From Dehalococcoidia bacterium (GTDB lineage: Bacteria > Chloroflexota > Dehalococcoidia > UBA2979): DNA of 64,000 nucleotides. Each line of letters opens with the position of its first letter. The stretch's first letter is position 1. Below the pieces are notes generated by a model. The model did no database searches. It was not told where the DNA came from and worked only from the letters and a program-made list of their open reading frames with translations. The translations under genes and the position numbers were made by a program. Where the stretch lies: positions 768,001 through 832,000 of the forward strand of contig OZ219872.1 of the NCBI GenBank assembly GCA_964291495.2. Reading direction: 5' to 3'. This document shows, piece by piece, positions 1-64,000 of this stretch.

Positions 1-718
1 CGAAGCCGTCGCTGGCCTGGTGGTAGCCGAGCGGCAGGTAGCCGGCGCCGTAGCGCCCGGCGCGGACGGCCGCCGCCTTCGTGTGGCCCCCGACGATCAG
101 CGGGACGCCGCCCGGCTGGACCGGCTTGGGGTCGCAGCGGATCTCCGAGAACGAGACGAACTCGCCGTGGTAGCTGGCGACCTCGTTGTTCCAGATCTCC
201 TGCATCGCCTCGATGTACTCGTCGCAGCGCCGCCCGCGGTTCGGCCAGGAGATGCCGAGCGCCTCGAACTCCTCGCGCAGCCAGCCGATGCCGATCCCCA
301 GCTCGACGCGGCCGCCGGAGAGCGAGTCGAGCGTGCCCAGCTCCTTGGCAAAGAGCACCGGGTTGCGCTCCGGCAGGATCAGCACGCCGGTGCGCAGCTT
401 GATGCGGTCGGTCGCGCCGGCGACGTAGGCGAGGGCGGTCATCGGCTCCGGGAAGGCGGCCTCGTCGTAGGGGTAGCGGCGGTACTCGCCGCCCTCGTAC
501 TCCTGGTACGGGTAGCGCGAGCTGTAGGAGGCGGGAATCACGACGTGGTCCGGGAACCAGATCGAGTCGAAGCCCAGCTCCTCGGCATGGCGGGCGCACT
601 CGCGCAGGTAGCCGGGCGAGGTGACGCTCGCGGCCTCGTCGCCGAAGTCCGAGGCCGAGCGGCCGCCGGCGGCGTAGGGCAGGTTCGGCGGGTTGATCAG
701 GTACGCGCCGAACTTCAT
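1..718 (-). CDS. LLM-class (F420-dependent) oxidoreductase, runs off the window edge
   Basis: Manual translation MKFGAYLINPP...AEELGFDSIWFPDHVV...EPMTALAYVAGATDRIKLRTGVLILPERNP...GRVELGIGIGWLREEF; GGAGGTG SD upstream. Confidence 0.9.
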   Translation of the reverse strand, partial: MKFGAYLINPPNLPYAAGGRSASDFGDEAASVTSPGYLRECARHAEELGFDSIWFPDHVVIPASYSSRYPYQEYEGGEYRRYPYDEAAFPEPMTALAYVAGATDRIKLRTGVLILPERNPVLFAKELGTLDSLSGGRVELGIGIGWLREEFEALGISWPNRGRRCDEYIEAMQEIWNNEVASYHGEFVSFSEIRCDPKPVQPGGVPLIVGGHTKAAAVRAGRYGAGYLPLGYHQASDGF

Positions 719-866
719 CGCTCACCTCCGCTCGCCGTGCCGCCCCTCGGAAGGCGCGCCGTGCGCGATGGTAGCCGATGGCTGCGGCAGCGGGAGCCTC
801 GGGAGCGCCGCGCGTTGACGAGCGAGGGCGCGCGGCGCTTAATGGTGCCCCTGCCGGAGCAGCGAT

Positions 867-941
867 GCGGGAGTAGCTCAGGGGTAGAGCATCTGCTTCC
901 CAAGCAGAGGGTCGTGGGTTCGAATCCCATCTCCCGCTCCA
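867..941 (+). tRNA. tRNA-Gly (CCC)
   Basis: GCGGGAG acceptor stem, TAGCTCAGGGGTAGAGC D arm, CTGCT-TCCCA-AGCAG anticodon arm, GGTTCGAATCC T arm, encoded CCA. Confidence 0.97.
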
Positions 942-994
942 CCTTCGTGGTGGCCCGGTCTCCGCACGCTCCTCCGAGACGATCGGCCAGGCGA

Positions 995-2125
995 GTGATC
1001 GAGATTCCCGAGACCTGTCGGGCCGCGCTGCTGGTGGGGCGCGGCCAGCCGCTCGAGATCGGCGACGTGACGGTCCCGGCGCGGCTCGAGCCGAACGCGA
1101 TCCTCGTCCGCCACCTCGTCGCGACGATCTGCGCCACGGACGGCCACGTCCAGCACGGCGACACGCAGGCCTCGCACGACCGCTACCCGCGCGTCCTCGG
1201 GCACGAGATGGTCGGCCGCGTGGTCCGGCTGGGCGAGGGCGTCACCCACGACTCGATCGGCCGGCCGCTCGCCGTCGGCGATCGCATCGTCTACACGCAC
1301 GGCTTCTGCGGGCAGTGCCACCAGTGCGTCGTCGCGCACGAGCCGACGCTGTGCGAGCACCGGCGCGGCTACACGCAGACTCTGAGCACCGAGTTCCCCC
1401 ACCTCACCGGAGGATTCGCCGAGTACGGCTACGTCTTCCCGACGGCCGGACGCGTGCGCGTGCCGGACATCGTGCCCGACGAGCTCGCCTCGGCCGCCTC
1501 GTGCGCGCTGCGCACCGTGGTCCACGGCTTTGATCGCCTGGGCCGGATCCGGGACACGGACCGCGTGGCGATCCAGGGCTCCGGGCCGCTCGGGCTCTTC
1601 GCGACGGCGCTCGCGGTCCGCTCGGGCGCGCCGGCCGTGATCGTGATCGGCGGCCCCGCGGAGCGCCTCGCGGTCGCGCGACACTGGGGCGCCACGCACA
1701 CGCTCGACATCGGCGAGCTGCCCGATCCCGCCGAGCGGCGCGCCCGGATCCTCGATTGGACCGAGGGGCGGGGCCCCGAGGTGGTGATCGAGGTCTCGGG
1801 TGCCCGCAGCGCGTTCCCGCAGGGCATCGACCTGATCGGGCGCGGTGGCCGCTACCTCGTGCTTGGGCAGCGCCACAACGAGGCGGTGGAGGTGCGCCCA
1901 GCGGACATCACGGGCAAGCACCTCAAGGTCATCGGCTCGATCTCGGCCGGCGTCGAACACTACGCACGCGCGCTCGACTTCCTCGCGCACAACCGGGAGC
2001 GCTTCCCCTGGATGGACCTGATCTCGAACCGCTACCGGCTGGAGGAGATCAACGTCGCCCTGGAGCGGATGCGCGAGTGGCGCGAGATCAAGGCGGCGAT
2101 CGTGCTGGACGAGCGGCGCGACTAG
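995..2125 (+). CDS. Zn-dependent alcohol dehydrogenase (MDR family)
   Basis: CATD, GHE, CGQCHQC..C structural Zn motif, GSGPLG; GTG start at 995 inside the 20..2125 ORF. Confidence 0.9.
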   Translation: MIEIPETCRAALLVGRGQPLEIGDVTVPARLEPNAILVRHLVATICATDGHVQHGDTQASHDRYPRVLGHEMVGRVVRLGEGVTHDSIGRPLAVGDRIVYTHGFCGQCHQCVVAHEPTLCEHRRGYTQTLSTEFPHLTGGFAEYGYVFPTAGRVRVPDIVPDELASAASCALRTVVHGFDRLGRIRDTDRVAIQGSGPLGLFATALAVRSGAPAVIVIGGPAERLAVARHWGATHTLDIGELPDPAERRARILDWTEGRGPEVVIEVSGARSAFPQGIDLIGRGGRYLVLGQRHNEAVEVRPADITGKHLKVIGSISAGVEHYARALDFLAHNRERFPWMDLISNRYRLEEINVALERMREWREIKAAIVLDERRD

Positions 2126-3492
2126 CCGGCCTCGGCGGGGACGTCACCCTCCGCAATCATCGCGCGCAGGGAGGCCACGAGCGCCTCGGCGAGCCGTTCC
2201 AGCTCCAGGTCGCCCATCGGCGTCGAGATCGAGCAGAGCGCCTGGTGCTCCCAGATCGAGACGCCGCGGTTGAGCATGTGCCCCTGGAGGCGTCGCACGC
2301 GCGCTCGCTCCTCGGGGCTCCAGCGGGCGCTGCGGTAGCCCCGGATCGGCCGCGTGCTCAGGTGCGGCCGGAACAGCGAGCCGACACCGAGCACCTGTCC
2401 GGGGTAACCGGTGACGGCGAAGGCCTCGCGCACCAGCTCGCGAGCCCGGACGCCGAGCGCGTTGATTCGCTCGACTTCGTCCGCCGTGAGCAGCTCGAGC
2501 GCCGCCGCCCCCGCGGCGGTCGACAGCGGGTTCGCCGCGTAGGTCCCTCCGAACGTGAGCGTCGGCCCGGTCGCGGTATCGAATACGTCCATGAAGTCGG
2601 CGGGGCCGGCGACGGCGCCGATCGGGAGGCCGCCGCCGATGATCTTGCTGAGGCAGGTGAGGTCCGGCGTCACGCCGTAGAGGCCCTGCGCCCCGCCGTG
2701 GCTCAGCCGGAAGGCGATCACCTCGTCGAAGACGAGCAGGCTGCCGTCGCCGCGCGTGTACTCGCGCAGCATGGCCAGGAACCCGGGCGACGGGACGGTC
2801 GGGCCCGTGCGCGGGGCGAACGGGTCGATCACCACGCAGGCCAGCTCACCGGCGCGGCGCTCGAGGATCGCCCGTGCGCGCTCCGTCTCGTTGTAGGGAA
2901 GCACGACCACCGCATCGGTCACGCTGCGCGGCGTGCCCGGCTGGGCGACGGGGCTGGGGTCGCCCTCGCCCCAGTCCTCGGGCTCCGGCTCAACCGAGAT
3001 GTCGACAAAGTCGGAACGGCCGTGGTACGCGCCCTCGAACTTGGCGATCTTCGCGCGGCCGGTCAGCGCGCGTGCGGCGCGCACGGCCATCAGCACCGCC
3101 TCGGTGCCGGTCACGCAGAAGCGGATGCGGTCGAAGGCCGCCACGCGATCGCAGATCAGCTCGGCCAGGCGCTGCTCGTGCTCGTTGGAGAAGTTCGAAC
3201 CCGTACCGCGCGCAGCTTGCTTCGTGATCGCCTCGACGATGCGCGGGTGCGCGTGTCCGTGTACGAGGGCGGTCGAGTGGTTGTTGAAATCGAGCACCTC
3301 GTTGCCGTCGACGTCGGTCAGGCGCGCCCCGCTGCCGCTCGCGGCGAAGAGGGGGTGCGCCCACCCGCCCTCCGCCGCCGGCGCGCGAGCGCCGACGCGG
3401 CTGGTTCCGCCCGAGATCAGGCGGCTGGCGCGCTCCGTCAGCTCAGCCGATCCGGCGTAGCGCCTGCCCTCGCCGCTCGCTGCTCGTTCCAC
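2122..3492 (-). CDS. Class III PLP aminotransferase (GSA aminomutase-like paralog)
   Basis: DVDGNEVLDF, GTEAV, KFEGAYHG, FDEVIAFR, SKIIGGGLPIGA; start uncertain. Confidence 0.85.
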   Translation of the reverse strand: MERAASGEGRRYAGSAELTERASRLISGGTSRVGARAPAAEGGWAHPLFAASGSGARLTDVDGNEVLDFNNHSTALVHGHAHPRIVEAITKQAARGTGSNFSNEHEQRLAELICDRVAAFDRIRFCVTGTEAVLMAVRAARALTGRAKIAKFEGAYHGRSDFVDISVEPEPEDWGEGDPSPVAQPGTPRSVTDAVVVLPYNETERARAILERRAGELACVVIDPFAPRTGPTVPSPGFLAMLREYTRGDGSLLVFDEVIAFRLSHGGAQGLYGVTPDLTCLSKIIGGGLPIGAVAGPADFMDVFDTATGPTLTFGGTYAANPLSTAAGAAALELLTADEVERINALGVRARELVREAFAVTGYPGQVLGVGSLFRPHLSTRPIRGYRSARWSPEERARVRRLQGHMLNRGVSIWEHQALCSISTPMGDLELERLAEALVASLRAMIAEGDVPAEAG

Positions 3493-3554
3493 GCCCCTCG
3501 TTCTACATGCAATCGCGGCTGCGCGGCAGCCGCGGGCTCCGCTACCCTCGATCC

Positions 3555-3896
3555 ATGAGCGACGCATCCGAAGCCGCGCCGGCCACGACCGTGGTCACCG
3601 TCTACCCGATGACCGGGCGCCAGCTGTTCTTCAACGTCCCGCACGCCGTCTGCGAGGAGTGCGACCTCACGGTCCGCCTCGTCCAGCGCGTGGCCGAGGA
3701 CCTGCCCGACGTCGAGGTGCGCATCAAGCCGTGGTTCAACTACCTCTTCGACGCGCTGCGCCGCGGCGGCTGGCACCCGCCCGTGGTGACGATCAACGGC
3801 AAGATCAGCACGCAGGGCGTCGTGCCCGACGAGGCCGAGCTGCGCGACGCCCTCGCGAGCGCGGCCCGCGCTCCCGCCGCCGCCGATGGGGCCTGA
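3555..3896 (+). CDS. Small thioredoxin/glutaredoxin-fold protein (CEEC)
   Basis: CEEC motif and HPPVVTING cis-Pro-like segment. Confidence 0.65.
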   Translation: MSDASEAAPATTVVTVYPMTGRQLFFNVPHAVCEECDLTVRLVQRVAEDLPDVEVRIKPWFNYLFDALRRGGWHPPVVTINGKISTQGVVPDEAELRDALASAARAPAAADGA

Positions 3897-4803
3897 TCGC
3901 ACGAACCTTCCCGCGGACGCAACCGCCGAGGCGCCACGCACCCTGCTCGGCGGCTACCTGGCCGTCGGCTCCACCCGCGAGTGGCTCCGGGCCTGGGTGG
4001 CCGCGCTCGTCCTGCTCGGCCCGGCGAGGCTCGTCCTGTGGCTCGCCACGCTGCCTCGCAGCCGGGCGGCCTGCCGAGCCGCCGAGCGCTGGGCCGCCCG
4101 CCTCGCCGCCCGCCTGATTGGGCTGCGTATCGAGGTCAGTGGCCTCGAGCACATCAACCCGGGCGAGCGCTACGTCGTCGCCTCGCTGCACGAGGGCTTC
4201 GCCGACGGGTTCGCCCTGCTTCGGCTCCCGCTCTCGCTCACCGCAGTCGCGCGCGACGAGCTCGCGACGTTCCCGCTGCTCGGCGGACGGCTGGCGCGAG
4301 GGCGGCACCTGCTGATCCGCCCCGAGCGCCCCATCGCTGGCGCCCGCGCGCTGCGGCGCGGCGCCCTCGAGGCGATCGAGGCCGGCGACAGCCTGCTGCT
4401 CTTCCCGCAGGGCTCGATCCTCGGCATCGAGCTGGCGTTTCAGCCGGGCGCCTTCCAGCTCGCGGGCCGCCTCGGCCGGCCGCTGCTGCCGGTCGTGGTC
4501 ACGGGAGGCCACCGCGTGTGGGAGCACCCGTTCAGCGCCACGCTGCGCTTCGGGCAGTCGATCAGCGTCGTCGTGCTCCCGTCCGTCCCGCCACACGAGG
4601 CCGTCCCGCGGCGGGCTGAGATCGAGCGGCGCATGAAGCAGATCGCCCTCGAAAGCCCCACGCCGCCGCGGCACTTCGACCCGGACCGCGACGGCTACTG
4701 GGACGACTACCGCTACGAGATCGACCCCGCGTTCCCCAACCTCGCCGAGCGCGTCGCCGACCATCGCAGCGGCGCCGAGGGCGCCCTCGCCCGCGGGCCC
4801 TGA
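3886..4803 (+). CDS. Lysophospholipid acyltransferase (PlsC-like)
   Basis: HEGFAD (HX4D) and FPQGS motifs, N-terminal hydrophobic segment. Confidence 0.8.
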   Translation: MGPDRTNLPADATAEAPRTLLGGYLAVGSTREWLRAWVAALVLLGPARLVLWLATLPRSRAACRAAERWAARLAARLIGLRIEVSGLEHINPGERYVVASLHEGFADGFALLRLPLSLTAVARDELATFPLLGGRLARGRHLLIRPERPIAGARALRRGALEAIEAGDSLLLFPQGSILGIELAFQPGAFQLAGRLGRPLLPVVVTGGHRVWEHPFSATLRFGQSISVVVLPSVPPHEAVPRRAEIERRMKQIALESPTPPRHFDPDRDGYWDDYRYEIDPAFPNLAERVADHRSGAEGALARGP

Positions 4804-4901
4804 CCCTCACCCCGAGCTACGCACCGGCTGAGGCACGCGAGTGTGCCGCTTCCCCTGCGTGAGCGGCGGTGGCAGACTCAGCGGCACACGGAGGCCAGCC
4901 C

Positions 4902-5339
4902 ATGGTCCGCTTCGCACCGCTGCTGCTCCTCGTCGCGCTCGCCGCTGCCGCCTGCGGCGGCTCGCTGAGCGTCGAGGAGTACGAGGAGTGGTGCCGCGAG
5001 AGCGCCGCGGAGTACCAGCCGTTCGCCGACGGCAACAGCTGGCGCGAGGCAACCTCGCAGCTCGACCGCTTGCTCGAGGAGGCGCAGGGAATCGAGCCGC
5101 CCCAGGAGCTGCTTGGCTACCACGAGGCGAGCATCACCGCGATCGCCGACCTCAAGGCGGTGGTCGAGACGTTCGATCCCGACGCAACCGTCAACGTGTT
5201 CCAGTTCATCGACGCGCTGATCGCGGCTACCGGGCAGTTCGAGGCGGCCTCGGACCAGCTCCCGAGCGGCCTGCGCCGCGGCATCGAGGACGCAGGTTGC
5301 ATCGCGGTCGCCGAGCCGGAGGCGTTGGAGCACCAGTAG
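4902..5339 (+). CDS. Hypothetical lipoprotein
   Basis: Signal peptide with AAAC lipobox; GGAGG SD. Confidence 0.7.
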   Translation: MVRFAPLLLLVALAAAACGGSLSVEEYEEWCRESAAEYQPFADGNSWREATSQLDRLLEEAQGIEPPQELLGYHEASITAIADLKAVVETFDPDATVNVFQFIDALIAATGQFEAASDQLPSGLRRGIEDAGCIAVAEPEALEHQ

Positions 5340-5418
5340 GCCGCCGGAGCTGCCTCGGGAGCACGCGGTGGCAGACAACTGGTGCTCTGCGCGTATACTC
5401 CCCCTCAAGGAGCTGCGC

Positions 5419-7143
5419 ATGACGACCGCCGCGTCCGACCGCAAGGACGCCCGGACCGAGGCGATGTACGCCGCCCTCGAGGAGGGCATGATCTCCCGCG
5501 ACCAGGAGAAGGCGTCCGATGTCCTCTACGATCTGATCCGCGCCGGGCGGCCGCTGGACGAGCTGCTGCTGGAGACGGTGCGCATCCACGGCCCCTACAC
5601 CCAGGCGCCCTTCCACCAGCGCCTCGACGACGGCTTCGTGCGCTTCGTCAACAACGACCACTGCCTGCTCAGCGGCCGCCTCGCCCTGCGTATGCCGGAG
5701 GTGCTCTCGAAGCAGCATCGCTTCCTGCCGATCGCGCAGACGATGTGGTACGTGCCCACCGGCCTCGATGCCTGGAACCAGCTGCTCGGCAAGGCGCCCG
5801 GGCACTACGGCCGCAGGCGTTACGACCCGGTTCGCTATCCCGTACCGCCGGCCCCCGAGATCTACAACCTGGACGTGCCCGCGCTGGAGCACCCCGAGGA
5901 GCTCGGCAACCTCGACGCACAGCTCAACGAGTGGCTGACGCTGGTCATGCGCAACCAGGCCGGACCGGCCTTCAGCCTGCTCAAGGGGATGCTGCGCGAC
6001 CCGGCCAACCGCGAGCGCGTGGCCGCGCAGATGGTGTTCGCGGGGCTGATCGACATCCAGGACCGCATGCTCTACGTGACCAGCTACACGACGGGCCACA
6101 AGTCCTTCCGCGCCCGCGCCACCGTCGAGCTCGCCGACGCCGTCGGCTGGGATCGCGCGGACCCGATCATCTACGCCGGCGCACCCGACCTCGCCGTCGG
6201 TCCGCACTACTACGCGAACTACGAGATGGCCTGCCGCGTGCTGATGACCGAGCTGGACGACGACCCGCCGATCTCCACGCTGGCCGCCACGCCCGAGTCC
6301 ACCCGCGACTCCGAGCTGTTCGCGCAGGAAGCCGACCTCTCGATCGCGGAGCGCGAGGGGCTGAAGCACGCGGTGCTGCGCGAGCCGGACCCGGCGTACA
6401 TCCACATGATCACCGGCCTGCTCCAGTCCGGCCGCTCCCCGAAGAAGATCCTGGACACGATCCAGATCGCCGCCGCGCAGGTCGTCCTCGAGGCCGGCGA
6501 GCCCGAGAACTTCGGGATGCCGCAGCACTGCTACGAGTACACGAACACGCTCGCCTGGTTCTACGGGCGCTTCAGGCACCGCCACCGCACCAAGCTGCTC
6601 TACGTGGCCGGCTCCTTCGTCAACCAGGCCGCGATGAAGCTGCGCAACACGCCGGGCAACGGCCGCCCGCTGCTGCGCGCCCCCGCCGGCTCCGACCGGC
6701 TCTCCCGCAACCAGGTGCTGCGCGAGCTTGAGGCGGCCACGGACCGGCTCGAGCCGGACGAGGCCGCCAGCTGGGTGCAGGCCTACCTCGACGGCGGCTA
6801 CGAGCGCCGCCCGCTGCTCGACTCGCTGGCAATGAGCGCCGCGAAGCACGGCAACGACCCGCACAACCAGGAGCTCGGCTTCGCGTTCCTCGAGGACTAC
6901 GCGCGCACCAGCTCGCCCGACCGCGACCGCCTGCTCCTCGCCTGCGCCAAGCACACGGCCGGGCACCGCAAGTACGGCGACTCCCTGGAGCTCTACTACC
7001 GCTACAGCGAGGCGTTCGGCCTCGACGCCCACGGGACCAGCCAGGGCGACGGCGACCCGATCGAGGCGGCCCTCGACGACATCGAGGAGATCCCGGTCGA
7101 CGAGCTGCCGGCCAGCGAGCGGAGTCCCGCGCCCGCGGACTAG
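5419..7143 (+). CDS. Hypothetical helical protein with repeated His motifs
   Basis: 574-aa ORF with strong GC3 bias, AAGGAG SD; no family recognised with certainty. Confidence 0.8.
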   Translation: MTTAASDRKDARTEAMYAALEEGMISRDQEKASDVLYDLIRAGRPLDELLLETVRIHGPYTQAPFHQRLDDGFVRFVNNDHCLLSGRLALRMPEVLSKQHRFLPIAQTMWYVPTGLDAWNQLLGKAPGHYGRRRYDPVRYPVPPAPEIYNLDVPALEHPEELGNLDAQLNEWLTLVMRNQAGPAFSLLKGMLRDPANRERVAAQMVFAGLIDIQDRMLYVTSYTTGHKSFRARATVELADAVGWDRADPIIYAGAPDLAVGPHYYANYEMACRVLMTELDDDPPISTLAATPESTRDSELFAQEADLSIAEREGLKHAVLREPDPAYIHMITGLLQSGRSPKKILDTIQIAAAQVVLEAGEPENFGMPQHCYEYTNTLAWFYGRFRHRHRTKLLYVAGSFVNQAAMKLRNTPGNGRPLLRAPAGSDRLSRNQVLRELEAATDRLEPDEAASWVQAYLDGGYERRPLLDSLAMSAAKHGNDPHNQELGFAFLEDYARTSSPDRDRLLLACAKHTAGHRKYGDSLELYYRYSEAFGLDAHGTSQGDGDPIEAALDDIEEIPVDELPASERSPAPAD

Positions 7144-7273
7144 CTGTACCGCCCACAGAGGTGTGAGACACGGCTGAGGGGCTCGCGTCGTCGGTGCCTC
7201 GTCACGCTCGGTCTCGCCACTGCGAACGCTCGCCGCTCCGCCCCGCCGATGGGGCTATACTCAGCCGTGGGGT

Positions 7274-8053
7274 ATGGCAATGGTGAGCGTGGACGCGTGG
7301 CGTGACAACCTGAGTGCTGGCCTCTTCTTGGCCGAGCTGCCATACGGCGCACCCCTCGACGACATCCTCACGCAGGCGCTCGGCTATGACCCGGATGCGA
7401 GCGGCCCGGTTGGGCAAAGGGAACGATACGAGCGACGGTTCCGGCGGGCCCAGGACCTCGGGCAGACTAAGTACCACGAACGGACCCCCGGCTACTTCAC
7501 GATTCACGCGCAGCCCTTCGGCAGTACCTTTCTCTATCGAGCGGTCTGGTATGTCTGGACGAATCCCGAGTCGCGCGTGAATCAGGCTGTGCTCGTCGCG
7601 GATGCCGACTTTGCTGCGGCACGGCACCGACGCGAGAGAGACTTGGCGACTCGTGAGCGGAATGTCCGCGGGCTGGCGGCTGCTGACGATCTGAACCAGT
7701 GGGGTCAGGCAATCGCACGAGGAGACGATCGATCGGCGCTCGCCATCGAGGCCTCGATGGTTGAGGGGGGCACCCTCGGTGAACTTCTGACAAACCGGTT
7801 CGGTCTCCCCTTCGCAGAGGTGGGGCCGGTGCTGGAGCAGATCGCTCAGGGGAACCCCTTCTCCAACGTGCACTTTGATTTCGAACGAGACGCGAAGAAG
7901 CTGCGTCGGCTTCAAGCCGAAGTCCGCAAGGTGGAGAGCCGAGTCGGAGAGAGATTGATCAGGTTGGTTAACCTCAGGACAGGGCTTCCGGCAGACGCGC
8001 AGGATCGCGCACTCGCTGATGCCAGGCACAGGCTCGAGCAGATCGCTGGATGA
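7274..8053 (+). CDS. Hypothetical protein (C-terminal coiled coil), lower-GC islet
   Basis: 259-aa ORF, TATACT -10-like box upstream, ATGA overlap with next gene. Confidence 0.75.
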   Translation: MAMVSVDAWRDNLSAGLFLAELPYGAPLDDILTQALGYDPDASGPVGQRERYERRFRRAQDLGQTKYHERTPGYFTIHAQPFGSTFLYRAVWYVWTNPESRVNQAVLVADADFAAARHRRERDLATRERNVRGLAAADDLNQWGQAIARGDDRSALAIEASMVEGGTLGELLTNRFGLPFAEVGPVLEQIAQGNPFSNVHFDFERDAKKLRRLQAEVRKVESRVGERLIRLVNLRTGLPADAQDRALADARHRLEQIAG

Positions 8054-9069
8054 CCGAGCACTTCGAGCTTGAGCAGCTCTTTGGAAAAGTCATCGACGTT
8101 CAGGTCGATCGGATCGTTCCTGATCCAGAGAACCTCCGCGACGTGTTCGATCAGGACGATATCGCCGATCTCGGCCGAAACATGCAAGAAGTCGGCCAGA
8201 TGGACGAGATACTTGTCTTCCCTGTCCTCGAAGACGACGGCGGGTGGAGCGGCAAGTTCGATCTGCACGACGGTGAGCGACGGTGGCGGGCCGCGCGCGA
8301 GGTCGGCATCAAGGAGCTCCGCGCGAAGGTCGAGCCCCGACCCACAAACGAGGAATTGCTTTACAAGAAACTCAGCCGTGTCCTCCAAACACGGACACTC
8401 GATCCCGAGAGCAAAGTGGCGGCGGTGGAAGTCGCCCTGCGAAGGCTAGACCTGCTTGACAAGCCGGACCAGTGGGAATCGTATCGATCGCGCTTCGGTG
8501 GTGGTCAGGAGTGGCCGCAAATAGTTCGGGTGCTCAAGCTTGCCCCGCGCGTCCGAGAGCTGATGGGCGACGGCGTCATCAACTTCACGCTCGGTCAGTC
8601 GATCGGACGATTACCACAGGATCGACAGGAGGAAGCGGCGAGATTCGTAGTAGCGAACAAGATCAATGGTCGTTATTTCTCGACTCAGATCGTGCCATTC
8701 CTCCTCGAGAATCCGAACGCGACGATGGCGCAGGCCTTCGAGCACACCAAGGTGGGCGACTGGCGCCAGTACATCCGGAGCCCATACCAGAAGGGCCAGG
8801 AGCCGCCAGTTAGTGAGCAACTAGAGCGCTTCCTTCAAGCATGCGTCAGTTGGGAGCGCGCCTGGGAGACTGTAGTCCACACCGGACTCGTTCACGAGCT
8901 CGAAGGCAGTGCAGCATACGAGCACCGCATGAAAGACGCCGCCCGCCGCATCGCAGAACGCGCTGTCGCCCTTATGCAGCGAGTCGATCGCCCTCCGCCT
9001 CACGAGCAGAAGGCGCCACGCGAACTGCGCGAGGGGAGCGTGCGGGACTTGCCGCGGCCGCTTGACTGA
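8050..9069 (+). CDS. ParB/Srx N-terminal domain protein
   Basis: IVPDPENLRDVFD..., LHDGERRWRAA (ParB arginine patch). Confidence 0.85.
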   Translation: MTEHFELEQLFGKVIDVQVDRIVPDPENLRDVFDQDDIADLGRNMQEVGQMDEILVFPVLEDDGGWSGKFDLHDGERRWRAAREVGIKELRAKVEPRPTNEELLYKKLSRVLQTRTLDPESKVAAVEVALRRLDLLDKPDQWESYRSRFGGGQEWPQIVRVLKLAPRVRELMGDGVINFTLGQSIGRLPQDRQEEAARFVVANKINGRYFSTQIVPFLLENPNATMAQAFEHTKVGDWRQYIRSPYQKGQEPPVSEQLERFLQACVSWERAWETVVHTGLVHELEGSAAYEHRMKDAARRIAERAVALMQRVDRPPPHEQKAPRELREGSVRDLPRPLD

Positions 9070-9163
9070 GCCCAAGGGGTGTGGCGCCTGCTGCAGCGGA
9101 TGCAGCCTCGCGACGTCGCAGCTACTCGGGAATAGGACACACTAGCTCCGCAGCCCAGGCGGC

Positions 9164-10387
9164 CTACTGCTCCCGGATCAGGAACTCCTCGCGCACCCAC
9201 GAGGTGACGCCCTCGGACTGCACACGCAGCCAGCCGGCGCACCGGCCCACGCCGGTCTCCACCAGCTCGACCCGCGTATCGTCGCGCCAGCCCTCGCCCT
9301 GCTCCGAGACGCGAGCGTCGTCGAGGCAGTCATCGCGCAGCGCGACGCCGCTGCCGCCGGTGTTGCCGATGGTCCACGCCTCCAGCGCGGCCGGTTCGAC
9401 CACCTCGATCAGGAAGCGCTCGCGCACCCAGGACTCGATGCCGCCGGACTCCACGCGCAGCCAGCCCACACAGCGATCCTCGCCGACCTCGAGCAGGCGC
9501 ACCTTCGTGTCGTCGACCCAGCCCTCGCCCGGCTGGGAGCTGCGCGCCGAGTCGAGGCAGTCGCTGCGGCGCGCCACGCCCACGCCCCCGGTGTTGCCGA
9601 CGGTCCACGTGGACGACAGCACCCGCCGGATCAGGTACTCCCGCCGCACCCACGACACCTCGTCCTCGGTCTCGACGTGGAGCCAGCCCTCGCAGCGATC
9701 GGCGCCCTCCTCGATCAGCTCGACCCGCGTGTTGTCGGGCCAGCCCTCGCCGCGCGCCGAGTAGCGCGCCTCGTCGGCGCAGTCGTCGCGTAGCGCCACG
9801 CCGGTGCCGCCGGTGTTGCCGATGGTCCACACCGCGACCGGCTCGGGCGTGGGGACGGGCGGCGGCGGCGGGGTGGCGGTGGGCGAGGGGGTCGCGGTCG
9901 CCGTGCGCGCGGGAGCGGCGGTCGCGGTGGGCGTGGGCGTGGCGGTTGAGGTCGGAACGCTCGTCGCCGCGACAGGGGTCGCGGTCACGGGCGGCGAAGG
10001 CTCCGGGTCATCGCCGCCGAGGCGGTCGAACACGAACGCCGAGACGGCGACGGCAACGACGACGACCGCGACCAGCGCTACGAGGATCCATTGCCAGTTG
10101 CGGCCGCCCTCGGTCCGCTCCCGTTGCCGCGCACGCTCCTCCTGCTGGGCCTGGAGCGGCAGCTCGGCCCGCGAGGTGAGGTGCCAGTAGCCGCAGGCGG
10201 GCTCGCGGTAGGCGCGCAGCAGGACGCGCTCCGCGCGGGCAGCATCCGCGGCGGCCTGCGCTTCTTCCTCGCCTGCGTAGACGATCTTGTCGCAGCGCCG
10301 GCAGCGCGTTCGTCCCTGTCCGTCGCGGTAGGCCGCGCCCCCTCCGGTAAGGCTCACGCCCGGCCACCCCCCAGGCTCGCCGGCCAC
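9164..10387 (-). CDS. Membrane-anchored protein: N-terminal Cys/His module, TM helix, Pro/Thr linker, three SH3b-like repeats
   Basis: Three repeats WT(I/V)GNTGGxGVAxRxDC...GEGWxDxTxV...CxGWLxV...SWVRxx(Y/F)L; start uncertain. Confidence 0.8.
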   Translation of the reverse strand: MAGEPGGWPGVSLTGGGAAYRDGQGRTRCRRCDKIVYAGEEEAQAAADAARAERVLLRAYREPACGYWHLTSRAELPLQAQQEERARQRERTEGGRNWQWILVALVAVVVVAVAVSAFVFDRLGGDDPEPSPPVTATPVAATSVPTSTATPTPTATAAPARTATATPSPTATPPPPPVPTPEPVAVWTIGNTGGTGVALRDDCADEARYSARGEGWPDNTRVELIEEGADRCEGWLHVETEDEVSWVRREYLIRRVLSSTWTVGNTGGVGVARRSDCLDSARSSQPGEGWVDDTKVRLLEVGEDRCVGWLRVESGGIESWVRERFLIEVVEPAALEAWTIGNTGGSGVALRDDCLDDARVSEQGEGWRDDTRVELVETGVGRCAGWLRVQSEGVTSWVREEFLIREQ

Positions 10388-10448
10388 GCCGGCGCAGGTT
10401 CGCGCCCTCCGATGACGGCGCCGCCGAGCGCAGCGAGTCCCGCCGCGG

Positions 10449-10883
10449 CTACCCCTCGCGCGAGGGGAGCACGACGACGGCCGTGCCCGGCGCGGTCGCC
10501 GCGCCGTCCTGGTTGATCACGTTGATGTCGAAGGTGACGACGTGCTCGCCGTCCTCGACCGTCTTCTCGCTGACCACGCAGCGCGTGGTCAGCACGTCGT
10601 GCTTGTGGTTGATCGCCCGGAACTGCATCGACAGCCCCCGGATCTCGGCCTCGTCGCCGGCCCAGTCCTGGAGGGCGTTGATCACGTACGCCCAGCGCAG
10701 GTTGCCCATCCCGAAGGCGGCGCCCTGCCCGGCGGCCTTGCCGACGTCGTCGTCCATGTGGACGAAGACGAACTCGTCGTTCACGGCGGCGTAGCGATTC
10801 CAGTTCATGAAGTCCGTCTTGCGCTCGAAAGCGGGGATTTCCTGCCCGATCTCGACGTCTTCGTAGTAGACGTTGTTGGCCAC
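10449..10883 (-). CDS. MaoC-family (hotdog) dehydratase
   Basis: YYEDVEIGQE, NDEFVFVHMDD motif; GGAGG SD before GTG. Confidence 0.85.
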   Translation of the reverse strand: MANNVYYEDVEIGQEIPAFERKTDFMNWNRYAAVNDEFVFVHMDDDVGKAAGQGAAFGMGNLRWAYVINALQDWAGDEAEIRGLSMQFRAINHKHDVLTTRCVVSEKTVEDGEHVVTFDINVINQDGAATAPGTAVVVLPSREG

Positions 10884-10906
10884 GGTTTGGTTCCTCCGAT
10901 CCCCGG

Positions 10907-11407
10907 CTAGTAACGGATGCCGGTCGAGATACGGCGGCGCACCAGCTCGCCGTCCTGGTTGTGCCACTCGATCTCGGTGTAGGTGAAGAGCGTCAAGCCC
11001 AACCGGCCGGTGCGCTCCTCCCAGTGCGAGAGGCGGGTGCGCAAGGTCATCACGTCGCCCGGCCGGATCGGCGCGAACCAGGTGTCGGCCTGCCCGCCGT
11101 TGAGGATGTTCTCGCCCTTCTTGGGCGTCTGCCCCGGCCGCGCGCCCGCCGAAGGCGGCCCGGGCGGCCGGTCGACCGGCCAGGCGAAGGGATTGAAGTC
11201 GCGAGGCGCGATGATCCCGCCCCACTTCGTGCCGCGCGCGTACTCCTCGTCCCAGTAGAGGGGCGGCGGCTTGTCCGGCCAGTAGGTCGCGATCGCCCAC
11301 TTGCGTATGTCGGACTCGGTCACGGGGTGCGACGTCGTTTCGTCGCCCCACACGCCCTTGGCCTGGATCATCTCCTCGGTGACCAGCGTCTCCGGTTCTT
11401 CACTCAT
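10907..11407 (-). CDS. MaoC dehydratase N-terminal/FAS1-like hotdog partner
   Basis: VTESDIRKWAIA, LYWDEEYARGTKWGGIIAP, LNGG, PIRPGD. Confidence 0.85.
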   Translation of the reverse strand: MSEEPETLVTEEMIQAKGVWGDETTSHPVTESDIRKWAIATYWPDKPPPLYWDEEYARGTKWGGIIAPRDFNPFAWPVDRPPGPPSAGARPGQTPKKGENILNGGQADTWFAPIRPGDVMTLRTRLSHWEERTGRLGLTLFTYTEIEWHNQDGELVRRRISTGIRY

Positions 11408-11545
11408 CGTCGTCAGCGCCTCCATCCGTCCGGCACTACGTAGCATATCCCGCGCGCCCGCGCGCGGCTCCCGATCGGGGCGCACAGCATGGCGCGTGCT
11501 ATACATACCCGCGTCCGCCCCCGGAAGCGTGAACGGAGACCGGCC

Positions 11546-12733
11546 ATGGCCGCAGACAACGAGCGCTCGATTCGCGGCAAGGTCGCCGTCGCAGGCGTCG
11601 CCGAGACCACCTACTACAAGCAGAGCCAGGCCGAGGACTCCGAGTTCAAGATGTGCCTGGACGCGATCATCGCCGCCGCCGCGGACGCCGGCATCGAGGT
11701 CTCCGAGCTCGACGGCTTCGCCTCGTACGCCACCGAGCGCAGCATGCCGGACCGCATCGCCACCGCGCTCGGGCTGCCGGAGCACAAGCTCAGCAACCTC
11801 GTCTGGGGCGGCGGCGGGGGTGGCGGATCGGGCGCCGTCGCGAACGGCGCGGCGGCGATCGCCGCCGGCTACGCGGACGCAGTGGTCGTCTACCGCTCGC
11901 TGGCGCAGGGCCAGTTCGGGCGCTTCGGCCAGGCTCGCGGCGGCCCCCGCGCCGAGGGGCCGCTCGGCTACGCACAGCCCTACGGGGTGCTCTCCCCCGC
12001 GCAGCAGTACGCGATGCGCGTGCGGCGCTTCATGCACGAGCACGGCGTGCAGCAGGAGGCGCTCCGCGCCGTCTCGCTCGCCAGCTACCAGCACGCGCAG
12101 CACAACCCGCGCGCCGTGATGAACGGCAGGCCGCTCGACGAGGCGACCTACGACGCCTCACGCTGGATCGTCGAACCGTTCCACCTCTTCGACTGCTGCC
12201 AGGAGAACGACGGCGCCGCCGCGATGATCCTCGTGCCCGCCGAGCGGGCGCGCGACCTCCAGCAGAAGCCCGCCTACATCCTCGGCGCGGCGCAGGGCTC
12301 CGGGCACCGCCAGGCCGCCAGCTGGCACAACGCGCCCGACTACGGGACGGCGAACTTCAAGGCGCTCGCCCCGCGCCTCTACGCGCAGGCCGGCGTCGGC
12401 CCCGAGGACGTCGACGTACTGCAGAGCTACGAGAACTTCACCGGCTGCGTGATGGTCAGCATCGTCGAGCACGGCTTCTGCCGGCCGGACGAGGTGAACG
12501 AGTTCTTCACGCTGGAGAACTTCTCCGCGCCGGACGGGCGGCTGCCGCTCAACACCAGCGGCGGCAACCTCGCCGAGTGCTACATGCACGGCCTGGAGCT
12601 GAACATCGAAGCCGTCCGCCAGATCCGCGGCCACTCGACCCGCCAGATTCCCAACGTCGAGGTCTCGATGGTGACCTCGGGGCCGATGGTGCAACCGGTG
12701 AGCAGCGTGATCCTCGGCAGCGAGCCGGGGTAG
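11546..12733 (+). CDS. Thiolase-like/lipid-transfer protein (Ltp2/SCP2-thiolase type)
   Basis: AVAGVAET, HLFDCCQENDGAAA, YENFT, PLNTSGGNLAECYMHG. Confidence 0.88.
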   Translation: MAADNERSIRGKVAVAGVAETTYYKQSQAEDSEFKMCLDAIIAAAADAGIEVSELDGFASYATERSMPDRIATALGLPEHKLSNLVWGGGGGGGSGAVANGAAAIAAGYADAVVVYRSLAQGQFGRFGQARGGPRAEGPLGYAQPYGVLSPAQQYAMRVRRFMHEHGVQQEALRAVSLASYQHAQHNPRAVMNGRPLDEATYDASRWIVEPFHLFDCCQENDGAAAMILVPAERARDLQQKPAYILGAAQGSGHRQAASWHNAPDYGTANFKALAPRLYAQAGVGPEDVDVLQSYENFTGCVMVSIVEHGFCRPDEVNEFFTLENFSAPDGRLPLNTSGGNLAECYMHGLELNIEAVRQIRGHSTRQIPNVEVSMVTSGPMVQPVSSVILGSEPG

Positions 12734-12739
12734 CAGCGC
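12680..12739 (+). repeat. 60-bp direct repeat copy 1 (3' end of thiolase gene)
   Basis: Matches 14143-14202 with one mismatch (CAA/CAG). Confidence 0.95.
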
Positions 12740-12912
12740 CCCATACTGGTCGACGGGAATCGAGGCCCTCGAGGCCGCCTCACGCATGCCGCGCGTCACG
12801 AGCTTGCCGGTGGGCGAGTCGCCAGCGTGCTCGGTGATGGAGAGTGCGTCCCATGCTGAGTGGCGACAAGCAGCTTCGCGGTCAGCCTAGCCGGCCAGCA
12901 TCAGCAGTCGAA

Positions 12913-14091
12913 TCAAGGTGATTCACCTTGCGTCAGACTGAGCGCGATCTCGATCACGTCATTGATGTCGAGACGGTCGTCTTCCGCGACGACGGAGTAG
13001 TACATGCGTGTCTCGGCATCGAAGAGCTCGACTACGGGCAGGAAGGCGCCCTCCGCATCCGCCGCTCGTCCGGAGTAGCCCACGATCGCATGACGGCCGT
13101 CAACGATGCGGGCGGCACGACTCCAACCCGATGGGACTTCGGCGGGGTCGGACAGGAGCATGAGCTTCCCGTCGACGCGGCCGTGGTATGTCACTGAGAG
13201 CCGAAGGCCAACTTCCCCATGCTCGTTCACGTATCGAGCAAAGTAGCCGTACAGAGGGTGAATCGGGTCGTCGTACCAGAGAGCACTGTCGATCGTCCAG
13301 CCTTCTGGTACGGCCGCGTCCCGCCACCACGGGTGGACTCCGTCGCATCCTGGCACCTCGCCATCACGCCACAAGATAGGGAGCTTGTAGGAGTAGTCCT
13401 CCGGGTCTACATCACCGTATGCGTCGTCGTCACGACAAGGCAGCTTGGCGACCTCTGCGATGTGATCTGGCAGTACGAAGTCGGGCCAGAACACAGGGCG
13501 TGGTGGCAGAGTCGGAGCGCTTCCACTGGACTTCGGCGTGAGGGGGTAGAGCATCCACACTCCGTGTCTTGCAAGGCTGGTGGGGAACGAGAGATCACGC
13601 GACGGCCAGATGATCTGATGCGTACTCCGCGGCCCCTCCCAAACCACGTACCCGCTACAGTCGGGGGTTCCATCCCGTACGTAGGGGTCGTTGGGCGGAG
13701 CCCAGGTGTATGCCTTCACTCCAAAGTCGCGTACCTGGAACCTGCCCGTCGGAGGAAGGAGCGCGGTTATCGCGTAGCGCGCCCAGCATGAATCCGACTG
13801 CCGCCACTCAACAACATCTCCCACCTTCACCGTATCCAGGAAGGCGGCCAGCGAAGGATCATCCTCGAAGTTGATACGAAGCACCGTGGCCTCGGTGCGC
13901 AACTGGTCATAGGTCCGCGCCACGTTGGGTGAGGAATATATCGAGTCTTCATAGGGCTCAAGCAAGAAAGTGTACTTGCCAGGCCCATTGGCATAACCGT
14001 GCTGGTCGAAGGTACTGTAGTCTTCACCGCCGCCCGATGTGCAGCTAAAGGATGCAAGGAGGAGTATCCACGTCAGCCAAGCCATCCTCAT
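12913..14091 (-). CDS. Hypothetical lipoprotein, lower-GC cassette
   Basis: MRMAWLTWILLLASFSC lipoprotein signal; more A/T at third codon positions than flanks. Confidence 0.75.
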   Translation of the reverse strand: MRMAWLTWILLLASFSCTSGGGEDYSTFDQHGYANGPGKYTFLLEPYEDSIYSSPNVARTYDQLRTEATVLRINFEDDPSLAAFLDTVKVGDVVEWRQSDSCWARYAITALLPPTGRFQVRDFGVKAYTWAPPNDPYVRDGTPDCSGYVVWEGPRSTHQIIWPSRDLSFPTSLARHGVWMLYPLTPKSSGSAPTLPPRPVFWPDFVLPDHIAEVAKLPCRDDDAYGDVDPEDYSYKLPILWRDGEVPGCDGVHPWWRDAAVPEGWTIDSALWYDDPIHPLYGYFARYVNEHGEVGLRLSVTYHGRVDGKLMLLSDPAEVPSGWSRAARIVDGRHAIVGYSGRAADAEGAFLPVVELFDAETRMYYSVVAEDDRLDINDVIEIALSLTQGESP

Positions 14092-14142
14092 TGAACATCT
14101 CCACTCCCCGCTTGCTCACACACCCCGGAGGTTCGGTGCATC

Positions 14143-14202
14143 GGGCCGATGGTGCAGCCGGTGAGCAGCGTGATCCTCGGCAGCGAGCCGGGGTAGCAGC
14201 GC
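14143..14202 (+). repeat. 60-bp direct repeat copy 2
   Basis: gggccgatggtgcagccggtgagcagcgtgatcctcggcagcgagccggggtagcagcgc. Confidence 0.95.
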
Positions 14203-14211
14203 TCCGAGGAA

Positions 14212-15171
14212 CTAGATCGGCGGCAGGCCGTGCCGGGCGCGGAGCTTGCCGATCGTGCTCGCCAGGCCCTCGCGCAGCGTCCAGGCCGGGCGGAAGCCGA
14301 TCTCGCGCTCCGTCCCCTCGCGGTCGTAGCCGGCGCGGATCCGCATCGGCGCGTCGCTGCGCACCTCGATCCGGGCGTCCGGCAGCAGCTCGCGCACCAC
14401 GTCCGCCACGTCGCTCACGCGCACGTCGTCGCCCGTCACCGTGAGCGCGAGCGAGGGCGTGTTCTGCGCGTCGGCGGCGAGCACGATCGCGCGCGCGCAG
14501 TCCTCGACGTAGGAGAAGTCCTGCACGTCATCGCCGTTGGTGACGAGCCCGGGCTGGCCGAGCGCCGGCCTGTCGATCAGCGCGTCCAGGTGCGTGACGG
14601 CGCTGCCTCGCTGCACGGTGAAGGACTTGCCGTAGCCGTAGACGATCGTGAAGCGCAGCCCCACCACGTCCAGCCCTCGATCGCGGCGGTAGGTCGCGGT
14701 GCAGCGCTCGAGGAAGGCCTTGCTCGCCCCGTAGAGGTTGACCGGCGCGTGGTAGTCGTCGTTGCGCACCGTGCCGCCCAGCTCGTCCGGACCGCGCCCG
14801 AAGGCGGCGATCGAGGAGGCCCACACGACCTTCCGCGCGCCGACGGCGAGCGCGGCCTCGAAGGCGTGGAGCGTGCCCTCGAGGTTGACCCGCACGGCGC
14901 GCAGCGGGTTCTCCTCGCTCGAGTCGGTGAGCAGCGAGGCAAGGTGCACCACGCGCTCGGCGCCCGCGTCCTTCATCGCGTGCAGCAGCGCGGGCATGTC
15001 GGTCACGTCGCCGCGCACGATGCTCGCCTCGCCGGCGTCGCCGGCGATCTCGTCGAGGAACTCCTCTTGCGGGGCCAGCTCGAAGATCGTGACCTCGTGC
15101 CCGGCCTGCAGTAGGTCGCGGACGAGGTAGGCGCCGATGAAGCCGGTGCCGCCGGTAACGAAGTAACGCAT
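14212..15171 (-). CDS. NAD-dependent epimerase/dehydratase
   Basis: MRYFVTGGTGFIG, YGASK. Confidence 0.9.
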   Translation of the reverse strand: MRYFVTGGTGFIGAYLVRDLLQAGHEVTIFELAPQEEFLDEIAGDAGEASIVRGDVTDMPALLHAMKDAGAERVVHLASLLTDSSEENPLRAVRVNLEGTLHAFEAALAVGARKVVWASSIAAFGRGPDELGGTVRNDDYHAPVNLYGASKAFLERCTATYRRDRGLDVVGLRFTIVYGYGKSFTVQRGSAVTHLDALIDRPALGQPGLVTNGDDVQDFSYVEDCARAIVLAADAQNTPSLALTVTGDDVRVSDVADVVRELLPDARIEVRSDAPMRIRAGYDREGTEREIGFRPAWTLREGLASTIGKLRARHGLPPI

Positions 15172-16358
15172 CAGACCTCCGGACGCAGTTCCGGGTGCTT
15201 GAGACCCGTACCCGTATTGAACAGCACAATCCGCTCGTCGGGCTCGATCGATCCATCGGCCAGCAGCAGCTCGAGCCCGATCAGCGTGGATGCGCCCTCG
15301 GGGCAGGCGTCGATGCCCTCGAGGCGGCCGAAGCGGCGCATCGCCGGGACGATCGCCTCGTCGGGGACCGCGACCGCCGTGCCGCCGCTCTCGCGCAGGG
15401 TTTGCAGGATCAGGTCGTCGGCGAAGGGGGCAGGCACGCGGATGCCGGGCGCGACCGTCGCCGCGTCCTGCCACGGCTCCGCGCGCGCGGCGCCCTCGTT
15501 CCAGGCCCGCACGATCGGCGCGCAGCCGTCGGACTGCACCACGTACATGCGAGGCCGCTCGCTGCCGATCAGCCCCATCGCCTCCAGCTCGCCGAACGCC
15601 TTCCACATCCCGATCAGCCCGGTGCCGCCGCCGGTGGGGTAGAGCACGACCTCCGGCAACACGCCGTCGAGCTGCTCCCACAGCTCGTAGCCCATCGTCT
15701 TCTTGCCCTCGACGCGGTAGGGCTCCTTGAGCGTCGACATCTCGAACCAGCCGTGCTCGCGGCAGCCCTCGGCGATGAGCCGGCCCGCGTCGTTGATCAG
15801 CCCGTCGATGAGCTGGAGGTCGGCCCCGAGGTTGAGCACCTCCTGGATGATGGCGGCCGGCGTGTCGGCCGGCATCGCGACGTGGGCGATGATGCCGCTG
15901 TGCGCGCAGTAGGCGGCGGCGGCGGAGCCGGCGTTGCCGGCGGTCGGCATACCGACGTCCGTGACGCCGAGGCGCTTCGCCATCGCCATCGCGGCGGCGA
16001 TGCCGCGCGCCTTGAACGAACCGGTCGGGTTGCCGCCCTCGTCCTTCACCAGCAGGTCGCCGCAACCCAGCTCCGCGCCCAGCCGCGGCGCCGCCAGCAG
16101 CGGCGTCATGCCCTCGCCGAGGGAGACCGAGCCGGCCAGCTCACTCCCCGGCATCACCTCGGCGTAGCGCCACATCGAGGCCTCGCGCCCGCCCACGCCC
16201 TCGCGCGTCAGCGTCGCCTTCGCGGCGTCGAGGTCGTAGCGCGCGAAGAGCGCGCGCCCGCACTCGCGACAGATCGTCTGCAACTCGTCGCACTCGTGGC
16301 GCGCGCCGCAGATCGAGCACTCCAGGTGCGTGAGCGTGGATGCGGGCAGCTTCGTCAA
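15171..16358 (-). CDS. thrC: Threonine synthase-like PLP enzyme with N-terminal Zn ribbon
   Basis: SLGEGMTPL, NPTGSFKARG, TAGNAG, EGKKTMGYE, PTGGG, TGTGLK. Confidence 0.8.
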   Translation of the reverse strand: MTKLPASTLTHLECSICGARHECDELQTICRECGRALFARYDLDAAKATLTREGVGGREASMWRYAEVMPGSELAGSVSLGEGMTPLLAAPRLGAELGCGDLLVKDEGGNPTGSFKARGIAAAMAMAKRLGVTDVGMPTAGNAGSAAAAYCAHSGIIAHVAMPADTPAAIIQEVLNLGADLQLIDGLINDAGRLIAEGCREHGWFEMSTLKEPYRVEGKKTMGYELWEQLDGVLPEVVLYPTGGGTGLIGMWKAFGELEAMGLIGSERPRMYVVQSDGCAPIVRAWNEGAARAEPWQDAATVAPGIRVPAPFADDLILQTLRESGGTAVAVPDEAIVPAMRRFGRLEGIDACPEGASTLIGLELLLADGSIEPDERIVLFNTGTGLKHPELRPEV

Positions 16359-16442
16359 CGTCTCAACCTCCAGGCGGCGACCGTGTCCGGGCGGTGCGCT
16401 AGGCTGCTGCGCAGCGAGTCCCGGGAAAGGACACCCCGCGCC

Positions 16443-17390
16443 GTGAGCGCCGCCGCCGCTGACATCCTAATCAGCGAGTTCATGGACGAGGAAGCCGTCG
16501 CGGCCCTGCGCGGCGACTTCGCCGTGCGCTACGAGCCCGGCCTCGCCCAGTCGCGCGGCGATTTGCTGGCCGCCGCCGCCGCGGTACGCGCGCTGATCGT
16601 GCGCAACGTCACGCAGGTCGATCGCGAGCTGCTCGACGCCGCGCCGACCCTCGAGGTTGTCGGGCGGCTCGGCGTGGGCCTCGACAACATCGACCTCGAC
16701 GCCTGCGCGCAGCGCGGCATCGCGGTCTTCCCCGCGACGGGCGCGAACGCGGTCTCGGTCGCCGAGTACGTGCTGGCGGCCATGCTGCAGCTGTGGCGCC
16801 CCGTCTACGGCGCAACGGCGCGCGTCGCGGCCGGCGAGTGGCCGCGACAGGAACTCGGCGGCCACGAGCTGGCGGGATCGCGGCTCGGCCTGATCGGCCT
16901 CGGCTCCGTCGCGCGGACCGTCGCCGAGCGCGCGAGCGCCCTCGGCATGCAGATCGCCGCGTACGACCCGTACATCCCGTCCGACGACCCGGTCTGGGAG
17001 CAGGCCGAACGCTTCGAGGCGCTTCCGGAGCTGCTGCGGTCGAGCGACGCGGTGAGCATCCACGTCCCGCTCACGGACTCGACACGCGGGCTGATCGACG
17101 GCGAGGCGCTGGCGCTACTGCCCTCGCACGCGTTGCTCGTCAACACCTCGCGCGGCGGGATCGTCGACGAGGCGGCGCTGGTCGCCGCGCTGCGCGCCGG
17201 ACGCCTCGGCGGCGCGGCGCTCGACGTCTTCGCGGACGAGCCGCTCCACGCTGCGGCCGGCGCGCGCTTCGAGGGCGTGCCGAACCTGCTGCTCACGCCG
17301 CACATCGCCGGCATCACGGAGGAGTCGAACCGCCGCGTCTCGCTGGTGACGGCGCGGAACGTGGGCCGCGCGCTGCTCGGCGAGGACTGA
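16443..17390 (+). CDS. slcC: D-2-hydroxyacid dehydrogenase, closely resembling (S)-sulfolactate dehydrogenase
   Basis: DILISEFMDEEAV, GRLGVGLDNID, PATGANAVSVAEYV, GEWPRQ, TPHIAGITEESN resemble SlcC as recalled; not checked by search. Confidence 0.75.
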   Translation: MSAAAADILISEFMDEEAVAALRGDFAVRYEPGLAQSRGDLLAAAAAVRALIVRNVTQVDRELLDAAPTLEVVGRLGVGLDNIDLDACAQRGIAVFPATGANAVSVAEYVLAAMLQLWRPVYGATARVAAGEWPRQELGGHELAGSRLGLIGLGSVARTVAERASALGMQIAAYDPYIPSDDPVWEQAERFEALPELLRSSDAVSIHVPLTDSTRGLIDGEALALLPSHALLVNTSRGGIVDEAALVAALRAGRLGGAALDVFADEPLHAAAGARFEGVPNLLLTPHIAGITEESNRRVSLVTARNVGRALLGED

Positions 17391-17489
17391 GGCTCGCCCT
17401 CGGCGCGCGCGGCGCACCGGAGCGCGCGTTGGCCCGGAGGTTGATACACTCCCGCCGCTGATCAGCAACGAGACGGGCGAGGAACGGGC

Positions 17490-18404
17490 ATGGCGGAAGC
17501 GAGCGCGGGGCGACTCCTCAGCGAGGTGCCGCCCGAACAGCAGCACGGCATCTTCGCCAACCTCAAGAAGTTCTTCGTCCACTACTCCCTCGGTGCGGGC
17601 GCGCTCTGCGTGCTGGTCGTCATCGTCCTCGGCGCTGCGCTTGCGCCCCTCTACGTTCCCAGCGACCCGCTGGAGGCCGACTTCTCGGCGCTCCGGGCCG
17701 CTCCCTCCGGCGAGCACTGGTTCGGCACGGACCGGATCGGCCGCGATGTCTTCTCCCGCGTCATCTACGGCGCGCGCTCCACGCTGATCATCGCCTTCAT
17801 CGCGGTGGCGCTCGGTGACGGTTTCGGCTTCACGATCGGCATCATCAGCGCCTACGCGGGCGGCCGCTTCGACCTGATCAGCCAGCGCGTGCTCGAGGTG
17901 TTCCTCGCGCTCCCGGCGCTGATCCTCGCGCTGCTGCTCGGCGTCGCGATCGGCAAGGGCCTGGACAGCATCATCATCGCCATCGCGGTGACGCGGGTCC
18001 CCGACTCCGCCCGTGTCGTGCGCTCGCGCGTGCTCTCGATCAAGGAGGAACCGTACGTCGAGGCCGCGCGCGTGATCGGCAGCACCCCGCTGCGTGTCGC
18101 GGTGCGCCATGTCGCCCCGCAGACGCTCAGCCTCTTCCTCGTGATCTTCAGCATCAACCTCGGCTTTGCCGTCTTCGCCGAGGCCGCGCTCTCCTACCTC
18201 GGCGTGGGCGTGCGCCCGCCGACGCCGACCTGGGGCAACATGCTCGGCGCGGAGACCTCGCACGTCTTCAGGCCGCTGTGGTGGATGTTCTTCTTCCCGG
18301 GCACCGCGATCGTCGTCACCGTGCTCGCGATGAACCTGCTCGGCGACGCGATTCGTGACTTCGCCGACCCGCGCGCCGCCGAGCGCCGCGAGGAGAACCA
18401 GTAG
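17490..18404 (+). CDS. Dpp/Opp ABC transporter permease (DppC-like)
   Basis: HWFGTDRIGRDVFSRVIYGAR, YVEAAR, EAALSYLG, WGNML. Confidence 0.92.
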   Translation: MAEASAGRLLSEVPPEQQHGIFANLKKFFVHYSLGAGALCVLVVIVLGAALAPLYVPSDPLEADFSALRAAPSGEHWFGTDRIGRDVFSRVIYGARSTLIIAFIAVALGDGFGFTIGIISAYAGGRFDLISQRVLEVFLALPALILALLLGVAIGKGLDSIIIAIAVTRVPDSARVVRSRVLSIKEEPYVEAARVIGSTPLRVAVRHVAPQTLSLFLVIFSINLGFAVFAEAALSYLGVGVRPPTPTWGNMLGAETSHVFRPLWWMFFFPGTAIVVTVLAMNLLGDAIRDFADPRAAERREENQ

Positions 18405-19651
18405 TGACGACCACCGCGCCCGCGGACGCCAACAGCGCGCTGATCCGCTGGGGCTCCTTCTACGGCGACAGCGACTTCGAGCTCACCTTCCCCGCCGGCT
18501 GGGACGTGAACGTGCATCCCCCCGCCGGCGGCGACGACATCGGCGAGGACGGCATCGCCGCCGCCTTCGACAACCCGATCGGCAGCGCGCCGATCCGCGA
18601 GCTGGCGCGCGGCAAGCGCAGCGCCTGCATCGTCGTCGACGACCTCACGCGCCCCACCCCCGCCGCGCGCCTCGCGCCGCGCGTCATCGAGGAGCTGCTG
18701 GAGGCGGGTATCGAGGCGAACTCGATCCTGATCCTCGCGGGCGTCGCGAATCACCGCCAGATGACGCGCGAGGACTTCGTCCTCAAGGTCGGCGAGGAGA
18801 TCGCGAGCAACTACGAGCTGCGCTCGCACTTCTCGTGGGCCAACTGCGACTTCGTCGGCGAGACCAGCCGGGGGACGCCGATCCACCTCAACAGCGAGTT
18901 CCTCGCCGCCGAGGTGCGCATCCTGATCGGCAGTATCGTGCCGCACAACAAGACCGGCTTCTCGGGCGGCGCCAAGCTCGTGCTGCCCGGCGTCGCGCAC
19001 ATCGACACGGCCGCCGCCTGGCACGGCCCGGAGGGCCCGACGACCGGGCTGGTGGAGACCGCCAGCGAGTCGCGCCTCGACGCCGAGGAGGCGGCGCGGC
19101 TGGCGGGTGTGGACTGCATCGTCAACGTGATCCCCAACATCGAGCGCGGGATCGCCGGGCTCGTCGTCGGCGACCTCGTCGAGGCGCACCGCGCGGGAGT
19201 CGAGATCGCGAGGCGCACCTACGCGACGAAGCTGCCGGCGGGCGTCGACGTGTGCGTGCTCTCTTCGTACCCGAAGGACGCCGAGTACCAGCAGACCGGC
19301 CGCGGCTTCCACCCGATCCTCACCGCCGCCGAACCGATCGTGCGCCCCGGCGGCACGATCATCCTCGCCGGCTCCACCGTCGAGGGCGCCGGCTTCCACT
19401 CGCTCTACGGGCGCGGCATGGCGTTCTACGGCGGGGGCGGTGGGCGCAGCTTCGAGGGCGAGCCGGACCTCGTCTACTTCATGCCCGGCCTGCACCGCAA
19501 CGGGCTGCCGCCCGGCGCGCGCGAGCGCATCGTGCTGCTCCACGAGTGGAGCGAGGTCGAGCGCTGGCTGCGCGACAAGCACGGCGATGCGGCGAGCGTC
19601 GCCGTCTTCCCCGCCGCCACCATCCAGCTCGCGGAAGAGGTTTGCGTGTGA
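18404..19651 (+). CDS. LarA-family (nickel-pincer) racemase/epimerase homolog
   Basis: VDDLTRPTP, ANHR, PHNKTGFSGGAKLVLPG motifs. Confidence 0.85.
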   Translation: MTTTAPADANSALIRWGSFYGDSDFELTFPAGWDVNVHPPAGGDDIGEDGIAAAFDNPIGSAPIRELARGKRSACIVVDDLTRPTPAARLAPRVIEELLEAGIEANSILILAGVANHRQMTREDFVLKVGEEIASNYELRSHFSWANCDFVGETSRGTPIHLNSEFLAAEVRILIGSIVPHNKTGFSGGAKLVLPGVAHIDTAAAWHGPEGPTTGLVETASESRLDAEEAARLAGVDCIVNVIPNIERGIAGLVVGDLVEAHRAGVEIARRTYATKLPAGVDVCVLSSYPKDAEYQQTGRGFHPILTAAEPIVRPGGTIILAGSTVEGAGFHSLYGRGMAFYGGGGGRSFEGEPDLVYFMPGLHRNGLPPGARERIVLLHEWSEVERWLRDKHGDAASVAVFPAATIQLAEEVCV

Positions 19652-20844
19652 CGCCCTCGAAGATCGTCGATGTCCGCGCCTTCCAGCTGACCGGCACGAT
19701 GGAGCACCCCGGCGAGTTCTGGGAAGACCGCCTCGTCCGCCCCACCGACATCTACGAACCGTACCGCCAGGGCGGCCCGCGCGTGCTGCCCCGCAAGGCC
19801 GAGGGCCAGTACGTGATCGAGGGCGCCTTCATCGAGATCGAGGCCGACGACGGCTCGGTCGGGCGCGCCGGCCCGGTCGGGAGCGGCATGGCGCAGTCGA
19901 TCCTCCAGACCTTCGGCGGGCTGCTGCGCGATGAGGATCCGCTGGCCACGCAGCGCATCTGGGATCTGATGCACCGCAGCGCCGTGCACGGGCGCAAGGG
20001 CAACACGATGATGGCGATCAGCGCCATCGACTGCGCGCTCTGGGACCTCAAGGGCATCGCGCTGGGGCAGCCGGCCTACCGGCTGATGGGCGGCCCCACC
20101 CGCGAGTCCGTCCCCGCCTACGCGAGCACCCTCGGCTTCTCGGTCGAGCCGGAGCTGGTGGCGCAGCGCGCACGCAAGTTCGCCGAGGCGGGCTACACGG
20201 CGCAGAAGTGGTTCTTCAAGCGCGGCCCCGCCGACGGGCGCTGGGGCATGGAGCAGAACGAGCTGCTGGTGCGCACGATCCGCGAGGCCGCCGGCGACGA
20301 TACCGAGATCATGCTCGACGCCTGGATGAGCTGGAACCCGGACTACGCGATCGCGATGGCGAAGCGCCTCGAGCAGTACCGCCCGCGCTGGATCGAGGAG
20401 CCCGTCCTGCCGGACCGGATCGCCAGCCACGCCCGGATCCGCCGCAACTCGCCCGTCCCGATCTCGACCGGCGAGCACGAGTACACGCGCTGGGGCATCC
20501 AGCTGCTGATCGAGGCGGAGGCCTGCGACGTGCTGCAGCCGGACACCTACTGGGCCGGCGGCCTCTCCGAGCTGGAGAAGATCTGCACGCTCGCCTCGGT
20601 CGCCGACATCCCCGTGATTCCGCACGGGCACTCCGTCTCGGCGAACATCCACCTACAGGCCTCGCAACCGCCGAACGTCTGCCCGCTGGCCGAGGATCTG
20701 ATCAAGTGGAACCAGATCCACGAGTTCTTCCTCGCCGACCCGATCCGCCGCGAGAACGGCCACCTGCTGGTCCCGGACACGCCCGGCGTCGGCATGGCGA
20801 TCGACGAGTCGCGAGTCGAGGAGCGTGTGGAGATCACGCCGTGA
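19648..20844 (+). CDS. Mandelate racemase/enolase superfamily, L-rhamnonate dehydratase-like
   Basis: AISAIDCALWDLKG, MLDAW, WIEEP, TGEHEYTRWG, IPHGHS. Confidence 0.88.
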   Translation: MTPSKIVDVRAFQLTGTMEHPGEFWEDRLVRPTDIYEPYRQGGPRVLPRKAEGQYVIEGAFIEIEADDGSVGRAGPVGSGMAQSILQTFGGLLRDEDPLATQRIWDLMHRSAVHGRKGNTMMAISAIDCALWDLKGIALGQPAYRLMGGPTRESVPAYASTLGFSVEPELVAQRARKFAEAGYTAQKWFFKRGPADGRWGMEQNELLVRTIREAAGDDTEIMLDAWMSWNPDYAIAMAKRLEQYRPRWIEEPVLPDRIASHARIRRNSPVPISTGEHEYTRWGIQLLIEAEACDVLQPDTYWAGGLSELEKICTLASVADIPVIPHGHSVSANIHLQASQPPNVCPLAEDLIKWNQIHEFFLADPIRRENGHLLVPDTPGVGMAIDESRVEERVEITP

Positions 20845-20911
20845 GCCGAAACTGGTGTGGGACGGGCGATGGATCGAGGACCGCAACGCACGTGATACGG
20901 GGCCGCGAAAG

Positions 20912-20932
20912 GGTAGACGTTGACCGTCTACC
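20912..20932. promoter_or_regulatory. Palindromic operator candidate GGTAGACG-N5-CGTCTACC
   Basis: Perfect 8-bp inverted repeat centred on TTGAC, upstream of the binding-protein gene. Confidence 0.5.
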
Positions 20933-21034
20933 GCAGGTAATCTGCTGCGCTACGGGAAACGTACAGTAAAGGGACGATACCCGGATCTGGGTCATAGCCG
21001 TGGTGGCAGAGCCACACGGGAGGGGGCTTCACAG

Positions 21035-22903
21035 ATGAGCGAAGAGCACACGAACGGCCGCTGGTGGACGACGTCGGTCAGCCGCCGCAACGTCCTGCGG
21101 GGGGGCCTCCTCGGAGGCGCCGGCCTCGCTGCCGCGGCGCTGATCGGCTGCGGTGACGACGACGACGACGAGGCGCCGGCGCCCGCACCGGCGGCGACCC
21201 CGGCGCCGACGGCTGCGGCGACCGCGGCCCCGACAGAGGCTCCGGCCGAGGCGACGCCGACCGCGACGCCGCGGGGAGCCCCGACACGCATCACCCCGGC
21301 GCCGACCGAGGCGCCGACCCCTCCGCCGGAGCCCGACGCGGGCATGCTGGCGGCGCCGGGCGAGCCGAAGCGCGGTGGCTCCGTGGTCACCTCGTTCTGG
21401 GCGCGCCTGGGTAACTTCGACATCTACCACGGCGGACACCGCGGCATCATGTCGCAGGCCTACGACACCATTACGCGGCTGAGCCCGCTGGACGGCCTGA
21501 AGACGGTCATTCCGGCCCTGGCCACCACGTGGGAGAGCACGCCGGACGGCCTGAACTACAACTTCACCATCCGCCAGGGCGTCCAGTTCCACGACGGCAC
21601 GCCGATGACGTCCGAGGACGTGGCGATGTCCGTGCGACGCCACATGGCGCTGGGCGAGTTCGCTACGGTCGAGACGGGCTTCCCGAGCCGCTACTCCGGT
21701 GGGTTCGGCTACGTGGCCACCTCGAACGCCATTGACGAGTCGACCGTGAGCGTCGGCCTGAAGTCGCCACGCGGCTACTTCCTGCAGATGCTCTCGGCGC
21801 CGCAGGTCGGGGTCTACTCGGAGCAGCACATCAAGGTGAATCCGGTGGACATGGCTGCCGCGCCGGCGCCCGGCACCGGCCCGTTCGTCTTCCAGGAGCA
21901 CCGGTCCGAGGAGCTGACCCACTTCACGGCGAACCCGAACTACTGGAACCCCGAGCTGCCGTACATCGACGAGCTCACCATGCTGCACACGGTGCAGTGG
22001 GCGGACCGCGCGAACTTCATCCTCGGCGGCCAGGCGCACTACGCCAACATCGTGCCGAAGGACTTCTGGACGGACCGCGAGTCGTTCGCGGACAAGGCCA
22101 GCGTCTTCCAGCACGACGGCACGGGCGCCTCGCTGACGTTCTTCATGAACAACCAGAAGCCGCCGTACAACGACGAGCGCGTGCGGCGCGCGATCTTCCT
22201 CGCGCCGAACCGCCCGGCCCTGATCGAGGTCTACTCCGAGTCGATGAGCCTCGCCGGCTCGCGCTGGGTCTCCGACTCGACGTACTCGGCGACGCCGTTC
22301 GACCAGCTGCAGCAGATCAAGGGCTACCGCGGCGAGGACGACGAGGCGATCACGGAGGCCAAGCAGCTGCTCGCGGCTGCCGGCTTCCCGGACGGCTTCA
22401 ACGGCGGTCTGCTCGTCACCAACACCAACCAGGCGCACTCGGAGATTCTCGCTCCGGCGATGCAGGCGGAGCTCAAGAAGAAGCTCAACATCGAGGTCAC
22501 GGTTGACCCGCGGGCCGGCTCCGGCCGCACCGACGAGCTCAACAACGGCGGCCCCGAGGGCTTCGACATGGTGCTCACCGTGCACTTCCGCGCACCGGTG
22601 ATCAGCGAGTTCGTCACCGCCTGGAAGGACGCGATTCGCACCGGCGGCTTCCGCAACTTCGGGATGTACGACAACCCGGCGATGGACACCCTCATCGACA
22701 CCATCGACGAGGAGCAGGACACCGACGCGAAGCTGGAGATGTACAACCAGGCGTTCGACATCCTCGACCAGAACCCGCCGTTCTACGTCGTGGCCTTCAC
22801 GAAGCACAACGCGATGGCCGCGAACGAGCTGATGGGTCACATGGAGGAGATCCGCGGGTTCACCGAGGAGGGCACCTGGGACCTCTTCTGGCTGGACAAG
22901 TAG
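21035..22903 (+). CDS. Dpp/Opp-family ABC substrate-binding protein, Tat lipoprotein
   Basis: SRRNVLRG Tat motif, LIGC lipobox, LATTWE..DGLNYNFTIRQGVQFHDG, GTGPF. Confidence 0.92.
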   Translation: MSEEHTNGRWWTTSVSRRNVLRGGLLGGAGLAAAALIGCGDDDDDEAPAPAPAATPAPTAAATAAPTEAPAEATPTATPRGAPTRITPAPTEAPTPPPEPDAGMLAAPGEPKRGGSVVTSFWARLGNFDIYHGGHRGIMSQAYDTITRLSPLDGLKTVIPALATTWESTPDGLNYNFTIRQGVQFHDGTPMTSEDVAMSVRRHMALGEFATVETGFPSRYSGGFGYVATSNAIDESTVSVGLKSPRGYFLQMLSAPQVGVYSEQHIKVNPVDMAAAPAPGTGPFVFQEHRSEELTHFTANPNYWNPELPYIDELTMLHTVQWADRANFILGGQAHYANIVPKDFWTDRESFADKASVFQHDGTGASLTFFMNNQKPPYNDERVRRAIFLAPNRPALIEVYSESMSLAGSRWVSDSTYSATPFDQLQQIKGYRGEDDEAITEAKQLLAAAGFPDGFNGGLLVTNTNQAHSEILAPAMQAELKKKLNIEVTVDPRAGSGRTDELNNGGPEGFDMVLTVHFRAPVISEFVTAWKDAIRTGGFRNFGMYDNPAMDTLIDTIDEEQDTDAKLEMYNQAFDILDQNPPFYVVAFTKHNAMAANELMGHMEEIRGFTEEGTWDLFWLDK

Positions 22904-22957
22904 TCCGCCAGACGGGTTTAGGAGCGCTGACAACCGACAGCAGCCTGCGGGGCAACG

Positions 22958-23911
22958 ATGTGGAAGTACGTCGCCCGCAGGCTGCTGCTCGGGATCCCGA
23001 CGCTGATCGGGATCTCGCTCATCATCTTCGCCTCGATCCGCATCATCCCCGGCGACCCCACGGAGATCGAGGACGACCAGGGCGGCTCCGTCTTCACCGA
23101 AGATCAGCGTCAGCGGCTCCGTGAGATCCTGGGCATCGACCGCCCCCTGCATATCCAGTACCTCACATGGATGGGCGGCCTAGCGCGCGGAGACCTCGGC
23201 ACCTCCTTCGTAGCCGCCACGCCCGTCATCGAGATCATCCGCCATCGCGGCCCGGTCAGCGTTCAGATCGGCCTCATGGCGATCGCCGTCGGCTGGCTGA
23301 TGGGCGTCCCATTAGGGATCTACGGGGCGGTCAGACAGAACTCGGTTGGCGACTACATGTCGAGGTTCTTCGCCGTGCTGCTGCTTGCCATGCCGGCCTT
23401 CCTGATGGGGCTGCTGGTGATCATCATCGCGGTGATCTGGTTCGACTGGCGGCCACCCCTGATCTACACGCACCTCTGGATCGACCCGTGGTCGAACTTC
23501 CAGATGACGATCGGCCCGGTGCTCGTCATGGGAGTCAACCTGGGGGCGGTCTTCGCCCGCGTCATGCGCTCCTCCGCGCTCGACGTGCTCTCAAGCGAGT
23601 ACGTGCGCACGGCGCGCGCGAAGGGGCTGACTGAGCAACGGGTGCTGATGGGTCACGTCATACGCAACTCGGTCATCCCCGTCGTGACCATCTCCGGGCT
23701 CGCGCTCGGAGGACTGATGGGCGGCGCCGTCGCCGTCGAGCGGGCCTTCTCGGTACCCGGGATCGGCCTCTCGCTGATTACCGCCGTGCAGTCCAGCGAC
23801 TGGCCGCTGATCCAGAGCCTGGTCTTCCTCTACGGTGTCTCCTTCATCGCGATGAACATCCTGATCGACCTCTCCTACCTCCTCATCGACCCGCGCATCC
23901 GCACCGGCTGA
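22958..23911 (+). CDS. Dpp/Opp ABC transporter permease (DppB-like)
   Basis: IIPGDP, GDLGTS, YVRTARAKGL, DLSYLLIDPRIR. Confidence 0.92.
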   Translation: MWKYVARRLLLGIPTLIGISLIIFASIRIIPGDPTEIEDDQGGSVFTEDQRQRLREILGIDRPLHIQYLTWMGGLARGDLGTSFVAATPVIEIIRHRGPVSVQIGLMAIAVGWLMGVPLGIYGAVRQNSVGDYMSRFFAVLLLAMPAFLMGLLVIIIAVIWFDWRPPLIYTHLWIDPWSNFQMTIGPVLVMGVNLGAVFARVMRSSALDVLSSEYVRTARAKGLTEQRVLMGHVIRNSVIPVVTISGLALGGLMGGAVAVERAFSVPGIGLSLITAVQSSDWPLIQSLVFLYGVSFIAMNILIDLSYLLIDPRIRTG

Positions 23912-23963
23912 CCGCGCGCCGGACGCAACCACACCAGCACACCGATCCCGGGAAGGAGCCGCC

Positions 23964-24986
23964 GTGCGCGCACTCAGCATCGTCGGGGAACGAGCCATCG
24001 AGGTCGTCGACAAGCCGGATCCGGAGCCGGGGGCGGGCGAGCTGCTGATCGCGATGCAGGCCTCGGCGATCTGCGGCAGCGACCTGCACATCTACCGCAA
24101 CCCCCGCCCCGCCTTCATCGACAACGCCGTCACCCCCGGCCACGAGGGCTGCGGGGTCGTCGCCGCCGTCGGCGAGGGCGTCGAGGGCTGGTCGGTCGGG
24201 GACCGCGCCGTCGTCTACTTCCGTCGCACCTGCGGCGCCTGCCGCTACTGCGCCACCGGCAACAACCACGTCTGCGCCAACATCCGGCCCGGCTACGGCT
24301 TCGGCGCAGGCGGCTCCGACGCCGAGCTGATGACCTCCGATGCGAGCGCGACGATGCGCCTGCCCGACGACCTGAGCTACCGCGAGGGCAGCATCCTCGC
24401 CTGCCAGGGCGGCACCGCCTTCGCGCCCCTCGTGCGGCTCGGCGCGGGCGGCCTCGACCGCATCGCCGTCTCCGGCCTCGGCCCCGTCGGCCTGCTGGCC
24501 ACGCAGTTCGCGATCGCGATGGGCGCCGAGGTGATCGGCATCGACCCCGTCGAGAGCCGCCGCAGCCTCGCCTCGGACCTCGGCGCGGCCGCGACGCTCG
24601 ACCCGACGGCGGGCGAGATCGGCGCGGCGATCAAGGCGCACTGGCCGGACGGCGCCGACAAGCTCGTCGAGACCTCGGGGGCGACACCGGCGCACGAGGC
24701 GATCAGCAGCATCGTGCGGCCGCTGGGCACGGTGGCGCTGGTCGGGCTCGGCAACCCGATCTTCCAGACCTCGCTCAACGAGATCACGCGCTGGGAGATC
24801 ACCGTCTTCGGCTCCAGCATCTACCCGATGAGCCAGTGGGACACCCTCTGCGATTTCGTCCGCCGCAAGCAGATCGACCTCGACGCGATCGTCAGCGAGG
24901 ACCTGAGCATCGAGGAAGGCGCGCGCGGCTTCCAGCTCGCCGACGACGCCGCGAGCGGCAAGATCTGCTTCCACTTCGATCGCTGA
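23964..24986 (+). CDS. Zn-dependent alcohol dehydrogenase (MDR)
   Basis: ICGSDLH, GHE, CGACRYC, GLGPVG. Confidence 0.9.
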   Translation: MRALSIVGERAIEVVDKPDPEPGAGELLIAMQASAICGSDLHIYRNPRPAFIDNAVTPGHEGCGVVAAVGEGVEGWSVGDRAVVYFRRTCGACRYCATGNNHVCANIRPGYGFGAGGSDAELMTSDASATMRLPDDLSYREGSILACQGGTAFAPLVRLGAGGLDRIAVSGLGPVGLLATQFAIAMGAEVIGIDPVESRRSLASDLGAAATLDPTAGEIGAAIKAHWPDGADKLVETSGATPAHEAISSIVRPLGTVALVGLGNPIFQTSLNEITRWEITVFGSSIYPMSQWDTLCDFVRRKQIDLDAIVSEDLSIEEGARGFQLADDAASGKICFHFDR

Positions 24987-24993
24987 GCGCGCG

Positions 24994-25845
24994 GTGAAGC
25001 TGCTCGTCACCGGCGGCAGCGGCCGCCTCGGACGCTGGGTCGTCGAGGAGCTGCGCAGCGACCACGAGGTCGTCGTCGCCGGCCTCGAGGACTCGCCGCC
25101 CCCGGACGCGGTGCGCCCCGGCGTGCGCTACGAGCAGGCCGACCTCACGGACGCCGAGGCCGTGGCGCGCGTGGCCGAGGGCGCCGAGGCGATCGTGCAC
25201 CTCGCGGCGATCCCCTCGCCGACCGGGCGCGAGCCGGAGCACGTCTTCGCCAACAACATGATCAGCACCTTCAACGTCGTCGAGGCGGCGATCCGCCAGG
25301 ACGCGCGGAAGGTGATCTACAGCAGCAGCGGCTCCGCGCTCGGCTTCGCCTTCCGCTTCCGCGACATGGTCCCGGACTACATGCCGATGGACGAGGAGCA
25401 CCCGCTGCGCCCGCAGGACGCCTACGGCCTCTCCAAGTGGCTCGGCGAGGAGATCCTCGAGGCGGCGACGCGCCGCACCGGCATCCGCACCATCGTGCTG
25501 CGGCCGACCAGCGTGGTCGGCCCCGAGGACTACGCCGAGCGCGTGCCGCGCATGCTCGACAACAAGGCGGGCGCGGGCATCTTCGCCTACGTCGACGCGC
25601 GCGACTTCGCCCGCGCGGTGCGGGCCGCCCTCGAGGACACGGAGATCGAGCACGACCGCTTCTTCATCACCGCCGACGACGCGATGAGCCGCGAGCCGCT
25701 CGCCGTCGCCTTCCCCCGCCGCTTCCCCGGCAGCGAGGCGGCCTGCGCCGGGCTCACCGGCGCCGAGGGCCCGATCAGCTGCGCGAAGGCGAAGCGCATG
25801 CTCGGCTACCGCCCGCAGCACAGCTGGCGCAGTGAGCTCGCGTAA
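24994..25845 (+). CDS. NAD-dependent epimerase/dehydratase (uronate dehydrogenase-like)
   Basis: LVTGGSGRLG, YGLSK. Confidence 0.88.
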   Translation: MKLLVTGGSGRLGRWVVEELRSDHEVVVAGLEDSPPPDAVRPGVRYEQADLTDAEAVARVAEGAEAIVHLAAIPSPTGREPEHVFANNMISTFNVVEAAIRQDARKVIYSSSGSALGFAFRFRDMVPDYMPMDEEHPLRPQDAYGLSKWLGEEILEAATRRTGIRTIVLRPTSVVGPEDYAERVPRMLDNKAGAGIFAYVDARDFARAVRAALEDTEIEHDRFFITADDAMSREPLAVAFPRRFPGSEAACAGLTGAEGPISCAKAKRMLGYRPQHSWRSELA

Positions 25846-25862
25846 CCGGACCCGCGATCGGC

Positions 25863-26927
25863 ATGACCGTCCCTCGACGCCCCCTCCGTCGACACCGTCA
25901 CCATCGAGGACCACGAGGTCGTGCGCCTGCACGAGCCCGCGACGGGCTCGATCGCGCACGTCGTGCCCTCGCGCGGCAGCAACGTCACGCGCTTCGCGAC
26001 GCGCCCCGCCGGCGATCCGTCACGCGAGGCACAATCGAGGTGATCGCGGGGCCGCCGACCCTCGAGACCCTCGCGCGGCTGCCGACGCGCTGGGGCGCCG
26101 GGATGCTCTTCCCCTACCCCGGCCGGGTCAGCGGCGACGCCTTCGAGTTCCGCGGTCGCCGCATCGAGCTGCCGGCAGACCCGCAGGCAGGCAACGCGAT
26201 GCACGGCGCCGTGCGCTGGCGCGCCTGGCGCGTCGTCGACTCGGGCGCGGACAGCGAGGACGGCGCCTGGGTGACGACGCGCCTCGCGAGCCTCGAGGAC
26301 GGCATCCCGGCCAGCGCCTGGCCGTGGGCCTTCGGCTGCACGTTGCGCGTCGTGCTGCGCGGCGGCCGGCTGCGCATCGAGGTCCGCATCGAGAACGCCT
26401 CGGACGAGCCGATGCCGTTCGGCCTCGGCTTCCACCCCTACTTCCGCACCCCGCTCGGCCCCGCCGGCAGCGCCGAGGACTGCGAGGTCGCCCTCGCGGC
26501 CACGGAGCGCTGGGACAGCACCTCGACGCCTCCGGCCGTCGTCTCGCCGGTCGCGGCGGACGAGTGGCCGCGCCGCGCGCTGCCGCTCTCGGCGCTCACG
26601 CCGAACTCGAACACGGCCGAGGGCCCGGCCCGCAACCACAAGTTCATCCTCCGTGACCAATCGGGAGGCGCGGCGAGCGCGCTGCGCGGCCGCCTCACCG
26701 ACCGCGCGAACGGCCTCGAGGCCACGCTCGACGCCAGCGAGGGGATGCGCACGGTCGTCTTCTACACGCCGCCGGACGCGCCCGTCGTCTCGTTCGAGCC
26801 GCACACCTGCATGCCGAACGCCTTCAACCTGATGACCGAGGGCGTCCCGGACCCCGGGCTGATCGTGCTGGAGCCCGGGGCGGCCTGGGACGGCTGGTAC
26901 GAGCTGCGCCTCGAGGCGCTGCCGTAG
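25863..26927 (+). CDS. Aldose 1-epimerase family protein (N-terminal ~55 codons apparently frameshifted)
   Basis: LFPYPGRV, NAMHG, PFGLGFHPYF, SFEP; the plausible N-terminus lies in the +1 frame. Confidence 0.75.
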   Translation: MTVPRRPLRRHRHHRGPRGRAPARARDGLDRARRALARQQRHALRDAPRRRSVTRGTIEVIAGPPTLETLARLPTRWGAGMLFPYPGRVSGDAFEFRGRRIELPADPQAGNAMHGAVRWRAWRVVDSGADSEDGAWVTTRLASLEDGIPASAWPWAFGCTLRVVLRGGRLRIEVRIENASDEPMPFGLGFHPYFRTPLGPAGSAEDCEVALAATERWDSTSTPPAVVSPVAADEWPRRALPLSALTPNSNTAEGPARNHKFILRDQSGGAASALRGRLTDRANGLEATLDASEGMRTVVFYTPPDAPVVSFEPHTCMPNAFNLMTEGVPDPGLIVLEPGAAWDGWYELRLEALP

Positions 26928-26936
26928 GCGCTGGCC

Positions 26937-27668
26937 TCAGACGAAGTAGTCGCCCGCGTACGGCTGGAAGCGCCGGAACGACTCGGCGTGCGTGCAGCCC
27001 GGCAGCCCACCGATGCCGGACGCCTCGACGCCGCGCGCCTCGGTGTGCGGCGGCCAGCGATCGAGCAGCCCCGGCTGCGACACCTCGAAGCAGCGCAGCG
27101 CCTCGTACTTCTGCTCGACCACCGGGCCGATGTCGATGTAGGTGTCCGGCACGTAGCCGAGGATCGGCTGGCTCAGGATGTCCGGCTCGAAGTGGAAGAT
27201 CTTCGCCCGCGGCAGCGCCTCGCCCGCCATCGTCGCCTGCGCCCTCGCCAGCCCCGTCGCGCGGATCACGGTCTCCGCGACGGTCTGGTGATCGCGGTTC
27301 GTCGGCTCGTACGTCCAGTGGGTGAGGATGATGTCCGGCTTGAAGTCGCGCAGCTGGTCGATGTAGAGCTGCATCCGCTCCTGGTCGATCACCAGCGGGT
27401 TGTCGTCCAGGTCGAGGAACTCGATCTCCACGCCCAGCGTGCGCGCGGCCGCCTCGGCCTCGGAGCGCCGGATCGCCTTCACGGACTCGACGGTCGCGCC
27501 CGGCTCCTTCCAGCGCGGCGCGGACTCGCCGCGCTCGCCGAAGGTGGCGCTCACCACCTTCACGCGCGCCCCGGCCTGCAGGTAGCGGATCGCCGTGCCG
27601 CCGGCGCGGAAGCAGTAGTCGGCGGCGTGCGCGCCGAAGATCATCACGCTCGCATCGGGACCAAGCAT
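26937..27668 (-). CDS. PIG-L/LmbE family protein, GalB (4-oxalomesaconate hydratase)-like
   Basis: AHAADYCFRAGG and FGERGES resemble GalB-type motifs. Confidence 0.8.
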   Translation of the reverse strand: MLGPDASVMIFGAHAADYCFRAGGTAIRYLQAGARVKVVSATFGERGESAPRWKEPGATVESVKAIRRSEAEAAARTLGVEIEFLDLDDNPLVIDQERMQLYIDQLRDFKPDIILTHWTYEPTNRDHQTVAETVIRATGLARAQATMAGEALPRAKIFHFEPDILSQPILGYVPDTYIDIGPVVEQKYEALRCFEVSQPGLLDRWPPHTEARGVEASGIGGLPGCTHAESFRRFQPYAGDYFV

Positions 27669-27678
27669 CTCCTGCCTC

Positions 27679-28860
27679 CTACCAGTCGCCGACGCTGCCG
27701 TCGGCGAGCACCGGGTGACCCGTGTCGCGACCCTGGAACGGGTAGCGCTCGGCGATCGACTCGTCGAACTTGATGCCGATGCCCGGCGCCTGCGGCAGGT
27801 CGACGTAGCCGTCCGTGACGACGAGCGGCTCGACCAGCATCTCGTCCCACAGCGCGTCGCCGCCGATCGGGATCGAGCTCTCCTGGATGATGAAGTTGGG
27901 CGTGCAGGCCGCGATGTGCAGGCTCGCCAGCGTCACCCCCGGCCCTCGAGGGTTGTGCGGGGCGATGCCCATGAAGTACGTCTCCGCCGCCGCGGCGATG
28001 CGCCGCGTCTCGGAGATGCCGCCTGCGTGGCCGAGGTCCGGCTGCAGCACGGCGACGGCCTGCGACTCGATCGTCGTGCGGAAGTCCCAGCGGTTGTACA
28101 TCCGCTCGCCCGTGGCGAGCGGCACGTTCGTCGCCGCCGAGACCAGCAGCATCGCGTCGACGTTGCGCGGCGGCACCGGCTCCTCGAAGAACAGCAGGTC
28201 GAGCGGCTCGAGGGCGTTCGCGATCTCGATCGCCACGGTCGGCGTCTGCTTGCCGTGCGCGTCGACCATGACCTTCATGTCGTCGCCGACGGCGTCGCGC
28301 ACGGCGGCGATGTTCTCGTACGTCTCCTGCACCTTCTTGCGGTCGCTGATCCATTCCGCAGTACCGGGAATCCCGGTCTTGAAGGCGCGGTAGCCCTCCT
28401 CGATGCGCTGGTGCGTGCGATCGACGATCTCCTCGCGGCTGGCGCCGCCGGGGTGGGTGTAGAGCAGGATGCGGTCGCGCACCGCGCCGCCCATGAGGCG
28501 CCAGACCGGCACGCCGAAGCGCTTCCCTGCGATGTCCCACAGCGCCTGGTCGATGGCGCTCTGCGCGGTCATCAGGATCACGCCGCCGCGCTGGAAGCTG
28601 TTGCGGTAGAGCACCTGCCAGTGGCGCTCGATCAGGCTGTCGTCCTGGCCGACGAGGTACTCCGCGAAGTCCTCGACGGCGCCGGCGACGGCCCGCGTCT
28701 TGTGCGGGAGGGTGCCCTCCCCGAAGCCCTCGAGGCCGTCGTCCGTGCGGATCCGCACGATCATCATGTTGCCGCGGCCCCCGTAGCGGGCCGCGTCTGC
28801 GCCACCGGTGCCCTGTTCGAAATTGACCATGAACGGCCGCACTTCGACGATGCGCGACAT
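27679..28860 (-). CDS. Galactonate dehydratase-like enolase (paralog 1)
   Basis: SAIDQALWDIAGK, MVDAHG, FFEEP, ATGER, APHNP. Confidence 0.9.
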   Translation of the reverse strand: MSRIVEVRPFMVNFEQGTGGADAARYGGRGNMMIVRIRTDDGLEGFGEGTLPHKTRAVAGAVEDFAEYLVGQDDSLIERHWQVLYRNSFQRGGVILMTAQSAIDQALWDIAGKRFGVPVWRLMGGAVRDRILLYTHPGGASREEIVDRTHQRIEEGYRAFKTGIPGTAEWISDRKKVQETYENIAAVRDAVGDDMKVMVDAHGKQTPTVAIEIANALEPLDLLFFEEPVPPRNVDAMLLVSAATNVPLATGERMYNRWDFRTTIESQAVAVLQPDLGHAGGISETRRIAAAAETYFMGIAPHNPRGPGVTLASLHIAACTPNFIIQESSIPIGGDALWDEMLVEPLVVTDGYVDLPQAPGIGIKFDESIAERYPFQGRDTGHPVLADGSVGDW

Positions 28861-29011
28861 CGCTCCTCCTTGATTCGTAACGCTGGTTGCTGGTCAGGCT
28901 CGTTGATACGCGCGGCCTGCGGGACAGTCAAACCGATTGCTCTGTCCATCTCCCCGAGAAGCCCGTCGCCTCACGCCATCGCAGGGCGCTCCGGCGCCCT
29001 CTCCCCTCGTG

Positions 29012-29226
29012 GAGACCTTTGCGAAACTCCCGCAAGCCCCTCCGGCCCCCTCTCCCTGGGGAGAGGGCGGGGGTGAGGGGGAGGACTCCCGCGCCCCTTC
29101 GAAAGCCCCGACGGCGCAACGAAACTCCAGAGGGCGGACCCTCCCTCACCCTGACCCTCTCCCTCGGGGAGAGGGGACCGGAGGGGATGCGCTCGCTGCC
29201 CCGAGGAGAGGGTTACGCAAAGGCCC
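29012..29226. mobile_element. MITE-like element with imperfect TIRs (CCTTTGCG.AAC), inserted in a REP hairpin and containing an inverted REP pair
   Basis: agacctttgcgaaactc (29013-29029) vs gggttacgcaaaggccc (29210-29226); the flanks join into a ccctctccc...gggagaggg REP. Confidence 0.6.
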
Positions 29227-29315
29227 GCGGGAGAGGGCAGGTGTGAGGGGCGCCGCGCGGCTGCGCGGCCAACGAGGACAAACGAGACGTTCGAGGAGCA
29301 GGTGCGCGGAGGATC

Positions 29316-29564
29316 CTAGCCGGCAGCCACGATCACAGCGGTGGCGACCCCGATCGCGACGAGGAGCGTGCCGAGCGTCCAGGCGGTCTGCCTGTGCATC
29401 TCGCTCTCGAGTCTTGCGACAGCCGTATCCAGATCGTGCTTCGTGGCGACGGTCGCGCCGAAGCCTCCGGCGAGCGTGGTGACGATGGCGTCTGCCTGCG
29501 GCTCCGGGAGTCCTGCCTCCTGGAGCTGCTTGCTCGCTGCGAGTGTGTCGAACGCCACCACCAT
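29316..29564 (-). CDS. DUF1640/CCDC90-like small coiled-coil membrane-anchored protein
   Basis: FDTL...L..AG.PE.QA.AI, ATKxDL, C-terminal TM. Confidence 0.8.
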   Translation of the reverse strand: MVVAFDTLAASKQLQEAGLPEPQADAIVTTLAGGFGATVATKHDLDTAVARLESEMHRQTAWTLGTLLVAIGVATAVIVAAG

Positions 29565-29618
29565 GACTCACGCATGCTAACACATCCGCGAAGGCCCGCA
29601 GCGCGGTGGGCGGGCGGA

Positions 29619-29649
29619 CCTGGATTCCGGCTTGCGCCGGAATGACGGG
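29619..29649. repeat. REP-like hairpin family B (GTCATTCCGGC-gcaa-GCCGGAATCCAG)
   Basis: Same motif at 59738-59768, 61258-61287, 61426-61456. Confidence 0.85.
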
Positions 29650-29661
29650 AGGGGGAAACGC

Positions 29662-30840
29662 CTACCAGTCGCCGACGCCGCCGTCGGCGACCGTCGGGTG
29701 GGCCGTGTCGGCGCCCGTGTAGGGGAAGCGGTCGAGCAGCGCCTCGTCGAACGTGATGCCGAGGCCGGGCGCACGCGGCAGGTCGACGTAGCCGTCGCTG
29801 ACCGACAGTGGCTCGACGAGCATTGCGTCCCACAGTTCACTGCTCCCGCCGCGGGGAATCGCCGACTCCTGGATGATGAAGTTGGGCGTGCAGGCCGCGA
29901 TGTGCAGGCTCGCCAGCGTCACCCCCGGCCCTCGAGGGTTGTGCGGGGCGATGCCCATGAAGTAGGTCTCCGCCGCCGCGCTGATGCGGCGCGTCTCGGA
30001 GATGCCGCCCGCGTGGCCGAGGTCCGGCTGCAGCACGGCGACGGCCTGCGACTCGATCGTCGTGCGGAAGTCCCAGCGGTTGTACATCCGCTCGCCGGTC
30101 GCAAGGGGAACGGTGACCGCATTCCGGACCAGCAGCATCGCCTCGACGTTGCGCGGCGGCACCGGCTCCTCGAGAAACAGCAGGTCCAGCGGCTCGAGCG
30201 CATGCCCGAGCTCGATCGCCACGGTCGGCGAGAGCTTGCCGTGGCAGTCCAGCATCAGCTTGACGTCGTCGCCGACCGCCTCGCGGACTGCGGCGACCAG
30301 CTCGAAGGTCGTCTCCACCAGCGGCGTGTCGCGGATCGGCTCGGGCGACGGGGCGATCGTCAGCTTGAGGGCGCGGTAGCCCTCCTCGACACGCTCCAGC
30401 GAGTGCTGGACGACCAGATCGCGGTCCCAGCCGCCGGGGTGGGTGTAGAGCAGGATGCGATCGCGCACCGCGCCGCCCATGAGTTGCCAGATCGGCACGC
30501 CGAAGCGCTTCCCGGCGATGTCCCACAACGCCTGATCGATGGCGCTCTGGGCGGTCATCATGATCACGCCGCCTCGCTGGAAGCTGTTGCGGTAGAGCAC
30601 CTGCCAGTGGCGCTCGATCAGGCTGTCGTCCTGCCCGACGAGGTACTCCGCGAAGTCCTCGACGGCGCCGGCGACCGCGCGCGCCTTGTGCGGGAGGCTC
30701 CCCTCGCCGAAGCCTTCCATGCCGTCGTCCGTACGGATCCGCACGATCACCATGCCACCACGGCGAGGGCGCTCGCGGCCCGTGATGTTCTCGACTTCCA
30801 GGCCCACCTTGAACGGCGTCACCTCAACGATTCTCGCCAT
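29662..30840 (-). CDS. Galactonate dehydratase-like enolase (paralog 2)
   Basis: Same motifs as 27679..28860 with long near-identical blocks. Confidence 0.9.
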   Translation of the reverse strand: MARIVEVTPFKVGLEVENITGRERPRRGGMVIVRIRTDDGMEGFGEGSLPHKARAVAGAVEDFAEYLVGQDDSLIERHWQVLYRNSFQRGGVIMMTAQSAIDQALWDIAGKRFGVPIWQLMGGAVRDRILLYTHPGGWDRDLVVQHSLERVEEGYRALKLTIAPSPEPIRDTPLVETTFELVAAVREAVGDDVKLMLDCHGKLSPTVAIELGHALEPLDLLFLEEPVPPRNVEAMLLVRNAVTVPLATGERMYNRWDFRTTIESQAVAVLQPDLGHAGGISETRRISAAAETYFMGIAPHNPRGPGVTLASLHIAACTPNFIIQESAIPRGGSSELWDAMLVEPLSVSDGYVDLPRAPGLGITFDEALLDRFPYTGADTAHPTVADGGVGDW

Positions 30841-30905
30841 GCGCCGCTCTCACCTTCCTCGCGTCGGGCTCTCGTGTTGCTGCGCTTCGCGCGGCGCGGC
30901 CTCCG

Positions 30906-31334
30906 TCAGGCGTCGAGGCGGGCGACGTTGTCGAAGAAGCGCTGCAGGCTGGGGTTGTAGCGGAAGAACTTGTCCGCCCGGTAGCCGTCGCCCTGCTCGT
31001 TGCTGTGGATCGGGTCATCCATGCTCAGGTCGAGCGAGTTGAGCGTGTGGTCGCCCGTCGCCCGCCCGTTCGCGCGGATGTCGTCGATCATCTCCTGCCA
31101 CAGCTCCGGCGGCATGTTGATCACGAAGTCGGCCTCGGCCAGCTCCTCGTCGTTCGCCTCGCGCACGTCCGTGCAGGTCAGCACCTCGAAGGTGAGGCGG
31201 TAGCCCGCCTCGCCGATGCGCAGCCCGACGACCGCGTCGAGGCGCCCGATCTTCCGGAAGTCCTCGTCCTCGTTCGCCAGGTCCGCCAGCGCCTGCAGCC
31301 ACTCCACCGAGGGGAAGGTCAACACCGTCACCAT
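30906..31334 (-). CDS. SCP2-like (sterol carrier fold) protein
   Basis: FPSVEWLQALADLANED N-terminal signature, ADFVI. Confidence 0.65.
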   Translation of the reverse strand: MVTVLTFPSVEWLQALADLANEDEDFRKIGRLDAVVGLRIGEAGYRLTFEVLTCTDVREANDEELAEADFVINMPPELWQEMIDDIRANGRATGDHTLNSLDLSMDDPIHSNEQGDGYRADKFFRYNPSLQRFFDNVARLDA

Positions 31335-31360
31335 GCCACTCCTGCCACTGCGTTGCCGTA

Positions 31361-31657
31361 CTAGAACTCGATCGGTTCGCCCGGATCGTCGACCTCATCG
31401 AACGAGGTCAGCCGCTCGAGGTGCCGCATCGGCTCCGCCTCCGGCGTCCCCGCGATCAGATCGTCGACCATCTGCTTGTACTTTGGATCGAGGTCACGGA
31501 TCTGGTCGACCTCGCGGCGCGTGATCGCGAACGGCGAGATCATCCGCTCGATCTGCGGCGAGCCGCACTCGGTGCAGCCCGAGGGCTCGCGGTCGCCGCG
31601 CACGAGCGCCTCGAAGCGGGATGCGCACGCGTCGCACTCGTAGACGTGGATCGGCAC
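31361..31657 (-). CDS. FmdB-family zinc ribbon protein
   Basis: MPIHVYECDAC...FE...CTECGS..IERMIS. Confidence 0.88.
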   Translation of the reverse strand: MPIHVYECDACASRFEALVRGDREPSGCTECGSPQIERMISPFAITRREVDQIRDLDPKYKQMVDDLIAGTPEAEPMRHLERLTSFDEVDDPGEPIEF

Positions 31658-31658
31658 G

Positions 31659-32807
31659 CTAGCCCGCCGCCTCGCCGGCTGCGTCCGCAGCGCCGTTGGT
31701 GCTCGGCTCCTCGAGGTTCTCGCGCATCCTCGAGGTGAGCCACGGATCGCGGTCGAGGCCGATCCAGCTCATGCGCGCGAGGTAGGCGCGCGTCCAGTCG
31801 CGGCGCATCCGGCGCACGAGTTGCATCCCCGCGTCCATGCCGCGTACGCCGCCGCCGAAGACGATTGCGAGCGCCTCCTGCAGCACGTGGTCATCCTCGT
31901 CGCGGTTGACCGCGGCCTCCGCGCCGACCAGCGCGCGGTTCCAGGAGTCCCGGAACTCCGGCTCGCTGCTCAGCCCGTAGCGCGAGTGCTCCATGCCGTA
32001 GGCGATGTGCCGCGCCTTGTCCGCCACCATCCCGCCGGCGAGCGCGCGATCCGCCTCGCTGGGCCCGTGGGCCGCGAGGTAGCGGAGCAGTGTCAGCAGG
32101 TAGCTGCCGCGCAGCACGTGCAGCGCCAGGCAGGTTTCCGTCCAGCCGACGCGGCTCTCGAGCAGCATGCGGTTGGCCCAGCCCGGGCTCTCGAGGCCAA
32201 GCTCCGGGACGTTGAGCAGCGCGCGCTTGCGCCAGCCCTCGAACTGCCGCGCGGACTCGAAGACCTGGCGCGAGAGGCAGAGCTTCACCTCGTGGAAGCC
32301 GTAGCTCAGCAGCTCCAGCCACGAGGAGACCACCTCAGCCTCGATCGAGCCGATGTGGCTCAGCTCGGTCGCCACCTGGCACATCGCCAGCTCGACATCA
32401 CGAGGCAGGTCGTGGGCGCTCTCCCACGGCACATCCGTGGCCGTGGACCAGCGGCGCGAGATCGACTCCTCGTAGAGCTCGGCGGCGTGGTCGGCCCACT
32501 GGTGGGACTTCTTGCTGATAAAGGCGGGACCCAGCGGCACCGCGCCCGCTACGGGGTAGGTGCCGCGCGGCATTCTCGAGGGCTCGTCCCAGTCATCCGG
32601 GAGATCGCCGTAGACGCCGATGTTGATCGCCTCGAGGGTGAGGCCACCCGGGCCTCGCGGGGCGCGCGTGCCCCACTGGCGGGAGCGCTTCATCCAGCTG
32701 AAGTCGGTGAAGTACGAGGCAGCGAGCGGCGAGGTGATGTCGGGCTCGCGCTTCTCCGGCGCCTCGTCCGGACGTGGCGCCTCGTCCTGGCGTTGCTCTG
32801 TCGTCAT
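31659..32807 (-). CDS. Ferritin-like protein with degenerate diiron ligands (putative structural beta subunit)
   Basis: Aligns with neighbour (LYEE..RRWS.ATD.PW) but has ESARQ and DKARH instead of DEARH. Confidence 0.75.
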   Translation of the reverse strand: MTTEQRQDEAPRPDEAPEKREPDITSPLAASYFTDFSWMKRSRQWGTRAPRGPGGLTLEAINIGVYGDLPDDWDEPSRMPRGTYPVAGAVPLGPAFISKKSHQWADHAAELYEESISRRWSTATDVPWESAHDLPRDVELAMCQVATELSHIGSIEAEVVSSWLELLSYGFHEVKLCLSRQVFESARQFEGWRKRALLNVPELGLESPGWANRMLLESRVGWTETCLALHVLRGSYLLTLLRYLAAHGPSEADRALAGGMVADKARHIAYGMEHSRYGLSSEPEFRDSWNRALVGAEAAVNRDEDDHVLQEALAIVFGGGVRGMDAGMQLVRRMRRDWTRAYLARMSWIGLDRDPWLTSRMRENLEEPSTNGAADAAGEAAG

Positions 32808-32822
32808 ACGTGCCGCGGTCGC

Positions 32823-33992
32823 CTAGGCGCTGGCGTAGGCGCGGAGCATCTCGCCCGCGCTGCGGCCTTCTTCGAAGCGCTCGCCGAAGCCGGCGACGGT
32901 CACGCGCTGGACGTACTCCTTGACCTGGCGCTGGCGCATCGCGAGAGCGAGCTTCTGGCCTTCCTCGATCTTGTCCTTGCCGCCACCGAGCAGGATGGCG
33001 AGTGCGGCGTTCGAGGGGTTCGCGTTCGCGGCCGGGTTCTGGTTCGTGCCCGTGATCAGCCCGCGCTCCGCCTCGTCCAGGTAGCTGTGAATCTCCTCGC
33101 GCCGTTCCGGCATCGTCTGGCCGAGGTACTGCAGGTGCATCACCCCAAAGGCGACGTGCCGCGCCTCATCGGAGGCAGCGAGGCGGTAGATCATCTTCTC
33201 GGCGTCGTTGTAGGCCATGCGCTCGCCCATGCGGAAGATGGTCAGCACGGAGCCCTCGCCGGAGATGTGCAGCTTGGCCGACATCTCCGTGAAGTCGCGC
33301 GCGCTGTCGATGGTGCCGGCGAAGACGTCGCTGCCGGCGCGCGGGTTGCGCTCCAGCAGACCGCCGCCGTTGGCGAGTGCGCGCTTGCGGAAGACGTCGA
33401 GGTGCCGCGCCTCGTCGACCACCTGCGAGATCAGGAACATGCGCGGCTCGAAGTACTCGGGCGTGATCTCGGAGATCCAGCGGCCGGGCACGTCGCCGGC
33501 GACGAACTCGATCTCGGTCAGGAAGGTCGCCAGCTTGCACTCGGCGGCCTCGATGTCGTCGGGCAGCTCGGTGAGGGTGTGCCAGGGGATGTCGGTCGCC
33601 GAGGACCACTGCCGCTGTACCGCCTCCTCGTAGAGCTCGGCGGCGTTGCGCAGCCAGATGTCCGCCTTGGTGCGGACGCGGTAGTTGCCGACGCGCGGCG
33701 CGACCTTGCGCGGCTGCGTGCCGCGCGGGCGGCCGGTCAGGTTGTCGCTCTCGTCGGGGACCTCGGCGGGATCGCTGCCCGCGAGGTCCTGCAGCAGCAG
33801 GCCGCCGCGGCTGAGGTCGGACTCCTCGCCCGAGCCCCAGATCTCGGCCTTGCGCAGCCAGTCGAGCTTGTAGCCGCGCTCCTGCGCGAAGCTCATCAGC
33901 TCATCGAACGGCCCCTCAGGCTGCGACCCGTTCGAGGCCGCACCGTTGGTGGTGGGCTCGCTCGCCGTCGGCTCACTTGCGGTCGTCGTCAT
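32823..33992 (-). CDS. Ferritin-like diiron protein (putative catalytic alpha subunit)
   Basis: Complete E...DEARH...E...DEARH ligand set. Confidence 0.85.
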   Translation of the reverse strand: MTTTASEPTASEPTTNGAASNGSQPEGPFDELMSFAQERGYKLDWLRKAEIWGSGEESDLSRGGLLLQDLAGSDPAEVPDESDNLTGRPRGTQPRKVAPRVGNYRVRTKADIWLRNAAELYEEAVQRQWSSATDIPWHTLTELPDDIEAAECKLATFLTEIEFVAGDVPGRWISEITPEYFEPRMFLISQVVDEARHLDVFRKRALANGGGLLERNPRAGSDVFAGTIDSARDFTEMSAKLHISGEGSVLTIFRMGERMAYNDAEKMIYRLAASDEARHVAFGVMHLQYLGQTMPERREEIHSYLDEAERGLITGTNQNPAANANPSNAALAILLGGGKDKIEEGQKLALAMRQRQVKEYVQRVTVAGFGERFEEGRSAGEMLRAYASA

Positions 33993-34119
33993 CGCTTCGT
34001 CCCTTGTCCGGGCACGACTTACGCGGGGAATACGGGGCGTCGCTCACGGACCCCCGTCCCGCTCCGTCAAAGGTAGCAAGTCGGGGCGCTTCCCGCATCC
34101 CGCCGGGGCCTCTGAGCCG

Positions 34120-34155
34120 GCGCTACGCGATCACGCCCTCGGCCCTGAACTGCTC
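34120..34155 (+). repeat. Direct repeat copy of the 3' end of CoA-transferase 35733..36992
   Basis: gcgctacgcgatcacgccctcggccctgaactgctc vs 35730-35765 gcgctacgcgatcacgccctcggcgctgagctgctc (2 mismatches). Confidence 0.9.
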
Positions 34156-34156
34156 C

Positions 34157-35650
34157 CTACTCGATCGTGAGGATGTACCCGCCGGGGCCGCTCAGATCAA
34201 GGTCGCCCACGACCATGAAGTAGGTCCCGGCGTGCGGCGCGCGATAGACAAGCGCCGAGTCGGTCCCGAACAGGCCCCCGCCGCCATCGTCATCCACTTC
34301 TATGTCCTCGGCGCCCTCATAGTCGATGATCAAGGTCGTGTCGATGAGAATCGAACTCACCGTGACCTCGATCCGCTCACCCGCGCTCAGTGCGATCATG
34401 AAGTAGTCGATATCACCGGGTGCATCGACGCTTCCCACGAGGGTCTGGCCGACCTCGACCCATTGCCCGTCGTCGGGGTCGTACAGTGGCGCCACGCTGT
34501 GGCTGCTTGTGAGTACGAAGGCGCCCCGCGCCTCGTCGAACTGAAAGACCCTCAGAAAGAGCGGCCCGTAGCGATCGACGGTGATCGAGCCGATCTCGGT
34601 TCCCGAGTAGCCGTCATCGACCTCCAGGATGCTCACGCCGGATGAGTCGAAGACCTCGAGGGCGCCATCGTTCGCGCCCCGCCATTCGATGAGAACCTCG
34701 GCCCCCATCGGCTCGTTGATGACATAGATGCCCTCGTCCCAGAGATTCGCAAGCTCGACCTCGTAGCGCCGCTCGCCGCCCGAGAGCGGAACATGCCGAG
34801 CAGCCAGTCCGGACGGATCGCGCCCGGCAATCAGTTCCTCGATGCGGGGATGGATGTCCGTCGCCGACGCGACCAGCCCGAAGTCCCCTTCGGTGAAGTT
34901 GAAGCCGCTCATGCCGATGACCTCGCCCATCGACGAAAGCAGCGCGCCCCCGCTCTGGCCGCCCGCCGCAACGGCGTCGGTCTGCAGATAGGTGATCCCG
35001 AGCACCTCCCATTCCCGGTAACGAGAGAGCAGGCCGCGGCTGAGCGTTGGCTTCGGAAACGCCTCGACCTCTCCCGGGTAGCCAAGCAGGAACACCTCGC
35101 TGCCGATCGGCAGGTCCTCGCCATCCACCAACGCGACTGCATCCGCAGCCGCATCGACGGGGCCGAGCACTGCGATGTCGGCCAACAGATCCCAGCCCCG
35201 CAGCGGGACGGCGGTGAACTCCGATCCGTCCGGGAGCACCACGCGCGCCGCCTCGTACGGCCAGACGACGTGAGCGTTGGTCACGACATACCCACCCTCG
35301 ATCAGGATCCCGCTGCCCGTGCTCATCCCGGTCTCGATGAACGCGATCGCCGGAGAAACCCTGTCGAAGATCTCGGCGGGAGTGAGGTGGGCGGTCCTGG
35401 GCGTGTCCTCGGCCGTGGCCGCCGCCCTCGCGGTGGCGGTGGCTTCGGCGGTGACCGCCACCGCCGGAGTGGCGGTGCCCCCAGCCGTGGCTACCGGCGC
35501 CGGAGTTGCCGTGGCCTCCGCCGGCGCCCTGTCGTCCGGCTCGCCGCCGCACGCTGACCACAACGCAGCGGCCATCAGGCAGGCAGTCGCGATCTGCGCC
35601 ACCCGGGAACTGTTGCTTGCGAGCCGGCCAGCTACCAACGCATTCCCCAA
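34157..35650 (-). CDS. Trypsin-like serine protease lipoprotein with C-terminal PPC-like domains
   Basis: WSAC lipobox, GSG, TNAHVV, DIAVL, QTDAV..GQSGG; start may be GTG at 35602. Confidence 0.85.
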   Translation of the reverse strand: MGNALVAGRLASNSSRVAQIATACLMAAALWSACGGEPDDRAPAEATATPAPVATAGGTATPAVAVTAEATATARAAATAEDTPRTAHLTPAEIFDRVSPAIAFIETGMSTGSGILIEGGYVVTNAHVVWPYEAARVVLPDGSEFTAVPLRGWDLLADIAVLGPVDAAADAVALVDGEDLPIGSEVFLLGYPGEVEAFPKPTLSRGLLSRYREWEVLGITYLQTDAVAAGGQSGGALLSSMGEVIGMSGFNFTEGDFGLVASATDIHPRIEELIAGRDPSGLAARHVPLSGGERRYEVELANLWDEGIYVINEPMGAEVLIEWRGANDGALEVFDSSGVSILEVDDGYSGTEIGSITVDRYGPLFLRVFQFDEARGAFVLTSSHSVAPLYDPDDGQWVEVGQTLVGSVDAPGDIDYFMIALSAGERIEVTVSSILIDTTLIIDYEGAEDIEVDDDGGGGLFGTDSALVYRAPHAGTYFMVVGDLDLSGPGGYILTIE

Positions 35651-35732
35651 TCGGAGTCACCGCTGGCGGAGCCCGGATGAGGCACGTCTCGCGCATCCCG
35701 CAAGGCCCATGAGGAGCTTGCGCGTCGGCGCG

Positions 35733-36992
35733 CTACGCGATCACGCCCTCGGCGCTGAGCTGCTCGACCTCGTCCTCGTCCATGCCGAGCAGCTCGCAGA
35801 AGACGTAGTGGTTCGCCTCGCCCATCTCCGGGGCGGGATCTAGGCGGTCGGTCGGGGTCCTGGAGAAGCGCCAGGGGGGCGAGAACCAGCGCGTCGTGCC
35901 ACCATCGTGCGGCAGCGGCACCTCGCGCCACGCGCCGCGCGCCTCGAGCTGCGGGCTGGCCGCCACGTCCTCCGGGTAGCCGACCGGCGTTGCCGCCACG
36001 CCGACCGCCTGGAGGCGCTCCATCAGCTCGAAGCCGTCCTGGTCCGCCGTCCACTCGCCGATCCGTGCGTCCAGCTCGTCCTGGTTCGCGAGCCGGCCCT
36101 CGACGTGCTCGAAGCGCGGACCGGCGGCCCACTCGGGCGCGCCCATCGCCGCCACCAGCGCGCGCCACTCCTCGTCCGAGGTGACGGCGATCGTGATCCA
36201 GCGTCCGCCCTCGTGCTCGCCGGCGCTCGGGTAGACGCCGTGCGGCGCCCACGCCGGGTGGCGGTTGCCGCGCCGCGCCGGTACGCGGCCGTTGTAGGAG
36301 TAGTCGAGGAAGGCGTCGCCGAGGTACGAGGCGAGCGTCTCGCGGTTCGCGAGGTCGATGTGCTGCCCGCGGCCGGTGCGCTTAGCGCGCACGAGCGCCG
36401 CGATCGAGACGAAGGCGCCCATCGCGCCGGCGCACATGTCGGAGGGAAGGCGGAACAGCACGGGCGGGCCGTCCTCGTAACCCCACATCGAACTGAAGCC
36501 GCTCATCGCCGCGAAGACCGAGGCGTACCCGGCGTCCTCGCGGTCCGGGCCGAAGCCGCCGCCCGCGGACATCGAGATGTAGACCAGCCCCGGATTGACC
36601 TCGCGCAGCACCTCCCAGCCGAGACCCCGGCGCTCGAGCACGCCGGGCCGGAAGTTCTCGCCGACCATGTCGCTGACGGCGACGAGGCGCTTGGCCAGCT
36701 CGATCGCACGCGGCTCGCGGAGGTTGAGCGTGACGCTGCGCTTGTTGAGCCCGAACTCGTCGAGGCCACCGCGCGCGCGGCGCACCGACATCTGGCCCTG
36801 CGTGCGGTCCTGCGCCGCGGCGCGCCCGGAGCGCGTGCGCACCGGATCGCGGCGTGCGCTGCTCTCGATCTTGATGCACTCCGCACCCAGCGAGGACCAC
36901 ATCAGCGAGCAGTAGCCGCCGACCAGCACGTGCGTGAAGTCGACGATGCGCACGCCCTCGAGGGGCCGTCGCGGGAGGCCGTCGCTCGTCAT
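35733..36992 (-). CDS. CaiB/BaiF (family III) CoA-transferase
   Basis: PLEGVRIVDF, NKRSVTLNL, ENFRPG, catalytic-position Asp in PSDMCAG. Confidence 0.92.
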   Translation of the reverse strand: MTSDGLPRRPLEGVRIVDFTHVLVGGYCSLMWSSLGAECIKIESSARRDPVRTRSGRAAAQDRTQGQMSVRRARGGLDEFGLNKRSVTLNLREPRAIELAKRLVAVSDMVGENFRPGVLERRGLGWEVLREVNPGLVYISMSAGGGFGPDREDAGYASVFAAMSGFSSMWGYEDGPPVLFRLPSDMCAGAMGAFVSIAALVRAKRTGRGQHIDLANRETLASYLGDAFLDYSYNGRVPARRGNRHPAWAPHGVYPSAGEHEGGRWITIAVTSDEEWRALVAAMGAPEWAAGPRFEHVEGRLANQDELDARIGEWTADQDGFELMERLQAVGVAATPVGYPEDVAASPQLEARGAWREVPLPHDGGTTRWFSPPWRFSRTPTDRLDPAPEMGEANHYVFCELLGMDEDEVEQLSAEGVIA

Positions 36993-37017
36993 GGCCGCAC
37001 CTCGCTCCGTCGCACCG

Positions 37018-38259
37018 CTACACCACGCCGCTCTGCCTCAGCACGTCCAGCTGGCGCGCCGTGCGGCCGAGGCGTCCGCAGATCACTTCGCGGTTGTGCT
37101 CGCCGAGCAGCGGGGCTGCTCGGCGGAAGCTCGGCGAATCCTCGGTGGCGCGGAAGAGCTGCAGCGGATACTCGGCCGGGCCCGCGATCGGGTGGTAGCC
37201 GTCGACGAAGAAGCCGCGCGCCCGCTCGTGTTCCGAGGTCGAGACCTCGTCGAGGTTGAGGAAGCGCCCGATCGGCGCGCCGAGGCGCTGGGCGGCGCGG
37301 TAGATCTCCTCGCCGGGGATGTCCTTCGCCCACTGCTCCATGCCGCGCTGGATCTCGTCTCCGCGCGCGGCGCGGCCCGCCTGTGTCTCGAACTCCGGGT
37401 CGAGCGCCCACTCCGGCTCGCCCATCAGCTCGACGAGCATCTTCCAGTGATGGTTCTGCGCGGCGTAGACCACGATGTAGCCGTCCGCGCAGGGCACGCA
37501 GTCGCCGTAGGCGTGCTTGTTGGTCGGCCGCGTCTCGTAAATCCCGCCCGTCAGGTAGCTGCGCATCTGGAAGCGGTGCATCACGGAGACGTGCGCCTCC
37601 TGCCTCGAGAGGTCGATGAACTGGCCGCCGACCATCGGCTGGACGAACAGCGCCGCCGCGATGGCGAGCGCGGCGCTTGTGCCGGAGATCGCCTCCCCCG
37701 CCGCGTAGGGCAGCTTGACCGGCTCGCGGTCGGGGTGCGTGTCGTAGGCGAGCGCGCCCGGGTTGGTGAAACCGTCGCCGCCGTACATGTAGAGGTTGAG
37801 GTCCTCGGCGCGATAGTCGCGCTGCGGCCCGGTGGAGCCGAAGGGCGTGATCGCGGCGACGATCAGCTGCGGGAAACTCTCCTCGAGGCTGGGGTAGTCC
37901 AGCCCCAGCCGCTCCGCCTCCGCCGGCGGCAGGTCCTCGATCAAGACGTCCGCTTCGGCCAGCAGCTCGAACAGCAGCTCGCGCCCCTGCGCCGACTCGA
38001 TGTCCAGGCTGACGCCGAGCTTGTTGGTGTTGAAGTGCATGAACGCGAGGCTACGCTCGCGGTCCTCGATGTCGCCCGCGTAGGGCGGAACCCCCCGCGC
38101 TGGGTCGCCCTCGGGGTCCTCGACCTTGATCACCTCGGCGCCGAGGTCGGCGAGCAGCTTCCCGGTGTAGGGCGCGGCGAAGAGGCGGCCGTACTCGACG
38201 ACCGTGACGCCTTCCAGCAGGCCCCCGGCGGGCGCGCCCTCGCCGTCCGCGGCGGTCAG
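37018..38259 (-). CDS. CaiB/BaiF CoA-transferase (apparently lacks catalytic Asp; BbsE-like partner)
   Basis: LADLGAEVIKVE, FNTNKLGVSLD, APLLGEHN; start probably CTG overlapping upstream TGA. Confidence 0.85.
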   Translation of the reverse strand: MTAADGEGAPAGGLLEGVTVVEYGRLFAAPYTGKLLADLGAEVIKVEDPEGDPARGVPPYAGDIEDRERSLAFMHFNTNKLGVSLDIESAQGRELLFELLAEADVLIEDLPPAEAERLGLDYPSLEESFPQLIVAAITPFGSTGPQRDYRAEDLNLYMYGGDGFTNPGALAYDTHPDREPVKLPYAAGEAISGTSAALAIAAALFVQPMVGGQFIDLSRQEAHVSVMHRFQMRSYLTGGIYETRPTNKHAYGDCVPCADGYIVVYAAQNHHWKMLVELMGEPEWALDPEFETQAGRAARGDEIQRGMEQWAKDIPGEEIYRAAQRLGAPIGRFLNLDEVSTSEHERARGFFVDGYHPIAGPAEYPLQLFRATEDSPSFRRAAPLLGEHNREVICGRLGRTARQLDVLRQSGVV

Positions 38260-39611
38260 GAGGACGCCCCCTGCTGCTGCTCGCGCTCGAGCTTGGTGCT
38301 CTTGAAGACGCCGCGCTGGCGCGCGTCCTTGCCGACGAGCTGGCGCTGCGCCGTGAACATGTCCGGCAGCGGCACGCCGACCGCGCCCTCCTCGGACAGC
38401 GTCTCGATCTCCGCTTCGTCGTAGCCGAGCTCGGCCAGCACCGCCTCCGTGTGCTCGCCGAGGATCGGCGAGTGGTTCGCGGTCTGCGGCGGCGGGAAGT
38501 TGCTGAAGCGCACGGGGCTGGCGGGCATGACCAGCTCGCCGTCGCGCGGGTCGTCCACGGTCACTGCCAGGACGTTCTCCTCGAACTGGCCATGAGTCGT
38601 GAACTCCTCGTAGTTCAGGCAGGGGTCGCAGCGCAGCTGGCGTGCGCGGAAGCGATCCTGCCACTCCTGGCGGGTCTGCTTCGAGAACGCCTCGTCGAGC
38701 ACCGGGTAGAGCTCGAGGCGCGCGGCGTTGCGCTTCTCCACCGTGTCATAGCGAGGGTCGTCGAGGATGTGCTCGATCTCGAGGATCTCGCAGACCATGC
38801 GCCACTCCGTGTCGTCCTGGCCGAAGATCGTGAGCACGTAGCCGTCGCTCGCCGGGTAGGCGGCGTAAGGGAAGCGCGAGCGCACCCCGCCGCGGCCCTC
38901 CTTGCGGAACTCGATGCCCTCGGAGAGGTAGTGGGCGATCGCCGGCCACTGCATCAGCACGGCGGTGTTCACGAGGTTGTTCGTCACCTTCTGCCCGCGG
39001 CCGGTGCGCTCGCGGTGCCAGAGCGCGGCCATCAGCGAGTAGGCGTTGACGGCGCCACCGCCGTAGTCGATGACGTTATGTCCATTTACCCACGGCGACT
39101 GATCGCCATCCGGGTCCGTCTGGCTCGTCACGAAGCCGGCGAAGGCCTGCGCCCACATGTCGCCGCCCCGGCGGTGCGAGAGCGGGCCGCTCTCGCCGAA
39201 CATCGAGAACGAGCCGTAGACCAGCCCCGGGTTGATCTTCGAGAGCTCCTCGTAGCCGAGGCCCATGCGGTCCATCGTGCCCGGCCGGAAGTTCTCGACC
39301 AGCACGTCGGCGCGCTCGCAGAGCCGCTTGACGGCGTCGAGGCCGCGCTCGTCCTTGAGGTTCACGGAGAAGCTGCGCTTGTTCAGGTTGGTGCAGATGA
39401 AGGTGATGCTGTCGACGAACGGCTCCGCGGTGAGCCGCGAGAAGTCGCCCTCGAGCGGCTCGACCTTGATCACATCGGCCCCGAGATCGGCCAGCAGCCG
39501 TGTGGCCACGGGGCCGAACGCGAACTGGCTGAAGTCGAGCACCTGCAGGCCGCTCAGCAGTCCCGGCGCCGCGCCGTTCGAGCTACCTTCGTTCGATCCG
39601 TTGTCCGCCAT
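38256..39611 (-). CDS. CaiB/BaiF CoA-transferase
   Basis: LADLGADVIKVE, NLNKRS, ENFRPG, IDYGGG. Confidence 0.92.
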   Translation of the reverse strand: MADNGSNEGSSNGAAPGLLSGLQVLDFSQFAFGPVATRLLADLGADVIKVEPLEGDFSRLTAEPFVDSITFICTNLNKRSFSVNLKDERGLDAVKRLCERADVLVENFRPGTMDRMGLGYEELSKINPGLVYGSFSMFGESGPLSHRRGGDMWAQAFAGFVTSQTDPDGDQSPWVNGHNVIDYGGGAVNAYSLMAALWHRERTGRGQKVTNNLVNTAVLMQWPAIAHYLSEGIEFRKEGRGGVRSRFPYAAYPASDGYVLTIFGQDDTEWRMVCEILEIEHILDDPRYDTVEKRNAARLELYPVLDEAFSKQTRQEWQDRFRARQLRCDPCLNYEEFTTHGQFEENVLAVTVDDPRDGELVMPASPVRFSNFPPPQTANHSPILGEHTEAVLAELGYDEAEIETLSEEGAVGVPLPDMFTAQRQLVGKDARQRGVFKSTKLEREQQQGASS

Positions 39612-39715
39612 GCTCGCCCCCTCGCGCTCGCGGTCCGCGCGCTCGGTGCCTGTTGTACCACCTTGAGGGGCGGCACGGGGCGGCGCCGACCGGCAAGCCG
39701 ACGCGATAGGGCGCC

Positions 39716-40180
39716 CTAGAACCGGACGCGGCTGCCCTTCGCACAGTAGCGAGGGTCCGCGGAGGCGCCCGTGGCGGCGAACTCCCGCGCCGCCTCGCAG
39801 GCGCGCAGCAGCTCCTCGTCGCGCTCGCGCGGCAGGTAGTCGCTCGGCGTGCCGGCCGTGTAAGCCGCGACCAACGCGCCGCCGAAGACGGCCGGGATCT
39901 CCGGCGAGTCGTCGACGACGAAGTCCGGCGTAAGCGGGACGCCGAGCACCTCGAGCGCCGCCTCGTGGTCGGCGAGCGGCTTCTGGTAGCAGGCCTCCAC
40001 CAGGTGCTCCAGCCCGTGCTCCCGGATCACGGCCGAGCGGTCGCCGGCGCCGGACCAGACGTGCACGCGGTGGCCCTCCTCCCGCAGCCGCTCGAACACC
40101 TCGCGCGTCCACGGGCGCAGCGATCCGTCGAGGCCGAGAATCGTGTAATCGACGTCGAAGAAGATGTCGAGCGTGCGCAT
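39716..40180 (-). CDS. HAD-superfamily phosphatase-like protein
   Basis: FFDVDYT, WS, K, FVVDD motifs. Confidence 0.8.
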   Translation of the reverse strand: MRTLDIFFDVDYTILGLDGSLRPWTREVFERLREEGHRVHVWSGAGDRSAVIREHGLEHLVEACYQKPLADHEAALEVLGVPLTPDFVVDDSPEIPAVFGGALVAAYTAGTPSDYLPRERDEELLRACEAAREFAATGASADPRYCAKGSRVRF

Positions 40181-40194
40181 CGCGTCCAGTCGAG

Positions 40195-40338
40195 CTAGTC
40201 GGCCGAGGGCAGCTCGCGCGGCGCGAGCAGCACCATCTGCTTCGCGCAGCAGTGGATCTCGCCCTCGCCGCGGCGGATGCAGAGCACCACGGTGCCGCAC
40301 TCCTCGCAGCGATAGCGGTGGCCGAGGTCGTTGACCAC
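40195..40338 (-). CDS. Small desulforedoxin-like protein (CxxC...CC), 47 aa
   Basis: Manual translation MVNDLGHRYRCEECGTVVLCIRRGEGEIHCCAKQMVLLAPRELPSAD. Confidence 0.8.
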   Translation of the reverse strand: MVNDLGHRYRCEECGTVVLCIRRGEGEIHCCAKQMVLLAPRELPSAD

Positions 40339-40341
40339 GGG

Positions 40342-40458
40342 CTAGCGCCTCGTGACGGGCTGGTCGCAGCAGGTCATTTCGCCGCTGCCGCCGGTGGTGA
40401 CGATGAACTCGGAGCCGCAGCGCTCGCAGTAGTAGCGTTTGCCGGTCTGGTTCGCCAT
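40342..40458 (-). CDS. Small desulforedoxin-like protein (CxxC...CC), 38 aa
   Basis: MANQTGKRYYCERCGSEFIVTTGGSGEMTCCDQPVTRR; GAGGGG SD. Confidence 0.8.
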   Translation of the reverse strand: MANQTGKRYYCERCGSEFIVTTGGSGEMTCCDQPVTRR

Positions 40459-40555
40459 GCCCGCCCCTCGCACGCGCCCCGCGTTCCCGTGAACGGCATT
40501 ATAGTGGCGCGTGCCGGTACGCCGGAACGCCGACACGCAACGAAGGAGCGACCCC

Positions 40556-41857
40556 GTGACGACAGAGCGCCGAGAACGACCCAGCACCTGGGGCAAGATC
40601 ACCGACGCGGAGATGGAGCGCATCGCCCAGCGCTTCGCCTCGTGGCGACCCGATGTGCCGTGGTGGCGCGACTGCACCCGCGACGCCTTCGAGCACTACG
40701 CGCTCGGCATCGGCAACGCCAACCCGCTCTTCCAGGACGAGGAGTACGCCGAGAACACGCGCTGGGGCGGGCTGGTCGCCCACCCGCTGTTCCTCGACTC
40801 GTTCGGCCGTCGCGCCGGACAGGGCGGTGGGGGCTTCCCCGGCGTGCACGCCACGCACGCCTCGCTGTTCTGGACGTTCTACAAGCCGGTCACGCTGGGC
40901 CTGCGCATCCAGATGAAGAGCTGCATGTGGGAGCACTACCTCGCGCCCAGCCGCTTCGCCGGCCGCATGCTGGACGTCGTCCGCCGCCACGCCTGGGTGG
41001 ACGAGGACGACGGCACGATGATCGCCAACAACTGGGGCCTCGTGAAGCGCTGGGAGCGCGACGCCGCACGCGGCCGCCGCGACACCGCCAGCCCGCACCG
41101 CGACTGGCGCCGCCACGTCTACACCGACGAGGAGCTGCAGCAGCTCTGGGAGGCCTACGACGCGATCGAGGTCCGCGGCGCCGAGCCGCGCTACTACGAG
41201 GACGTCGAGGTCGGCGACAAGGTCGGCCCCTACATCACGATGCCCTACGTGGGACGCGAGATCATCTCGTACTACATGGGCACCGGCGCGCCGTTCATGA
41301 TGTCCAACACCAACATGTACAACTACTTCAAGCGCCACCCCGGCGCGAACGTGCCGGACCCGGAGACGCAGACGCCGGACGTGCCCGAGCGCACCCACTA
41401 CGATCAGGAGTTCGCGCGCTTCGCCGGCTTCCCGGACATGTTCGACGTGCTCCAGCCGCGCAGCGGCTACGGCACCACGATGGTCACCAACTGGATGGGC
41501 GACGACGCCTTCCTGCGCGAGCTCTCGATGCTCGGCCGGCGCCCGGTCGCCTACGGTGACGTCTGCTGGATCCACGGCGAGGTCACCGAGAAGTTCCAGC
41601 GCGGCGACGAGAACCTCGTCAAGATCGTGATGGTCTACGACAGCCAGAAGTGGCGCGCCTCGTGGGGTCACGCCCTCGTCTCGCTGCCGTCGCGCGAGCG
41701 CGGCCCCGTCGTGCTGCCGGAGCCGGGCGTCGACCCGGAGACGGAGCCCTACGACAAGGAGAACCCCACGCCCGAGTACGCCAAGGAGATCCTCTACCAG
41801 CCGGAGCCGGACCTCCCGGACGCCGCCTTCATCAAGGACGAGGTCGGCGTCAGGTAG
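40556..41857 (+). CDS. Double-hotdog MaoC-family dehydratase
   Basis: NPLFQDEEYA..TRWGGLVAHP, RYYEDVEVGD, HYD; AAGGAG SD. Confidence 0.85.
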   Translation: MTTERRERPSTWGKITDAEMERIAQRFASWRPDVPWWRDCTRDAFEHYALGIGNANPLFQDEEYAENTRWGGLVAHPLFLDSFGRRAGQGGGGFPGVHATHASLFWTFYKPVTLGLRIQMKSCMWEHYLAPSRFAGRMLDVVRRHAWVDEDDGTMIANNWGLVKRWERDAARGRRDTASPHRDWRRHVYTDEELQQLWEAYDAIEVRGAEPRYYEDVEVGDKVGPYITMPYVGREIISYYMGTGAPFMMSNTNMYNYFKRHPGANVPDPETQTPDVPERTHYDQEFARFAGFPDMFDVLQPRSGYGTTMVTNWMGDDAFLRELSMLGRRPVAYGDVCWIHGEVTEKFQRGDENLVKIVMVYDSQKWRASWGHALVSLPSRERGPVVLPEPGVDPETEPYDKENPTPEYAKEILYQPEPDLPDAAFIKDEVGVR

Positions 41858-41863
41858 CGCCAA

Positions 41864-41915
41864 TCCGGCCCCCTCTCCCTGGGGAGAGGGCGGGGGTGAG
41901 GGGGACGACTCCCGC
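41864..41915. repeat. REP-like hairpin family A (CCCTCTCCC..GGGAGAGGGCGGGGGTGAGGGG)
   Basis: Near-identical to 29041-29093; further copies at 29143, 50341, 50524, 54509, 59629, 61352, 61520. Confidence 0.88.
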
Positions 41916-41971
41916 CCGCCCCCGAAGCAGCGAGGGCTCAACGCAACCACGGAAATCGGAAAGGGCGGCCC

Positions 41972-42865
41972 GTGGAGATCGCCCTCGGGCTGCCGCAGCT
42001 CGGCAGGCACGCGCGGCGCGAGCACGTCATCGAGGTCGCACAGGCCGCGGAGGAGGGCGGGTTCGACGCCCTCTCCGTGGCCGATCACGTGGTGATGCCG
42101 CGCGAGTTCGTCTCGGCGCACCCGGACCGGCCCGGCGGGCTGCCCGCCCGCTACCGGCCCGATCGCAACCTGCTCGAGCCGCTCACGCTGCTCGCCTTCG
42201 CGGCGTCCGTGACGTCGCGCATCCGGCTCGGCACGGCGGTGCTCGTGCTGCCGATGCGGCACCCGGTGCTGCACGCCAAGGTCCTCGCCTCGCTCGCCCA
42301 GCTCGCGGGGCCGGGCCGCGTCTACCTCGCCGCCGGCGTCGGCTGGGCGCGCGAGGAGTTCGAGGTGCTGTCGGCCCCCTGGCCGCGCCGCGGCCGGCGC
42401 GTCGAGGAGCAGGTCGCGCTGATGCGCGCCCTCTGGAGCGGTGAGCCGGTCGACCACCACGGCGAGTTCTACGAAGTCGACGGCTGGATCTCGCGGCCCG
42501 CGCCGCCCGCGCCGATCCCGGTCTGGCTGGGCGGCGCGAGCGAGGCCTCGTTCCGCCGCGCCGGGCGCATCGCCGACGGCTGGTTCGCCGGCATCTACCG
42601 CCTGCCGACCTACCGCGAGGACGCCGCCGCCGTGCGCCGCGCCGCCGAGGAGGCCGGACGCGACCCGGCCGAGCTGACCTTCGGTCTCGGCGGCATGCCG
42701 AACATCGCCCCGGGCGAGGAAGAGGCATGCGCGCGCGCCCTCCTCGAGGCCTCGAAGATCGGCGTGCAGCACGGCCGCATCGGCGTGGCCGCCGGCCCCG
42801 GCGAAGCCGCCGAGCTGATCGCCGCCTTCGCCGCCCGCTACCTCGACGATATCCACGCCGCCTGA
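41972..42865 (+). CDS. LLM-class F420-dependent oxidoreductase
   Basis: AEEGGFDALSVADHVV, EPLTLLAF, RLGTAVLVLP, GVGWAREEF. Confidence 0.88.
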   Translation: MEIALGLPQLGRHARREHVIEVAQAAEEGGFDALSVADHVVMPREFVSAHPDRPGGLPARYRPDRNLLEPLTLLAFAASVTSRIRLGTAVLVLPMRHPVLHAKVLASLAQLAGPGRVYLAAGVGWAREEFEVLSAPWPRRGRRVEEQVALMRALWSGEPVDHHGEFYEVDGWISRPAPPAPIPVWLGGASEASFRRAGRIADGWFAGIYRLPTYREDAAAVRRAAEEAGRDPAELTFGLGGMPNIAPGEEEACARALLEASKIGVQHGRIGVAAGPGEAAELIAAFAARYLDDIHAA

Positions 42866-42950
42866 GGATGAGTTTCGGCTTTCTCCCGTAGCATTCGAGG
42901 CCGCGCGGGGATACATTCGTTGCATGGCGGATGGCGGCGGACCCGGCGGG

Positions 42951-44030
42951 ATGAAGCAGCTTGTCCTGCGCGAGCGCCATGAGGCGCTCGGCGCGCGCTT
43001 CGCTCCCTTCGCCGGCTGGGAGATGCCACTCCAGTACGGCGGCATCGTCGGCGAGCACGAGGCCGTCCGCGAGCGCGTCGGCGTCTTCGATGTGTCGCAC
43101 CTCGCGCGCGCCTGGGTGGAGGGGCCGCAGGCCGCCTCGCTGCTGCGTTCGGTGACCACCTTCGACGTGACCACGCTGCCCGTGGGCAAGGCGCACTACT
43201 CGCTCTACTGCAACGAGTCGGGCGGCATCGAGGACGACGTCTTCATCTACCACCTGCCCGGCGACCGCTGGCTGGTGATCCACAACGCCGCCAACGCCGA
43301 CACGGACTTCGAGCGCGTGCAGGCCGTCGCCGGCGACGCCGCCTCCGAGGTGACGCCCGAGACCGTGATGCTCGCCGTGCAGGGCCCCGACGCCGTCGCG
43401 CTGCTCTCAAGCGTCCTCGGCGAGGGCTTCCTGGCCCTCGAGGCGCGCGACTGCGCGGAGCTCGACTGGAACGGGACGCCCGTGCTCGTCGCCCGCACCG
43501 GCTACACCGGCGAGGACGGCGGCGAGTGCATCGTGGGCGCGGACCGGGCCGCGGACCTCTGGGACGCCCTCACCGCGGGCGGCGCGGCGCCCGCCGGCCT
43601 CGGCGCGCGCGACACGCTGCGCCTCGAGGCCGCGCTGCCGCTGCACGGCAATGACATCGACGAGACGACACACCCCTTCGAGGCCGGCCTCGGCTTCGCC
43701 GTGAGCCTCGACGACGAGGCGCCGTTCACCGGCCGCGAGGCGCTCGCCGCGCTCAAGGCGGAGCCGCGCACGCGGCGGCTCGCACACCTCGTGGCCCAGG
43801 AGCGCGGCGTGCTGCGCACGGGCTACGCGGTGCACGCGCCGGACGAGAGCGAGGCCGTCGCGAGGCTCACAAGCGGCGCCTTCAGCCCCAGCTTGCGAAT
43901 CGGCATCGGCATGGCCTACCTTCCCGTCCAGCTTGCGAGTCCCGGCGTCAGTCTCACGGTCGACGTGCGCGGACGCGCACTCCCCGTCGAGGTCGTACGA
44001 CGCCCGTTCTACCGGAAGCCGAGGCAGTGA
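42951..44030 (+). CDS. gcvT: Glycine cleavage system T protein (aminomethyltransferase)
   Basis: FAGWEMPLQY, FDVSH, RTGYTGEDG, GLGARDTLRLEA; start may be 42924. Confidence 0.96.
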   Translation: MKQLVLRERHEALGARFAPFAGWEMPLQYGGIVGEHEAVRERVGVFDVSHLARAWVEGPQAASLLRSVTTFDVTTLPVGKAHYSLYCNESGGIEDDVFIYHLPGDRWLVIHNAANADTDFERVQAVAGDAASEVTPETVMLAVQGPDAVALLSSVLGEGFLALEARDCAELDWNGTPVLVARTGYTGEDGGECIVGADRAADLWDALTAGGAAPAGLGARDTLRLEAALPLHGNDIDETTHPFEAGLGFAVSLDDEAPFTGREALAALKAEPRTRRLAHLVAQERGVLRTGYAVHAPDESEAVARLTSGAFSPSLRIGIGMAYLPVQLASPGVSLTVDVRGRALPVEVVRRPFYRKPRQ

Positions 44031-44425
44031 TGACGACGACCCCCGAAGACCTGAGCTACACGAGCGACCACGAGTGGCTGCGCCGCGACGAGCACAGCCC
44101 GGACGAGGCCGTGATCGGCATCACCGACTTCGCCCAGGACCAGCTCGGCGACGTCGTCTACCTCGATCTTCCCGCCGAGGGCGACGAGGTCAGCGCCGGC
44201 GAACGCTTCGGCGAGGTCGAGTCGGTGAAGACCGTCTCCGACCTCTACGCCCCGATCAGCGGCGAGGTGCTCGCCGCCAACGGGGAACTCGAAGAGCAGC
44301 CCGAGTTGGTCAACGACTCGCCCTACGACGAGGGCTGGCTGATCCGCGTGCGCATCGCGGACGAGTCCGAGCTCGACGATCTCCTCGACGCTGACGCGTA
44401 CCGCGCGCAGCTTCCGGCGAGCTGA
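44030..44425 (+). CDS. gcvH: Glycine cleavage system H protein
   Basis: HEW, GITDFAQDQLGDVVY, VESVKTVSD, LVNDSPY. Confidence 0.97.
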   Translation: MTTTPEDLSYTSDHEWLRRDEHSPDEAVIGITDFAQDQLGDVVYLDLPAEGDEVSAGERFGEVESVKTVSDLYAPISGEVLAANGELEEQPELVNDSPYDEGWLIRVRIADESELDDLLDADAYRAQLPAS

Positions 44426-44427
44426 CG

Positions 44428-45795
44428 TTGGCGTCCTCGTCGTTCGCGGGGTCGCCCCATCCGTACATCCCCGCCACCGCAGCCGATCGCGCGCGCATGC
44501 TCGAGCGCGTCGGCGTCGAGGACCTCGACGCGTTGTTCGCCGACCTCCCGGCCGCGTTCCGCGACCCGGCGATCGATCTGCCCTCGCAGCTGGCCGAGCC
44601 GGAGCTGATCGCGCTGCTCGACCAGCGCGCGGCCGAGAACGCCGACCCCGGGCGGCCGAACTTCCTCGGCGCGGGCGCCTACCGGCGCTCGATCCCCTCG
44701 ATCGCCGGCCACCTGACCTCGCGCTCGGAGTTCGTCACGGCCTATACGCCGTACCAGCCGGAGATCAGCCAGGGCACCCTGCAGACCGCCTTCGAGTACC
44801 AGTCCGTCGTCTGCGAGCTGACCGGCATGGACGTCTCCAACACCGGTCTCTACGACGTCGCCAGCGCCACCGCCGAGGCCTGCCTGCTGGCCGCGCGCGC
44901 CACGCGGCGCACGGCCGTCGCGCTGCTCGAACCGATCCACCCCGGAACCGCCGACGTGGTCCGCACCTACGCCTACGGCGCGGGCATCCGCGTCGACCTC
45001 GTGACCTCGGGTGACGAGACGACCGAGGAGCACGCCTGCCTCGTGGCGCAGCAGCCCGACTTCCTCGGCACGATCGCCGACCTCGGGCCGCTCGCCGAGG
45101 CTGCGCACGCCGCCGGAGCGCTGTTCGTGACCGTCGCCGACCCGTTCGCGCTCGGCCTGCTGCGCTCGCCCGGCGACGCCGGCGCCGACATCGTCACCGG
45201 CGAGGGGCGCGACCTCGCGGGTGCGCCGGCCTACGGAGGGCCCTCGGTCGGGCTGTTCGCCGCGCGGCAGCAGTACCTGCGGCAGATGCCGGGCCGCATC
45301 GTGGGCCGCACGAAGGAGCTGGAAGCCCCGCCCGACGGCGGCGAGCCGCGCACCGGCTACGTGCTGACGCTGCAGGCGCGCGAGCAGTTCATCCGCCGCG
45401 AGCGCGCCACCTCGAACATCTCGACGGCGCAGGCGCTGATCGCGCTCGCCTTCACCATCACCGTGCAGGCGCTCGGCCCGCGAGGCCTGCGCGAGGCGGC
45501 CGAGCTGTGCTACCAGCGCGCCCACGCGGCCGCCGCGCGCGTCGCCGCGCTCCCCGGCTTCGAGGTCCCCGAGCGCGGGCCCTGGTTCCAGGAATTCCTC
45601 GTGCGCGGCCCCATTCCCGCGGCGGAACTTGCCTCTGCGCTTGCCGCTCGTGGGATCGCGGCCGGCCTCGACGTCTCGGACCGCGCGGAGCCCGAGGCGC
45701 GCGACGCGCTGCTCTTCGCCGTCACCGAGGCGACGCCCGACGCGCACGTCGACGAGCTGATCGAGGCGCTGGCGGAGATCGGAGCGCAGGCATGA
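44428..45795 (+). CDS. gcvPA: Glycine dehydrogenase subunit 1
   Basis: FLGAGAY, TAYTPYQPEISQG, LQAREQFIRRERATSNI. Confidence 0.96.
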   Translation: MASSSFAGSPHPYIPATAADRARMLERVGVEDLDALFADLPAAFRDPAIDLPSQLAEPELIALLDQRAAENADPGRPNFLGAGAYRRSIPSIAGHLTSRSEFVTAYTPYQPEISQGTLQTAFEYQSVVCELTGMDVSNTGLYDVASATAEACLLAARATRRTAVALLEPIHPGTADVVRTYAYGAGIRVDLVTSGDETTEEHACLVAQQPDFLGTIADLGPLAEAAHAAGALFVTVADPFALGLLRSPGDAGADIVTGEGRDLAGAPAYGGPSVGLFAARQQYLRQMPGRIVGRTKELEAPPDGGEPRTGYVLTLQAREQFIRRERATSNISTAQALIALAFTITVQALGPRGLREAAELCYQRAHAAAARVAALPGFEVPERGPWFQEFLVRGPIPAAELASALAARGIAAGLDVSDRAEPEARDALLFAVTEATPDAHVDELIEALAEIGAQA

Positions 45796-47279
45796 GTGCG
45801 CACCGGCCCCGCAGCGAGGACTTCGGCGAGCGCCTCAGCTTCGACCGCGGCACGCCCGGCCGCCGCGCCGTCGACGTGCCCTGGTGGGACGGAATGCGGA
45901 CGCCGCTGCCCGAAGCGCACCTGCTGCGCGACTCGGTGCGGCTGCCGGAGCTGAGCCAGGGCGGCCTCGTGCGCTACTACACGGCGCTCTCCGCGCGGAA
46001 CTACGGCATCGACTCCGGCACTTACCCGCTCGGCTCCTGCACGATGAAGTACAACCCGAAGGTGGACGACCTCGTGGCGTCGCTGCCGGGCTTCGCCGGT
46101 GCACATCCGCAGGCCGCCGAGGAGGACGCGCAGGGCACCCTGCGCACGCTGCTGGAGCTGCGCCGGGGCCTCGCCGAGATCACCGGACTGCCCGCCGTGA
46201 GCCTCGCCCCGGCCGCCGGCGCGCACGGCGAGCTGGCGGGCGTGCTGATGATCACGCGCGCCCTCGAGGATCGCGGCGAGCTGGAGACGCGGCGGCGCAT
46301 CCTCGTCCCGGACTCGGCGCACGGCACGAACCCGGCGACCGCCGCGATGGCGGGCTTCACCGTCACGCAGATCCCCACCGGCCCGGATGGCTCGCTCGAT
46401 CGCGCCACCATCGAGCGCGAGCTGGACGAGACCGTCGCGGCGATGATGGTCACCGTCCCGAACACGCTCGGGCTCTGGGAGAACGGCATCGAGGAGGTTG
46501 CGGAGCTGATCCACGAGGCGGGCGCCTACCTCTACGGCGACGGCGCGAACCTCAACGCGATCATGGGCCGCGTCCGCTACGGCGACCTCGGGTTCGACGT
46601 CGTGCACCTCAACCTGCACAAGAGCTTCAGCACGCCGCACGGCGGCGGCGGCCCCGGCGCGGGGCCCGTCTGCTGCAGCGAGGAGCTGGCCCCCTACCTG
46701 CCGACGCCCGTGCTCGAGGAGGACGAGGACGGCCTCGTGCGCCTCGTCGCGCCGGAGCGCAGCATCGGGCGGCTCCAGCAGTTCCACGGCAACGTCGGCG
46801 TGCTGATCCGCGCCTACGCCTACATGCGCGCGCTCGGCCTCGAGGGCCTGCGCGCGGTCTCCGGTCAGGCCGTGCTCAACGCCAACTACCTGCGCGTGCT
46901 GATGCACGGCCACTACGACCTGCCGTACGACCAGCCCGTGCTGCACGAGGTGGTCTTCTCCGGCACGCGCCAGCGTCGCGAGCACGGCGTGCGCACCTAC
47001 GACATCGCGAAGCGGCTGATCGACCACGGCTTCCACCCGCCGACGGTCTACTTCCCGCTGATCGTCGAAGAGGCGCTGATGATCGAGCCGACCGAGACCG
47101 AGCCGCCCGAGGCGATCGAGGCGCTCGCCGAGGCGATGATCGCGATCGCCGAGGAGTCGGCCGAGGACCCGGACACCCTGCACGGCGCGCCCTGGACGGC
47201 GCCGCTCGGTCGCCTCGATGAGGCGACCGCCGCCCGCCGCCCGGTGTTGCGCTGGCAAGGCGGCGAGGACGGGAAGTAG
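45792..47279 (+). CDS. gcvPB: Glycine dehydrogenase subunit 2
   Basis: YPLGSCTMKYNPK, SAHGTNPA, HLNLHKSFSTPHGGGGPG. Confidence 0.96.
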   Translation: MSAHRPRSEDFGERLSFDRGTPGRRAVDVPWWDGMRTPLPEAHLLRDSVRLPELSQGGLVRYYTALSARNYGIDSGTYPLGSCTMKYNPKVDDLVASLPGFAGAHPQAAEEDAQGTLRTLLELRRGLAEITGLPAVSLAPAAGAHGELAGVLMITRALEDRGELETRRRILVPDSAHGTNPATAAMAGFTVTQIPTGPDGSLDRATIERELDETVAAMMVTVPNTLGLWENGIEEVAELIHEAGAYLYGDGANLNAIMGRVRYGDLGFDVVHLNLHKSFSTPHGGGGPGAGPVCCSEELAPYLPTPVLEEDEDGLVRLVAPERSIGRLQQFHGNVGVLIRAYAYMRALGLEGLRAVSGQAVLNANYLRVLMHGHYDLPYDQPVLHEVVFSGTRQRREHGVRTYDIAKRLIDHGFHPPTVYFPLIVEEALMIEPTETEPPEAIEALAEAMIAIAEESAEDPDTLHGAPWTAPLGRLDEATAARRPVLRWQGGEDGK

Positions 47280-47314
47280 CCTCCCCGGCAGGGACGGAGC
47301 AGAGAGGCGGCATC

Positions 47315-48721
47315 GTGGTCACGTCACGCAGCGAGGCACTGGCGGGAGTCTGGAACGCCCTCGGCGGCGACCCGGGCGACCTCGAGCACGTTCGTATCTC
47401 CAACGAGCAGCCGATGTACGCCTCGCACTTCGCGCTCGACAGCGCGGCGGCCGCGACGATCGGCGCCTCGGCGCTCGCGGCGGCGCGGGTCTGGCGCGAA
47501 CGCACGGGGCGCTGGCAGCAGGCGGAGATCGACGCGCGCCACGCCTCGGTCGCCTACCGCAGCGAGCGGCTGCTGCGCGCCGCCGGCAGGCCTGTCGGCG
47601 AGCAGTGGCATGACGTCTCCGGCTACTACCCCACCGCCGACGGCCGCTACATCCACCTGCACTGCAACTTCCCGCACTTCCGCGCCCGCACGCTGGAGGT
47701 ACTGGGCGCCGAGGAGAACCGCGACGACATCGCGCGCGCCTGCGCGCAGTGGAACGCCTTCGACCTCGAGGAGGCGGTGATCGCGGCGCGCTCCTGCGCC
47801 TTCATGCTGCGCAGCCGCGACGAGTGGCACGCGCACCCGCAAGGCGAGGCGCTGGCGACGCTCCCGCTGCTCACGATCACGCGACACGACGACGGCACGC
47901 CGCCCGAGCCGCTGCCCGAGGTCGACGCCTCCGAGGATCTGATGCCGCTCAGCGGCGTGCGCGTGCTGGATCTGACGCGCGTCATCGCGGGCCCGCTCTG
48001 CGGGCGCACCCTCGCCTCCTACGGCGCGGAGGTGCTGCGCGTCGGGGCGGAGCATTTGCCGCTCTCGCGGCGGCTCGCCGCCGACACCAGCTTCGGCAAG
48101 CGCTTCGCCTTCCTCGACCTGCGCGAGGAGGAAGGCCAGCAGCGCCTGCGTGAGCTGGCCTCGGAGGCCGGCGTCGTCGTGCAGGGCTATCGCCCCGGCA
48201 CGCTCGCCGGGCGCGGGTACGGCTTCGAGGCCGTCCGCGAGTGGCGGCCGGGCATCGTCTACCTCTCGCTCTCCGCCTGGTCCGAGGCCGGTCCGTGGTC
48301 GCACCGCCGCGGCTACGACAGCCTCGTGCAGACGGCCTCCGGCATCGCCCTCGAGGGCGGCCTGCGCGCCGGCGAGGAGGTGCGCCCGCTGCCGGCGCAG
48401 GCGCTCGATCACTCGGTCGGCTACCTCGCGGCTGCGGCGGTGATGACGGCGCTGGCGCGCCGCGCCCGCGAGGGCGGCAGCTACGAGATCCGCGTCTCGC
48501 TCGCACAGACCGGCCGCTGGTTCGACGCTCTCGGGCGCGTCGACGAGCCCGCCGAGCGGGACCCAGGCGTCGAGGACATCGCCGACCTCACCGCCCCGAT
48601 GGCGAGCGACTGGGGCGACCTCGTCTACCTGCGCCCGGCCGGCGTGCTCTCCGAGACGCCCCCACGCTGGACGAGCCCGCCGCCGCTCCCCGGCGCCGAC
48701 GAGGCGGCCTGGGCGGCGTAG
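47315..48721 (+). CDS. CaiB/BaiF CoA-transferase, long form
   Basis: PLSGVRVLDLTRVIAGP, QGYRPG, RRGYDSLVQ, QALDH. Confidence 0.9.
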   Translation: MVTSRSEALAGVWNALGGDPGDLEHVRISNEQPMYASHFALDSAAAATIGASALAAARVWRERTGRWQQAEIDARHASVAYRSERLLRAAGRPVGEQWHDVSGYYPTADGRYIHLHCNFPHFRARTLEVLGAEENRDDIARACAQWNAFDLEEAVIAARSCAFMLRSRDEWHAHPQGEALATLPLLTITRHDDGTPPEPLPEVDASEDLMPLSGVRVLDLTRVIAGPLCGRTLASYGAEVLRVGAEHLPLSRRLAADTSFGKRFAFLDLREEEGQQRLRELASEAGVVVQGYRPGTLAGRGYGFEAVREWRPGIVYLSLSAWSEAGPWSHRRGYDSLVQTASGIALEGGLRAGEEVRPLPAQALDHSVGYLAAAAVMTALARRAREGGSYEIRVSLAQTGRWFDALGRVDEPAERDPGVEDIADLTAPMASDWGDLVYLRPAGVLSETPPRWTSPPPLPGADEAAWAA

Positions 48722-48727
48722 GCCACG

Positions 48728-50167
48728 TTGACCACGTCAGTCCTCGTCCTCGGCGCGAGCGGGTACGTCGGCACGCACTTGGTGCCGCGGCTGGTGGAGC
48801 GCGGCTACCGCGTGCGCGCCTCCTCGCGGCGGCGCGACGCGCTCGAGGCGCGCGGCTGGGACGGCGTCGAGATCGCCGAGGCGAACGCGCTCGACCTGGT
48901 CGCGCTGGAGCGCGTGCTCGAGGGCATCGAGGTCGCCTACTACCTCGTGCACTCAATGGCGGCCGGGCGCGACTTCGCCCGCCGCGACCGCGAGGCCGCG
49001 GATCGCTTCCGCGCTGCCGCGGAGCGCGCGGGGGTGCGACGCATCATCTACCTCGGCGGGCTGCAGCCGCCGCGCGCCGCCTCGCCGCACCTGCGCTCGC
49101 GTCTCGAGACCGGCGAGTACCTGCGAGCGGGCTCCGTGCCCGTCACCGAGCTGCGCGCCGGCATCGTCGTCGGCCCCGGCTCCGCCGCCTTCGAGGTGAT
49201 CCGCGACCTCGTCTATCACTTGCCGGTCATGGTCACGCCTCGCTGGGTGCGCTCGCGCAGCCAGCCGATCGCGCTCGACGACCTGATCGAGATCCTCGTG
49301 CGCCTGCCGGAGCACGAGGAGACGGCTGGACGGATCTTCGACGCCGTCGGGCCGGAGACGCTGACTTACGAGGAGCTGCTGCGGCAGTTCGCAGACGTGA
49401 TTGGCAAGGAGCTGCGGATCATCCCCGTGCCCGTGCTCAGCCCCGGGCTCTCCTCGTGGTGGCTGGACCTCGTCACCTCGGTCCCGGCGAGCGTGGCGCG
49501 TCCGCTGATCGACGGACTCAAGCACGACCTCGTCTCCGGGCGCCCGGACGAGCTGCGCGAGCTGATCCCGCACCAGCCACGCAGCTACGAGCAGGCGGTG
49601 CGCGCAGCCCTCGAGGCCGAGACGAGCGCGGCGGTGCCGATCCGCTGGACGGAGGGCGCCTTCCGCTTCCGCCAGGAGCGACACGACTTCTCGTACTACG
49701 GCAAGACGGCCCGCTACGCGGTGCGGAGCAGCGCGCCGCCCGAGGCGGCATGGGCGCAGATCGCCGCGATCGGTGGCGATCGCGGCTGGTACTACGCGAC
49801 CTCGTTGTGGCGGCTGCGGGGTCTGTTCGACCGGCTGCTGGGCGGCGTGGGGATGCGCCGCGGGCGACGCCATCCTCGGGAGCTGCGCGCGGGCGACCCG
49901 CTCGACTTCTGGCGCGTCGCGGCAGTGGAGCCGGGACGGCGGTTGACACTGGTGGCGGAGATGAAGCTGCCGGGCTCGGCCGTGCTCGAGCTCGCCGTCG
50001 CACCCCTCGAGGGCGGCGGGTCAGCGGTGCAGCTGCAGGCGCACTTTCACCCGGCGGGCGCCCTGGGGCTGCTCTACTGGTACGCGCTCTGGCCGATCCA
50101 CCGCGCCATCTTCGCCGGACTCCCGCGCGCCATCGCGCGCCGCGCCGAGGAGGCCGGCGGCAGCTAG
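48728..50167 (+). CDS. YbjT-like atypical SDR with DUF2867 domain
   Basis: GASGYVG, YYLVHSM, HLRSR, IGGDRGWYY, AEMKLPG. Confidence 0.9.
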   Translation: MTTSVLVLGASGYVGTHLVPRLVERGYRVRASSRRRDALEARGWDGVEIAEANALDLVALERVLEGIEVAYYLVHSMAAGRDFARRDREAADRFRAAAERAGVRRIIYLGGLQPPRAASPHLRSRLETGEYLRAGSVPVTELRAGIVVGPGSAAFEVIRDLVYHLPVMVTPRWVRSRSQPIALDDLIEILVRLPEHEETAGRIFDAVGPETLTYEELLRQFADVIGKELRIIPVPVLSPGLSSWWLDLVTSVPASVARPLIDGLKHDLVSGRPDELRELIPHQPRSYEQAVRAALEAETSAAVPIRWTEGAFRFRQERHDFSYYGKTARYAVRSSAPPEAAWAQIAAIGGDRGWYYATSLWRLRGLFDRLLGGVGMRRGRRHPRELRAGDPLDFWRVAAVEPGRRLTLVAEMKLPGSAVLELAVAPLEGGGSAVQLQAHFHPAGALGLLYWYALWPIHRAIFAGLPRAIARRAEEAGGS

Positions 50168-50199
50168 CCGGACCGGGGGCCTCGAGGCAGGCGCGCGTC

Positions 50200-50565
50200 C
50201 TTCGTGGGGGGGCTGCGCCCCCCACACGCCCATCCCGGACGAGCGGGCGCTGCGCGCCGCTCGGACCCGCCCACCCGCCCCGGATTTCTTCTTCATGTGG
50301 GGGGCTTCGCCCCCCACGCCCCCCTTGGCTCCGCCGCCATTCCGGCCCCCTCTCCCCTCGCGGGAGAGGGCGGGGGTGAGGGGGACTCCGGAGTTCCGGC
50401 CAGGCAAGAGCCTCCCGAGGCGAGCAGCAGCGGGGCGTGGGGGCGCAGCCCCACAAAGGGAGTCCGGTGTGGGCGGCCCTGAGGGCGTAACAACCGATCA
50501 AGCCGGGAGTCAGGCCGGCGAGCCCCCTCACCCCAACCCTCTCCCCCAGGAGAGGGGGCCGGATC
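50200..50565. repeat. Mosaic intergenic repeat cluster (three GGGGC-x-GCCCC hairpins plus an inverted family A pair)
   Basis: Hairpins near 50206, 50298, 50432; family A copies at 50341-50389 and 50524-50563. Confidence 0.75.
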
Positions 50566-50573
50566 CGGGGACG

Positions 50574-51224
50574 CTAGCCCGAGAGGGCGTCCGCGAAGAA
50601 GTCGCCGGCGATGCGGGTGATGGCGCTCTCGTGGCCCCACCAGAAGTGATCGGCGCCGGGGACGATCTCGACGCTCGCCGAACCGGCAGCGACTTCCGCC
50701 AGCTCGTGCAGGCCCTCCTCGCCGCTGCCGTTGTCGGCGGAGCCGGAAAGCAGCAGCAGCGGGTTGGCGTAGGCCGCGAGGGCGGCCCGGCCCTCGTCCG
50801 CCATCGAGATCGGCAGCGCGATCAGCGCGAGCGCGGGGATCGAGGACGCCGCGGCCGCGGCAGCGACCCCGCTGCCGAACGAGTAGCCTGCGAGGCCGAC
50901 GCGCGACGCGTCGACCTCGTCGAGGCCCGCGGCGTAGGCGAGCACCGCTCGCGCGTCGACGAGCGCCTCGTCGCGGTCGCCGGGCGCGCCGTCGCTGCGG
51001 CCGACGCCGCGGAAGTTGAACATCAGCGCGCCGATGCCGTGTTGGCGCAGCCCGGACGCGACAGCCGCCACTACGTTGTTGTCCATCGACCCGCCGTAGA
51101 GCGGATGCGGGTGGCAGATGACGACCGCCGCGCAGGGATTCGCGGCGTCCGCGCCCTCGGGCAGCTCGAGGACGCCCTCGAGGCTGACGCCCGAGCTATC
51201 GATGGTGATCCGGGTCTGCGGCAT
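50574..51224 (-). CDS. Alpha/beta hydrolase
   Basis: CHPHPLYGGSMDNNVV, FNFRGVG, GYSFG, ADHF. Confidence 0.9.
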   Translation of the reverse strand: MPQTRITIDSSGVSLEGVLELPEGADAANPCAAVVICHPHPLYGGSMDNNVVAAVASGLRQHGIGALMFNFRGVGRSDGAPGDRDEALVDARAVLAYAAGLDEVDASRVGLAGYSFGSGVAAAAAASSIPALALIALPISMADEGRAALAAYANPLLLLSGSADNGSGEEGLHELAEVAAGSASVEIVPGADHFWWGHESAITRIAGDFFADALSG

Positions 51225-51322
51225 CGGCTTGCTCCCAACACAGTTGCGGCCCGCCATCGTGGCGGGCCGCAACGTCCATGCTCATAGCAGGGCCCGCTCG
51301 CGGGCCCGGCTTGTACGCGAGG

Positions 51323-52168
51323 CTAGTCGTCCCAGTCGATGACCTCGCGCTCGATCTGCCAGGCGTCCCAGGAGTCGGCGCCAGCGTTGTAGCGCTCCTG
51401 GATCGCCTTGCGCAGGACCATGTTCTCGTCCGCGTGCGGGTCGATCATGTCCCGGTTGACCTGGTACTCGTTGGCGAACGCCTCCTTGTGCGAGGCGAGG
51501 TCGAGGCCCTTGCCGATCGAGCGCTTGATCGCCTGCAGCGTGTAGCCGGGACGGGACGCGATCAGCGCCGCCCACTTGATCGTCTCCTCGCGGAGCGTGT
51601 CGTCCGGGAAGACGCGGTTGACGAAGCCCCAGTGCAGCGCCTTGCGCGCCGAGATCGGGCGGCCGTCGAGCAGCAGCTCCATCGCGCGAGCCTCACCGAT
51701 CACGCGCGGGATGCGAGAGGTGCCGGCGCCCGCGGCCATCGAGCCCATGATCACCTCGGGCTGGCCGAACGTGGCGGACTCGCCCGCGACCCGCAGGTTG
51801 GCGGTCGAGAACAGCTCGCAGCCGCCGCCCCAGCACTGGCCGTTGTTGACCGCGATCGAGACCATCGGGCCCAGGCGCAGCTCGGCGCCGCAGCGGGCCA
51901 TCCCGCCGAAGTCGCCGGTCGGCTCGCGACCTTCGGAGATGTCGATGCTGTCCTGCAGGGACATGTGGGCGAGGAAGTAGCCGGGCGTGCCGGAGGCGAG
52001 GATCAGCACCTTCGCGCCGGACTCGCGGACCTCGTCCATCGCGTCGGCCATCTTCTTGGCGAGGCCGAGGTACCACATGTTCATCGGCGGGTTATTGATC
52101 TCCACCAGGCCGACGCCCTCGGCCGGGTACTCGATGCTCACGCCTCCTACGTCTGTCGTGTTCGCCAT
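51323..52168 (-). CDS. Enoyl-CoA hydratase/isomerase family
   Basis: GQCWGGGCE, FGQPEV, A..WGFVN. Confidence 0.88.
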   Translation of the reverse strand: MANTTDVGGVSIEYPAEGVGLVEINNPPMNMWYLGLAKKMADAMDEVRESGAKVLILASGTPGYFLAHMSLQDSIDISEGREPTGDFGGMARCGAELRLGPMVSIAVNNGQCWGGGCELFSTANLRVAGESATFGQPEVIMGSMAAGAGTSRIPRVIGEARAMELLLDGRPISARKALHWGFVNRVFPDDTLREETIKWAALIASRPGYTLQAIKRSIGKGLDLASHKEAFANEYQVNRDMIDPHADENMVLRKAIQERYNAGADSWDAWQIEREVIDWDD

Positions 52169-52276
52169 GGGGATCCTTTCGTCACGCAATTCCGATGCCG
52201 GACGGCGGAAGCATAGCATCGCATTCGCAGCGCCGCCGAAGCCGTCAGGGGCCGCCGCGTGCGGCGGGAGATGCCG

Positions 52277-52720
52277 CTACTCGCGCAGCTTCCACGAGGA
52301 GCTGCTGTGCGTGCCGAGGTTGTACTCACGCTCGTAACGGCGATGCGCGAACAGCCACTCGCCGTCGACCTTGCGAAGATGATCGAAGTAGCGCCCGGCC
52401 AGCCGCAGCGTGCCGTCGTTCATGCCGAAGGCTGCGATGTAGCACTCGACGCGCGCCTCGTCCGGCGCGCCCTCGACGGCCTCGATGGCGAGACTGTTCG
52501 TCCAGTGCCGGTAGTCGTTCCCCGTCACTTCCAGCAGCCGCTCCATGTAGCTCCGGATCGAGTCGCGCCCGCGGAAGGTGAGGTCGCTTCCCATCAGCTC
52601 CAGCACGCCGTCCTCGGTGAACATCGCCGCCGTGCGCTCCGCCTCGCGGCGGTCGTAGGCGAGGTTCTGGCGCGCGAACAGGTCGCGGATCGCCTCGCGG
52701 TCCTCGAGCGTGAGCGTCAT
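52277..52720 (-). CDS. SnoaL-like/NTF2-family protein
   Basis: LEDREAIRDL, FTEDG, GRY.D.L.KVDGEWLFAHR. Confidence 0.85.
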   Translation of the reverse strand: MTLTLEDREAIRDLFARQNLAYDRREAERTAAMFTEDGVLELMGSDLTFRGRDSIRSYMERLLEVTGNDYRHWTNSLAIEAVEGAPDEARVECYIAAFGMNDGTLRLAGRYFDHLRKVDGEWLFAHRRYEREYNLGTHSSSSWKLRE

Positions 52721-52734
52721 CGTGGCTGCCTCCG

Positions 52735-53571
52735 CTATCCGCCGCTCGCCAGCTCGTCGGCGATGCGGGCGCCGGCCTCGTAGTCGGCAAACATCCGGTC
52801 GTAGTAGTCGGTGACGTCGGAGAGCCGGTGCGGGTGGGTGATGATGTAGCGCCGGTTCTCGCGCGCCCCGGCCAGCACGCGCGGGGCGACGTCCTCGGGC
52901 TGCATCGGGTTGGGCAGCTTGCCCAGGCTGGGGGCGGCGAACTCGTAGAAGCCGCCGAACTTCTCCGGGCGGTACTCGTTGGAGTTCGTCTGGTTCGTCG
53001 CCATCCCGCCCGGGCACCAGCAGGAGACACCGATGCCCTCCGGCTCCAGCTCGTCGCGCAGCACGTTGGTCATGCCGACCACCGCGTGCTTCGAGGCGGT
53101 GTAGACGCCGTGCTCGTTCGCCCGCGCGACAAGCCCGGACAGCGAGGCGGTGTTCACGATCTGGGCGGGGCCGTCCTGCTCGCGCATGCGCGGGACGAAG
53201 GCGCGGATGCCGTTCAGCACCCCTCGCAGGTTCACCGCGAACGTCCACTCCCAGTCGACCTCGGAGGCGTCGACGGTGGGGCCGCGCACGGAGACGCCGG
53301 CGTGGTTCAGCAGCAGGTTCGCCTCGCCGTACGCGGCGTAGGTGCGCTCGGCGAGCGCGTCCACCGCGTCGCGCTCGGAGACATCGACGCCCATCGCGAA
53401 GGCCTCGGCGCCGAGCGCCCGCGCCTCCCCGGCGACCTGCTCGATGCGTTCGCTGTCGAGGTCGGCGAGGGCGAGGCGCATGCCCTCGCGGGCGCATTCG
53501 AGCGCCAGCGCGCGGCCGACGCCGCGCCCCGCGCCGGTGATCACGGAGACCCGTCCCGCGAGCTGATCCAT
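52735..53571 (-). CDS. Short-chain dehydrogenase/reductase
   Basis: TGAGRGVG, VNTAS, YTASK. Confidence 0.9.
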   Translation of the reverse strand: MDQLAGRVSVITGAGRGVGRALALECAREGMRLALADLDSERIEQVAGEARALGAEAFAMGVDVSERDAVDALAERTYAAYGEANLLLNHAGVSVRGPTVDASEVDWEWTFAVNLRGVLNGIRAFVPRMREQDGPAQIVNTASLSGLVARANEHGVYTASKHAVVGMTNVLRDELEPEGIGVSCWCPGGMATNQTNSNEYRPEKFGGFYEFAAPSLGKLPNPMQPEDVAPRVLAGARENRRYIITHPHRLSDVTDYYDRMFADYEAGARIADELASGG

Positions 53572-53713
53572 CGCCGCCTCCACGCACTCCTCGGCGCCGT
53601 CGCGGGGTGATGATAGCCCGCCGCCGCGCGCCACGCGCGGGGGGAACCCGCGAGCTCTCGCCACAGCGGGTACAATCCCGCCGCAACGCGACGACGGCGC
53701 AAGGGGGCGCGCG

Positions 53714-54490
53714 ATGCCTGACCTGATCTATGAGAAGTTCGACCACTACGCGGTATTCACGATGAACCGCCCGGAGCGGCTCAATGCCCTCGGCGGCAGT
53801 CTGCGCGCCGAGCAGGCCGAGGCGCTGAACGACTTCACCGTCGACCCGGAGATGCGCGTCGGCATCGTGACCGGCGCGGGGCGCGCCTTCAGCGCTGGCA
53901 TGGACCTCAAGGAGGCGGCCGAGCGGGTGTCCGGAGGCCAGAGCGCGGCCGGGACGGCCTTCGACGGCCAGATCATGCCGCACCCCTACGGCTCCAATCC
54001 CAAGCCGTTCATCGCCGCGATCAACGGCCTCGCCGTCGGCGGCGGCCTCGAGACGGCGCTCGGCTGCGACATCCGCATCATGTCGACCGACGCCTACGTG
54101 GGGCTCTACGAGGCGAAGCGCGGGATCATCCCCGGACCGGGCCTGCACCTGCTGCCGCGCCTGATCGGCCTCTCGGGCGCCAGCCAGCTGCTGCTCACCG
54201 CGGAGCGCGTGGACCCGGAGCAGGCGCTGCAGTGGGGCATCGTCACCGAGGTGGTGGAGCCGGACCAGCTGATGCCTCGCGCGATCGAGTTGGCGCAGAT
54301 GATCGCCAGCAACGCGCCGCTCTCCGTGGCGGCGACGAAGGCGCAGATCCAGCACTGGTCGACGGCCGACCTCGCCAACAGCTTCCGGCTGTACCAATGG
54401 ATCTCCGACAAGGTCTTCAGCTCGGAAGACTCGAAGGAGGGCCCCACCGCCTTCGCCGAGAAGCGCACGCCGCACTGGGTGGGCCGCTAG
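53714..54490 (+). CDS. Enoyl-CoA hydratase/isomerase family
   Basis: NRPERLNA, FSAGMDL, GGGLE, AFAEKR. Confidence 0.92.
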   Translation: MPDLIYEKFDHYAVFTMNRPERLNALGGSLRAEQAEALNDFTVDPEMRVGIVTGAGRAFSAGMDLKEAAERVSGGQSAAGTAFDGQIMPHPYGSNPKPFIAAINGLAVGGGLETALGCDIRIMSTDAYVGLYEAKRGIIPGPGLHLLPRLIGLSGASQLLLTAERVDPEQALQWGIVTEVVEPDQLMPRAIELAQMIASNAPLSVAATKAQIQHWSTADLANSFRLYQWISDKVFSSEDSKEGPTAFAEKRTPHWVGR

Positions 54491-54582
54491 CGAACCAACC
54501 AGTTCTGTCCCCTCTCCCCGTGGGAGAGGGTGAGGGTGAGGGCGGGGCCGGCGCACGGTACGCACCTCGAGGACGCGATCCG

Positions 54583-55689
54583 ATGGCGGACGCACAGGCC
54601 GACCCGCTGCGCACCCGGCTCTGCGAGGAGTACGGCTGCGAGATCCCGATCGTCGCCTTCGCGCTGACGAAAGAGGTCGTCGCCGCCGCCAGCAACGCCG
54701 GCGCGATCGGCGTGCTCGGCATCAGCCCGCTCGAGCCCGAGGACGCGCGCGAGCAGATCCGCTGGATCCGCGACCAGGTCGGCGACCGCCCCTTCGGCAT
54801 CGACACGCTGCTCCCCGCCTCGTTCGAGGAGGGCAACCCCGAGGACCTCGAGGCGATGATCCCGGAGGAGCATCGCGATTTCGTCGACCGCCTCCAGCGC
54901 GACAACGAGATCCCCGAGCCGACGAGCCCGGTCAAGGCCGTGCTCGGCGCTGACCTGCTGCAGCGCGTGCGTCGCCAGCTGGACGTGATCTTCGAGGAGC
55001 GCGTGCCGATCTTCGCCTCCGGCCTCGGCAGCCCCGCCGTCGTGCTCGAACGCGGGCACGAGGTCGGCACGATAGTCTGGGGGCTGATCGGCATGCCGCG
55101 CCAGGCGCGCCGCGAGCTGGAGGCGGGCGTCGACCTGCTGATCGCGCAGGGCGGCGACTCCGGCGGCCACAGCGGGCGCATCGGCACCTTCTCGCTCGTC
55201 CCGACGGTGACGAGGATGGCGCGCGAGTACGACACGCCGATCCTCGCCGCCGGCGGCGTGACCAGCGGCGAGCACCTCGCGGCAGCGATCGCGCTCGGCG
55301 CGGCGGGGGTGTGGTGCGGCACGATCTGGCAGAGCACGCACCAGTCGGACGTGCTGCCGCACGTCAAGGAGCGGCTGATCGCCGCGCAGACGGAGGACTC
55401 CGTACAGAGCCGCGCCTCCACCGGCAAGCGCGCCTCGATGCTGCGCTCGAAGTGGACCGAGGCCTGGTCCGCGCCGGGCGCGCCGGACCCGCTGAAGATG
55501 CCGCTGCAGGGGATGCTGGTCGCGAAGATCCAGCAGGCGATCGACGACTGGGAGGTGCGCGACTTCCAGACGGTCGCCGCCGGTCAGGGCGTCGGCCTGA
55601 TCTCCGAGGAGCGCAGCGTCGAGCAGGTGCTCGCGGACCTCATGGACGAGGCCCGCGCCGCCCTCGCGCGCGCCCCGCTACGAGGCTAG
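54583..55689 (+). CDS. Nitronate monooxygenase/FabK-family flavoprotein
   Basis: AASNAGAIG, IAQG..SGGH, LAAGG, GVWCGT. Confidence 0.88.
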   Translation: MADAQADPLRTRLCEEYGCEIPIVAFALTKEVVAAASNAGAIGVLGISPLEPEDAREQIRWIRDQVGDRPFGIDTLLPASFEEGNPEDLEAMIPEEHRDFVDRLQRDNEIPEPTSPVKAVLGADLLQRVRRQLDVIFEERVPIFASGLGSPAVVLERGHEVGTIVWGLIGMPRQARRELEAGVDLLIAQGGDSGGHSGRIGTFSLVPTVTRMAREYDTPILAAGGVTSGEHLAAAIALGAAGVWCGTIWQSTHQSDVLPHVKERLIAAQTEDSVQSRASTGKRASMLRSKWTEAWSAPGAPDPLKMPLQGMLVAKIQQAIDDWEVRDFQTVAAGQGVGLISEERSVEQVLADLMDEARAALARAPLRG

Positions 55690-56186
55690 CCGGCCTCGCT
55701 CTCCCGCTCCTCCGCCCGGATCCAGCGCACGGCGCGCAGCGCGTCCTCGACCGGCATGCGCCCAATCGAGCCGACCGCATACGAGGCGTGGTAGACCGTG
55801 CGGTCAGGCCGCAGCACCAGCACGGCTGGCTCCGTGTGGCCGCCGTGCGCGCTCGCCGGCTCGGGCGTGCGCATCGCGCCGTAGCGCGCGCCCACCTCGC
55901 CGCCGGGGTCGTGGAGGAAGGTGACGCCCTCGAGGCCGTGGCGCTCCGGTAGCGCCCGCAGCTGCTCGGGGGCGTCGTCGCCGATCACCACCCAGCGCGC
56001 GCCCTGCTCGGCGAAGTCGTCGAGTCGTCCCTGCAGGCCCTGCAGGTAGCGATTGCAGACGCCTCACCACTCGCCGCGGATCCAGCTGAGGACCAGGACG
56101 TCGTCGGGCTGATCGGCCAGCCGCCACTCGCCGCCGTCCAGATCGAGCAGCGTGAACTCCGGCGCGGCCTCGTTCCTTCGCAGCAT
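55686..56186 (-). CDS. Peroxiredoxin-like (AhpC/TSA) selenoprotein, UxxC
   Basis: MLRRNEAAPEFTLLDLDG...RGEW-TGA-GVCNRYL; frame continues to 55686; TGA at the redox Cys position. Confidence 0.85.
56026..56063 (-). promoter_or_regulatory. Putative bacterial SECIS hairpin
   Basis: CCTGCAG-GGC-CTGCAGG begins 17 nt after the in-frame UGA; CGTC/GACG lower stem. Confidence 0.6.
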
Positions 56187-56249
56187 CTCTGCCTCCCTCG
56201 CGTCGACGCGATGTCCCGCCGTAACGATACGCCCCGTTACCATGATCCG

Positions 56250-57443
56250 ATGCGCAGCGCGGTCACGCTGATCGGCATCATGGCGGCGGTCTGCCTGCCC
56301 GCGCTCGCTCTGCGCGCGAGCGGCACGCACCTCGGTACGGTCAGCGACACGCTGCTGTTCGGCCTCGGCATCGTAGCGGCGGCGTTCCTGCTGAGCTGGG
56401 CCGCCGAGGCCGCCCAGGTTGATGTCTCGCAGGGCCTCGCGGTCGCCGCGATTGCCCTGATCGCCGTGCTGCCCGAGTACGCCGTCGACCTCGCCTTCGC
56501 CTGGAAGGCGGGGCAGGACCCCGAGTTCGCGCCCTTCGCGGTCGCGAACATGACCGGGGCGAACCGGCTGCTGATCGGCGTCGGCTGGTCGGCGGTCTTC
56601 CTGATCTTCTGGCTGCGCACGCGCGGGCGCGTGCTGCGATTGACCTCCGCGCACTCCCTCGACGTGATCGCTCTCGGCGCCGCGACGGCCTACTCGTTCA
56701 TCCTGCCGTTCAAGGGATCGATCAGCCTCGTCGACACCGTCGTGATGTTCGCGATCTTCGCCGTCTACGTGTACGGCGTCGCCCGCAATGAGGGCGAGGA
56801 GCACGATCTCGTCGGCCCCGCCTACTGGATCGGCCACCTCCCGAAACGGCAGCGACGCACGCTCAACGCCTGCATCTTCGTCTTCGCGGCGGCCACGATC
56901 CTCGCCGCGGCGGAGCCGTTCGCCGAGGGCCTGATCCACACCGGGACAGAGCTCGGCATCGACGAGTTCCTGCTCGTGCAGTGGCTCGCGCCATTCGCGT
57001 CCGAGGCGCCCGAGTTCCTCGTGGCCGGCATCCTCGCCTTCCGGGGCCGCGCGGTGATGGGCATGGCGGCGCTGCTCTCCTCGAAGGTGAACCAGTGGAC
57101 GCTGCTGCTCGGCGGCCTGCCGGTCGCCTTCTCGATCTCTGGCGAGACGCTGGGCGGGCTACCGCTCGACGGGCGCCAGAGCGAGGAGGTGTTCCTCACG
57201 GCCGCGCAGTCGCTGTTCGCGGTCGCCATCCTCGTCAGTCTCAGCCTCAGCCGCTGGGAGGCGGCCGCGCTGATCGGCCTGTTCTCGATCCAGTTCGTGA
57301 TCCCGATCTCCGAGGTGCGGATCGTGATCGCGATCGTCTACCTCGCGCTCTCTGCCGTGCTGCTCGTGCAGCAGCGCCGTGACATCCTCAAGGCGCTGCG
57401 CGAGACGCGCGCCATCCTCAGACGGCCCGCCGAGGGCTTGTGA
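56250..57443 (+). CDS. Ca2+/cation antiporter (CaCA family)
   Basis: AVLPEYAVD, ANMTGANRLL, APFASEAPE, SSKVNQWTLL. Confidence 0.9.
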   Translation: MRSAVTLIGIMAAVCLPALALRASGTHLGTVSDTLLFGLGIVAAAFLLSWAAEAAQVDVSQGLAVAAIALIAVLPEYAVDLAFAWKAGQDPEFAPFAVANMTGANRLLIGVGWSAVFLIFWLRTRGRVLRLTSAHSLDVIALGAATAYSFILPFKGSISLVDTVVMFAIFAVYVYGVARNEGEEHDLVGPAYWIGHLPKRQRRTLNACIFVFAAATILAAAEPFAEGLIHTGTELGIDEFLLVQWLAPFASEAPEFLVAGILAFRGRAVMGMAALLSSKVNQWTLLLGGLPVAFSISGETLGGLPLDGRQSEEVFLTAAQSLFAVAILVSLSLSRWEAAALIGLFSIQFVIPISEVRIVIAIVYLALSAVLLVQQRRDILKALRETRAILRRPAEGL

Positions 57444-57463
57444 ATGCGCGCACGTTCACAATG

Positions 57464-57492
57464 TTGCAAGGGCTTACGCGGCCTTGCATGAT
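57464..57492 (+). promoter_or_regulatory. Sigma70-like promoter TTGCAA-N17-CATGAT
   Basis: Exact 17-nt spacing; preceded by palindrome TTGTGAA-N10-TTCACAA (57438-57461). Confidence 0.55.
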
Positions 57493-57494
57493 GG

Positions 57495-57740
57495 TGTTGT
57501 AGACAGGGACGGAGGAAGGGAGACCCGATGACCGATTGGGTCGGAACTCTCCTCAGAAGCGCCGAGCGCGCGTAAGCCGTAAGGAGCAGACCCTTGGGCA
57601 GAGCAGCTTCGCACTAGGACCGGGTGGTCCCATCCCGAGGCGGAGAGCCCCAGCGCCCCGCCCACGGCTAGAGCCGGCACGGGGACCATCCCGACATCCC
57701 AGGCAAACGACATGAATCGGGCCTCCTGAGGAGGCCCGAT
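57495..57740 (+). ncRNA. Candidate structured ncRNA (~240 nt), family unknown
   Basis: No credible ORF; promoter upstream; 10-bp stem 57622-57631/57682-57691; interrupted 5'/3' complementarity; ends in hairpin. Confidence 0.5.
57716..57740. terminator. Hairpin, probable terminator
   Basis: ATCGGGCCTCCT-G-AGGAGGCCCGAT perfect inverted repeat between convergent units. Confidence 0.7.
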
Positions 57741-57766
57741 GTGCGTCCGGCGCAGGTTCAATCGCG

Positions 57767-58642
57767 CTACGACTGGCGCGCCGGGCGCGGCTCCGAGGCG
57801 GCCTCCGCCTCGACCTCGGCGCTCCGTTCGCGGCCAAGCAGCGCAGCGAGCGGCGAACGGCCCACGCCGATCTCGCGCCGCTCGAAGGCCACGAGGGCCA
57901 GCGCGACGCAGGCGACCGCCGCAGCGAGCAGCAGCGCCTGGTGCTGCCAGAGCGGACCGTCGGTGAGCACGCGCTGCGCGTCCGAGTAGTAGTACGGGCT
58001 GAAGAAGCGCAGCCACGACAGCGAGTCGGCGAGGCCGGCGATGATGTTCAGCACGTAGCTCGCAACCGCCCCGACGATCATCAGCCCTGCCGCCCGGCCG
58101 CGCGTCGGCGTCAGCGTCGCCGCGAGCACCGTCGCGGCGATCACGGACCAGGCGAACGGCAGCAGCACGAACGACGCGATCGCAAGCTCGCCCCCCGTCA
58201 CCTCACCCTTGAGGTCGACCAGCGGCGCGCTCAGCAGGAAGCCGACGCCGGCGATCGCGAGGATCGCGACGGCGGCGATCGCGGCGCCCGCGAGCTTGCC
58301 GAGGAACAGCCCGCGCCGCGAGAGCGGCTGCGAGAGCAGCACCTCGAGCGTCCCCCTGCCTTCCTCGGCCGCCAGCAGCGCGCCGCCGACGATGATCGAG
58401 AAGACCGTCAGCAGAATCGGCGCCCAGGTGAAGAACTCGAGCTGCAGGAACTGGCGGGGGTCCGACACGTCTTCGATCTCGCCGAACCCGAGGTTCTCGA
58501 GCTCGATGCCTTCGAACTGCTCGGCGATGGTGGGGAAGAGCAGCACCAAGATCGCAGCGAGGACGGCGAGGCCGAGCCCCCAGCCGACGATGTGCCAGCG
58601 AAGATCGCGCAGCGTCTTGCGCAGGATCGTCCGGTCAGGCAT
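57767..58642 (-). CDS. ABC-2 type transporter permease
   Basis: AAEEGRGTLEVLLSQPLSR, SPYYY, multiple TMs. Confidence 0.9.
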   Translation of the reverse strand: MPDRTILRKTLRDLRWHIVGWGLGLAVLAAILVLLFPTIAEQFEGIELENLGFGEIEDVSDPRQFLQLEFFTWAPILLTVFSIIVGGALLAAEEGRGTLEVLLSQPLSRRGLFLGKLAGAAIAAVAILAIAGVGFLLSAPLVDLKGEVTGGELAIASFVLLPFAWSVIAATVLAATLTPTRGRAAGLMIVGAVASYVLNIIAGLADSLSWLRFFSPYYYSDAQRVLTDGPLWQHQALLLAAAVACVALALVAFERREIGVGRSPLAALLGRERSAEVEAEAASEPRPARQS

Positions 58643-59537
58643 GCACGGGCTCCTCGTAGTAGGAGAGGAACAGTTCCTCGAGCGTGATCTCGTGCGTCTC
58701 GAGGGTCAGCACGCGCTGCCCGGCCAGCGCCCGGATCAGCGCGTGCATCTCGTCGTGCGTCTCGAAGACGCCGTCGCAGCCCTCGAGCGAGACGACGCGC
58801 ACGCCCTCCAGCCCCTCGAAGGCCGCGGGCGGCGGCGGCTCGGCGAAAGCAACGGTCACGCGCCGCGGCGCGAGGCGGCGCTGCTCCGCGAGGTCGCTGA
58901 CGGCGACGATGCGGCCCGCACGCAGCATCGCCACGCGGCGCGCGAGCTGCTCGACCTCGGCGAGCACGTGCGAGGAGAAGAAGACGCTGCGTCCGTCGGC
59001 GACGACCTCGCCGAGGATCGCCTCGACCTCCTCCTGCATCAGCGGATCGAGGCCATTCGTCGGCTCGTCGAGCACGACGAGCTCCGGCTTCGCCATTAGC
59101 GCGATCACGAGGCCGACCTTCTGCCGGTTGCCGCGCGACAGCGCCCCGATGCGCCGGTCCTGATCGAGTCGCAGCCGCTCGATCAGCTCTGCGCGGTAGC
59201 GCGCGTCGACGCCCCCGCGCAGCGCGGCGACGAGGTCGAGGCAGGCGTCGACGCTAAGCGAGTTGTAGAGCTCGAGGTCGCCGGGCAGGTAGCCGCAGCG
59301 GCGGCGCACCTCGATGGTGTCGCGCTGGGCGTCGAAGCCGAGCACCTCGGCGCCGCCGGCCGTGGGGCGAATCAGGTCCATGAGGATGCGAATCGCGGTG
59401 GTCTTGCCCGCGCCGTTGGGTCCGAGGAAGCCGAACACCTCGCCGCGCGGCACGGTCAGGTCGATGCCGTCGAGCGCGCGCACGTCCCCGTACGTCTTGA
59501 CGAGGCCCTCGAAGCGAATGGCCGCGCCGTCCGTCAT
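58635..59537 (-). CDS. ABC transporter ATP-binding protein
   Basis: GPNGAGKTT, LSRGNRQK, LDEPT, SSH. Confidence 0.93.
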   Translation of the reverse strand: MTDGAAIRFEGLVKTYGDVRALDGIDLTVPRGEVFGFLGPNGAGKTTAIRILMDLIRPTAGGAEVLGFDAQRDTIEVRRRCGYLPGDLELYNSLSVDACLDLVAALRGGVDARYRAELIERLRLDQDRRIGALSRGNRQKVGLVIALMAKPELVVLDEPTNGLDPLMQEEVEAILGEVVADGRSVFFSSHVLAEVEQLARRVAMLRAGRIVAVSDLAEQRRLAPRRVTVAFAEPPPPAAFEGLEGVRVVSLEGCDGVFETHDEMHALIRALAGQRVLTLETHEITLEELFLSYYEEPVHA

Positions 59538-59625
59538 CGCTCGTCCCGCCGCCGCACCTTCCAGCGTAGCGGACGAGGGCGCTACCCACGCGCTCCCCCC
59601 GCCTGGGTGCGGGGCGATGGAGGCG

Positions 59626-59787
59626 CCGTCCGGCCCCCTCCCCCCTGGCGGGGGAGGGCGGGGGTGAGGGGGAGCCGCGCGCCGGCGCGGCCTACGAGGG
59701 CGCAACAACCCACCGAGGTCGCAGCTCCGCCGGCGCGCCTGGATTCCGGCTTTCGCCGGAATGACGGGAAGCGAGGCCGGCATGACG
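59626..59787 (-). repeat. Composite ~160-bp repeat (REP A + spacer + REP B), inverted relative to 61237-61572
   Basis: Reverse complement matches the tandem units at 61237 and 61405. Confidence 0.9.
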
Positions 59788-59898
59788 GAAGGGGGAGGCC
59801 GGGAGTGACGGGAGGAGGAGTCGGGAGCGAGTGGGCTACAGCGACGGCGCGCGCCATGCGATGCTGCGCGGGCGCCCGACAGCGACGAGGAGCGGCGA

Positions 59899-60630
59899 GT
59901 GACCCTGCGCGACGCCGACATCGAGGCGGTGATCTTCGACTGGGGCGGCACGCTCTCGACGTGGGCGACCTCGGTGAGCACGAAGTCGCTGTGGGGCCCC
60001 GCCGCCGAGGTGCTCGCACCGCACGCCGAGCAGGACGCGGCCGCGATCACGCAGCTGCTCGGCACGGTCGAGAGCGAGTTCTGGGACCGCACCGAGCACG
60101 AGCATCCGCACGCCGGCGCGCTCGCCGGCATCGTCGTCGAGGCGCACGGGCGGCTCGGCGCGAGCGCGCCCTCGTCAGCGCTCGAGGCCGCGGCCGAGGC
60201 GTACCTGAACGCCTGGGCGCCGCACATCGAGCACGACGCCGAGGCCGCCCCGACGCTGGAGACGCTGCGCGCGCACGGGCTGCGCACGGCGATGCTCTCC
60301 AACACGCACTGGCCGCGGCGCTTCCACGAGCGCTTCCTGCGCCGCGACGGGCTGGACGGGCTGCTGGACGCGCGGCTCTACACCTGCGAGCTCGACTACA
60401 TGAAGCCGCACCCGAGCGTCTTCAAGGCCGCCCTCGCCGCGATCGGCTTGCGCGACCCCTCGAGGGCGCTCTTCGTCGGCGACCGGCCGTGGGACGACAT
60501 CTTCGGCGCGCAGCGCGCGGGGCTGCGCACCGCGCAGCGCACGAACCCGCTGGTTCCGACCCACGACGTGCGCCCGGACATCGAGATCGAGCGGCTGCCG
60601 GAGCTACTGGACCACCTCGGCCTCGCGTAG
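59899..60630 (+). CDS. HAD-family hydrolase
   Basis: IFDWGGTL, LSN, KPHP, FVGD..DDIFGA. Confidence 0.9.
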   Translation: MTLRDADIEAVIFDWGGTLSTWATSVSTKSLWGPAAEVLAPHAEQDAAAITQLLGTVESEFWDRTEHEHPHAGALAGIVVEAHGRLGASAPSSALEAAAEAYLNAWAPHIEHDAEAAPTLETLRAHGLRTAMLSNTHWPRRFHERFLRRDGLDGLLDARLYTCELDYMKPHPSVFKAALAAIGLRDPSRALFVGDRPWDDIFGAQRAGLRTAQRTNPLVPTHDVRPDIEIERLPELLDHLGLA

Positions 60631-60643
60631 CCCGCGAGGGCGG

Positions 60644-61168
60644 CTACGCGGCGTAGCCCTCGACGCCCTCGTGCGCGAGCAGCCAGCGCTTGCGGTCCAG
60701 CCCGGAGGCGAAGCCGCCGATCGAGCCGTCGGAGGCGACGACGCGATGGCAGGGCACGATCAGCGAGATCGGGTTGCTGCCGACCGCCCCGCCGACGGCG
60801 CGCGCGGCGCCCGGCTTGCCGACCGCGGCCGCGATCTCGCCGTAGGAGCGCGTGGCGCCCGTCGGGATCGCCCGCAGCTGCTCCCAGACGCGCTGCTGGA
60901 ACGGCGTGCCGCGTGGCGCGAGCGGCAGCGCGCACGGGTCGTCGAACTCGCCGGGTGCGCCGCCGAAGTAGGCGGCGAGCGCCTCGAGGGCCGGACGGGC
61001 GGCTTCGGAGTCCTGTTCCGCCGCTTCGCCGGTGTCGGCCTCCAGGGCCAGCAGCTCGTCGTCCAGCGCGTGCTCGCCGCGCAGGAAGTTGACGCGGTGC
61101 AGCCCCGCGCCGGAGCCGCCCACGAAGAGCGTCCCGAGCTCGCACTCGAGCAGGTCGTACCAGGCCAT
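60644..61168 (-). CDS. ogt: Methylated-DNA--protein-cysteine methyltransferase
   Basis: GTPFQQRVW, SYGEIA, ARAVG, PCHRV. Confidence 0.95.
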   Translation of the reverse strand: MAWYDLLECELGTLFVGGSGAGLHRVNFLRGEHALDDELLALEADTGEAAEQDSEAARPALEALAAYFGGAPGEFDDPCALPLAPRGTPFQQRVWEQLRAIPTGATRSYGEIAAAVGKPGAARAVGGAVGSNPISLIVPCHRVVASDGSIGGFASGLDRKRWLLAHEGVEGYAA

Positions 61169-61236
61169 GAGGTCACCTCGGAGCTGCGGGGAGTGCTGTG
61201 ATTCTAGCGCGCGAGCACGGGCAGGGAAGGGCATTC

Positions 61237-61580
61237 CCCGTCATTCCGGCCTCGCTTCCCGTCATTCCGGCAAAGCCGGAATCCAGGCTCGCCGGCGGAG
61301 TTGCCGCCTCGGTGGGTTGTTGTGCCTCGTAGGCCGCGCTGGCGCGCGGCTCCCCCTCACCCCCGCCCTCCCCCGCCAGGGGGGAGGGGGCCGGACGGGT
61401 GCTTCCCGTCGTTCCGGCCTCCCTTCCCGTCATTCCGGCGAAAGCCGGAATCCAGGCTCGCCGGCGGAGTTGCCGCCTCGGTGGGTTGTTGTGCCTCGTA
61501 GGCCGCGCTGGCGCGCGGCTCCCCCTCACCCCCGCCCTCCCCCGCCAGGGGGGAGGGGGCCGGACGGTGCTTCCCGTCAT
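61237..61580 (+). repeat. Two tandem copies of the ~168-bp composite repeat
   Basis: Units start at ~61237 and ~61405, nearly identical. Confidence 0.92.
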
Positions 61581-61632
61581 GACGGAGGCCGGAGGCCGGA
61601 TGCGGGAGGAACGCGTGAGTGGCGCCGCCCCG

Positions 61633-62544
<912 letters not shown>

Positions 62545-62709
62545 CTCCGGCGCCTCGGCGGCGCCGGTCGCCTCGCTGGCAGCCGTCCCGTCGCTGATGG
62601 TCGCTCTCCCGCCCGGGGACCGCGGCGCGCGCGGTGCTGGTGGCGATTGTAGGGGGCGCGGGCGCTGCCCGCACGGCGCGCCCTCGGGGGGTGGGGCCGC
62701 AACGTATTC

Positions 62710-62758
62710 GAAACACAGGCGTAAATCCGGGTTAACAAAGGCGTAAATCAGGTGAAAC
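62710..62758 (+). promoter_or_regulatory. GlnR-box-like 11-bp phased direct repeats upstream of amtB
   Basis: GAAAC-n6-GTAAA-n6-TTAAC-n6-GTAAA-n6-GAAAC. Confidence 0.65.
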
Positions 62759-62814
62759 ACCCGGGACGCATCCTGCTCACATCCGCCACGAGGCGGAGAG
62801 AGGAGGGGCGGAGT

Positions 62815-64000
62815 ATGGATACTGGCCATACAGCATGGATACTCACGAGCGCCGCACTCGTGCTGTTCATGACGCCTGGGCTCGCGTTCTTCTACGGAGG
62901 CATGGTGCGTGGACGCAACGTCCTCGCGATGCTGATGAAGAATTACGTGGCCATGGGCGTCGTCACGGTCACCTGGGTCGTGATCGGTTACTCGCTGGCG
63001 TTCAGCGGGGACTGGCAGGGCCTCGGACTGATCGGAAACCTGGAGTTCTTCGCGCTCGGCGAGCTGGGCTTCGGGACGGAGATCGGTCTCGAGGACGGCG
63101 ACGGCATCCCGGACTCGGTGTTCCTGCTGTTCCAGCTGATGTTCGCGATCATCACGCCGGCGCTGATCTCCGGCGCGGTCGCCGAGCGGATGAAGTTCAC
63201 CTCCTGGGTCGTCTTCATCGCGATCTGGTCGATCATCGTCTACGCACCCATGGCCCACTGGGTCTGGGGCGGCGGCTTCATCGGCTCCAGCGACGGCACG
63301 GACATCCCCGGCATCGGGGCGCTCGACTTCGCCGGAGGCCTGGTCGTGCACATCAACGCCGGTGTTGCAGCGCTGGCGCTGGTCATGGTGCTCGGACCGC
63401 GGCTCGGCTGGCGTCGTGAAGTGATGCGGCCGCACGCGCTGCCGTTCACGGTGCTGGGCGCGGGCATGCTCTGGTTCGGCTGGTTCGGCTTCAACGCAGG
63501 CTCGGCGCTCGCCGCAGACGGCGCAGCCGGCAACGCCTTCCTGACGACGCAGATCGCCGCAGGCGTGGCGGCCCTGACCTGGGCGCTGGCCGAGCAGTTC
63601 AAGCACGGCCGCCCGACAACGCTCGGCTTCGCCTCGGGCGCGGTCGCCGGACTGGTCGCGATCACCCCGGCGGCGGGTTTCGTCAGCCCGCTCTGGGCGC
63701 TGGTGATCGGCGCCGCGGCAGGTCTGATCTGCTTCCTCGCGCTGCAGATCAAGTTCCGCTACGGCTTCGACGACTCGCTCGACGTGGTCGCCGTGCACAT
63801 GGTCGGCGGCATCGTCGGCGCGCTGCTGCTCGGCCTCTTCGCCGAGGCGGCGATCGGCGGCACCGACGGCGCGTTCTTCGGCAACGTGGAGCAGCTGCTG
63901 CGGCAGGCGATCTCGATCGTCGTCGCGCTCGTGTTCTCGTTCGTCGTCACCTACGTGATCGCGGTTATCATCGATCGGACGATGGGCTTGCGCGTCTCCG
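62815..64000 (+). CDS. amtB: Ammonium transporter, runs off the window edge
   Basis: MDTGHTAWILTSAALVLFMTPGLAFFYGG, FQLMFAIITPALISG, DFAGG, LWFGWFGFN, DDSLDV. Confidence 0.96.
   Translation, partial: MDTGHTAWILTSAALVLFMTPGLAFFYGGMVRGRNVLAMLMKNYVAMGVVTVTWVVIGYSLAFSGDWQGLGLIGNLEFFALGELGFGTEIGLEDGDGIPDSVFLLFQLMFAIITPALISGAVAERMKFTSWVVFIAIWSIIVYAPMAHWVWGGGFIGSSDGTDIPGIGALDFAGGLVVHINAGVAALALVMVLGPRLGWRREVMRPHALPFTVLGAGMLWFGWFGFNAGSALAADGAAGNAFLTTQIAAGVAALTWALAEQFKHGRPTTLGFASGAVAGLVAITPAAGFVSPLWALVIGAAAGLICFLALQIKFRYGFDDSLDVVAVHMVGGIVGALLLGLFAEAAIGGTDGAFFGNVEQLLRQAISIVVALVFSFVVTYVIAVIIDRTMGLRVS

Follow-up and report, generated by a model that had tools for sequence, protein, structure and literature searches.

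A conserved four-gene module in Chloroflexota as a candidate heteromeric, R2-like dimetal oxidase/oxygenase for lipophilic substrates

The window analyzed here, a stretch of 64,000 nucleotides from contig OZ219872.1 of the Dehalococcoidia bacterium assembly GCA_964291495.2, contains a run of minus-strand genes and one divergently transcribed gene that a first-pass annotation had read as a multicomponent diiron oxygenase acting on CoA thioesters. The genes it listed were all recovered on the strands it gave, based on open reading frames and Pfam and NCBIfam matches, with weak support for the HAD gene and for the second half of the hotdog protein. In window positions, the genes are:

30906-31334, minus strand: predicted SCP2-fold protein, 142 aa (AF2 model and Foldseek)
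31361-31657, minus strand: FmdB-type Cys4 zinc-ribbon protein, 98 aa (PF09723 and TIGR02605, both above cut-off)
31659-32807, minus strand: beta, a paralogue of alpha, 382 aa; four carboxylate ligands all lost, presumed non-catalytic partner
32823-33992, minus strand: alpha, catalytic ferritin-like (R2-type) subunit, 389 aa; full E/ExxH/E/ExxH dimetal ligands
34157-35575, minus strand: secreted-type serine protease with Trypsin_2 and PPC domains (Pfam)
35733-36992, minus strand: family III CoA-transferase (CoA_transf_3, PF02515, E 3e-95)
37018-38265, minus strand: family III CoA-transferase (CoA_transf_3, PF02515, E 5e-85)
38256-39611, minus strand: family III CoA-transferase (CoA_transf_3, PF02515, E 2e-99)
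39716-40180, minus strand: HAD-like gene, weakly confirmed (sub-threshold matches only)
40195-40338, minus strand: desulforedoxin-like miniprotein, 47 aa (PF06397, 29.5 bits, cut-off 23)
40342-40458, minus strand: desulforedoxin-like miniprotein, 38 aa (PF06397, 32.8 bits, cut-off 23)
40556-41857, plus strand, divergent: MaoC/hotdog-fold protein, 433 aa (PF01575, 29.5 bits, cut-off 27; PF13452)

The real unit is smaller than the gene run first proposed, and consists of alpha, beta, the FmdB ribbon and the SCP2-like gene. In the window these four are separated by tight intergenic gaps of 15, 1, and 26 nt, the ribbon gene starting 1 nt past the beta stop codon. Of the loci compared for synteny, 66 combine a strong alpha with no less than 4.5 kb of downstream sequence; beta adjoins alpha in 58 of these, and all four core genes occur together in 49, in two gene orders with either one SCP2-like gene (27 loci) or two (22 loci). 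In the eight loci with an orphan alpha, beta, ribbon and SCP2-like gene are all absent nearby, so alpha may act without partners or use partners in trans. Six sister-clade loci likewise have an alpha-beta pair, with no ribbon detected within the loci examined. Strong alpha-beta pairs are patchily distributed: of 401 Chloroflexota genomes sampled, 7 have them, and exactly these seven contain the SCP2-like gene, which is unlinked to alpha-beta in three of them. Synteny and genome co-occurrence thus identify the ribbon and the SCP2-fold protein as dedicated companions of alpha-beta. Contigs from an RNA library map to both alpha and beta, with 2-6 differences for every 225-337 nt, although DNA carry-over is possible.

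Conservation of the accessory genes as neighbors, on which the first reading hinged, holds for the ribbon and the SCP2-like gene (49/66 loci) and fails for the desulforedoxin, HAD and hotdog genes; these are clade-specific neighbors, confined to close relatives (9/97 loci). Both miniproteins carry a CxxC-x15-CC motif in their translations, and matches to the desulforedoxin (Dx) HMM occur only in the window and in the eight closely related loci L001-L008, a single clade, so that the proposed electron feed through rubredoxin-type miniproteins falls away as a general feature of the enzyme. The HAD-like gene has a visible DxDxT motif, and its matches to Hydrolase_3 (E 0.013) and the Cof subfamily (E 8e-4) are both below threshold. 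In the hotdog protein, the MaoC match spans the N-terminal half only, with a weak HadB match (E 8e-4) in the C-terminal half. Full-length tblastn matches to it at the divergent position (94-99% identity) are found only in L001-L008, and L033, L037, and L061 have partial matches at 22-30% identity elsewhere in the locus. The arrangement of three CoA-transferases is likewise kept only in L001-L008; we treat these genes as context only, their link to the module being uncertain. The protease, as had been suggested, is an insertion outside the module, because none of these eight relatives has it at this position; alpha, protease and CaiB are bridged by one contig of run X7. The wider flanks of the module are variable and often consist of housekeeping genes, and therefore no substrate is fixed by pathway context.

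In alpha the E/ExxH/E/ExxH site is complete and invariant, set in an R2-type helical core (AF2 model, pLDDT 87.3), with E162, E194, H197, E246, E276, and H279 identical in all 22 aligned alphas and a mean column identity of 65% in the alpha alignment (A1). Over 2463 database clusters match it, under names that are just "hypothetical" or "ferritin-like domain-containing". No Pfam or NCBIfam family is matched above cut-off, and at a maximum E of 10 AurF is the only Pfam match (E 0.24), the PaaA/PaaC families not being matched. Beta is 30% identical to alpha (E 3e-47), matches no Pfam family at a maximum E of 10, and reads ESARQ and DKARH at the ligand sites; all four carboxylate positions are lost in all 27 aligned betas, which form a single clade with support of 100. 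In a sister clade of approximately 48% identity, alpha and beta again separate from each other, indicating that the duplication is old. Although every carboxylate ligand is gone, this ancient paralogue of alpha is still conserved and adjacent. The first-pass annotation was right about the catalytic and ligand-less pair, which is real, ancient and uncurated.

By profile and fold, alpha is nearest to VlmB, R2lox, and the R2 subunit of ribonucleotide reductase (RNR), and not to PaaA/PaaC or the soluble multicomponent monooxygenases, to which the pair had originally been compared. Against PDB sequences, the A4 profile matched the VlmB homologue 6d9f/8wvr at E 1.1e-10 and R2lox (4hr0) at E 1.4e-7, compared to E 0.74 for phenol hydroxylase. 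The VIA Z-scores of the alpha model are 23.4 for 6d9f, 21.5 for 4hr0, and 21.3 for R2 (20-23 over about 255 residues for the three families), compared to approximately 19.5 for subunits of sMMO and phenol hydroxylase (BMM), 15.6 for PaaAC, and 10-11 over about 140 residues for four-helix ferritin, Dps and rubrerythrin-like chains. The PaaABC(D)E and soluble monooxygenase systems do share with the module a common fold, a catalytic/ligand-less ferritin-like pair and small accessory subunits. However, no Pfam match to their families appears even at E 10, alpha is closer in structure to R2, R2lox, and VlmB than to them, and their other components are absent among the neighbors: no reductase, PaaB/PaaD or coupling-protein family was found among the Pfam matches across 29.6-44.0 kb (15 window genes), as the first reading had noted, and no PaaB, PaaD, PaaE, ferredoxin or coupling protein among 110 neighbor proteins of 10 loci.

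The best match of alpha in both profile and structure is VlmB (8wvr, 6d9f; rmsd 2.7 over 257 residues), at only 18-19% identity. In the published account, VlmB is a diiron oxygenase that acts with the membrane protein VlmO in actinomycete azoxy natural-product clusters (PMC11705231). The neighbor proteins examined around the module showed no azoxy context, no hydrazine-forming partner and no biosynthetic cluster. R2lox (4hr0, 3ee4) resembles alpha in its R2-type core and E/ExxH/E/ExxH ligands (256 residues superimposed), and its aligned sequence also has a Phe four residues after the first His (F201 in alpha). R2lox has a Mn/Fe cofactor and binds a long-chain fatty acid, the free carboxylate of which binds the metals, and a lipophilic ligand would be a further likeness, implied for the module by its SCP2 partner; we know of no established physiological function for R2lox. 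R2lox also has a Tyr-Val ether cross-link next to the metal site, and alpha may lack the residues for it. In a HMMER alignment with R2lox, inspected by eye and with the Tyr position outside the aligned stretch, alpha has an invariant Ala165 three residues after the first Glu ligand. Unlike the homodimeric R2lox, alpha comes with a ligand-less paralogue and with a ribbon and an SCP2-like protein dedicated to it, and it carries about 110 additional N-terminal residues. The two are only 14-19% identical, and alpha scores far below the cut-off of the NCBIfam R2lox family NF006200 (28.2 vs. 194 bits, E 1e-6). PaaA/PaaC and PF00268 are not matched either.

The ribbon matches PF09723 (42.6 bits, cut-off 34.4, E 6e-11) and TIGR02605 (40.6 bits, cut-off 31.3, E 2e-10). 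Its four Cys (CxxC...CxxC) are invariant in 26 sequences, and along with a conserved LDPxY motif it has the tail DPGxPIxF at its C-terminus. The full-length ribbon and the SCP2-like gene each have one copy in their own genome. The SCP2-like protein has no sequence-family match even at E 10 in Pfam, including its SCP2 models, or in NCBIfam. The best 15 Foldseek matches of its AF2 model (pLDDT 93.7) are chains of nine PDB entries, every one an SCP2 or UbiJ-SCP2 protein. They include 1wfr (E 2.5e-5) and 2cx7 (TM 0.68/0.74), both Thermus SCP2-type entries, whose three chains give TM 0.63-0.74; UbiJ-SCP2 6h6o (E 1e-2) is also among the fold matches. The model thus predicts an SCP2 alpha/beta fold for this product and bears out its earlier naming as SCP2-like, although the fold alone is no proof of function. 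Lipid-binding accessory proteins that present a hydrophobic substrate to an oxygenase are known from ubiquinone synthesis, where UbiJ (SCP2) serves the hydroxylases and Coq9 the diiron hydroxylase Coq7. There is, however, no relationship at the sequence level, no quinone-biosynthesis neighbors were seen at the module, and to our knowledge Chloroflexota would not be expected to make ubiquinone.

Since R2 is among the best structural matches, the pair might be a divergent class I RNR small subunit that generates the radical, built as an alpha-beta heterodimer in the manner of yeast Rnr2-Rnr4, in which a catalytic R2-fold subunit is joined by a metal-ligand-less paralogue for folding or cofactor assembly. 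The lack of a canonical R2 in the genome (0 matches to PF00268; genome 93.7% complete) would fit, but both large RNR subunits are class II, B12-dependent NrdJ (TIGR02504, 643 and 570 bits, cut-off 400; NF005736, 1874, cut-off 1737), so that no R2 is needed. No NrdA-type gene was found near any module among the neighbor proteins examined, and the SCP2-like and ribbon partners, orphan paralogues and patchiness misfit a housekeeping RNR; we consider this idea close to refuted. Quite improbable, too, is a rubrerythrin-like role in peroxide/oxygen detoxification or iron handling, with the alpha diiron site reduced in trans via an Fe(Cys)4 ribbon and no organic substrate. Rubrerythrin joins a Cys4 domain to a diiron domain, which the ribbon and alpha together resemble, and the variable flanks and high conservation of alpha are compatible with such a role. 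Against it stand the large R2-type core, with the low Z-scores to rubrerythrin-like, ferritin and Dps chains, and the patchy distribution, and the dedicated SCP2-fold partner and ligand-less beta are left unexplained.

More credible, although still doubtful, is a version in which the substrate is a hydrophobic acyl-CoA made by the neighboring family III CoA-transferases, presented by the SCP2 protein and oxidized with electrons from the desulforedoxin-like miniproteins. SCP2 proteins bind acyl-CoAs, and PaaA and BoxB are ferritin-like oxygenases acting on CoA thioesters. BioE, as described in PMC12704756, is a precedent for ferritin-like diiron oxidation of long-chain acyl thioesters: an ADO-like homodimer from a biotin operon that cleaves fatty acyl-CoA/ACP, reduced in vitro by a chemical system (NADH and phenazine methosulfate); partners resembling beta, ribbon or SCP2 do not figure in that description. 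In the window and L001-L008, three CoA-transferases sit immediately upstream, and 22 of the 27 one-SCP2 loci have a CoA-transferase within 10 kb. In 13 one-SCP2 loci, the SCP2-like gene is followed at once by a fused double CoA-transferase. These fused proteins are 47-86% identical to one another vs. at most 37% to any paralogue in the genome studied here, and are therefore orthologues in conserved synteny. However, such nearness is largely expected, because module-bearing genomes hold 30 to 116 CoA-transferase matches each. With 116 in the 3.08 Mb of the genome studied here and 77-111 in one-SCP2 genomes, chance alone would put one in approximately half of all 20-kb stretches. The two-SCP2 loci, whose genomes have 30-41 matches per 3.5 Mb, show no enrichment (4/22, close to chance). 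In addition, the three transferases of the window are not orthologous to the fused gene, the Dx genes are confined to a single clade, and a thioester could not bind the metals as the free lipid carboxylate does in R2lox. The CoA-thioester idea is thus weakened, with the fused orthologue in its favor, and remains weak; overall, the first-pass interpretation is partly supported.

The reading toward which we lean is that the self-contained four-gene operon encodes an uncharacterized heteromeric dimetal-carboxylate (Fe/Fe or Mn/Fe) oxidase/oxygenase of the R2/R2lox/VlmB branch with a lipophilic substrate. By analogy with Rnr2 and Rnr4, alpha and beta would associate into an R2-like dimer, with beta as its structural or assembly subunit. 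The SCP2-fold subunit would hold the lipophilic substrate, for example a fatty acid, a fatty acyl thioester or an isoprenoid-like lipid, and pass it to the alpha active site. There, activated O2 would drive its hydroxylation, desaturation or C-C cleavage. The Cys4 ribbon may be a structural Zn clamp with its conserved tail docking on the dimer, or a rubredoxin-like Fe(Cys)4 electron entry point, which would explain the lack of a nearby reductase gene. In one subclade, which includes the alpha of the window, a CoA thioester may serve as substrate; this is the weakest step of the proposal. Overall, the four-gene set, which recurs in hundreds of Chloroflexota genomes (with pairs in 7/401 of the sampled set), probably makes up an as yet unstudied enzyme that uses oxygen on greasy molecules.

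Because the G+C content of the window is about 70%, genes were called from third-position G+C together with family hits, and by these calls the first-pass annotation had described the gene content of the locus accurately. In what follows, alpha is the catalytic ferritin-like subunit with a full set of dimetal ligands, beta is its paralogue without the carboxylate ligands, the ribbon is an FmdB-type Cys4 zinc-ribbon protein, and the module comprises these three genes plus that of an SCP2-like protein.

Genes of the module and its surroundings in the window
40556-41857, divergent from the module: MaoC/hotdog protein, followed by a luciferase-like monooxygenase and GcvT
40342-40458, minus strand: desulforedoxin-like miniprotein (PF06397 above cut-off; CxxC-x15-CC)
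40195-40338, minus strand: second desulforedoxin-like miniprotein (likewise)
39716-40180, minus strand: HAD-like gene (weak)
38256-39611, minus strand: family III CoA-transferase
37018-38265, minus strand: family III CoA-transferase
35733-36992, minus strand: family III CoA-transferase
34157-35575, minus strand: protease (Trypsin_2 and PPC)
32823-33992, minus strand: alpha
31659-32807, minus strand: beta
31361-31657, minus strand: ribbon, FmdB-type zinc ribbon
30906-31334, minus strand: SCP2-like protein of 142 aa, no family hit
29662-30840, minus strand: enolase-superfamily (MR_MLE) gene
27679-28860, downstream of the module: second enolase-superfamily (MR_MLE) gene

The four module genes are spaced as tightly as in an operon, with gaps of 15, 1, and 26 nt from alpha through to the SCP2-like gene. 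The MR_MLE pair is also found in seven of the eight close relatives of the window (L001-L008), the contig of L004 stopping after the first gene. Luciferase-like monooxygenases, enoyl-CoA hydratases, and SDRs are also numerous in the window, and a LarA-like (Lar_N) gene unrelated to the module lies beside ABC-transporter permease genes at 18359-19648.

Alpha and beta are paralogues sharing 30% identity (E 3e-47), and the genome of the window has one copy of each. Across 22 alphas that are 43-90% identical to that of the window, the residues E162, E194, H197, E246, E276, and H279 are invariant, as are the FRKR...NGGG stretch, H242, and H286. The 27 betas compared have lost all four carboxylates, which are replaced by A/G, A/S, G, and K, and most of them retain the two histidines. 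In a FastTree phylogeny of 157 alpha and beta sequences, built after dropping the near-identical L002-L004 and L006-L008, all module betas fall together on the same side of a branch supported at 100. The two are likewise each separate in a sister clade that is more distant, so the duplication that produced them is old. Alpha is split over two reading frames in three loci (L010:10001-11126, L038:9665-11100, and L052:9929-11098), which could be due to a frameshift, to pseudogenisation, or to faulty assembly.

The relation of the pair to PaaA, BoxB, BMM, AurF, and desaturases was judged by HMM E-values and structural Z-scores. Pfam searches gave no match to alpha or beta with an E-value of 0.01 or lower; with the limit raised to 10, AurF (0.24) is the sole match of alpha, and the NCBIfam R2lox (R2-like ligand-binding oxidase) model scores alpha at 28 bits vs. 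a cut-off of 194. A 72-sequence profile searched against all PDB sequences retrieved the VlmB homologue 6d9f/8wvr (E 1.1e-10) and the R2lox proteins of Geobacillus (1.4e-7), Sulfolobus (2.5e-5), and Mtb (0.016), with phenol hydroxylase at only 0.74. The AF2 model of alpha (pLDDT 87.3, pTM 0.84), compared with 48,161 chains, gave Z-scores of 23.4 for 6d9f, 21.5 for R2lox, 21.3 for R2, and 20.4 for ADO, followed by subunits of sMMO and phenol hydroxylase at about 19.5, and PaaAC (15.6), BoxB (15.5), desaturase (14.7), and AurF (14.0); Foldseek returned the same top group, with weak E-values of about 3e-4. From these E-values, Z-scores, and sub-cut-off family scores, we place the pair in the R2/R2lox/VlmB neighbourhood of the superfamily, and it falls outside every characterised family. 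VlmB is described as a diiron oxygenase that turns a hydrazine into an azoxy group (PMC11705231), and BioE as an ADO-like, dimeric ferritin-like diiron oxygenase that cleaves C14-C18 acyl-CoA/ACP (PMC12704756). Among distant relatives, five proteins (P0165, P0174, P0181, P0248, and P0200) have a TusA-like or SnoaL-like N-terminal domain fused to the ferritin-like domain, the TusA-like matches having E-values of 3e-7 to 3e-5 and exceeding the cut-off in P0181 only.

Given the proximity to R2, alpha could be read as the small subunit of a ribonucleotide reductase (RNR). This reading was rejected, since the genome of the window, which is 93.7% complete, contains no PF00268 and no R2 gene was found in it, and since both of its RNR large subunits are class II NrdJ:
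G000:C1:15500-21500 (L101): class II (B12-dependent) RNR, 1230 aa
G000:C1:130500-134500 (L100): class II (B12-dependent) RNR, 595 aa

The family is large, highly conserved, and without any functional annotation. Alpha has more than 2463 matches among 90%-identity clusters; among the 120 matches listed, the best names are "hypothetical" or "ferritin-like domain-containing," and those named by organism all belong to Chloroflexota or Dehalococcoidia MAGs. ESM Atlas clusters are likewise unnamed or "ferritin-like" only, one of them with AurF on 50% of its members. Searched against 1.84 billion 50%-identity representatives, a profile yielded 1069 matches at E<=1e-3, 543 at 1e-10, and 191 at 1e-30, and species-representative genomes contain at least 584 loci. 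Of 401 evenly sampled Chloroflexota genomes, 17 contain any match (including the unpublished G173 and G272, both weak matches) and seven contain alpha-beta pairs. No paper on the four-gene architecture was found in a search of the literature outside subscription journals.

Conservation of the module was assessed across 97 loci (the window, 83 related loci, and 13 from the phylum sample, with L049 dropped as a duplicate of L014) by tblastn, all-against-all clustering, and HMMs from our own alignments, and synteny was counted over the 66 loci in which alpha is strong and is followed downstream by 4.5 kb or more. Beta adjoins alpha in 58 of these, among them L035, which has a long open frame. Beta, ribbon, and SCP2-like gene occur together in 49 loci, beta with the SCP2-like gene only in three, and beta alone in six (the sister clade L015-L020); the remaining eight have an orphan alpha. 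Two gene orders are found: alpha-beta-ribbon-SCP2 in 27 loci, including the window, and alpha-beta-SCP2-SCP2-ribbon in 22 (hereafter one-SCP2 and two-SCP2 loci). Three loci (L079, L082, and L086) lack a ribbon within 10 kb and contain just the first of the two SCP2-like genes. In five others (L073, L075, L080, L084, and L088), an insertion of about 2 kb splits the two SCP2-like genes; the insertion in L073, which encodes a LEM-3-like GIY-YIG domain protein at 13168-13722, is possibly a mobile element.

The label "SCP2-like" is right at the level of the fold, because the AF2 model of the 142-aa protein has a pLDDT of 93.7 and all of its best matches in Foldseek are SCP2 proteins. The co-occurrence of this protein with the alpha-beta pair is the strongest single result: its profile matches seven of the 401 genomes, precisely the seven with alpha-beta pairs (G000, the window's own genome, and G195, G228, G315, G339, G348, and G372, from five families). 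In G228, G372, and G348, the SCP2-like gene lies far from the pair, amid unrelated genes, and joint occurrence of this kind in the absence of linkage points to a dedicated partner, with the reservation that related genomes are not independent. The SCP2-like gene is single-copy in the genome of the window, and just one of the ribbon genes there includes the C-terminal part specific to the module. Four cysteines of the ribbon are invariant, and it also has an LDPxY motif, with a DPGxPIxF tail in the one-SCP2 order. In complex prediction, the SCP2-like protein scored 0.84 as partner of alpha, beta, and ribbon, with 0.00 for partner-replaced controls but 0.81 for the alpha-replaced control, so that these scores speak neither for a complex nor against one. 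No fused form of the SCP2-like protein was found among longer proteins, which is weak evidence.

The remaining neighbours vary. Among the 97 loci, matches to the desulforedoxin-like HMM are confined to the window and L001-L008, and the same holds for the HAD gene (91-98% identity) and for full-length hotdog matches (94-99%), partial hotdog matches of 22-30% identity occurring elsewhere in L033, L037, and L061. The protease is missing at this position in all eight close relatives and present on one contig of sequencing run X7. Other flanks are diverse, including regulators, GMC oxidoreductases, epoxide hydrolases, MFS transporters, and cobalamin genes, and no recurring reductase was found among the flanking genes of module loci. 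Orphan alphas, which lack a neighbouring beta, ribbon, or SCP2-like gene, are 62-71% identical to the window's alpha and nested in the one-SCP2 alpha clade of the 157-sequence tree (L032, L040, L042-L044, L046, L048, L050-L052, L055, L057, L062, L065, L068, and L069; L048 has two, 1.7 kb apart). Their neighbours are housekeeping genes (for example UvrA, ABC-F, BipA, glycerate kinase, a phosphotriesterase-family gene, and a PNPOx-like gene), and around orphan alphas and unlinked SCP2-like genes together only unrelated or housekeeping genes are found. Judging by record titles, at least six orphan-bearing genomes have an alpha-beta locus elsewhere.

Whether the module acts on CoA thioesters, as the first-pass annotation had proposed, turns on the CoA-transferases (CaiB/BaiF, PF02515). 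These are abundant in the hosts: a fused CoA-transferase query has 116 matches in the 3.08 Mb genome of the window, of which about a dozen are double-domain fusions of roughly 810-860 aa, and three one-SCP2 genomes have PF02515 counts of 105, 77, and 111, compared with 41 and 30 for two two-SCP2 genomes. In the window, the expansion is seen at 35733-39611 and 47222-48718. By a Poisson estimate from the counts, chance alone would put a CoA-transferase within 10 kb in roughly one half of the one-SCP2 loci and one quarter of the two-SCP2 loci; one was observed in 22 of 27 and 4 of 22, respectively. In 13 one-SCP2 loci, a fused double CoA-transferase of about 820 aa directly follows the SCP2-like gene, and since these 13 share 47-86% identity with each other vs. 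at most 37% with any own-genome paralogue, they are orthologues held in place, which speaks in favour of a real link to the module. Against such a link, the window genome has no orthologue of the fused gene, and the three upstream transferases are ordinary paralogues; as candidate orthologues they were rejected, their E-values (3.5e-56, 1.3e-31, and 8.7e-34) ranking well below many paralogues. We regard a CoA thioester as a rather doubtful substrate.

Contigs from an RNA library (run X20) match, with few differences, parts of alpha (2 differences in 276 nt and 6 in 337 nt), beta (4 in 225 nt), the protease, the CoA-transferases, and the HAD/desulforedoxin region, and stretches without such cover are uninformative. 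These contigs are compatible with transcription of alpha and beta, or with DNA carry-over. At position 37003, in the gap separating the second CoA-transferase gene from the third, contigs of X20, X5, and X7 show a 13-nt deletion relative to the window. Most runs holding window sequence share about 0.2 of words, and their labels, such as "sponge metagenome," were given no weight as evidence of habitat.

Overall, the module represents a four-component variant among the ferritin-like dimetal oxidases, one that is large as a family and uncharacterised. Our comparisons show that the dimetal site of alpha is intact, that beta is degenerate yet conserved, and that the ribbon and SCP2-fold partners are dedicated. 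What the first-pass annotation observed is borne out, and its interpretation holds in part: the ferritin-like pair stands, with these two conserved partners; the CoA-thioester and rubredoxin-type carrier parts are weak, the carriers being the narrowly distributed miniproteins. Mechanistically, alpha and beta may form a dimer with beta as scaffold, the SCP2 subunit would deliver a lipophilic substrate, O2 would be activated at alpha, and the ribbon may serve as a clamp or as an Fe(Cys)4 electron entry. The boldest version, a four-subunit R2lox-type lipid/acyl-thioester oxidase in which beta scaffolds alpha, SCP2 channels the substrate, and the ribbon replaces the reductase/ferredoxin chain as an Fe(Cys)4 electron-entry subunit, we regard as unlikely.

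Ferritin-like dimetal enzymes carry out some of biology's hardest oxidations, and to our knowledge the R2lox-like branch still has no known physiological role. If the module were such a four-subunit oxidase, it would give that branch its first set of physiological partners and open a way to its function. The fixed companions of alpha (beta, the ribbon, and the SCP2-fold protein) make the function of the module directly testable. Its hosts are Chloroflexota in which CoA-transferases, enolases, and luciferase-like monooxygenases have expanded very strongly, and a new type of oxygenase in such organisms bears on the oxidation of refractory organic matter; if the oxidase reading is true, it would represent a new oxidative enzyme class in the recalcitrant-carbon metabolism of SAR202-like and sponge-associated Chloroflexota.

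Follow-up and report, generated by a model that had tools for sequence, protein, structure and literature searches.

A probable new family of structured RNA in one genus of sponge- and marine-associated Dehalococcoidia

Introduction

What lies between the two convergent protein genes of this locus, and does it belong to any known class of RNA? The locus sits in the window, a 64,000-nucleotide stretch of a Dehalococcoidia genome, where an initial annotation had proposed a standalone structured non-coding RNA with its own promoter, operator and terminator, naming a 6S/Ms1-like RNA, a divergent signal recognition particle (SRP) RNA or a new class as possible identities. Direct reading of the sequence finds every sequence feature that it listed in place. 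Dehalococcoidia living in sponges have not been cultured, and next to nothing of their RNA biology has been mapped; a full-text literature search for structured or small RNAs of sponge Dehalococcoidia returned nothing, and the host lineage appears to be without Hfq, CsrA and a recognisable 6S RNA. We report that the gap holds an independent, single-copy, plus-strand gene for a stable structured non-coding RNA, and that this is very probably a real RNA gene of a new family.

Results

An independent RNA gene confined to one genus

The gene, its control signals and its neighbours are arranged as follows.

56211-57443, plus strand: Na/Ca-exchanger family gene, left neighbour of the RNA gene
57438-57461, no strand assigned: inverted repeat TTGTGAA-N10-TTCACAA, starting within the last codons of the exchanger gene
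57464-57469, plus strand: -35-like hexamer TTGCAA
57487-57492, plus strand: -10-like hexamer CATGAT, 17 nt past the -35-like hexamer
57499-57748, plus strand: proposed RNA of about 250 nt (predicted ends), matched by covariance model R1
57767-58642, minus strand: ABC-2 permease gene, right neighbour of the RNA gene

The two neighbours do converge on the gap, as annotated, and the match of model R1 spans 57495-57753 at 250.6 bits. From the sequence, we would place the 5' end near 57499, 7 nt past the -10-like hexamer, and the 3' end at the limit of conservation, which ceases after GUCC.

Conservation is the strong evidence for this gene, since fold stability taken alone is weak evidence: the plus strand gives z = -2.63, with 1 of 200 shuffles equally stable, but the minus strand gives z = -2.79. 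The whole interval is 85-91% identical in nine species and its core 67-69% in four further species, and the flanking sequence diverges while the RNA interval stays conserved. With model R1 a single copy turns up in 16 of the 18 other genomes of the genus and in the window's own genome (147-271 bits), and none in 80 genomes from 20 sister genera. The genus members G005 and G016 match only at E ~6, and synteny is unusable there, the best DppB-like matches in these two genomes reaching 55-65% identity amid many paralogues. When a 25-nt block that is invariant within the family was sought in 401 genomes of the class at up to 3 mismatches, only two coding-like matches arose outside the genus (G166 and G235, 3 mismatches each, with no further similarity); we judge both to be chance, since a control pattern likewise gave one match. 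All members found belong to a single uncultured genus of sponge- and marine-associated Dehalococcoidia (Chloroflexota), a restriction that is unusual for a housekeeping RNP RNA.

Within that genus the gene occupies three different neighbourhoods across groups A, B and C. In the 10 species of group A it follows the Na/Ca-exchanger gene, adjoining its stop codon, and faces the convergent ABC-2 gene; in groups B and C a same-strand DppB/OppB-like permease gene comes after it, starting about 150 nt past the terminal hairpin in 7 of 7 loci examined. The retention of the same elements in all three neighbourhoods suggests that promoter, RNA gene and hairpin move together. At exchanger-gene loci from six genomes of the genus (group B, group C or unplaced) and at 14 sister-genus loci, R1 gave no match at E <= 1. 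None of the conserved neighbours is an RNA-binding protein gene.

Is the gene transcribed? Contigs in four RNA libraries from four studies, comprising sponge and marine metatranscriptomes, together cover 57499-57692 (individual spans 57499-57663; about 57501-57692, plus 42 nt; 57506-57680; 57514-57685), and 15 of the 24 runs among those listed are recorded as RNA. Such contigs carry no information on strand, ends or abundance; their 5' ends at 57499-57514 coincide with the predicted start and, since contigs cannot prove ends, give only a weak hint of the true one. Three small runs (35-133 Mb; X2, X3 and X5) have RNA contigs without a contig on the flanking genes, the contig gaps there and over 57693-57748 not being evidence of absence. 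Contigs of run X1 cover the flanking genes as well, and DNA carry-over is possible in that run. The strand is indicated by frequent G.U pairs that fit the plus strand only (85:101 in 19 and 20:59 in 14 of 20 distinct sequences). A transcript and conservation, the two things on which the initial annotation had made its proposal depend, are thus both seen, as RNA-library contigs and as multi-species conservation; together with compensatory changes in the helices they bear out a standalone structured non-coding RNA.

Promoter, inverted repeat and terminal hairpin

The annotated promoter, TTGCAA-N17-CATGAT, is upheld by its conservation and position. TTGCAA is invariant in all 14 sequences of alignment A1, even in group B, whose upstream flank otherwise cannot be aligned, and is present too in genomes G003, G008 and G006; at the -10 position GCAT.AT is invariant in the same alignment, the hexamer reading CATCAT in some species. 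Neither a sigma-70 promoter nor a U-tract terminator came out of a simple strict consensus scan of the interval (0 sites), so the labels promoter and terminator refer to conservation and position, not to a consensus score.

The other two proposed signals fared less well. The perfect hairpin taken for a terminator is there, at 57716-57740, but in place of the U tract of a canonical intrinsic terminator it is followed by eight conserved bases, GUGYGUCC. The hairpin may for this reason be structural, and we read it as either a terminator or a structural hairpin. The repeat taken for an operator is likewise real, with its centre about 50 nt upstream of the predicted RNA start, and within group A its arms are invariant and its spacer variable. 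Because it is confined to group A among the 120 loci compared, being absent from groups B and C, and is unique in the genome at up to 2 mismatches, it falls outside the conserved RNA gene; it would be either a group-A-specific operator or a weak terminator of the upstream exchanger gene.

A multi-branched fold with an invariant block

We model the RNA as a 5' hairpin (P1), a small GC hairpin, P2, an invariant linker, a three-way junction (P3-P5), P6 and a short tail. A putative small open reading frame (ORF) overlaps the first of these elements.

57512-57554, plus strand: P1, long hairpin with apical stem at 57522-57542, found in each independent minimum free energy (MFE) fold
57528-57575, plus strand: small ORF of 15 codons (MTDWVGTLLRSAERA), ATG at 57528, TAA at 57573-57575
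57559-57569, plus strand: GCGC-N3-GCGC mini-hairpin, four invariant pairs and a variable loop
57577-57597, plus strand: P2, hairpin CCG-(2-nt variable bulge)-AGG / loop AGCRGAC / CCU-UGG, from RNAalifold
57582-57606, plus strand: 25-nt block AGGAGCRGACCCUUGGRCAGAGCAG, exact in 20 of 20 distinct members
57614-57617, plus strand: invariant CUAG in the linker ahead of the three-way junction, from the alignment
57620-57693, plus strand: three-way junction domain P3-P5, from independent folds of groups A and B
Within 57620-57693, plus strand: P3, CCGGGUGGUCCC with GGGGACCAUCCC
57639-57643 with 57658-57662, plus strand: P4, GGCGG with CCGCC; groups B and C have an extra 6-bp hairpin there
57665-57676, plus strand: P5, CGGC-UAGA-GCCG
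57694-57715, plus strand: single-stranded tail with conserved CC.GGCA.AC, from the alignment
57716-57726 with 57730-57740, plus strand: P6, perfect terminal hairpin, 11 bp here, 100% paired in 20 of 20, loop variable
57741-57748, plus strand: conserved 3' tail GUGYGUCC, kept across groups despite differing downstream contexts

Homologue collection and a covariation count yield compensatory changes in several helices among the 20 distinct sequences. Standard pairs fill 90.1% of 936 hand-modelled pair cells, against 33.9-53.2% when the partners are slid, some of the cells scored as not paired stemming from between-group register shifts that were sorted by eye only. Six pairs are altered on both sides (37 cells), a number reached by 0 of 500 shuffles, and the covariation score is 0.135 versus a maximum of 0.083 in the slid controls. 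The clearest columns are distributed along the molecule: pair 32:49 of P1 is UA in 9 sequences and CG in 5, pair 132:206 of P3 is GC in 10, UG in 9 and UA in 1, pair 183:194 of P5 is GC in 10, AU in 9 and GU in 1, and pair 249:259 of P6, fully compensatory, is CG in 10 and UA in 10. For P3 and P4, the register in each group was assigned by hand on the alignment. Separate MFE folds recover P1, P4 and P6 in 8 of 8 cases spanning the three groups, and P3 and P5 in groups A and B; the group C folds contain P4 and the extra hairpin and pair the P3/P5 region differently.

The 5' arm of P1, rich in purines (GAGGAAGGGAG), is paired to UCUCCUC; the hairpin GAGACCCGAU/AUUGGGUC..UCUCC of the initial annotation is found within P1. 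The apical stem exists in three versions, one for each group, and the helix also harbours the small ORF's start codon and its Shine-Dalgarno (SD)-like GGAG. The 10-bp stem annotated at 57622-57631/57682-57691 (GGGUGGUCCC/GGGACCAUCC) is present too, with one G.U pair. Covariation is concentrated in the stems, invariance in the predicted loops and linkers, and the 25-nt block comprises the P2 loop, the P2 3' arm and the adjoining single strand. P2 itself, with 96.7% of its cells paired, is nearly invariant, and the mini-hairpin shows no covariation because its four pairs are invariant; both helices are unproven in that they never vary in 20 distinct sequences of one genus. The GUGYGUCC tail may pair with the 5' GGAC(R) at 57508-57511 and so close the molecule (77% paired; pair 17:273 is AU in 8, GC in 6 and other in 6). 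An alternative partner for the tail, the internal GCGCGC at 57566-57571, is 99% paired, yet invariant and repetitive, and the pairing data do not separate the two.

Comparison with known RNA families

Across the whole window, Rfam 15 at gathering thresholds has a tRNA at 867-938 as its sole match; at E <= 10 the only match in 57300-57900 is CRISPR-DR36 at E = 8.3, which we regard as chance. The interval thus retains its novelty after the Rfam comparison that had been suggested for it, and of the three identities first offered a new class is probably the right one. The initial annotation had also noted that tmRNA and RNase P hallmarks are lacking, and correctly so: neither model matches here, and both genes lie elsewhere in the same genome (tmRNA at C8:16699-17053, 123.1 bits; RNase P RNA at C8:72531-72927, 258.1 bits).

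The proposal of a divergent SRP RNA is refuted, since a bona fide SRP RNA is encoded elsewhere in the genome (G000:C6:126301-126400, 68.8 bits); the SRP model RF00169 has no match in the interval. What had suggested it is a short local resemblance to helix 8 of the bacterial small SRP (4.5S) RNA, CC-GNRA-GG followed by AGCAG at 57577-57591, for which the genome's own SRP RNA has GCC-GGAA-GGC-AGCAG. Unlike SRP helix 8, with its GNAR tetraloop and AGCA, the tetraloop here varies (GUAA, GUUA, GGGA, GGAA, UGAA), AGCA is AGCG (AGCAG becoming AGCGG) in 10 of 20 distinct sequences, and the sequences on either side of the motif are not complementary and cannot form the helix that closes the symmetric loop in SRP RNA.

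Parallels may also be sought among lineage-restricted orphan structured RNAs discovered through comparative genomics. Motifs such as Chloroflexi-1, Dictyoglomi-1 and raiA resemble the present RNA in being intergenic, conserved and covarying, with their own promoter and hairpin and a narrow phylogenetic range. Genus- or phylum-level orphan candidates of this sort appear in the motif table of PMC2864571, Chloroflexi-1 (RF01698) among them. Unlike in sequence (no similarity in Rfam 15 at E <= 10), the RNA described here is set apart from them by its expression support, its three-way junction and its 25-nt invariant block.

Discussion

Which mode of action do these features suggest? The best overall reading, though one on which we are evenly divided, is a new, lineage-restricted, trans-acting structured RNA with the invariant block as its recognition surface. 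Transcription would proceed on the plus strand from the gene's own TTGCAA-N17-CATGAT promoter, starting near 57499. The covarying helices would form a scaffold displaying a sequence-invariant surface, the 25 nt at 57582-57606 plus CUAG, which a trans-acting partner, most probably a protein, would recognise; given such recognition, the RNA may act as an RNP component or as a decoy. We infer both the action in trans and the kind of partner, and that the RNA is specifically a protein-recognised scaffold we consider plausible, at somewhat short of an even chance. At about 250 nt the RNA is a tractable in vitro target for seeking an RNA-protein partnership. The locus is a clean case, combining a conserved promoter, compensatory changes, an invariant block and RNA-library contigs from several independent studies, and could be the starting point for a new RNA family model and for better annotation of these metagenome-assembled genomes.

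Could the RNA instead be a message? The 15-codon ORF annotated from 57528 is present, and its SD-like site, start, stop and open frame are all conserved in 20 of 20 distinct sequences (14-15 codons; start ATG in 5, GTG in 14, TTG in 1), the stop (TAA or TGA) falling in the same alignment column throughout and the GGAG(G) keeping its 5-6 nt spacing even where the start has shifted by one codon. The frame is without indels, whereas other parts of the RNA have many, and two Ala codons near the C terminus vary synonymously at their third positions. Well-known dual-function small RNAs with a small ORF are SgrS/SgrT, RNAIII/hld and SR1/SR1P, and the RNA here shares with them a structured body and a short ORF with an SD-like site. 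A dual-function RNA or small mRNA, with translation of the ORF and with P1 controlling how ribosomes reach its SD sequence and start codon, is nonetheless unlikely in our view, and we give no better prospects to the corresponding view of function, as residing in the peptide or in the act of translation, with the 3' domain stabilising or regulating the message. Unlike in the three named pairs, to which the RNA is unrelated in sequence, the peptide of the putative ORF is poorly conserved (TDWVGTLL vs QSIRMFLG vs IAIRPLPG), above all in its N-terminal half. Its variable codons coincide with unpaired positions of the RNA (the P1 loop, the P1 internal loop and the GC-hairpin loop), so the variation follows RNA structure and not codon position. 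Within group A there are about 8 replacement versus 3 silent differences, counted by eye; a 15-codon frame would stay open with a chance of roughly 0.7 at this G+C, by our own estimate; and the most conserved part of the RNA sits downstream of the ORF stop. A second mini-frame, from UUG 57594 to UAG 57615-57617 (7 codons after AAGGAG), is also open in 20 of 20, and since its bases fall in the invariant block it is indistinguishable from constraint at the RNA level.

Less likely again is a base-pairing small RNA whose invariant single strand (CAGAGCAG and its neighbours) serves as a seed for one or more mRNAs. Trans-encoded small RNAs usually have an unpaired seed flanked by structured modules and a strong 3' hairpin, and the independent gene described here does place an invariant, predicted-unpaired stretch between structured modules, with a strong 3' hairpin. 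However, typical seed-type small RNAs are much smaller and have simpler folds, Hfq was looked for without success in the 93.7%-complete genome, and a pattern search of both strands turned up no second genomic site with at least 22/25 complementarity to the block. As to a CsrB/RsmY-type sponge, CsrA/RsmA (PF02599) was not found in the same 93.7%-complete genome.

Similarly improbable is a functional analogue of 6S or Ms1, abundant, bound to RNA polymerase and tuning global transcription from a non-canonical fold. Ms1 is a mycobacterial RNA that arose in mycobacteria as a counterpart to 6S, and we likewise doubt that the RNA is this lineage's own 6S replacement, binding RNA polymerase or other core machinery through an unrelated multi-branched architecture that arose within one genus. 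With the SRP, RNase P and tmRNA genes all located, 6S is left as the one near-universal stable RNA whose gene did not turn up here, a sole unfilled slot that this RNA would fill. It has in common with 6S and Ms1 an independent gene with a sigma-70-type promoter, ends that may pair, and an apparent abundance in RNA libraries, having been assembled from very small metatranscriptomes. The 6S/Ms1-like identity first proposed nevertheless finds no support. Beyond the chance CRISPR-DR36 match no Rfam model matches the region even at E <= 10, and the 6S model RF00013 matches neither 57300-57900 at that threshold nor anywhere in the genome at E <= 1; it has no match among 18 genomes of the genus and one among 61 relatives, a silence that says little either way because the model finds 6S in only 5 of 14 control genomes and misses nine, Corynebacterium glutamicum among them. 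The architecture differs too. In place of the irregular rod and central bubble of 6S there are five helical elements, including a three-way junction, and the RNA measures about 250 nt where a typical 6S RNA has about 185 nt. It is also limited to one genus and was not found in the 80 genomes of sister genera, in which a core regulator would be expected.

We think it very unlikely that the RNA is a cis leader (riboswitch or attenuator) of a Dpp/Opp-type permease operon, with groups B and C keeping the ancestral arrangement and the leader left as an orphan in group A: the same-strand permease gene of groups B and C and the succession of three-way junction and hairpin, resembling an aptamer with its expression platform, speak for it, but no riboswitch family matches, the next gene in the 10 group A species is convergent, so that the RNA is not always upstream of a co-oriented gene and all its elements are conserved even so, and the group B spacer has its own conserved TACAAT-like box before the permease gene, RNA conservation ending right after GUCC.

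Results

The interval between the genes for a Na/Ca-exchanger family protein and an ABC-2 permease encodes an RNA of a new family, of a well-known general type (orphan structured RNAs confined to one lineage). All elements listed in the initial annotation were found when the sequence was read directly; the proposed RNA is ~250 nt (57499-57748, +).

Elements of the locus
56211-57443 (+), Na/Ca-exchanger family gene, one flank of the interval
57438-57461, inverted repeat TTGTGAA-N10-TTCACAA
57464-57492, promoter-like TTGCAA-N17-CATGAT
within 57512-57554, hairpin around GAGACCCGAU/AUUGGGUC
57528, start of a 15-codon small ORF, with its TAA stop at 57573-57575
57622-57631 with 57682-57691, 10-bp stem
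57716-57740, perfect 11-bp hairpin
57767-58642 (-), ABC-2 permease gene, other flank, followed by its ATPase gene

Folding energy is mildly unusual and does not separate the strands (z = -2.63 (+) versus -2.79 (-)), and a simple consensus scan called neither a promoter nor a terminator in the interval.

BLASTN placed the interval in 13 of the 18 other species of this uncultured sponge-associated genus, one copy per genome: entire in nine species of group A, to which the present genome belongs (85-91% identity), core only in four of group B (67-69%), and in 0 of 22 genomes of other genera. A pattern search with an invariant 25-mer, AGGAGCRGACCCUUGGRCAGAGCAG, brought in three more genus members, including G006 of group C, the most divergent member carrying it; in 401 genomes of the class, its only matches beyond the genus were two with three mismatches, both in coding-like sequence, against one match for a control pattern. 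The covariance model R1, built for the RNA, found one copy each in 16 of the 18 other genus genomes (best E ~6 in the remaining two) and none in 20 sister genera (80 genomes). Scoring was limited to each genome's top 20 first-look candidates, and weak relatives could therefore be missed. When 185,579 species genomes were scanned for the exact pattern, 16 loci matched, every record titled Dehalococcoidia or Chloroflexi MAG; a metagenome scan gave four additional contigs. The pooled set holds 37 matches, representing 20 distinct sequences.

The proposal of a structured RNA is borne out by RNAalifold, MFE folds computed individually for eight sequences drawn from all three groups, and hand inspection, which agree on one set of elements.

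Predicted structural elements
P1, long hairpin, with a different apical stem sequence in each of groups A, B and C, the three being mutually compensated
GC mini-hairpin, GCGC-N3-GCGC
P2, CCG-bulge-AGG / AGCRGAC / CCU-UGG
Linker, invariant, with CUAG at its end
Three-way junction of P3, P4 and P5
P4 extension, an additional 6-bp hairpin present in groups B and C and itself compensated (GGUGGC/GCCACC, GGCGGC/GCCGCC or GCGGCC/GGCCGC)
Tail between junction and P6, single-stranded
P6, terminal hairpin

On a model-fitted alignment of kin sequences, itself fitted to a related structure, standard pairs fill 90.1% of 936 pair cells, versus 33.9-53.2% with 3' partners slid by 1-3 columns, and the covariation score is 0.135 versus at most 0.083 with slid partners. 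In the 20 distinct sequences, six pairs are compensated on both sides (37 cells), a level reached by 0 of 500 shuffles. The clearest cases are alignment columns 183:194 in P5 (GC 10, AU 9, GU 1) and 249:259 in P6 (CG 10, UA 10). P2 and the GC hairpin show zero variation, and between-group register shifts, sorted by eye only, account for many of the cells scored as unpaired in P1, P3 and P4. Frequent G.U pairs are compatible with the + strand only. Pairing of the conserved GUGYGUCC tail with 5' GGAC(R) may close the molecule (77% of cells paired, one pair varying as AU 8, GC 6, other 6); alternatively, the tail may pair with the internal GCGCGC, 99% paired yet invariant and repetitive.

Part of the stretch is present in 24 public runs, 15 of which are recorded as RNA; most of these are metatranscriptomes of sponge or marine samples. 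We compared contigs from four RNA runs of four studies: X1 covers 57499-57663 at 100% identity, X2 about 57501-57692 and a further 42 nt of the tail as it reads in a relative, X3 57506-57680 and X5 57514-57685. Each begins no more than 15 nt from the predicted start, a weak hint, since contigs give no strand, ends or level. The flanking genes lack contig cover in X2, X3 and X5 (small runs, 35-133 Mb); in X1 the flanks have contigs too. The stretch occurs in RNA libraries independently of its neighbouring genes.

Rfam 15 matches only a tRNA (867-938) over the whole window and, at E <= 10, nothing in 57300-57900 except a chance CRISPR repeat (E = 8.3). Full-text literature searches gave no account of small or structured RNAs from these organisms, and of the identities first suggested, "new class" stands as a new family. 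The RNA is, as initially judged, neither RNase P RNA nor tmRNA, both encoded elsewhere in the genome (C8:72531-72927, 258.1 bits; C8:16699-17053, 123.1 bits).

Discussion

What might such an RNA do? Its stems covary whereas a 25-nt loop-and-linker block and CUAG are invariant, which suggests a structured RNA that would offer these as a fixed surface to a partner. Our most likely reading, held tentatively, is that the partner is a protein and that the RNA acts in an RNP or as a decoy.

Translation of the small ORF, or a dual-function RNA, is unlikely. The frame (57528-57575) is open in 20/20 distinct sequences over 14-15 codons, its stop column is constant, and its start (ATG 5, GTG 14, TTG 1) shifts together with GGAG(G) 5-6 nt upstream, all of which keeps such a reading in play. 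Against translation, however, the first eight residues lack conservation, codon variation coincides exactly with RNA-unpaired positions, a by-eye count in group A gives about 8 replacements to 3 silent changes, and conservation of the RNA peaks past the stop. Selection on the RNA would explain this pattern with no need for translation. A second mini-frame (57594-57617; AAGGAG, 7 nt, UUG, 7 codons, UAG), also open in 20/20, has its stop in the invariant CUAG and is indistinguishable from RNA-level constraint.

Action by seed-type base pairing is quite improbable. Neither Hfq nor CsrA was found in the 93.7%-complete genome, a point against the two most widespread sRNA-protein systems. A 6S/Ms1-type polymerase binder, a special case of the protein-partner reading, seems very unlikely. 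The Rfam 6S model has no match in this genome and matches 0/18 genus members and 1/61 relatives, an uninformative absence because the model gives a match in just 5/14 control genomes. That sole canonical match (G031:C227:21772-21948, L049; 70.7 bits) may come from outside Dehalococcoidia, as G031 has ~9% contamination. The divergent SRP RNA once proposed is refuted: the genome's SRP RNA sits at C6:126301-126400 (68.8 bits), and the local resemblance to helix 8 (CC-GUAA-GG-AGCAG versus GCC-GGAA-GGC-AGCAG in that RNA) is real but shallow, since the flanking strands here are unable to close the loop and AGCGG replaces AGCAG in 10/20 distinct relatives.

A cis leader is barely credible given the differing neighbourhoods, the stop in conservation directly 3' of GUCC, and a separate conserved TACAAT-like box before the downstream permease in group B; on these comparative grounds, the element is no fixed gene's leader and moves as a unit, taking its promoter and 3' hairpin along. 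The claim of an own promoter is upheld by hexamers TTGCAA/CATGAT, unchanged even where sequence further upstream is unalignable. In group A the exchanger gene precedes the RNA gene and the ABC-2 gene faces it. The exchanger orthologue of groups B and C lies elsewhere, without such an RNA beside it and far from the RNA gene (G007:C49, G015:C1:1564216-1565376, G006:C1:1584979-1586163; L101, L102, L106), which implies, from gene order, relocation of a ~290-bp promoter-to-tail unit within the genus.

The predicted operator fared less well. The AT-rich 7+7 inverted repeat, single in a genome of ~68% G+C, overlaps the exchanger gene's stop codon, and its arms do not vary across 10 group A species. 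It is kept only in those species, where the RNA gene abuts the exchanger gene, and was absent from every group B, group C and sister-genus locus compared. It is a feature of the junction found in group A, either an operator or a terminator for the exchanger gene, and is not part of the RNA family.

The RNA of groups B and C has a divergent gene upstream and a DppB/OppB-like permease gene ~150 nt downstream. A conserved box of group B, CATCGCGCC...GGGCATACAATGCC, ~70 nt upstream of the permease (L012:1790-1830 and aligned positions of alignment A5), is likely the promoter of an operon opening with the permease, not with a binding-protein gene. The group B divergent gene (L012:3-1127, L015:3-1115, L024:1-1248, all -) encodes a probable secreted protein that combines an NGGFEDG-type domain with a very long tract of Thr-Ala / Pro-Thr / Glu-Thr-Ala repeats, of species-dependent length.
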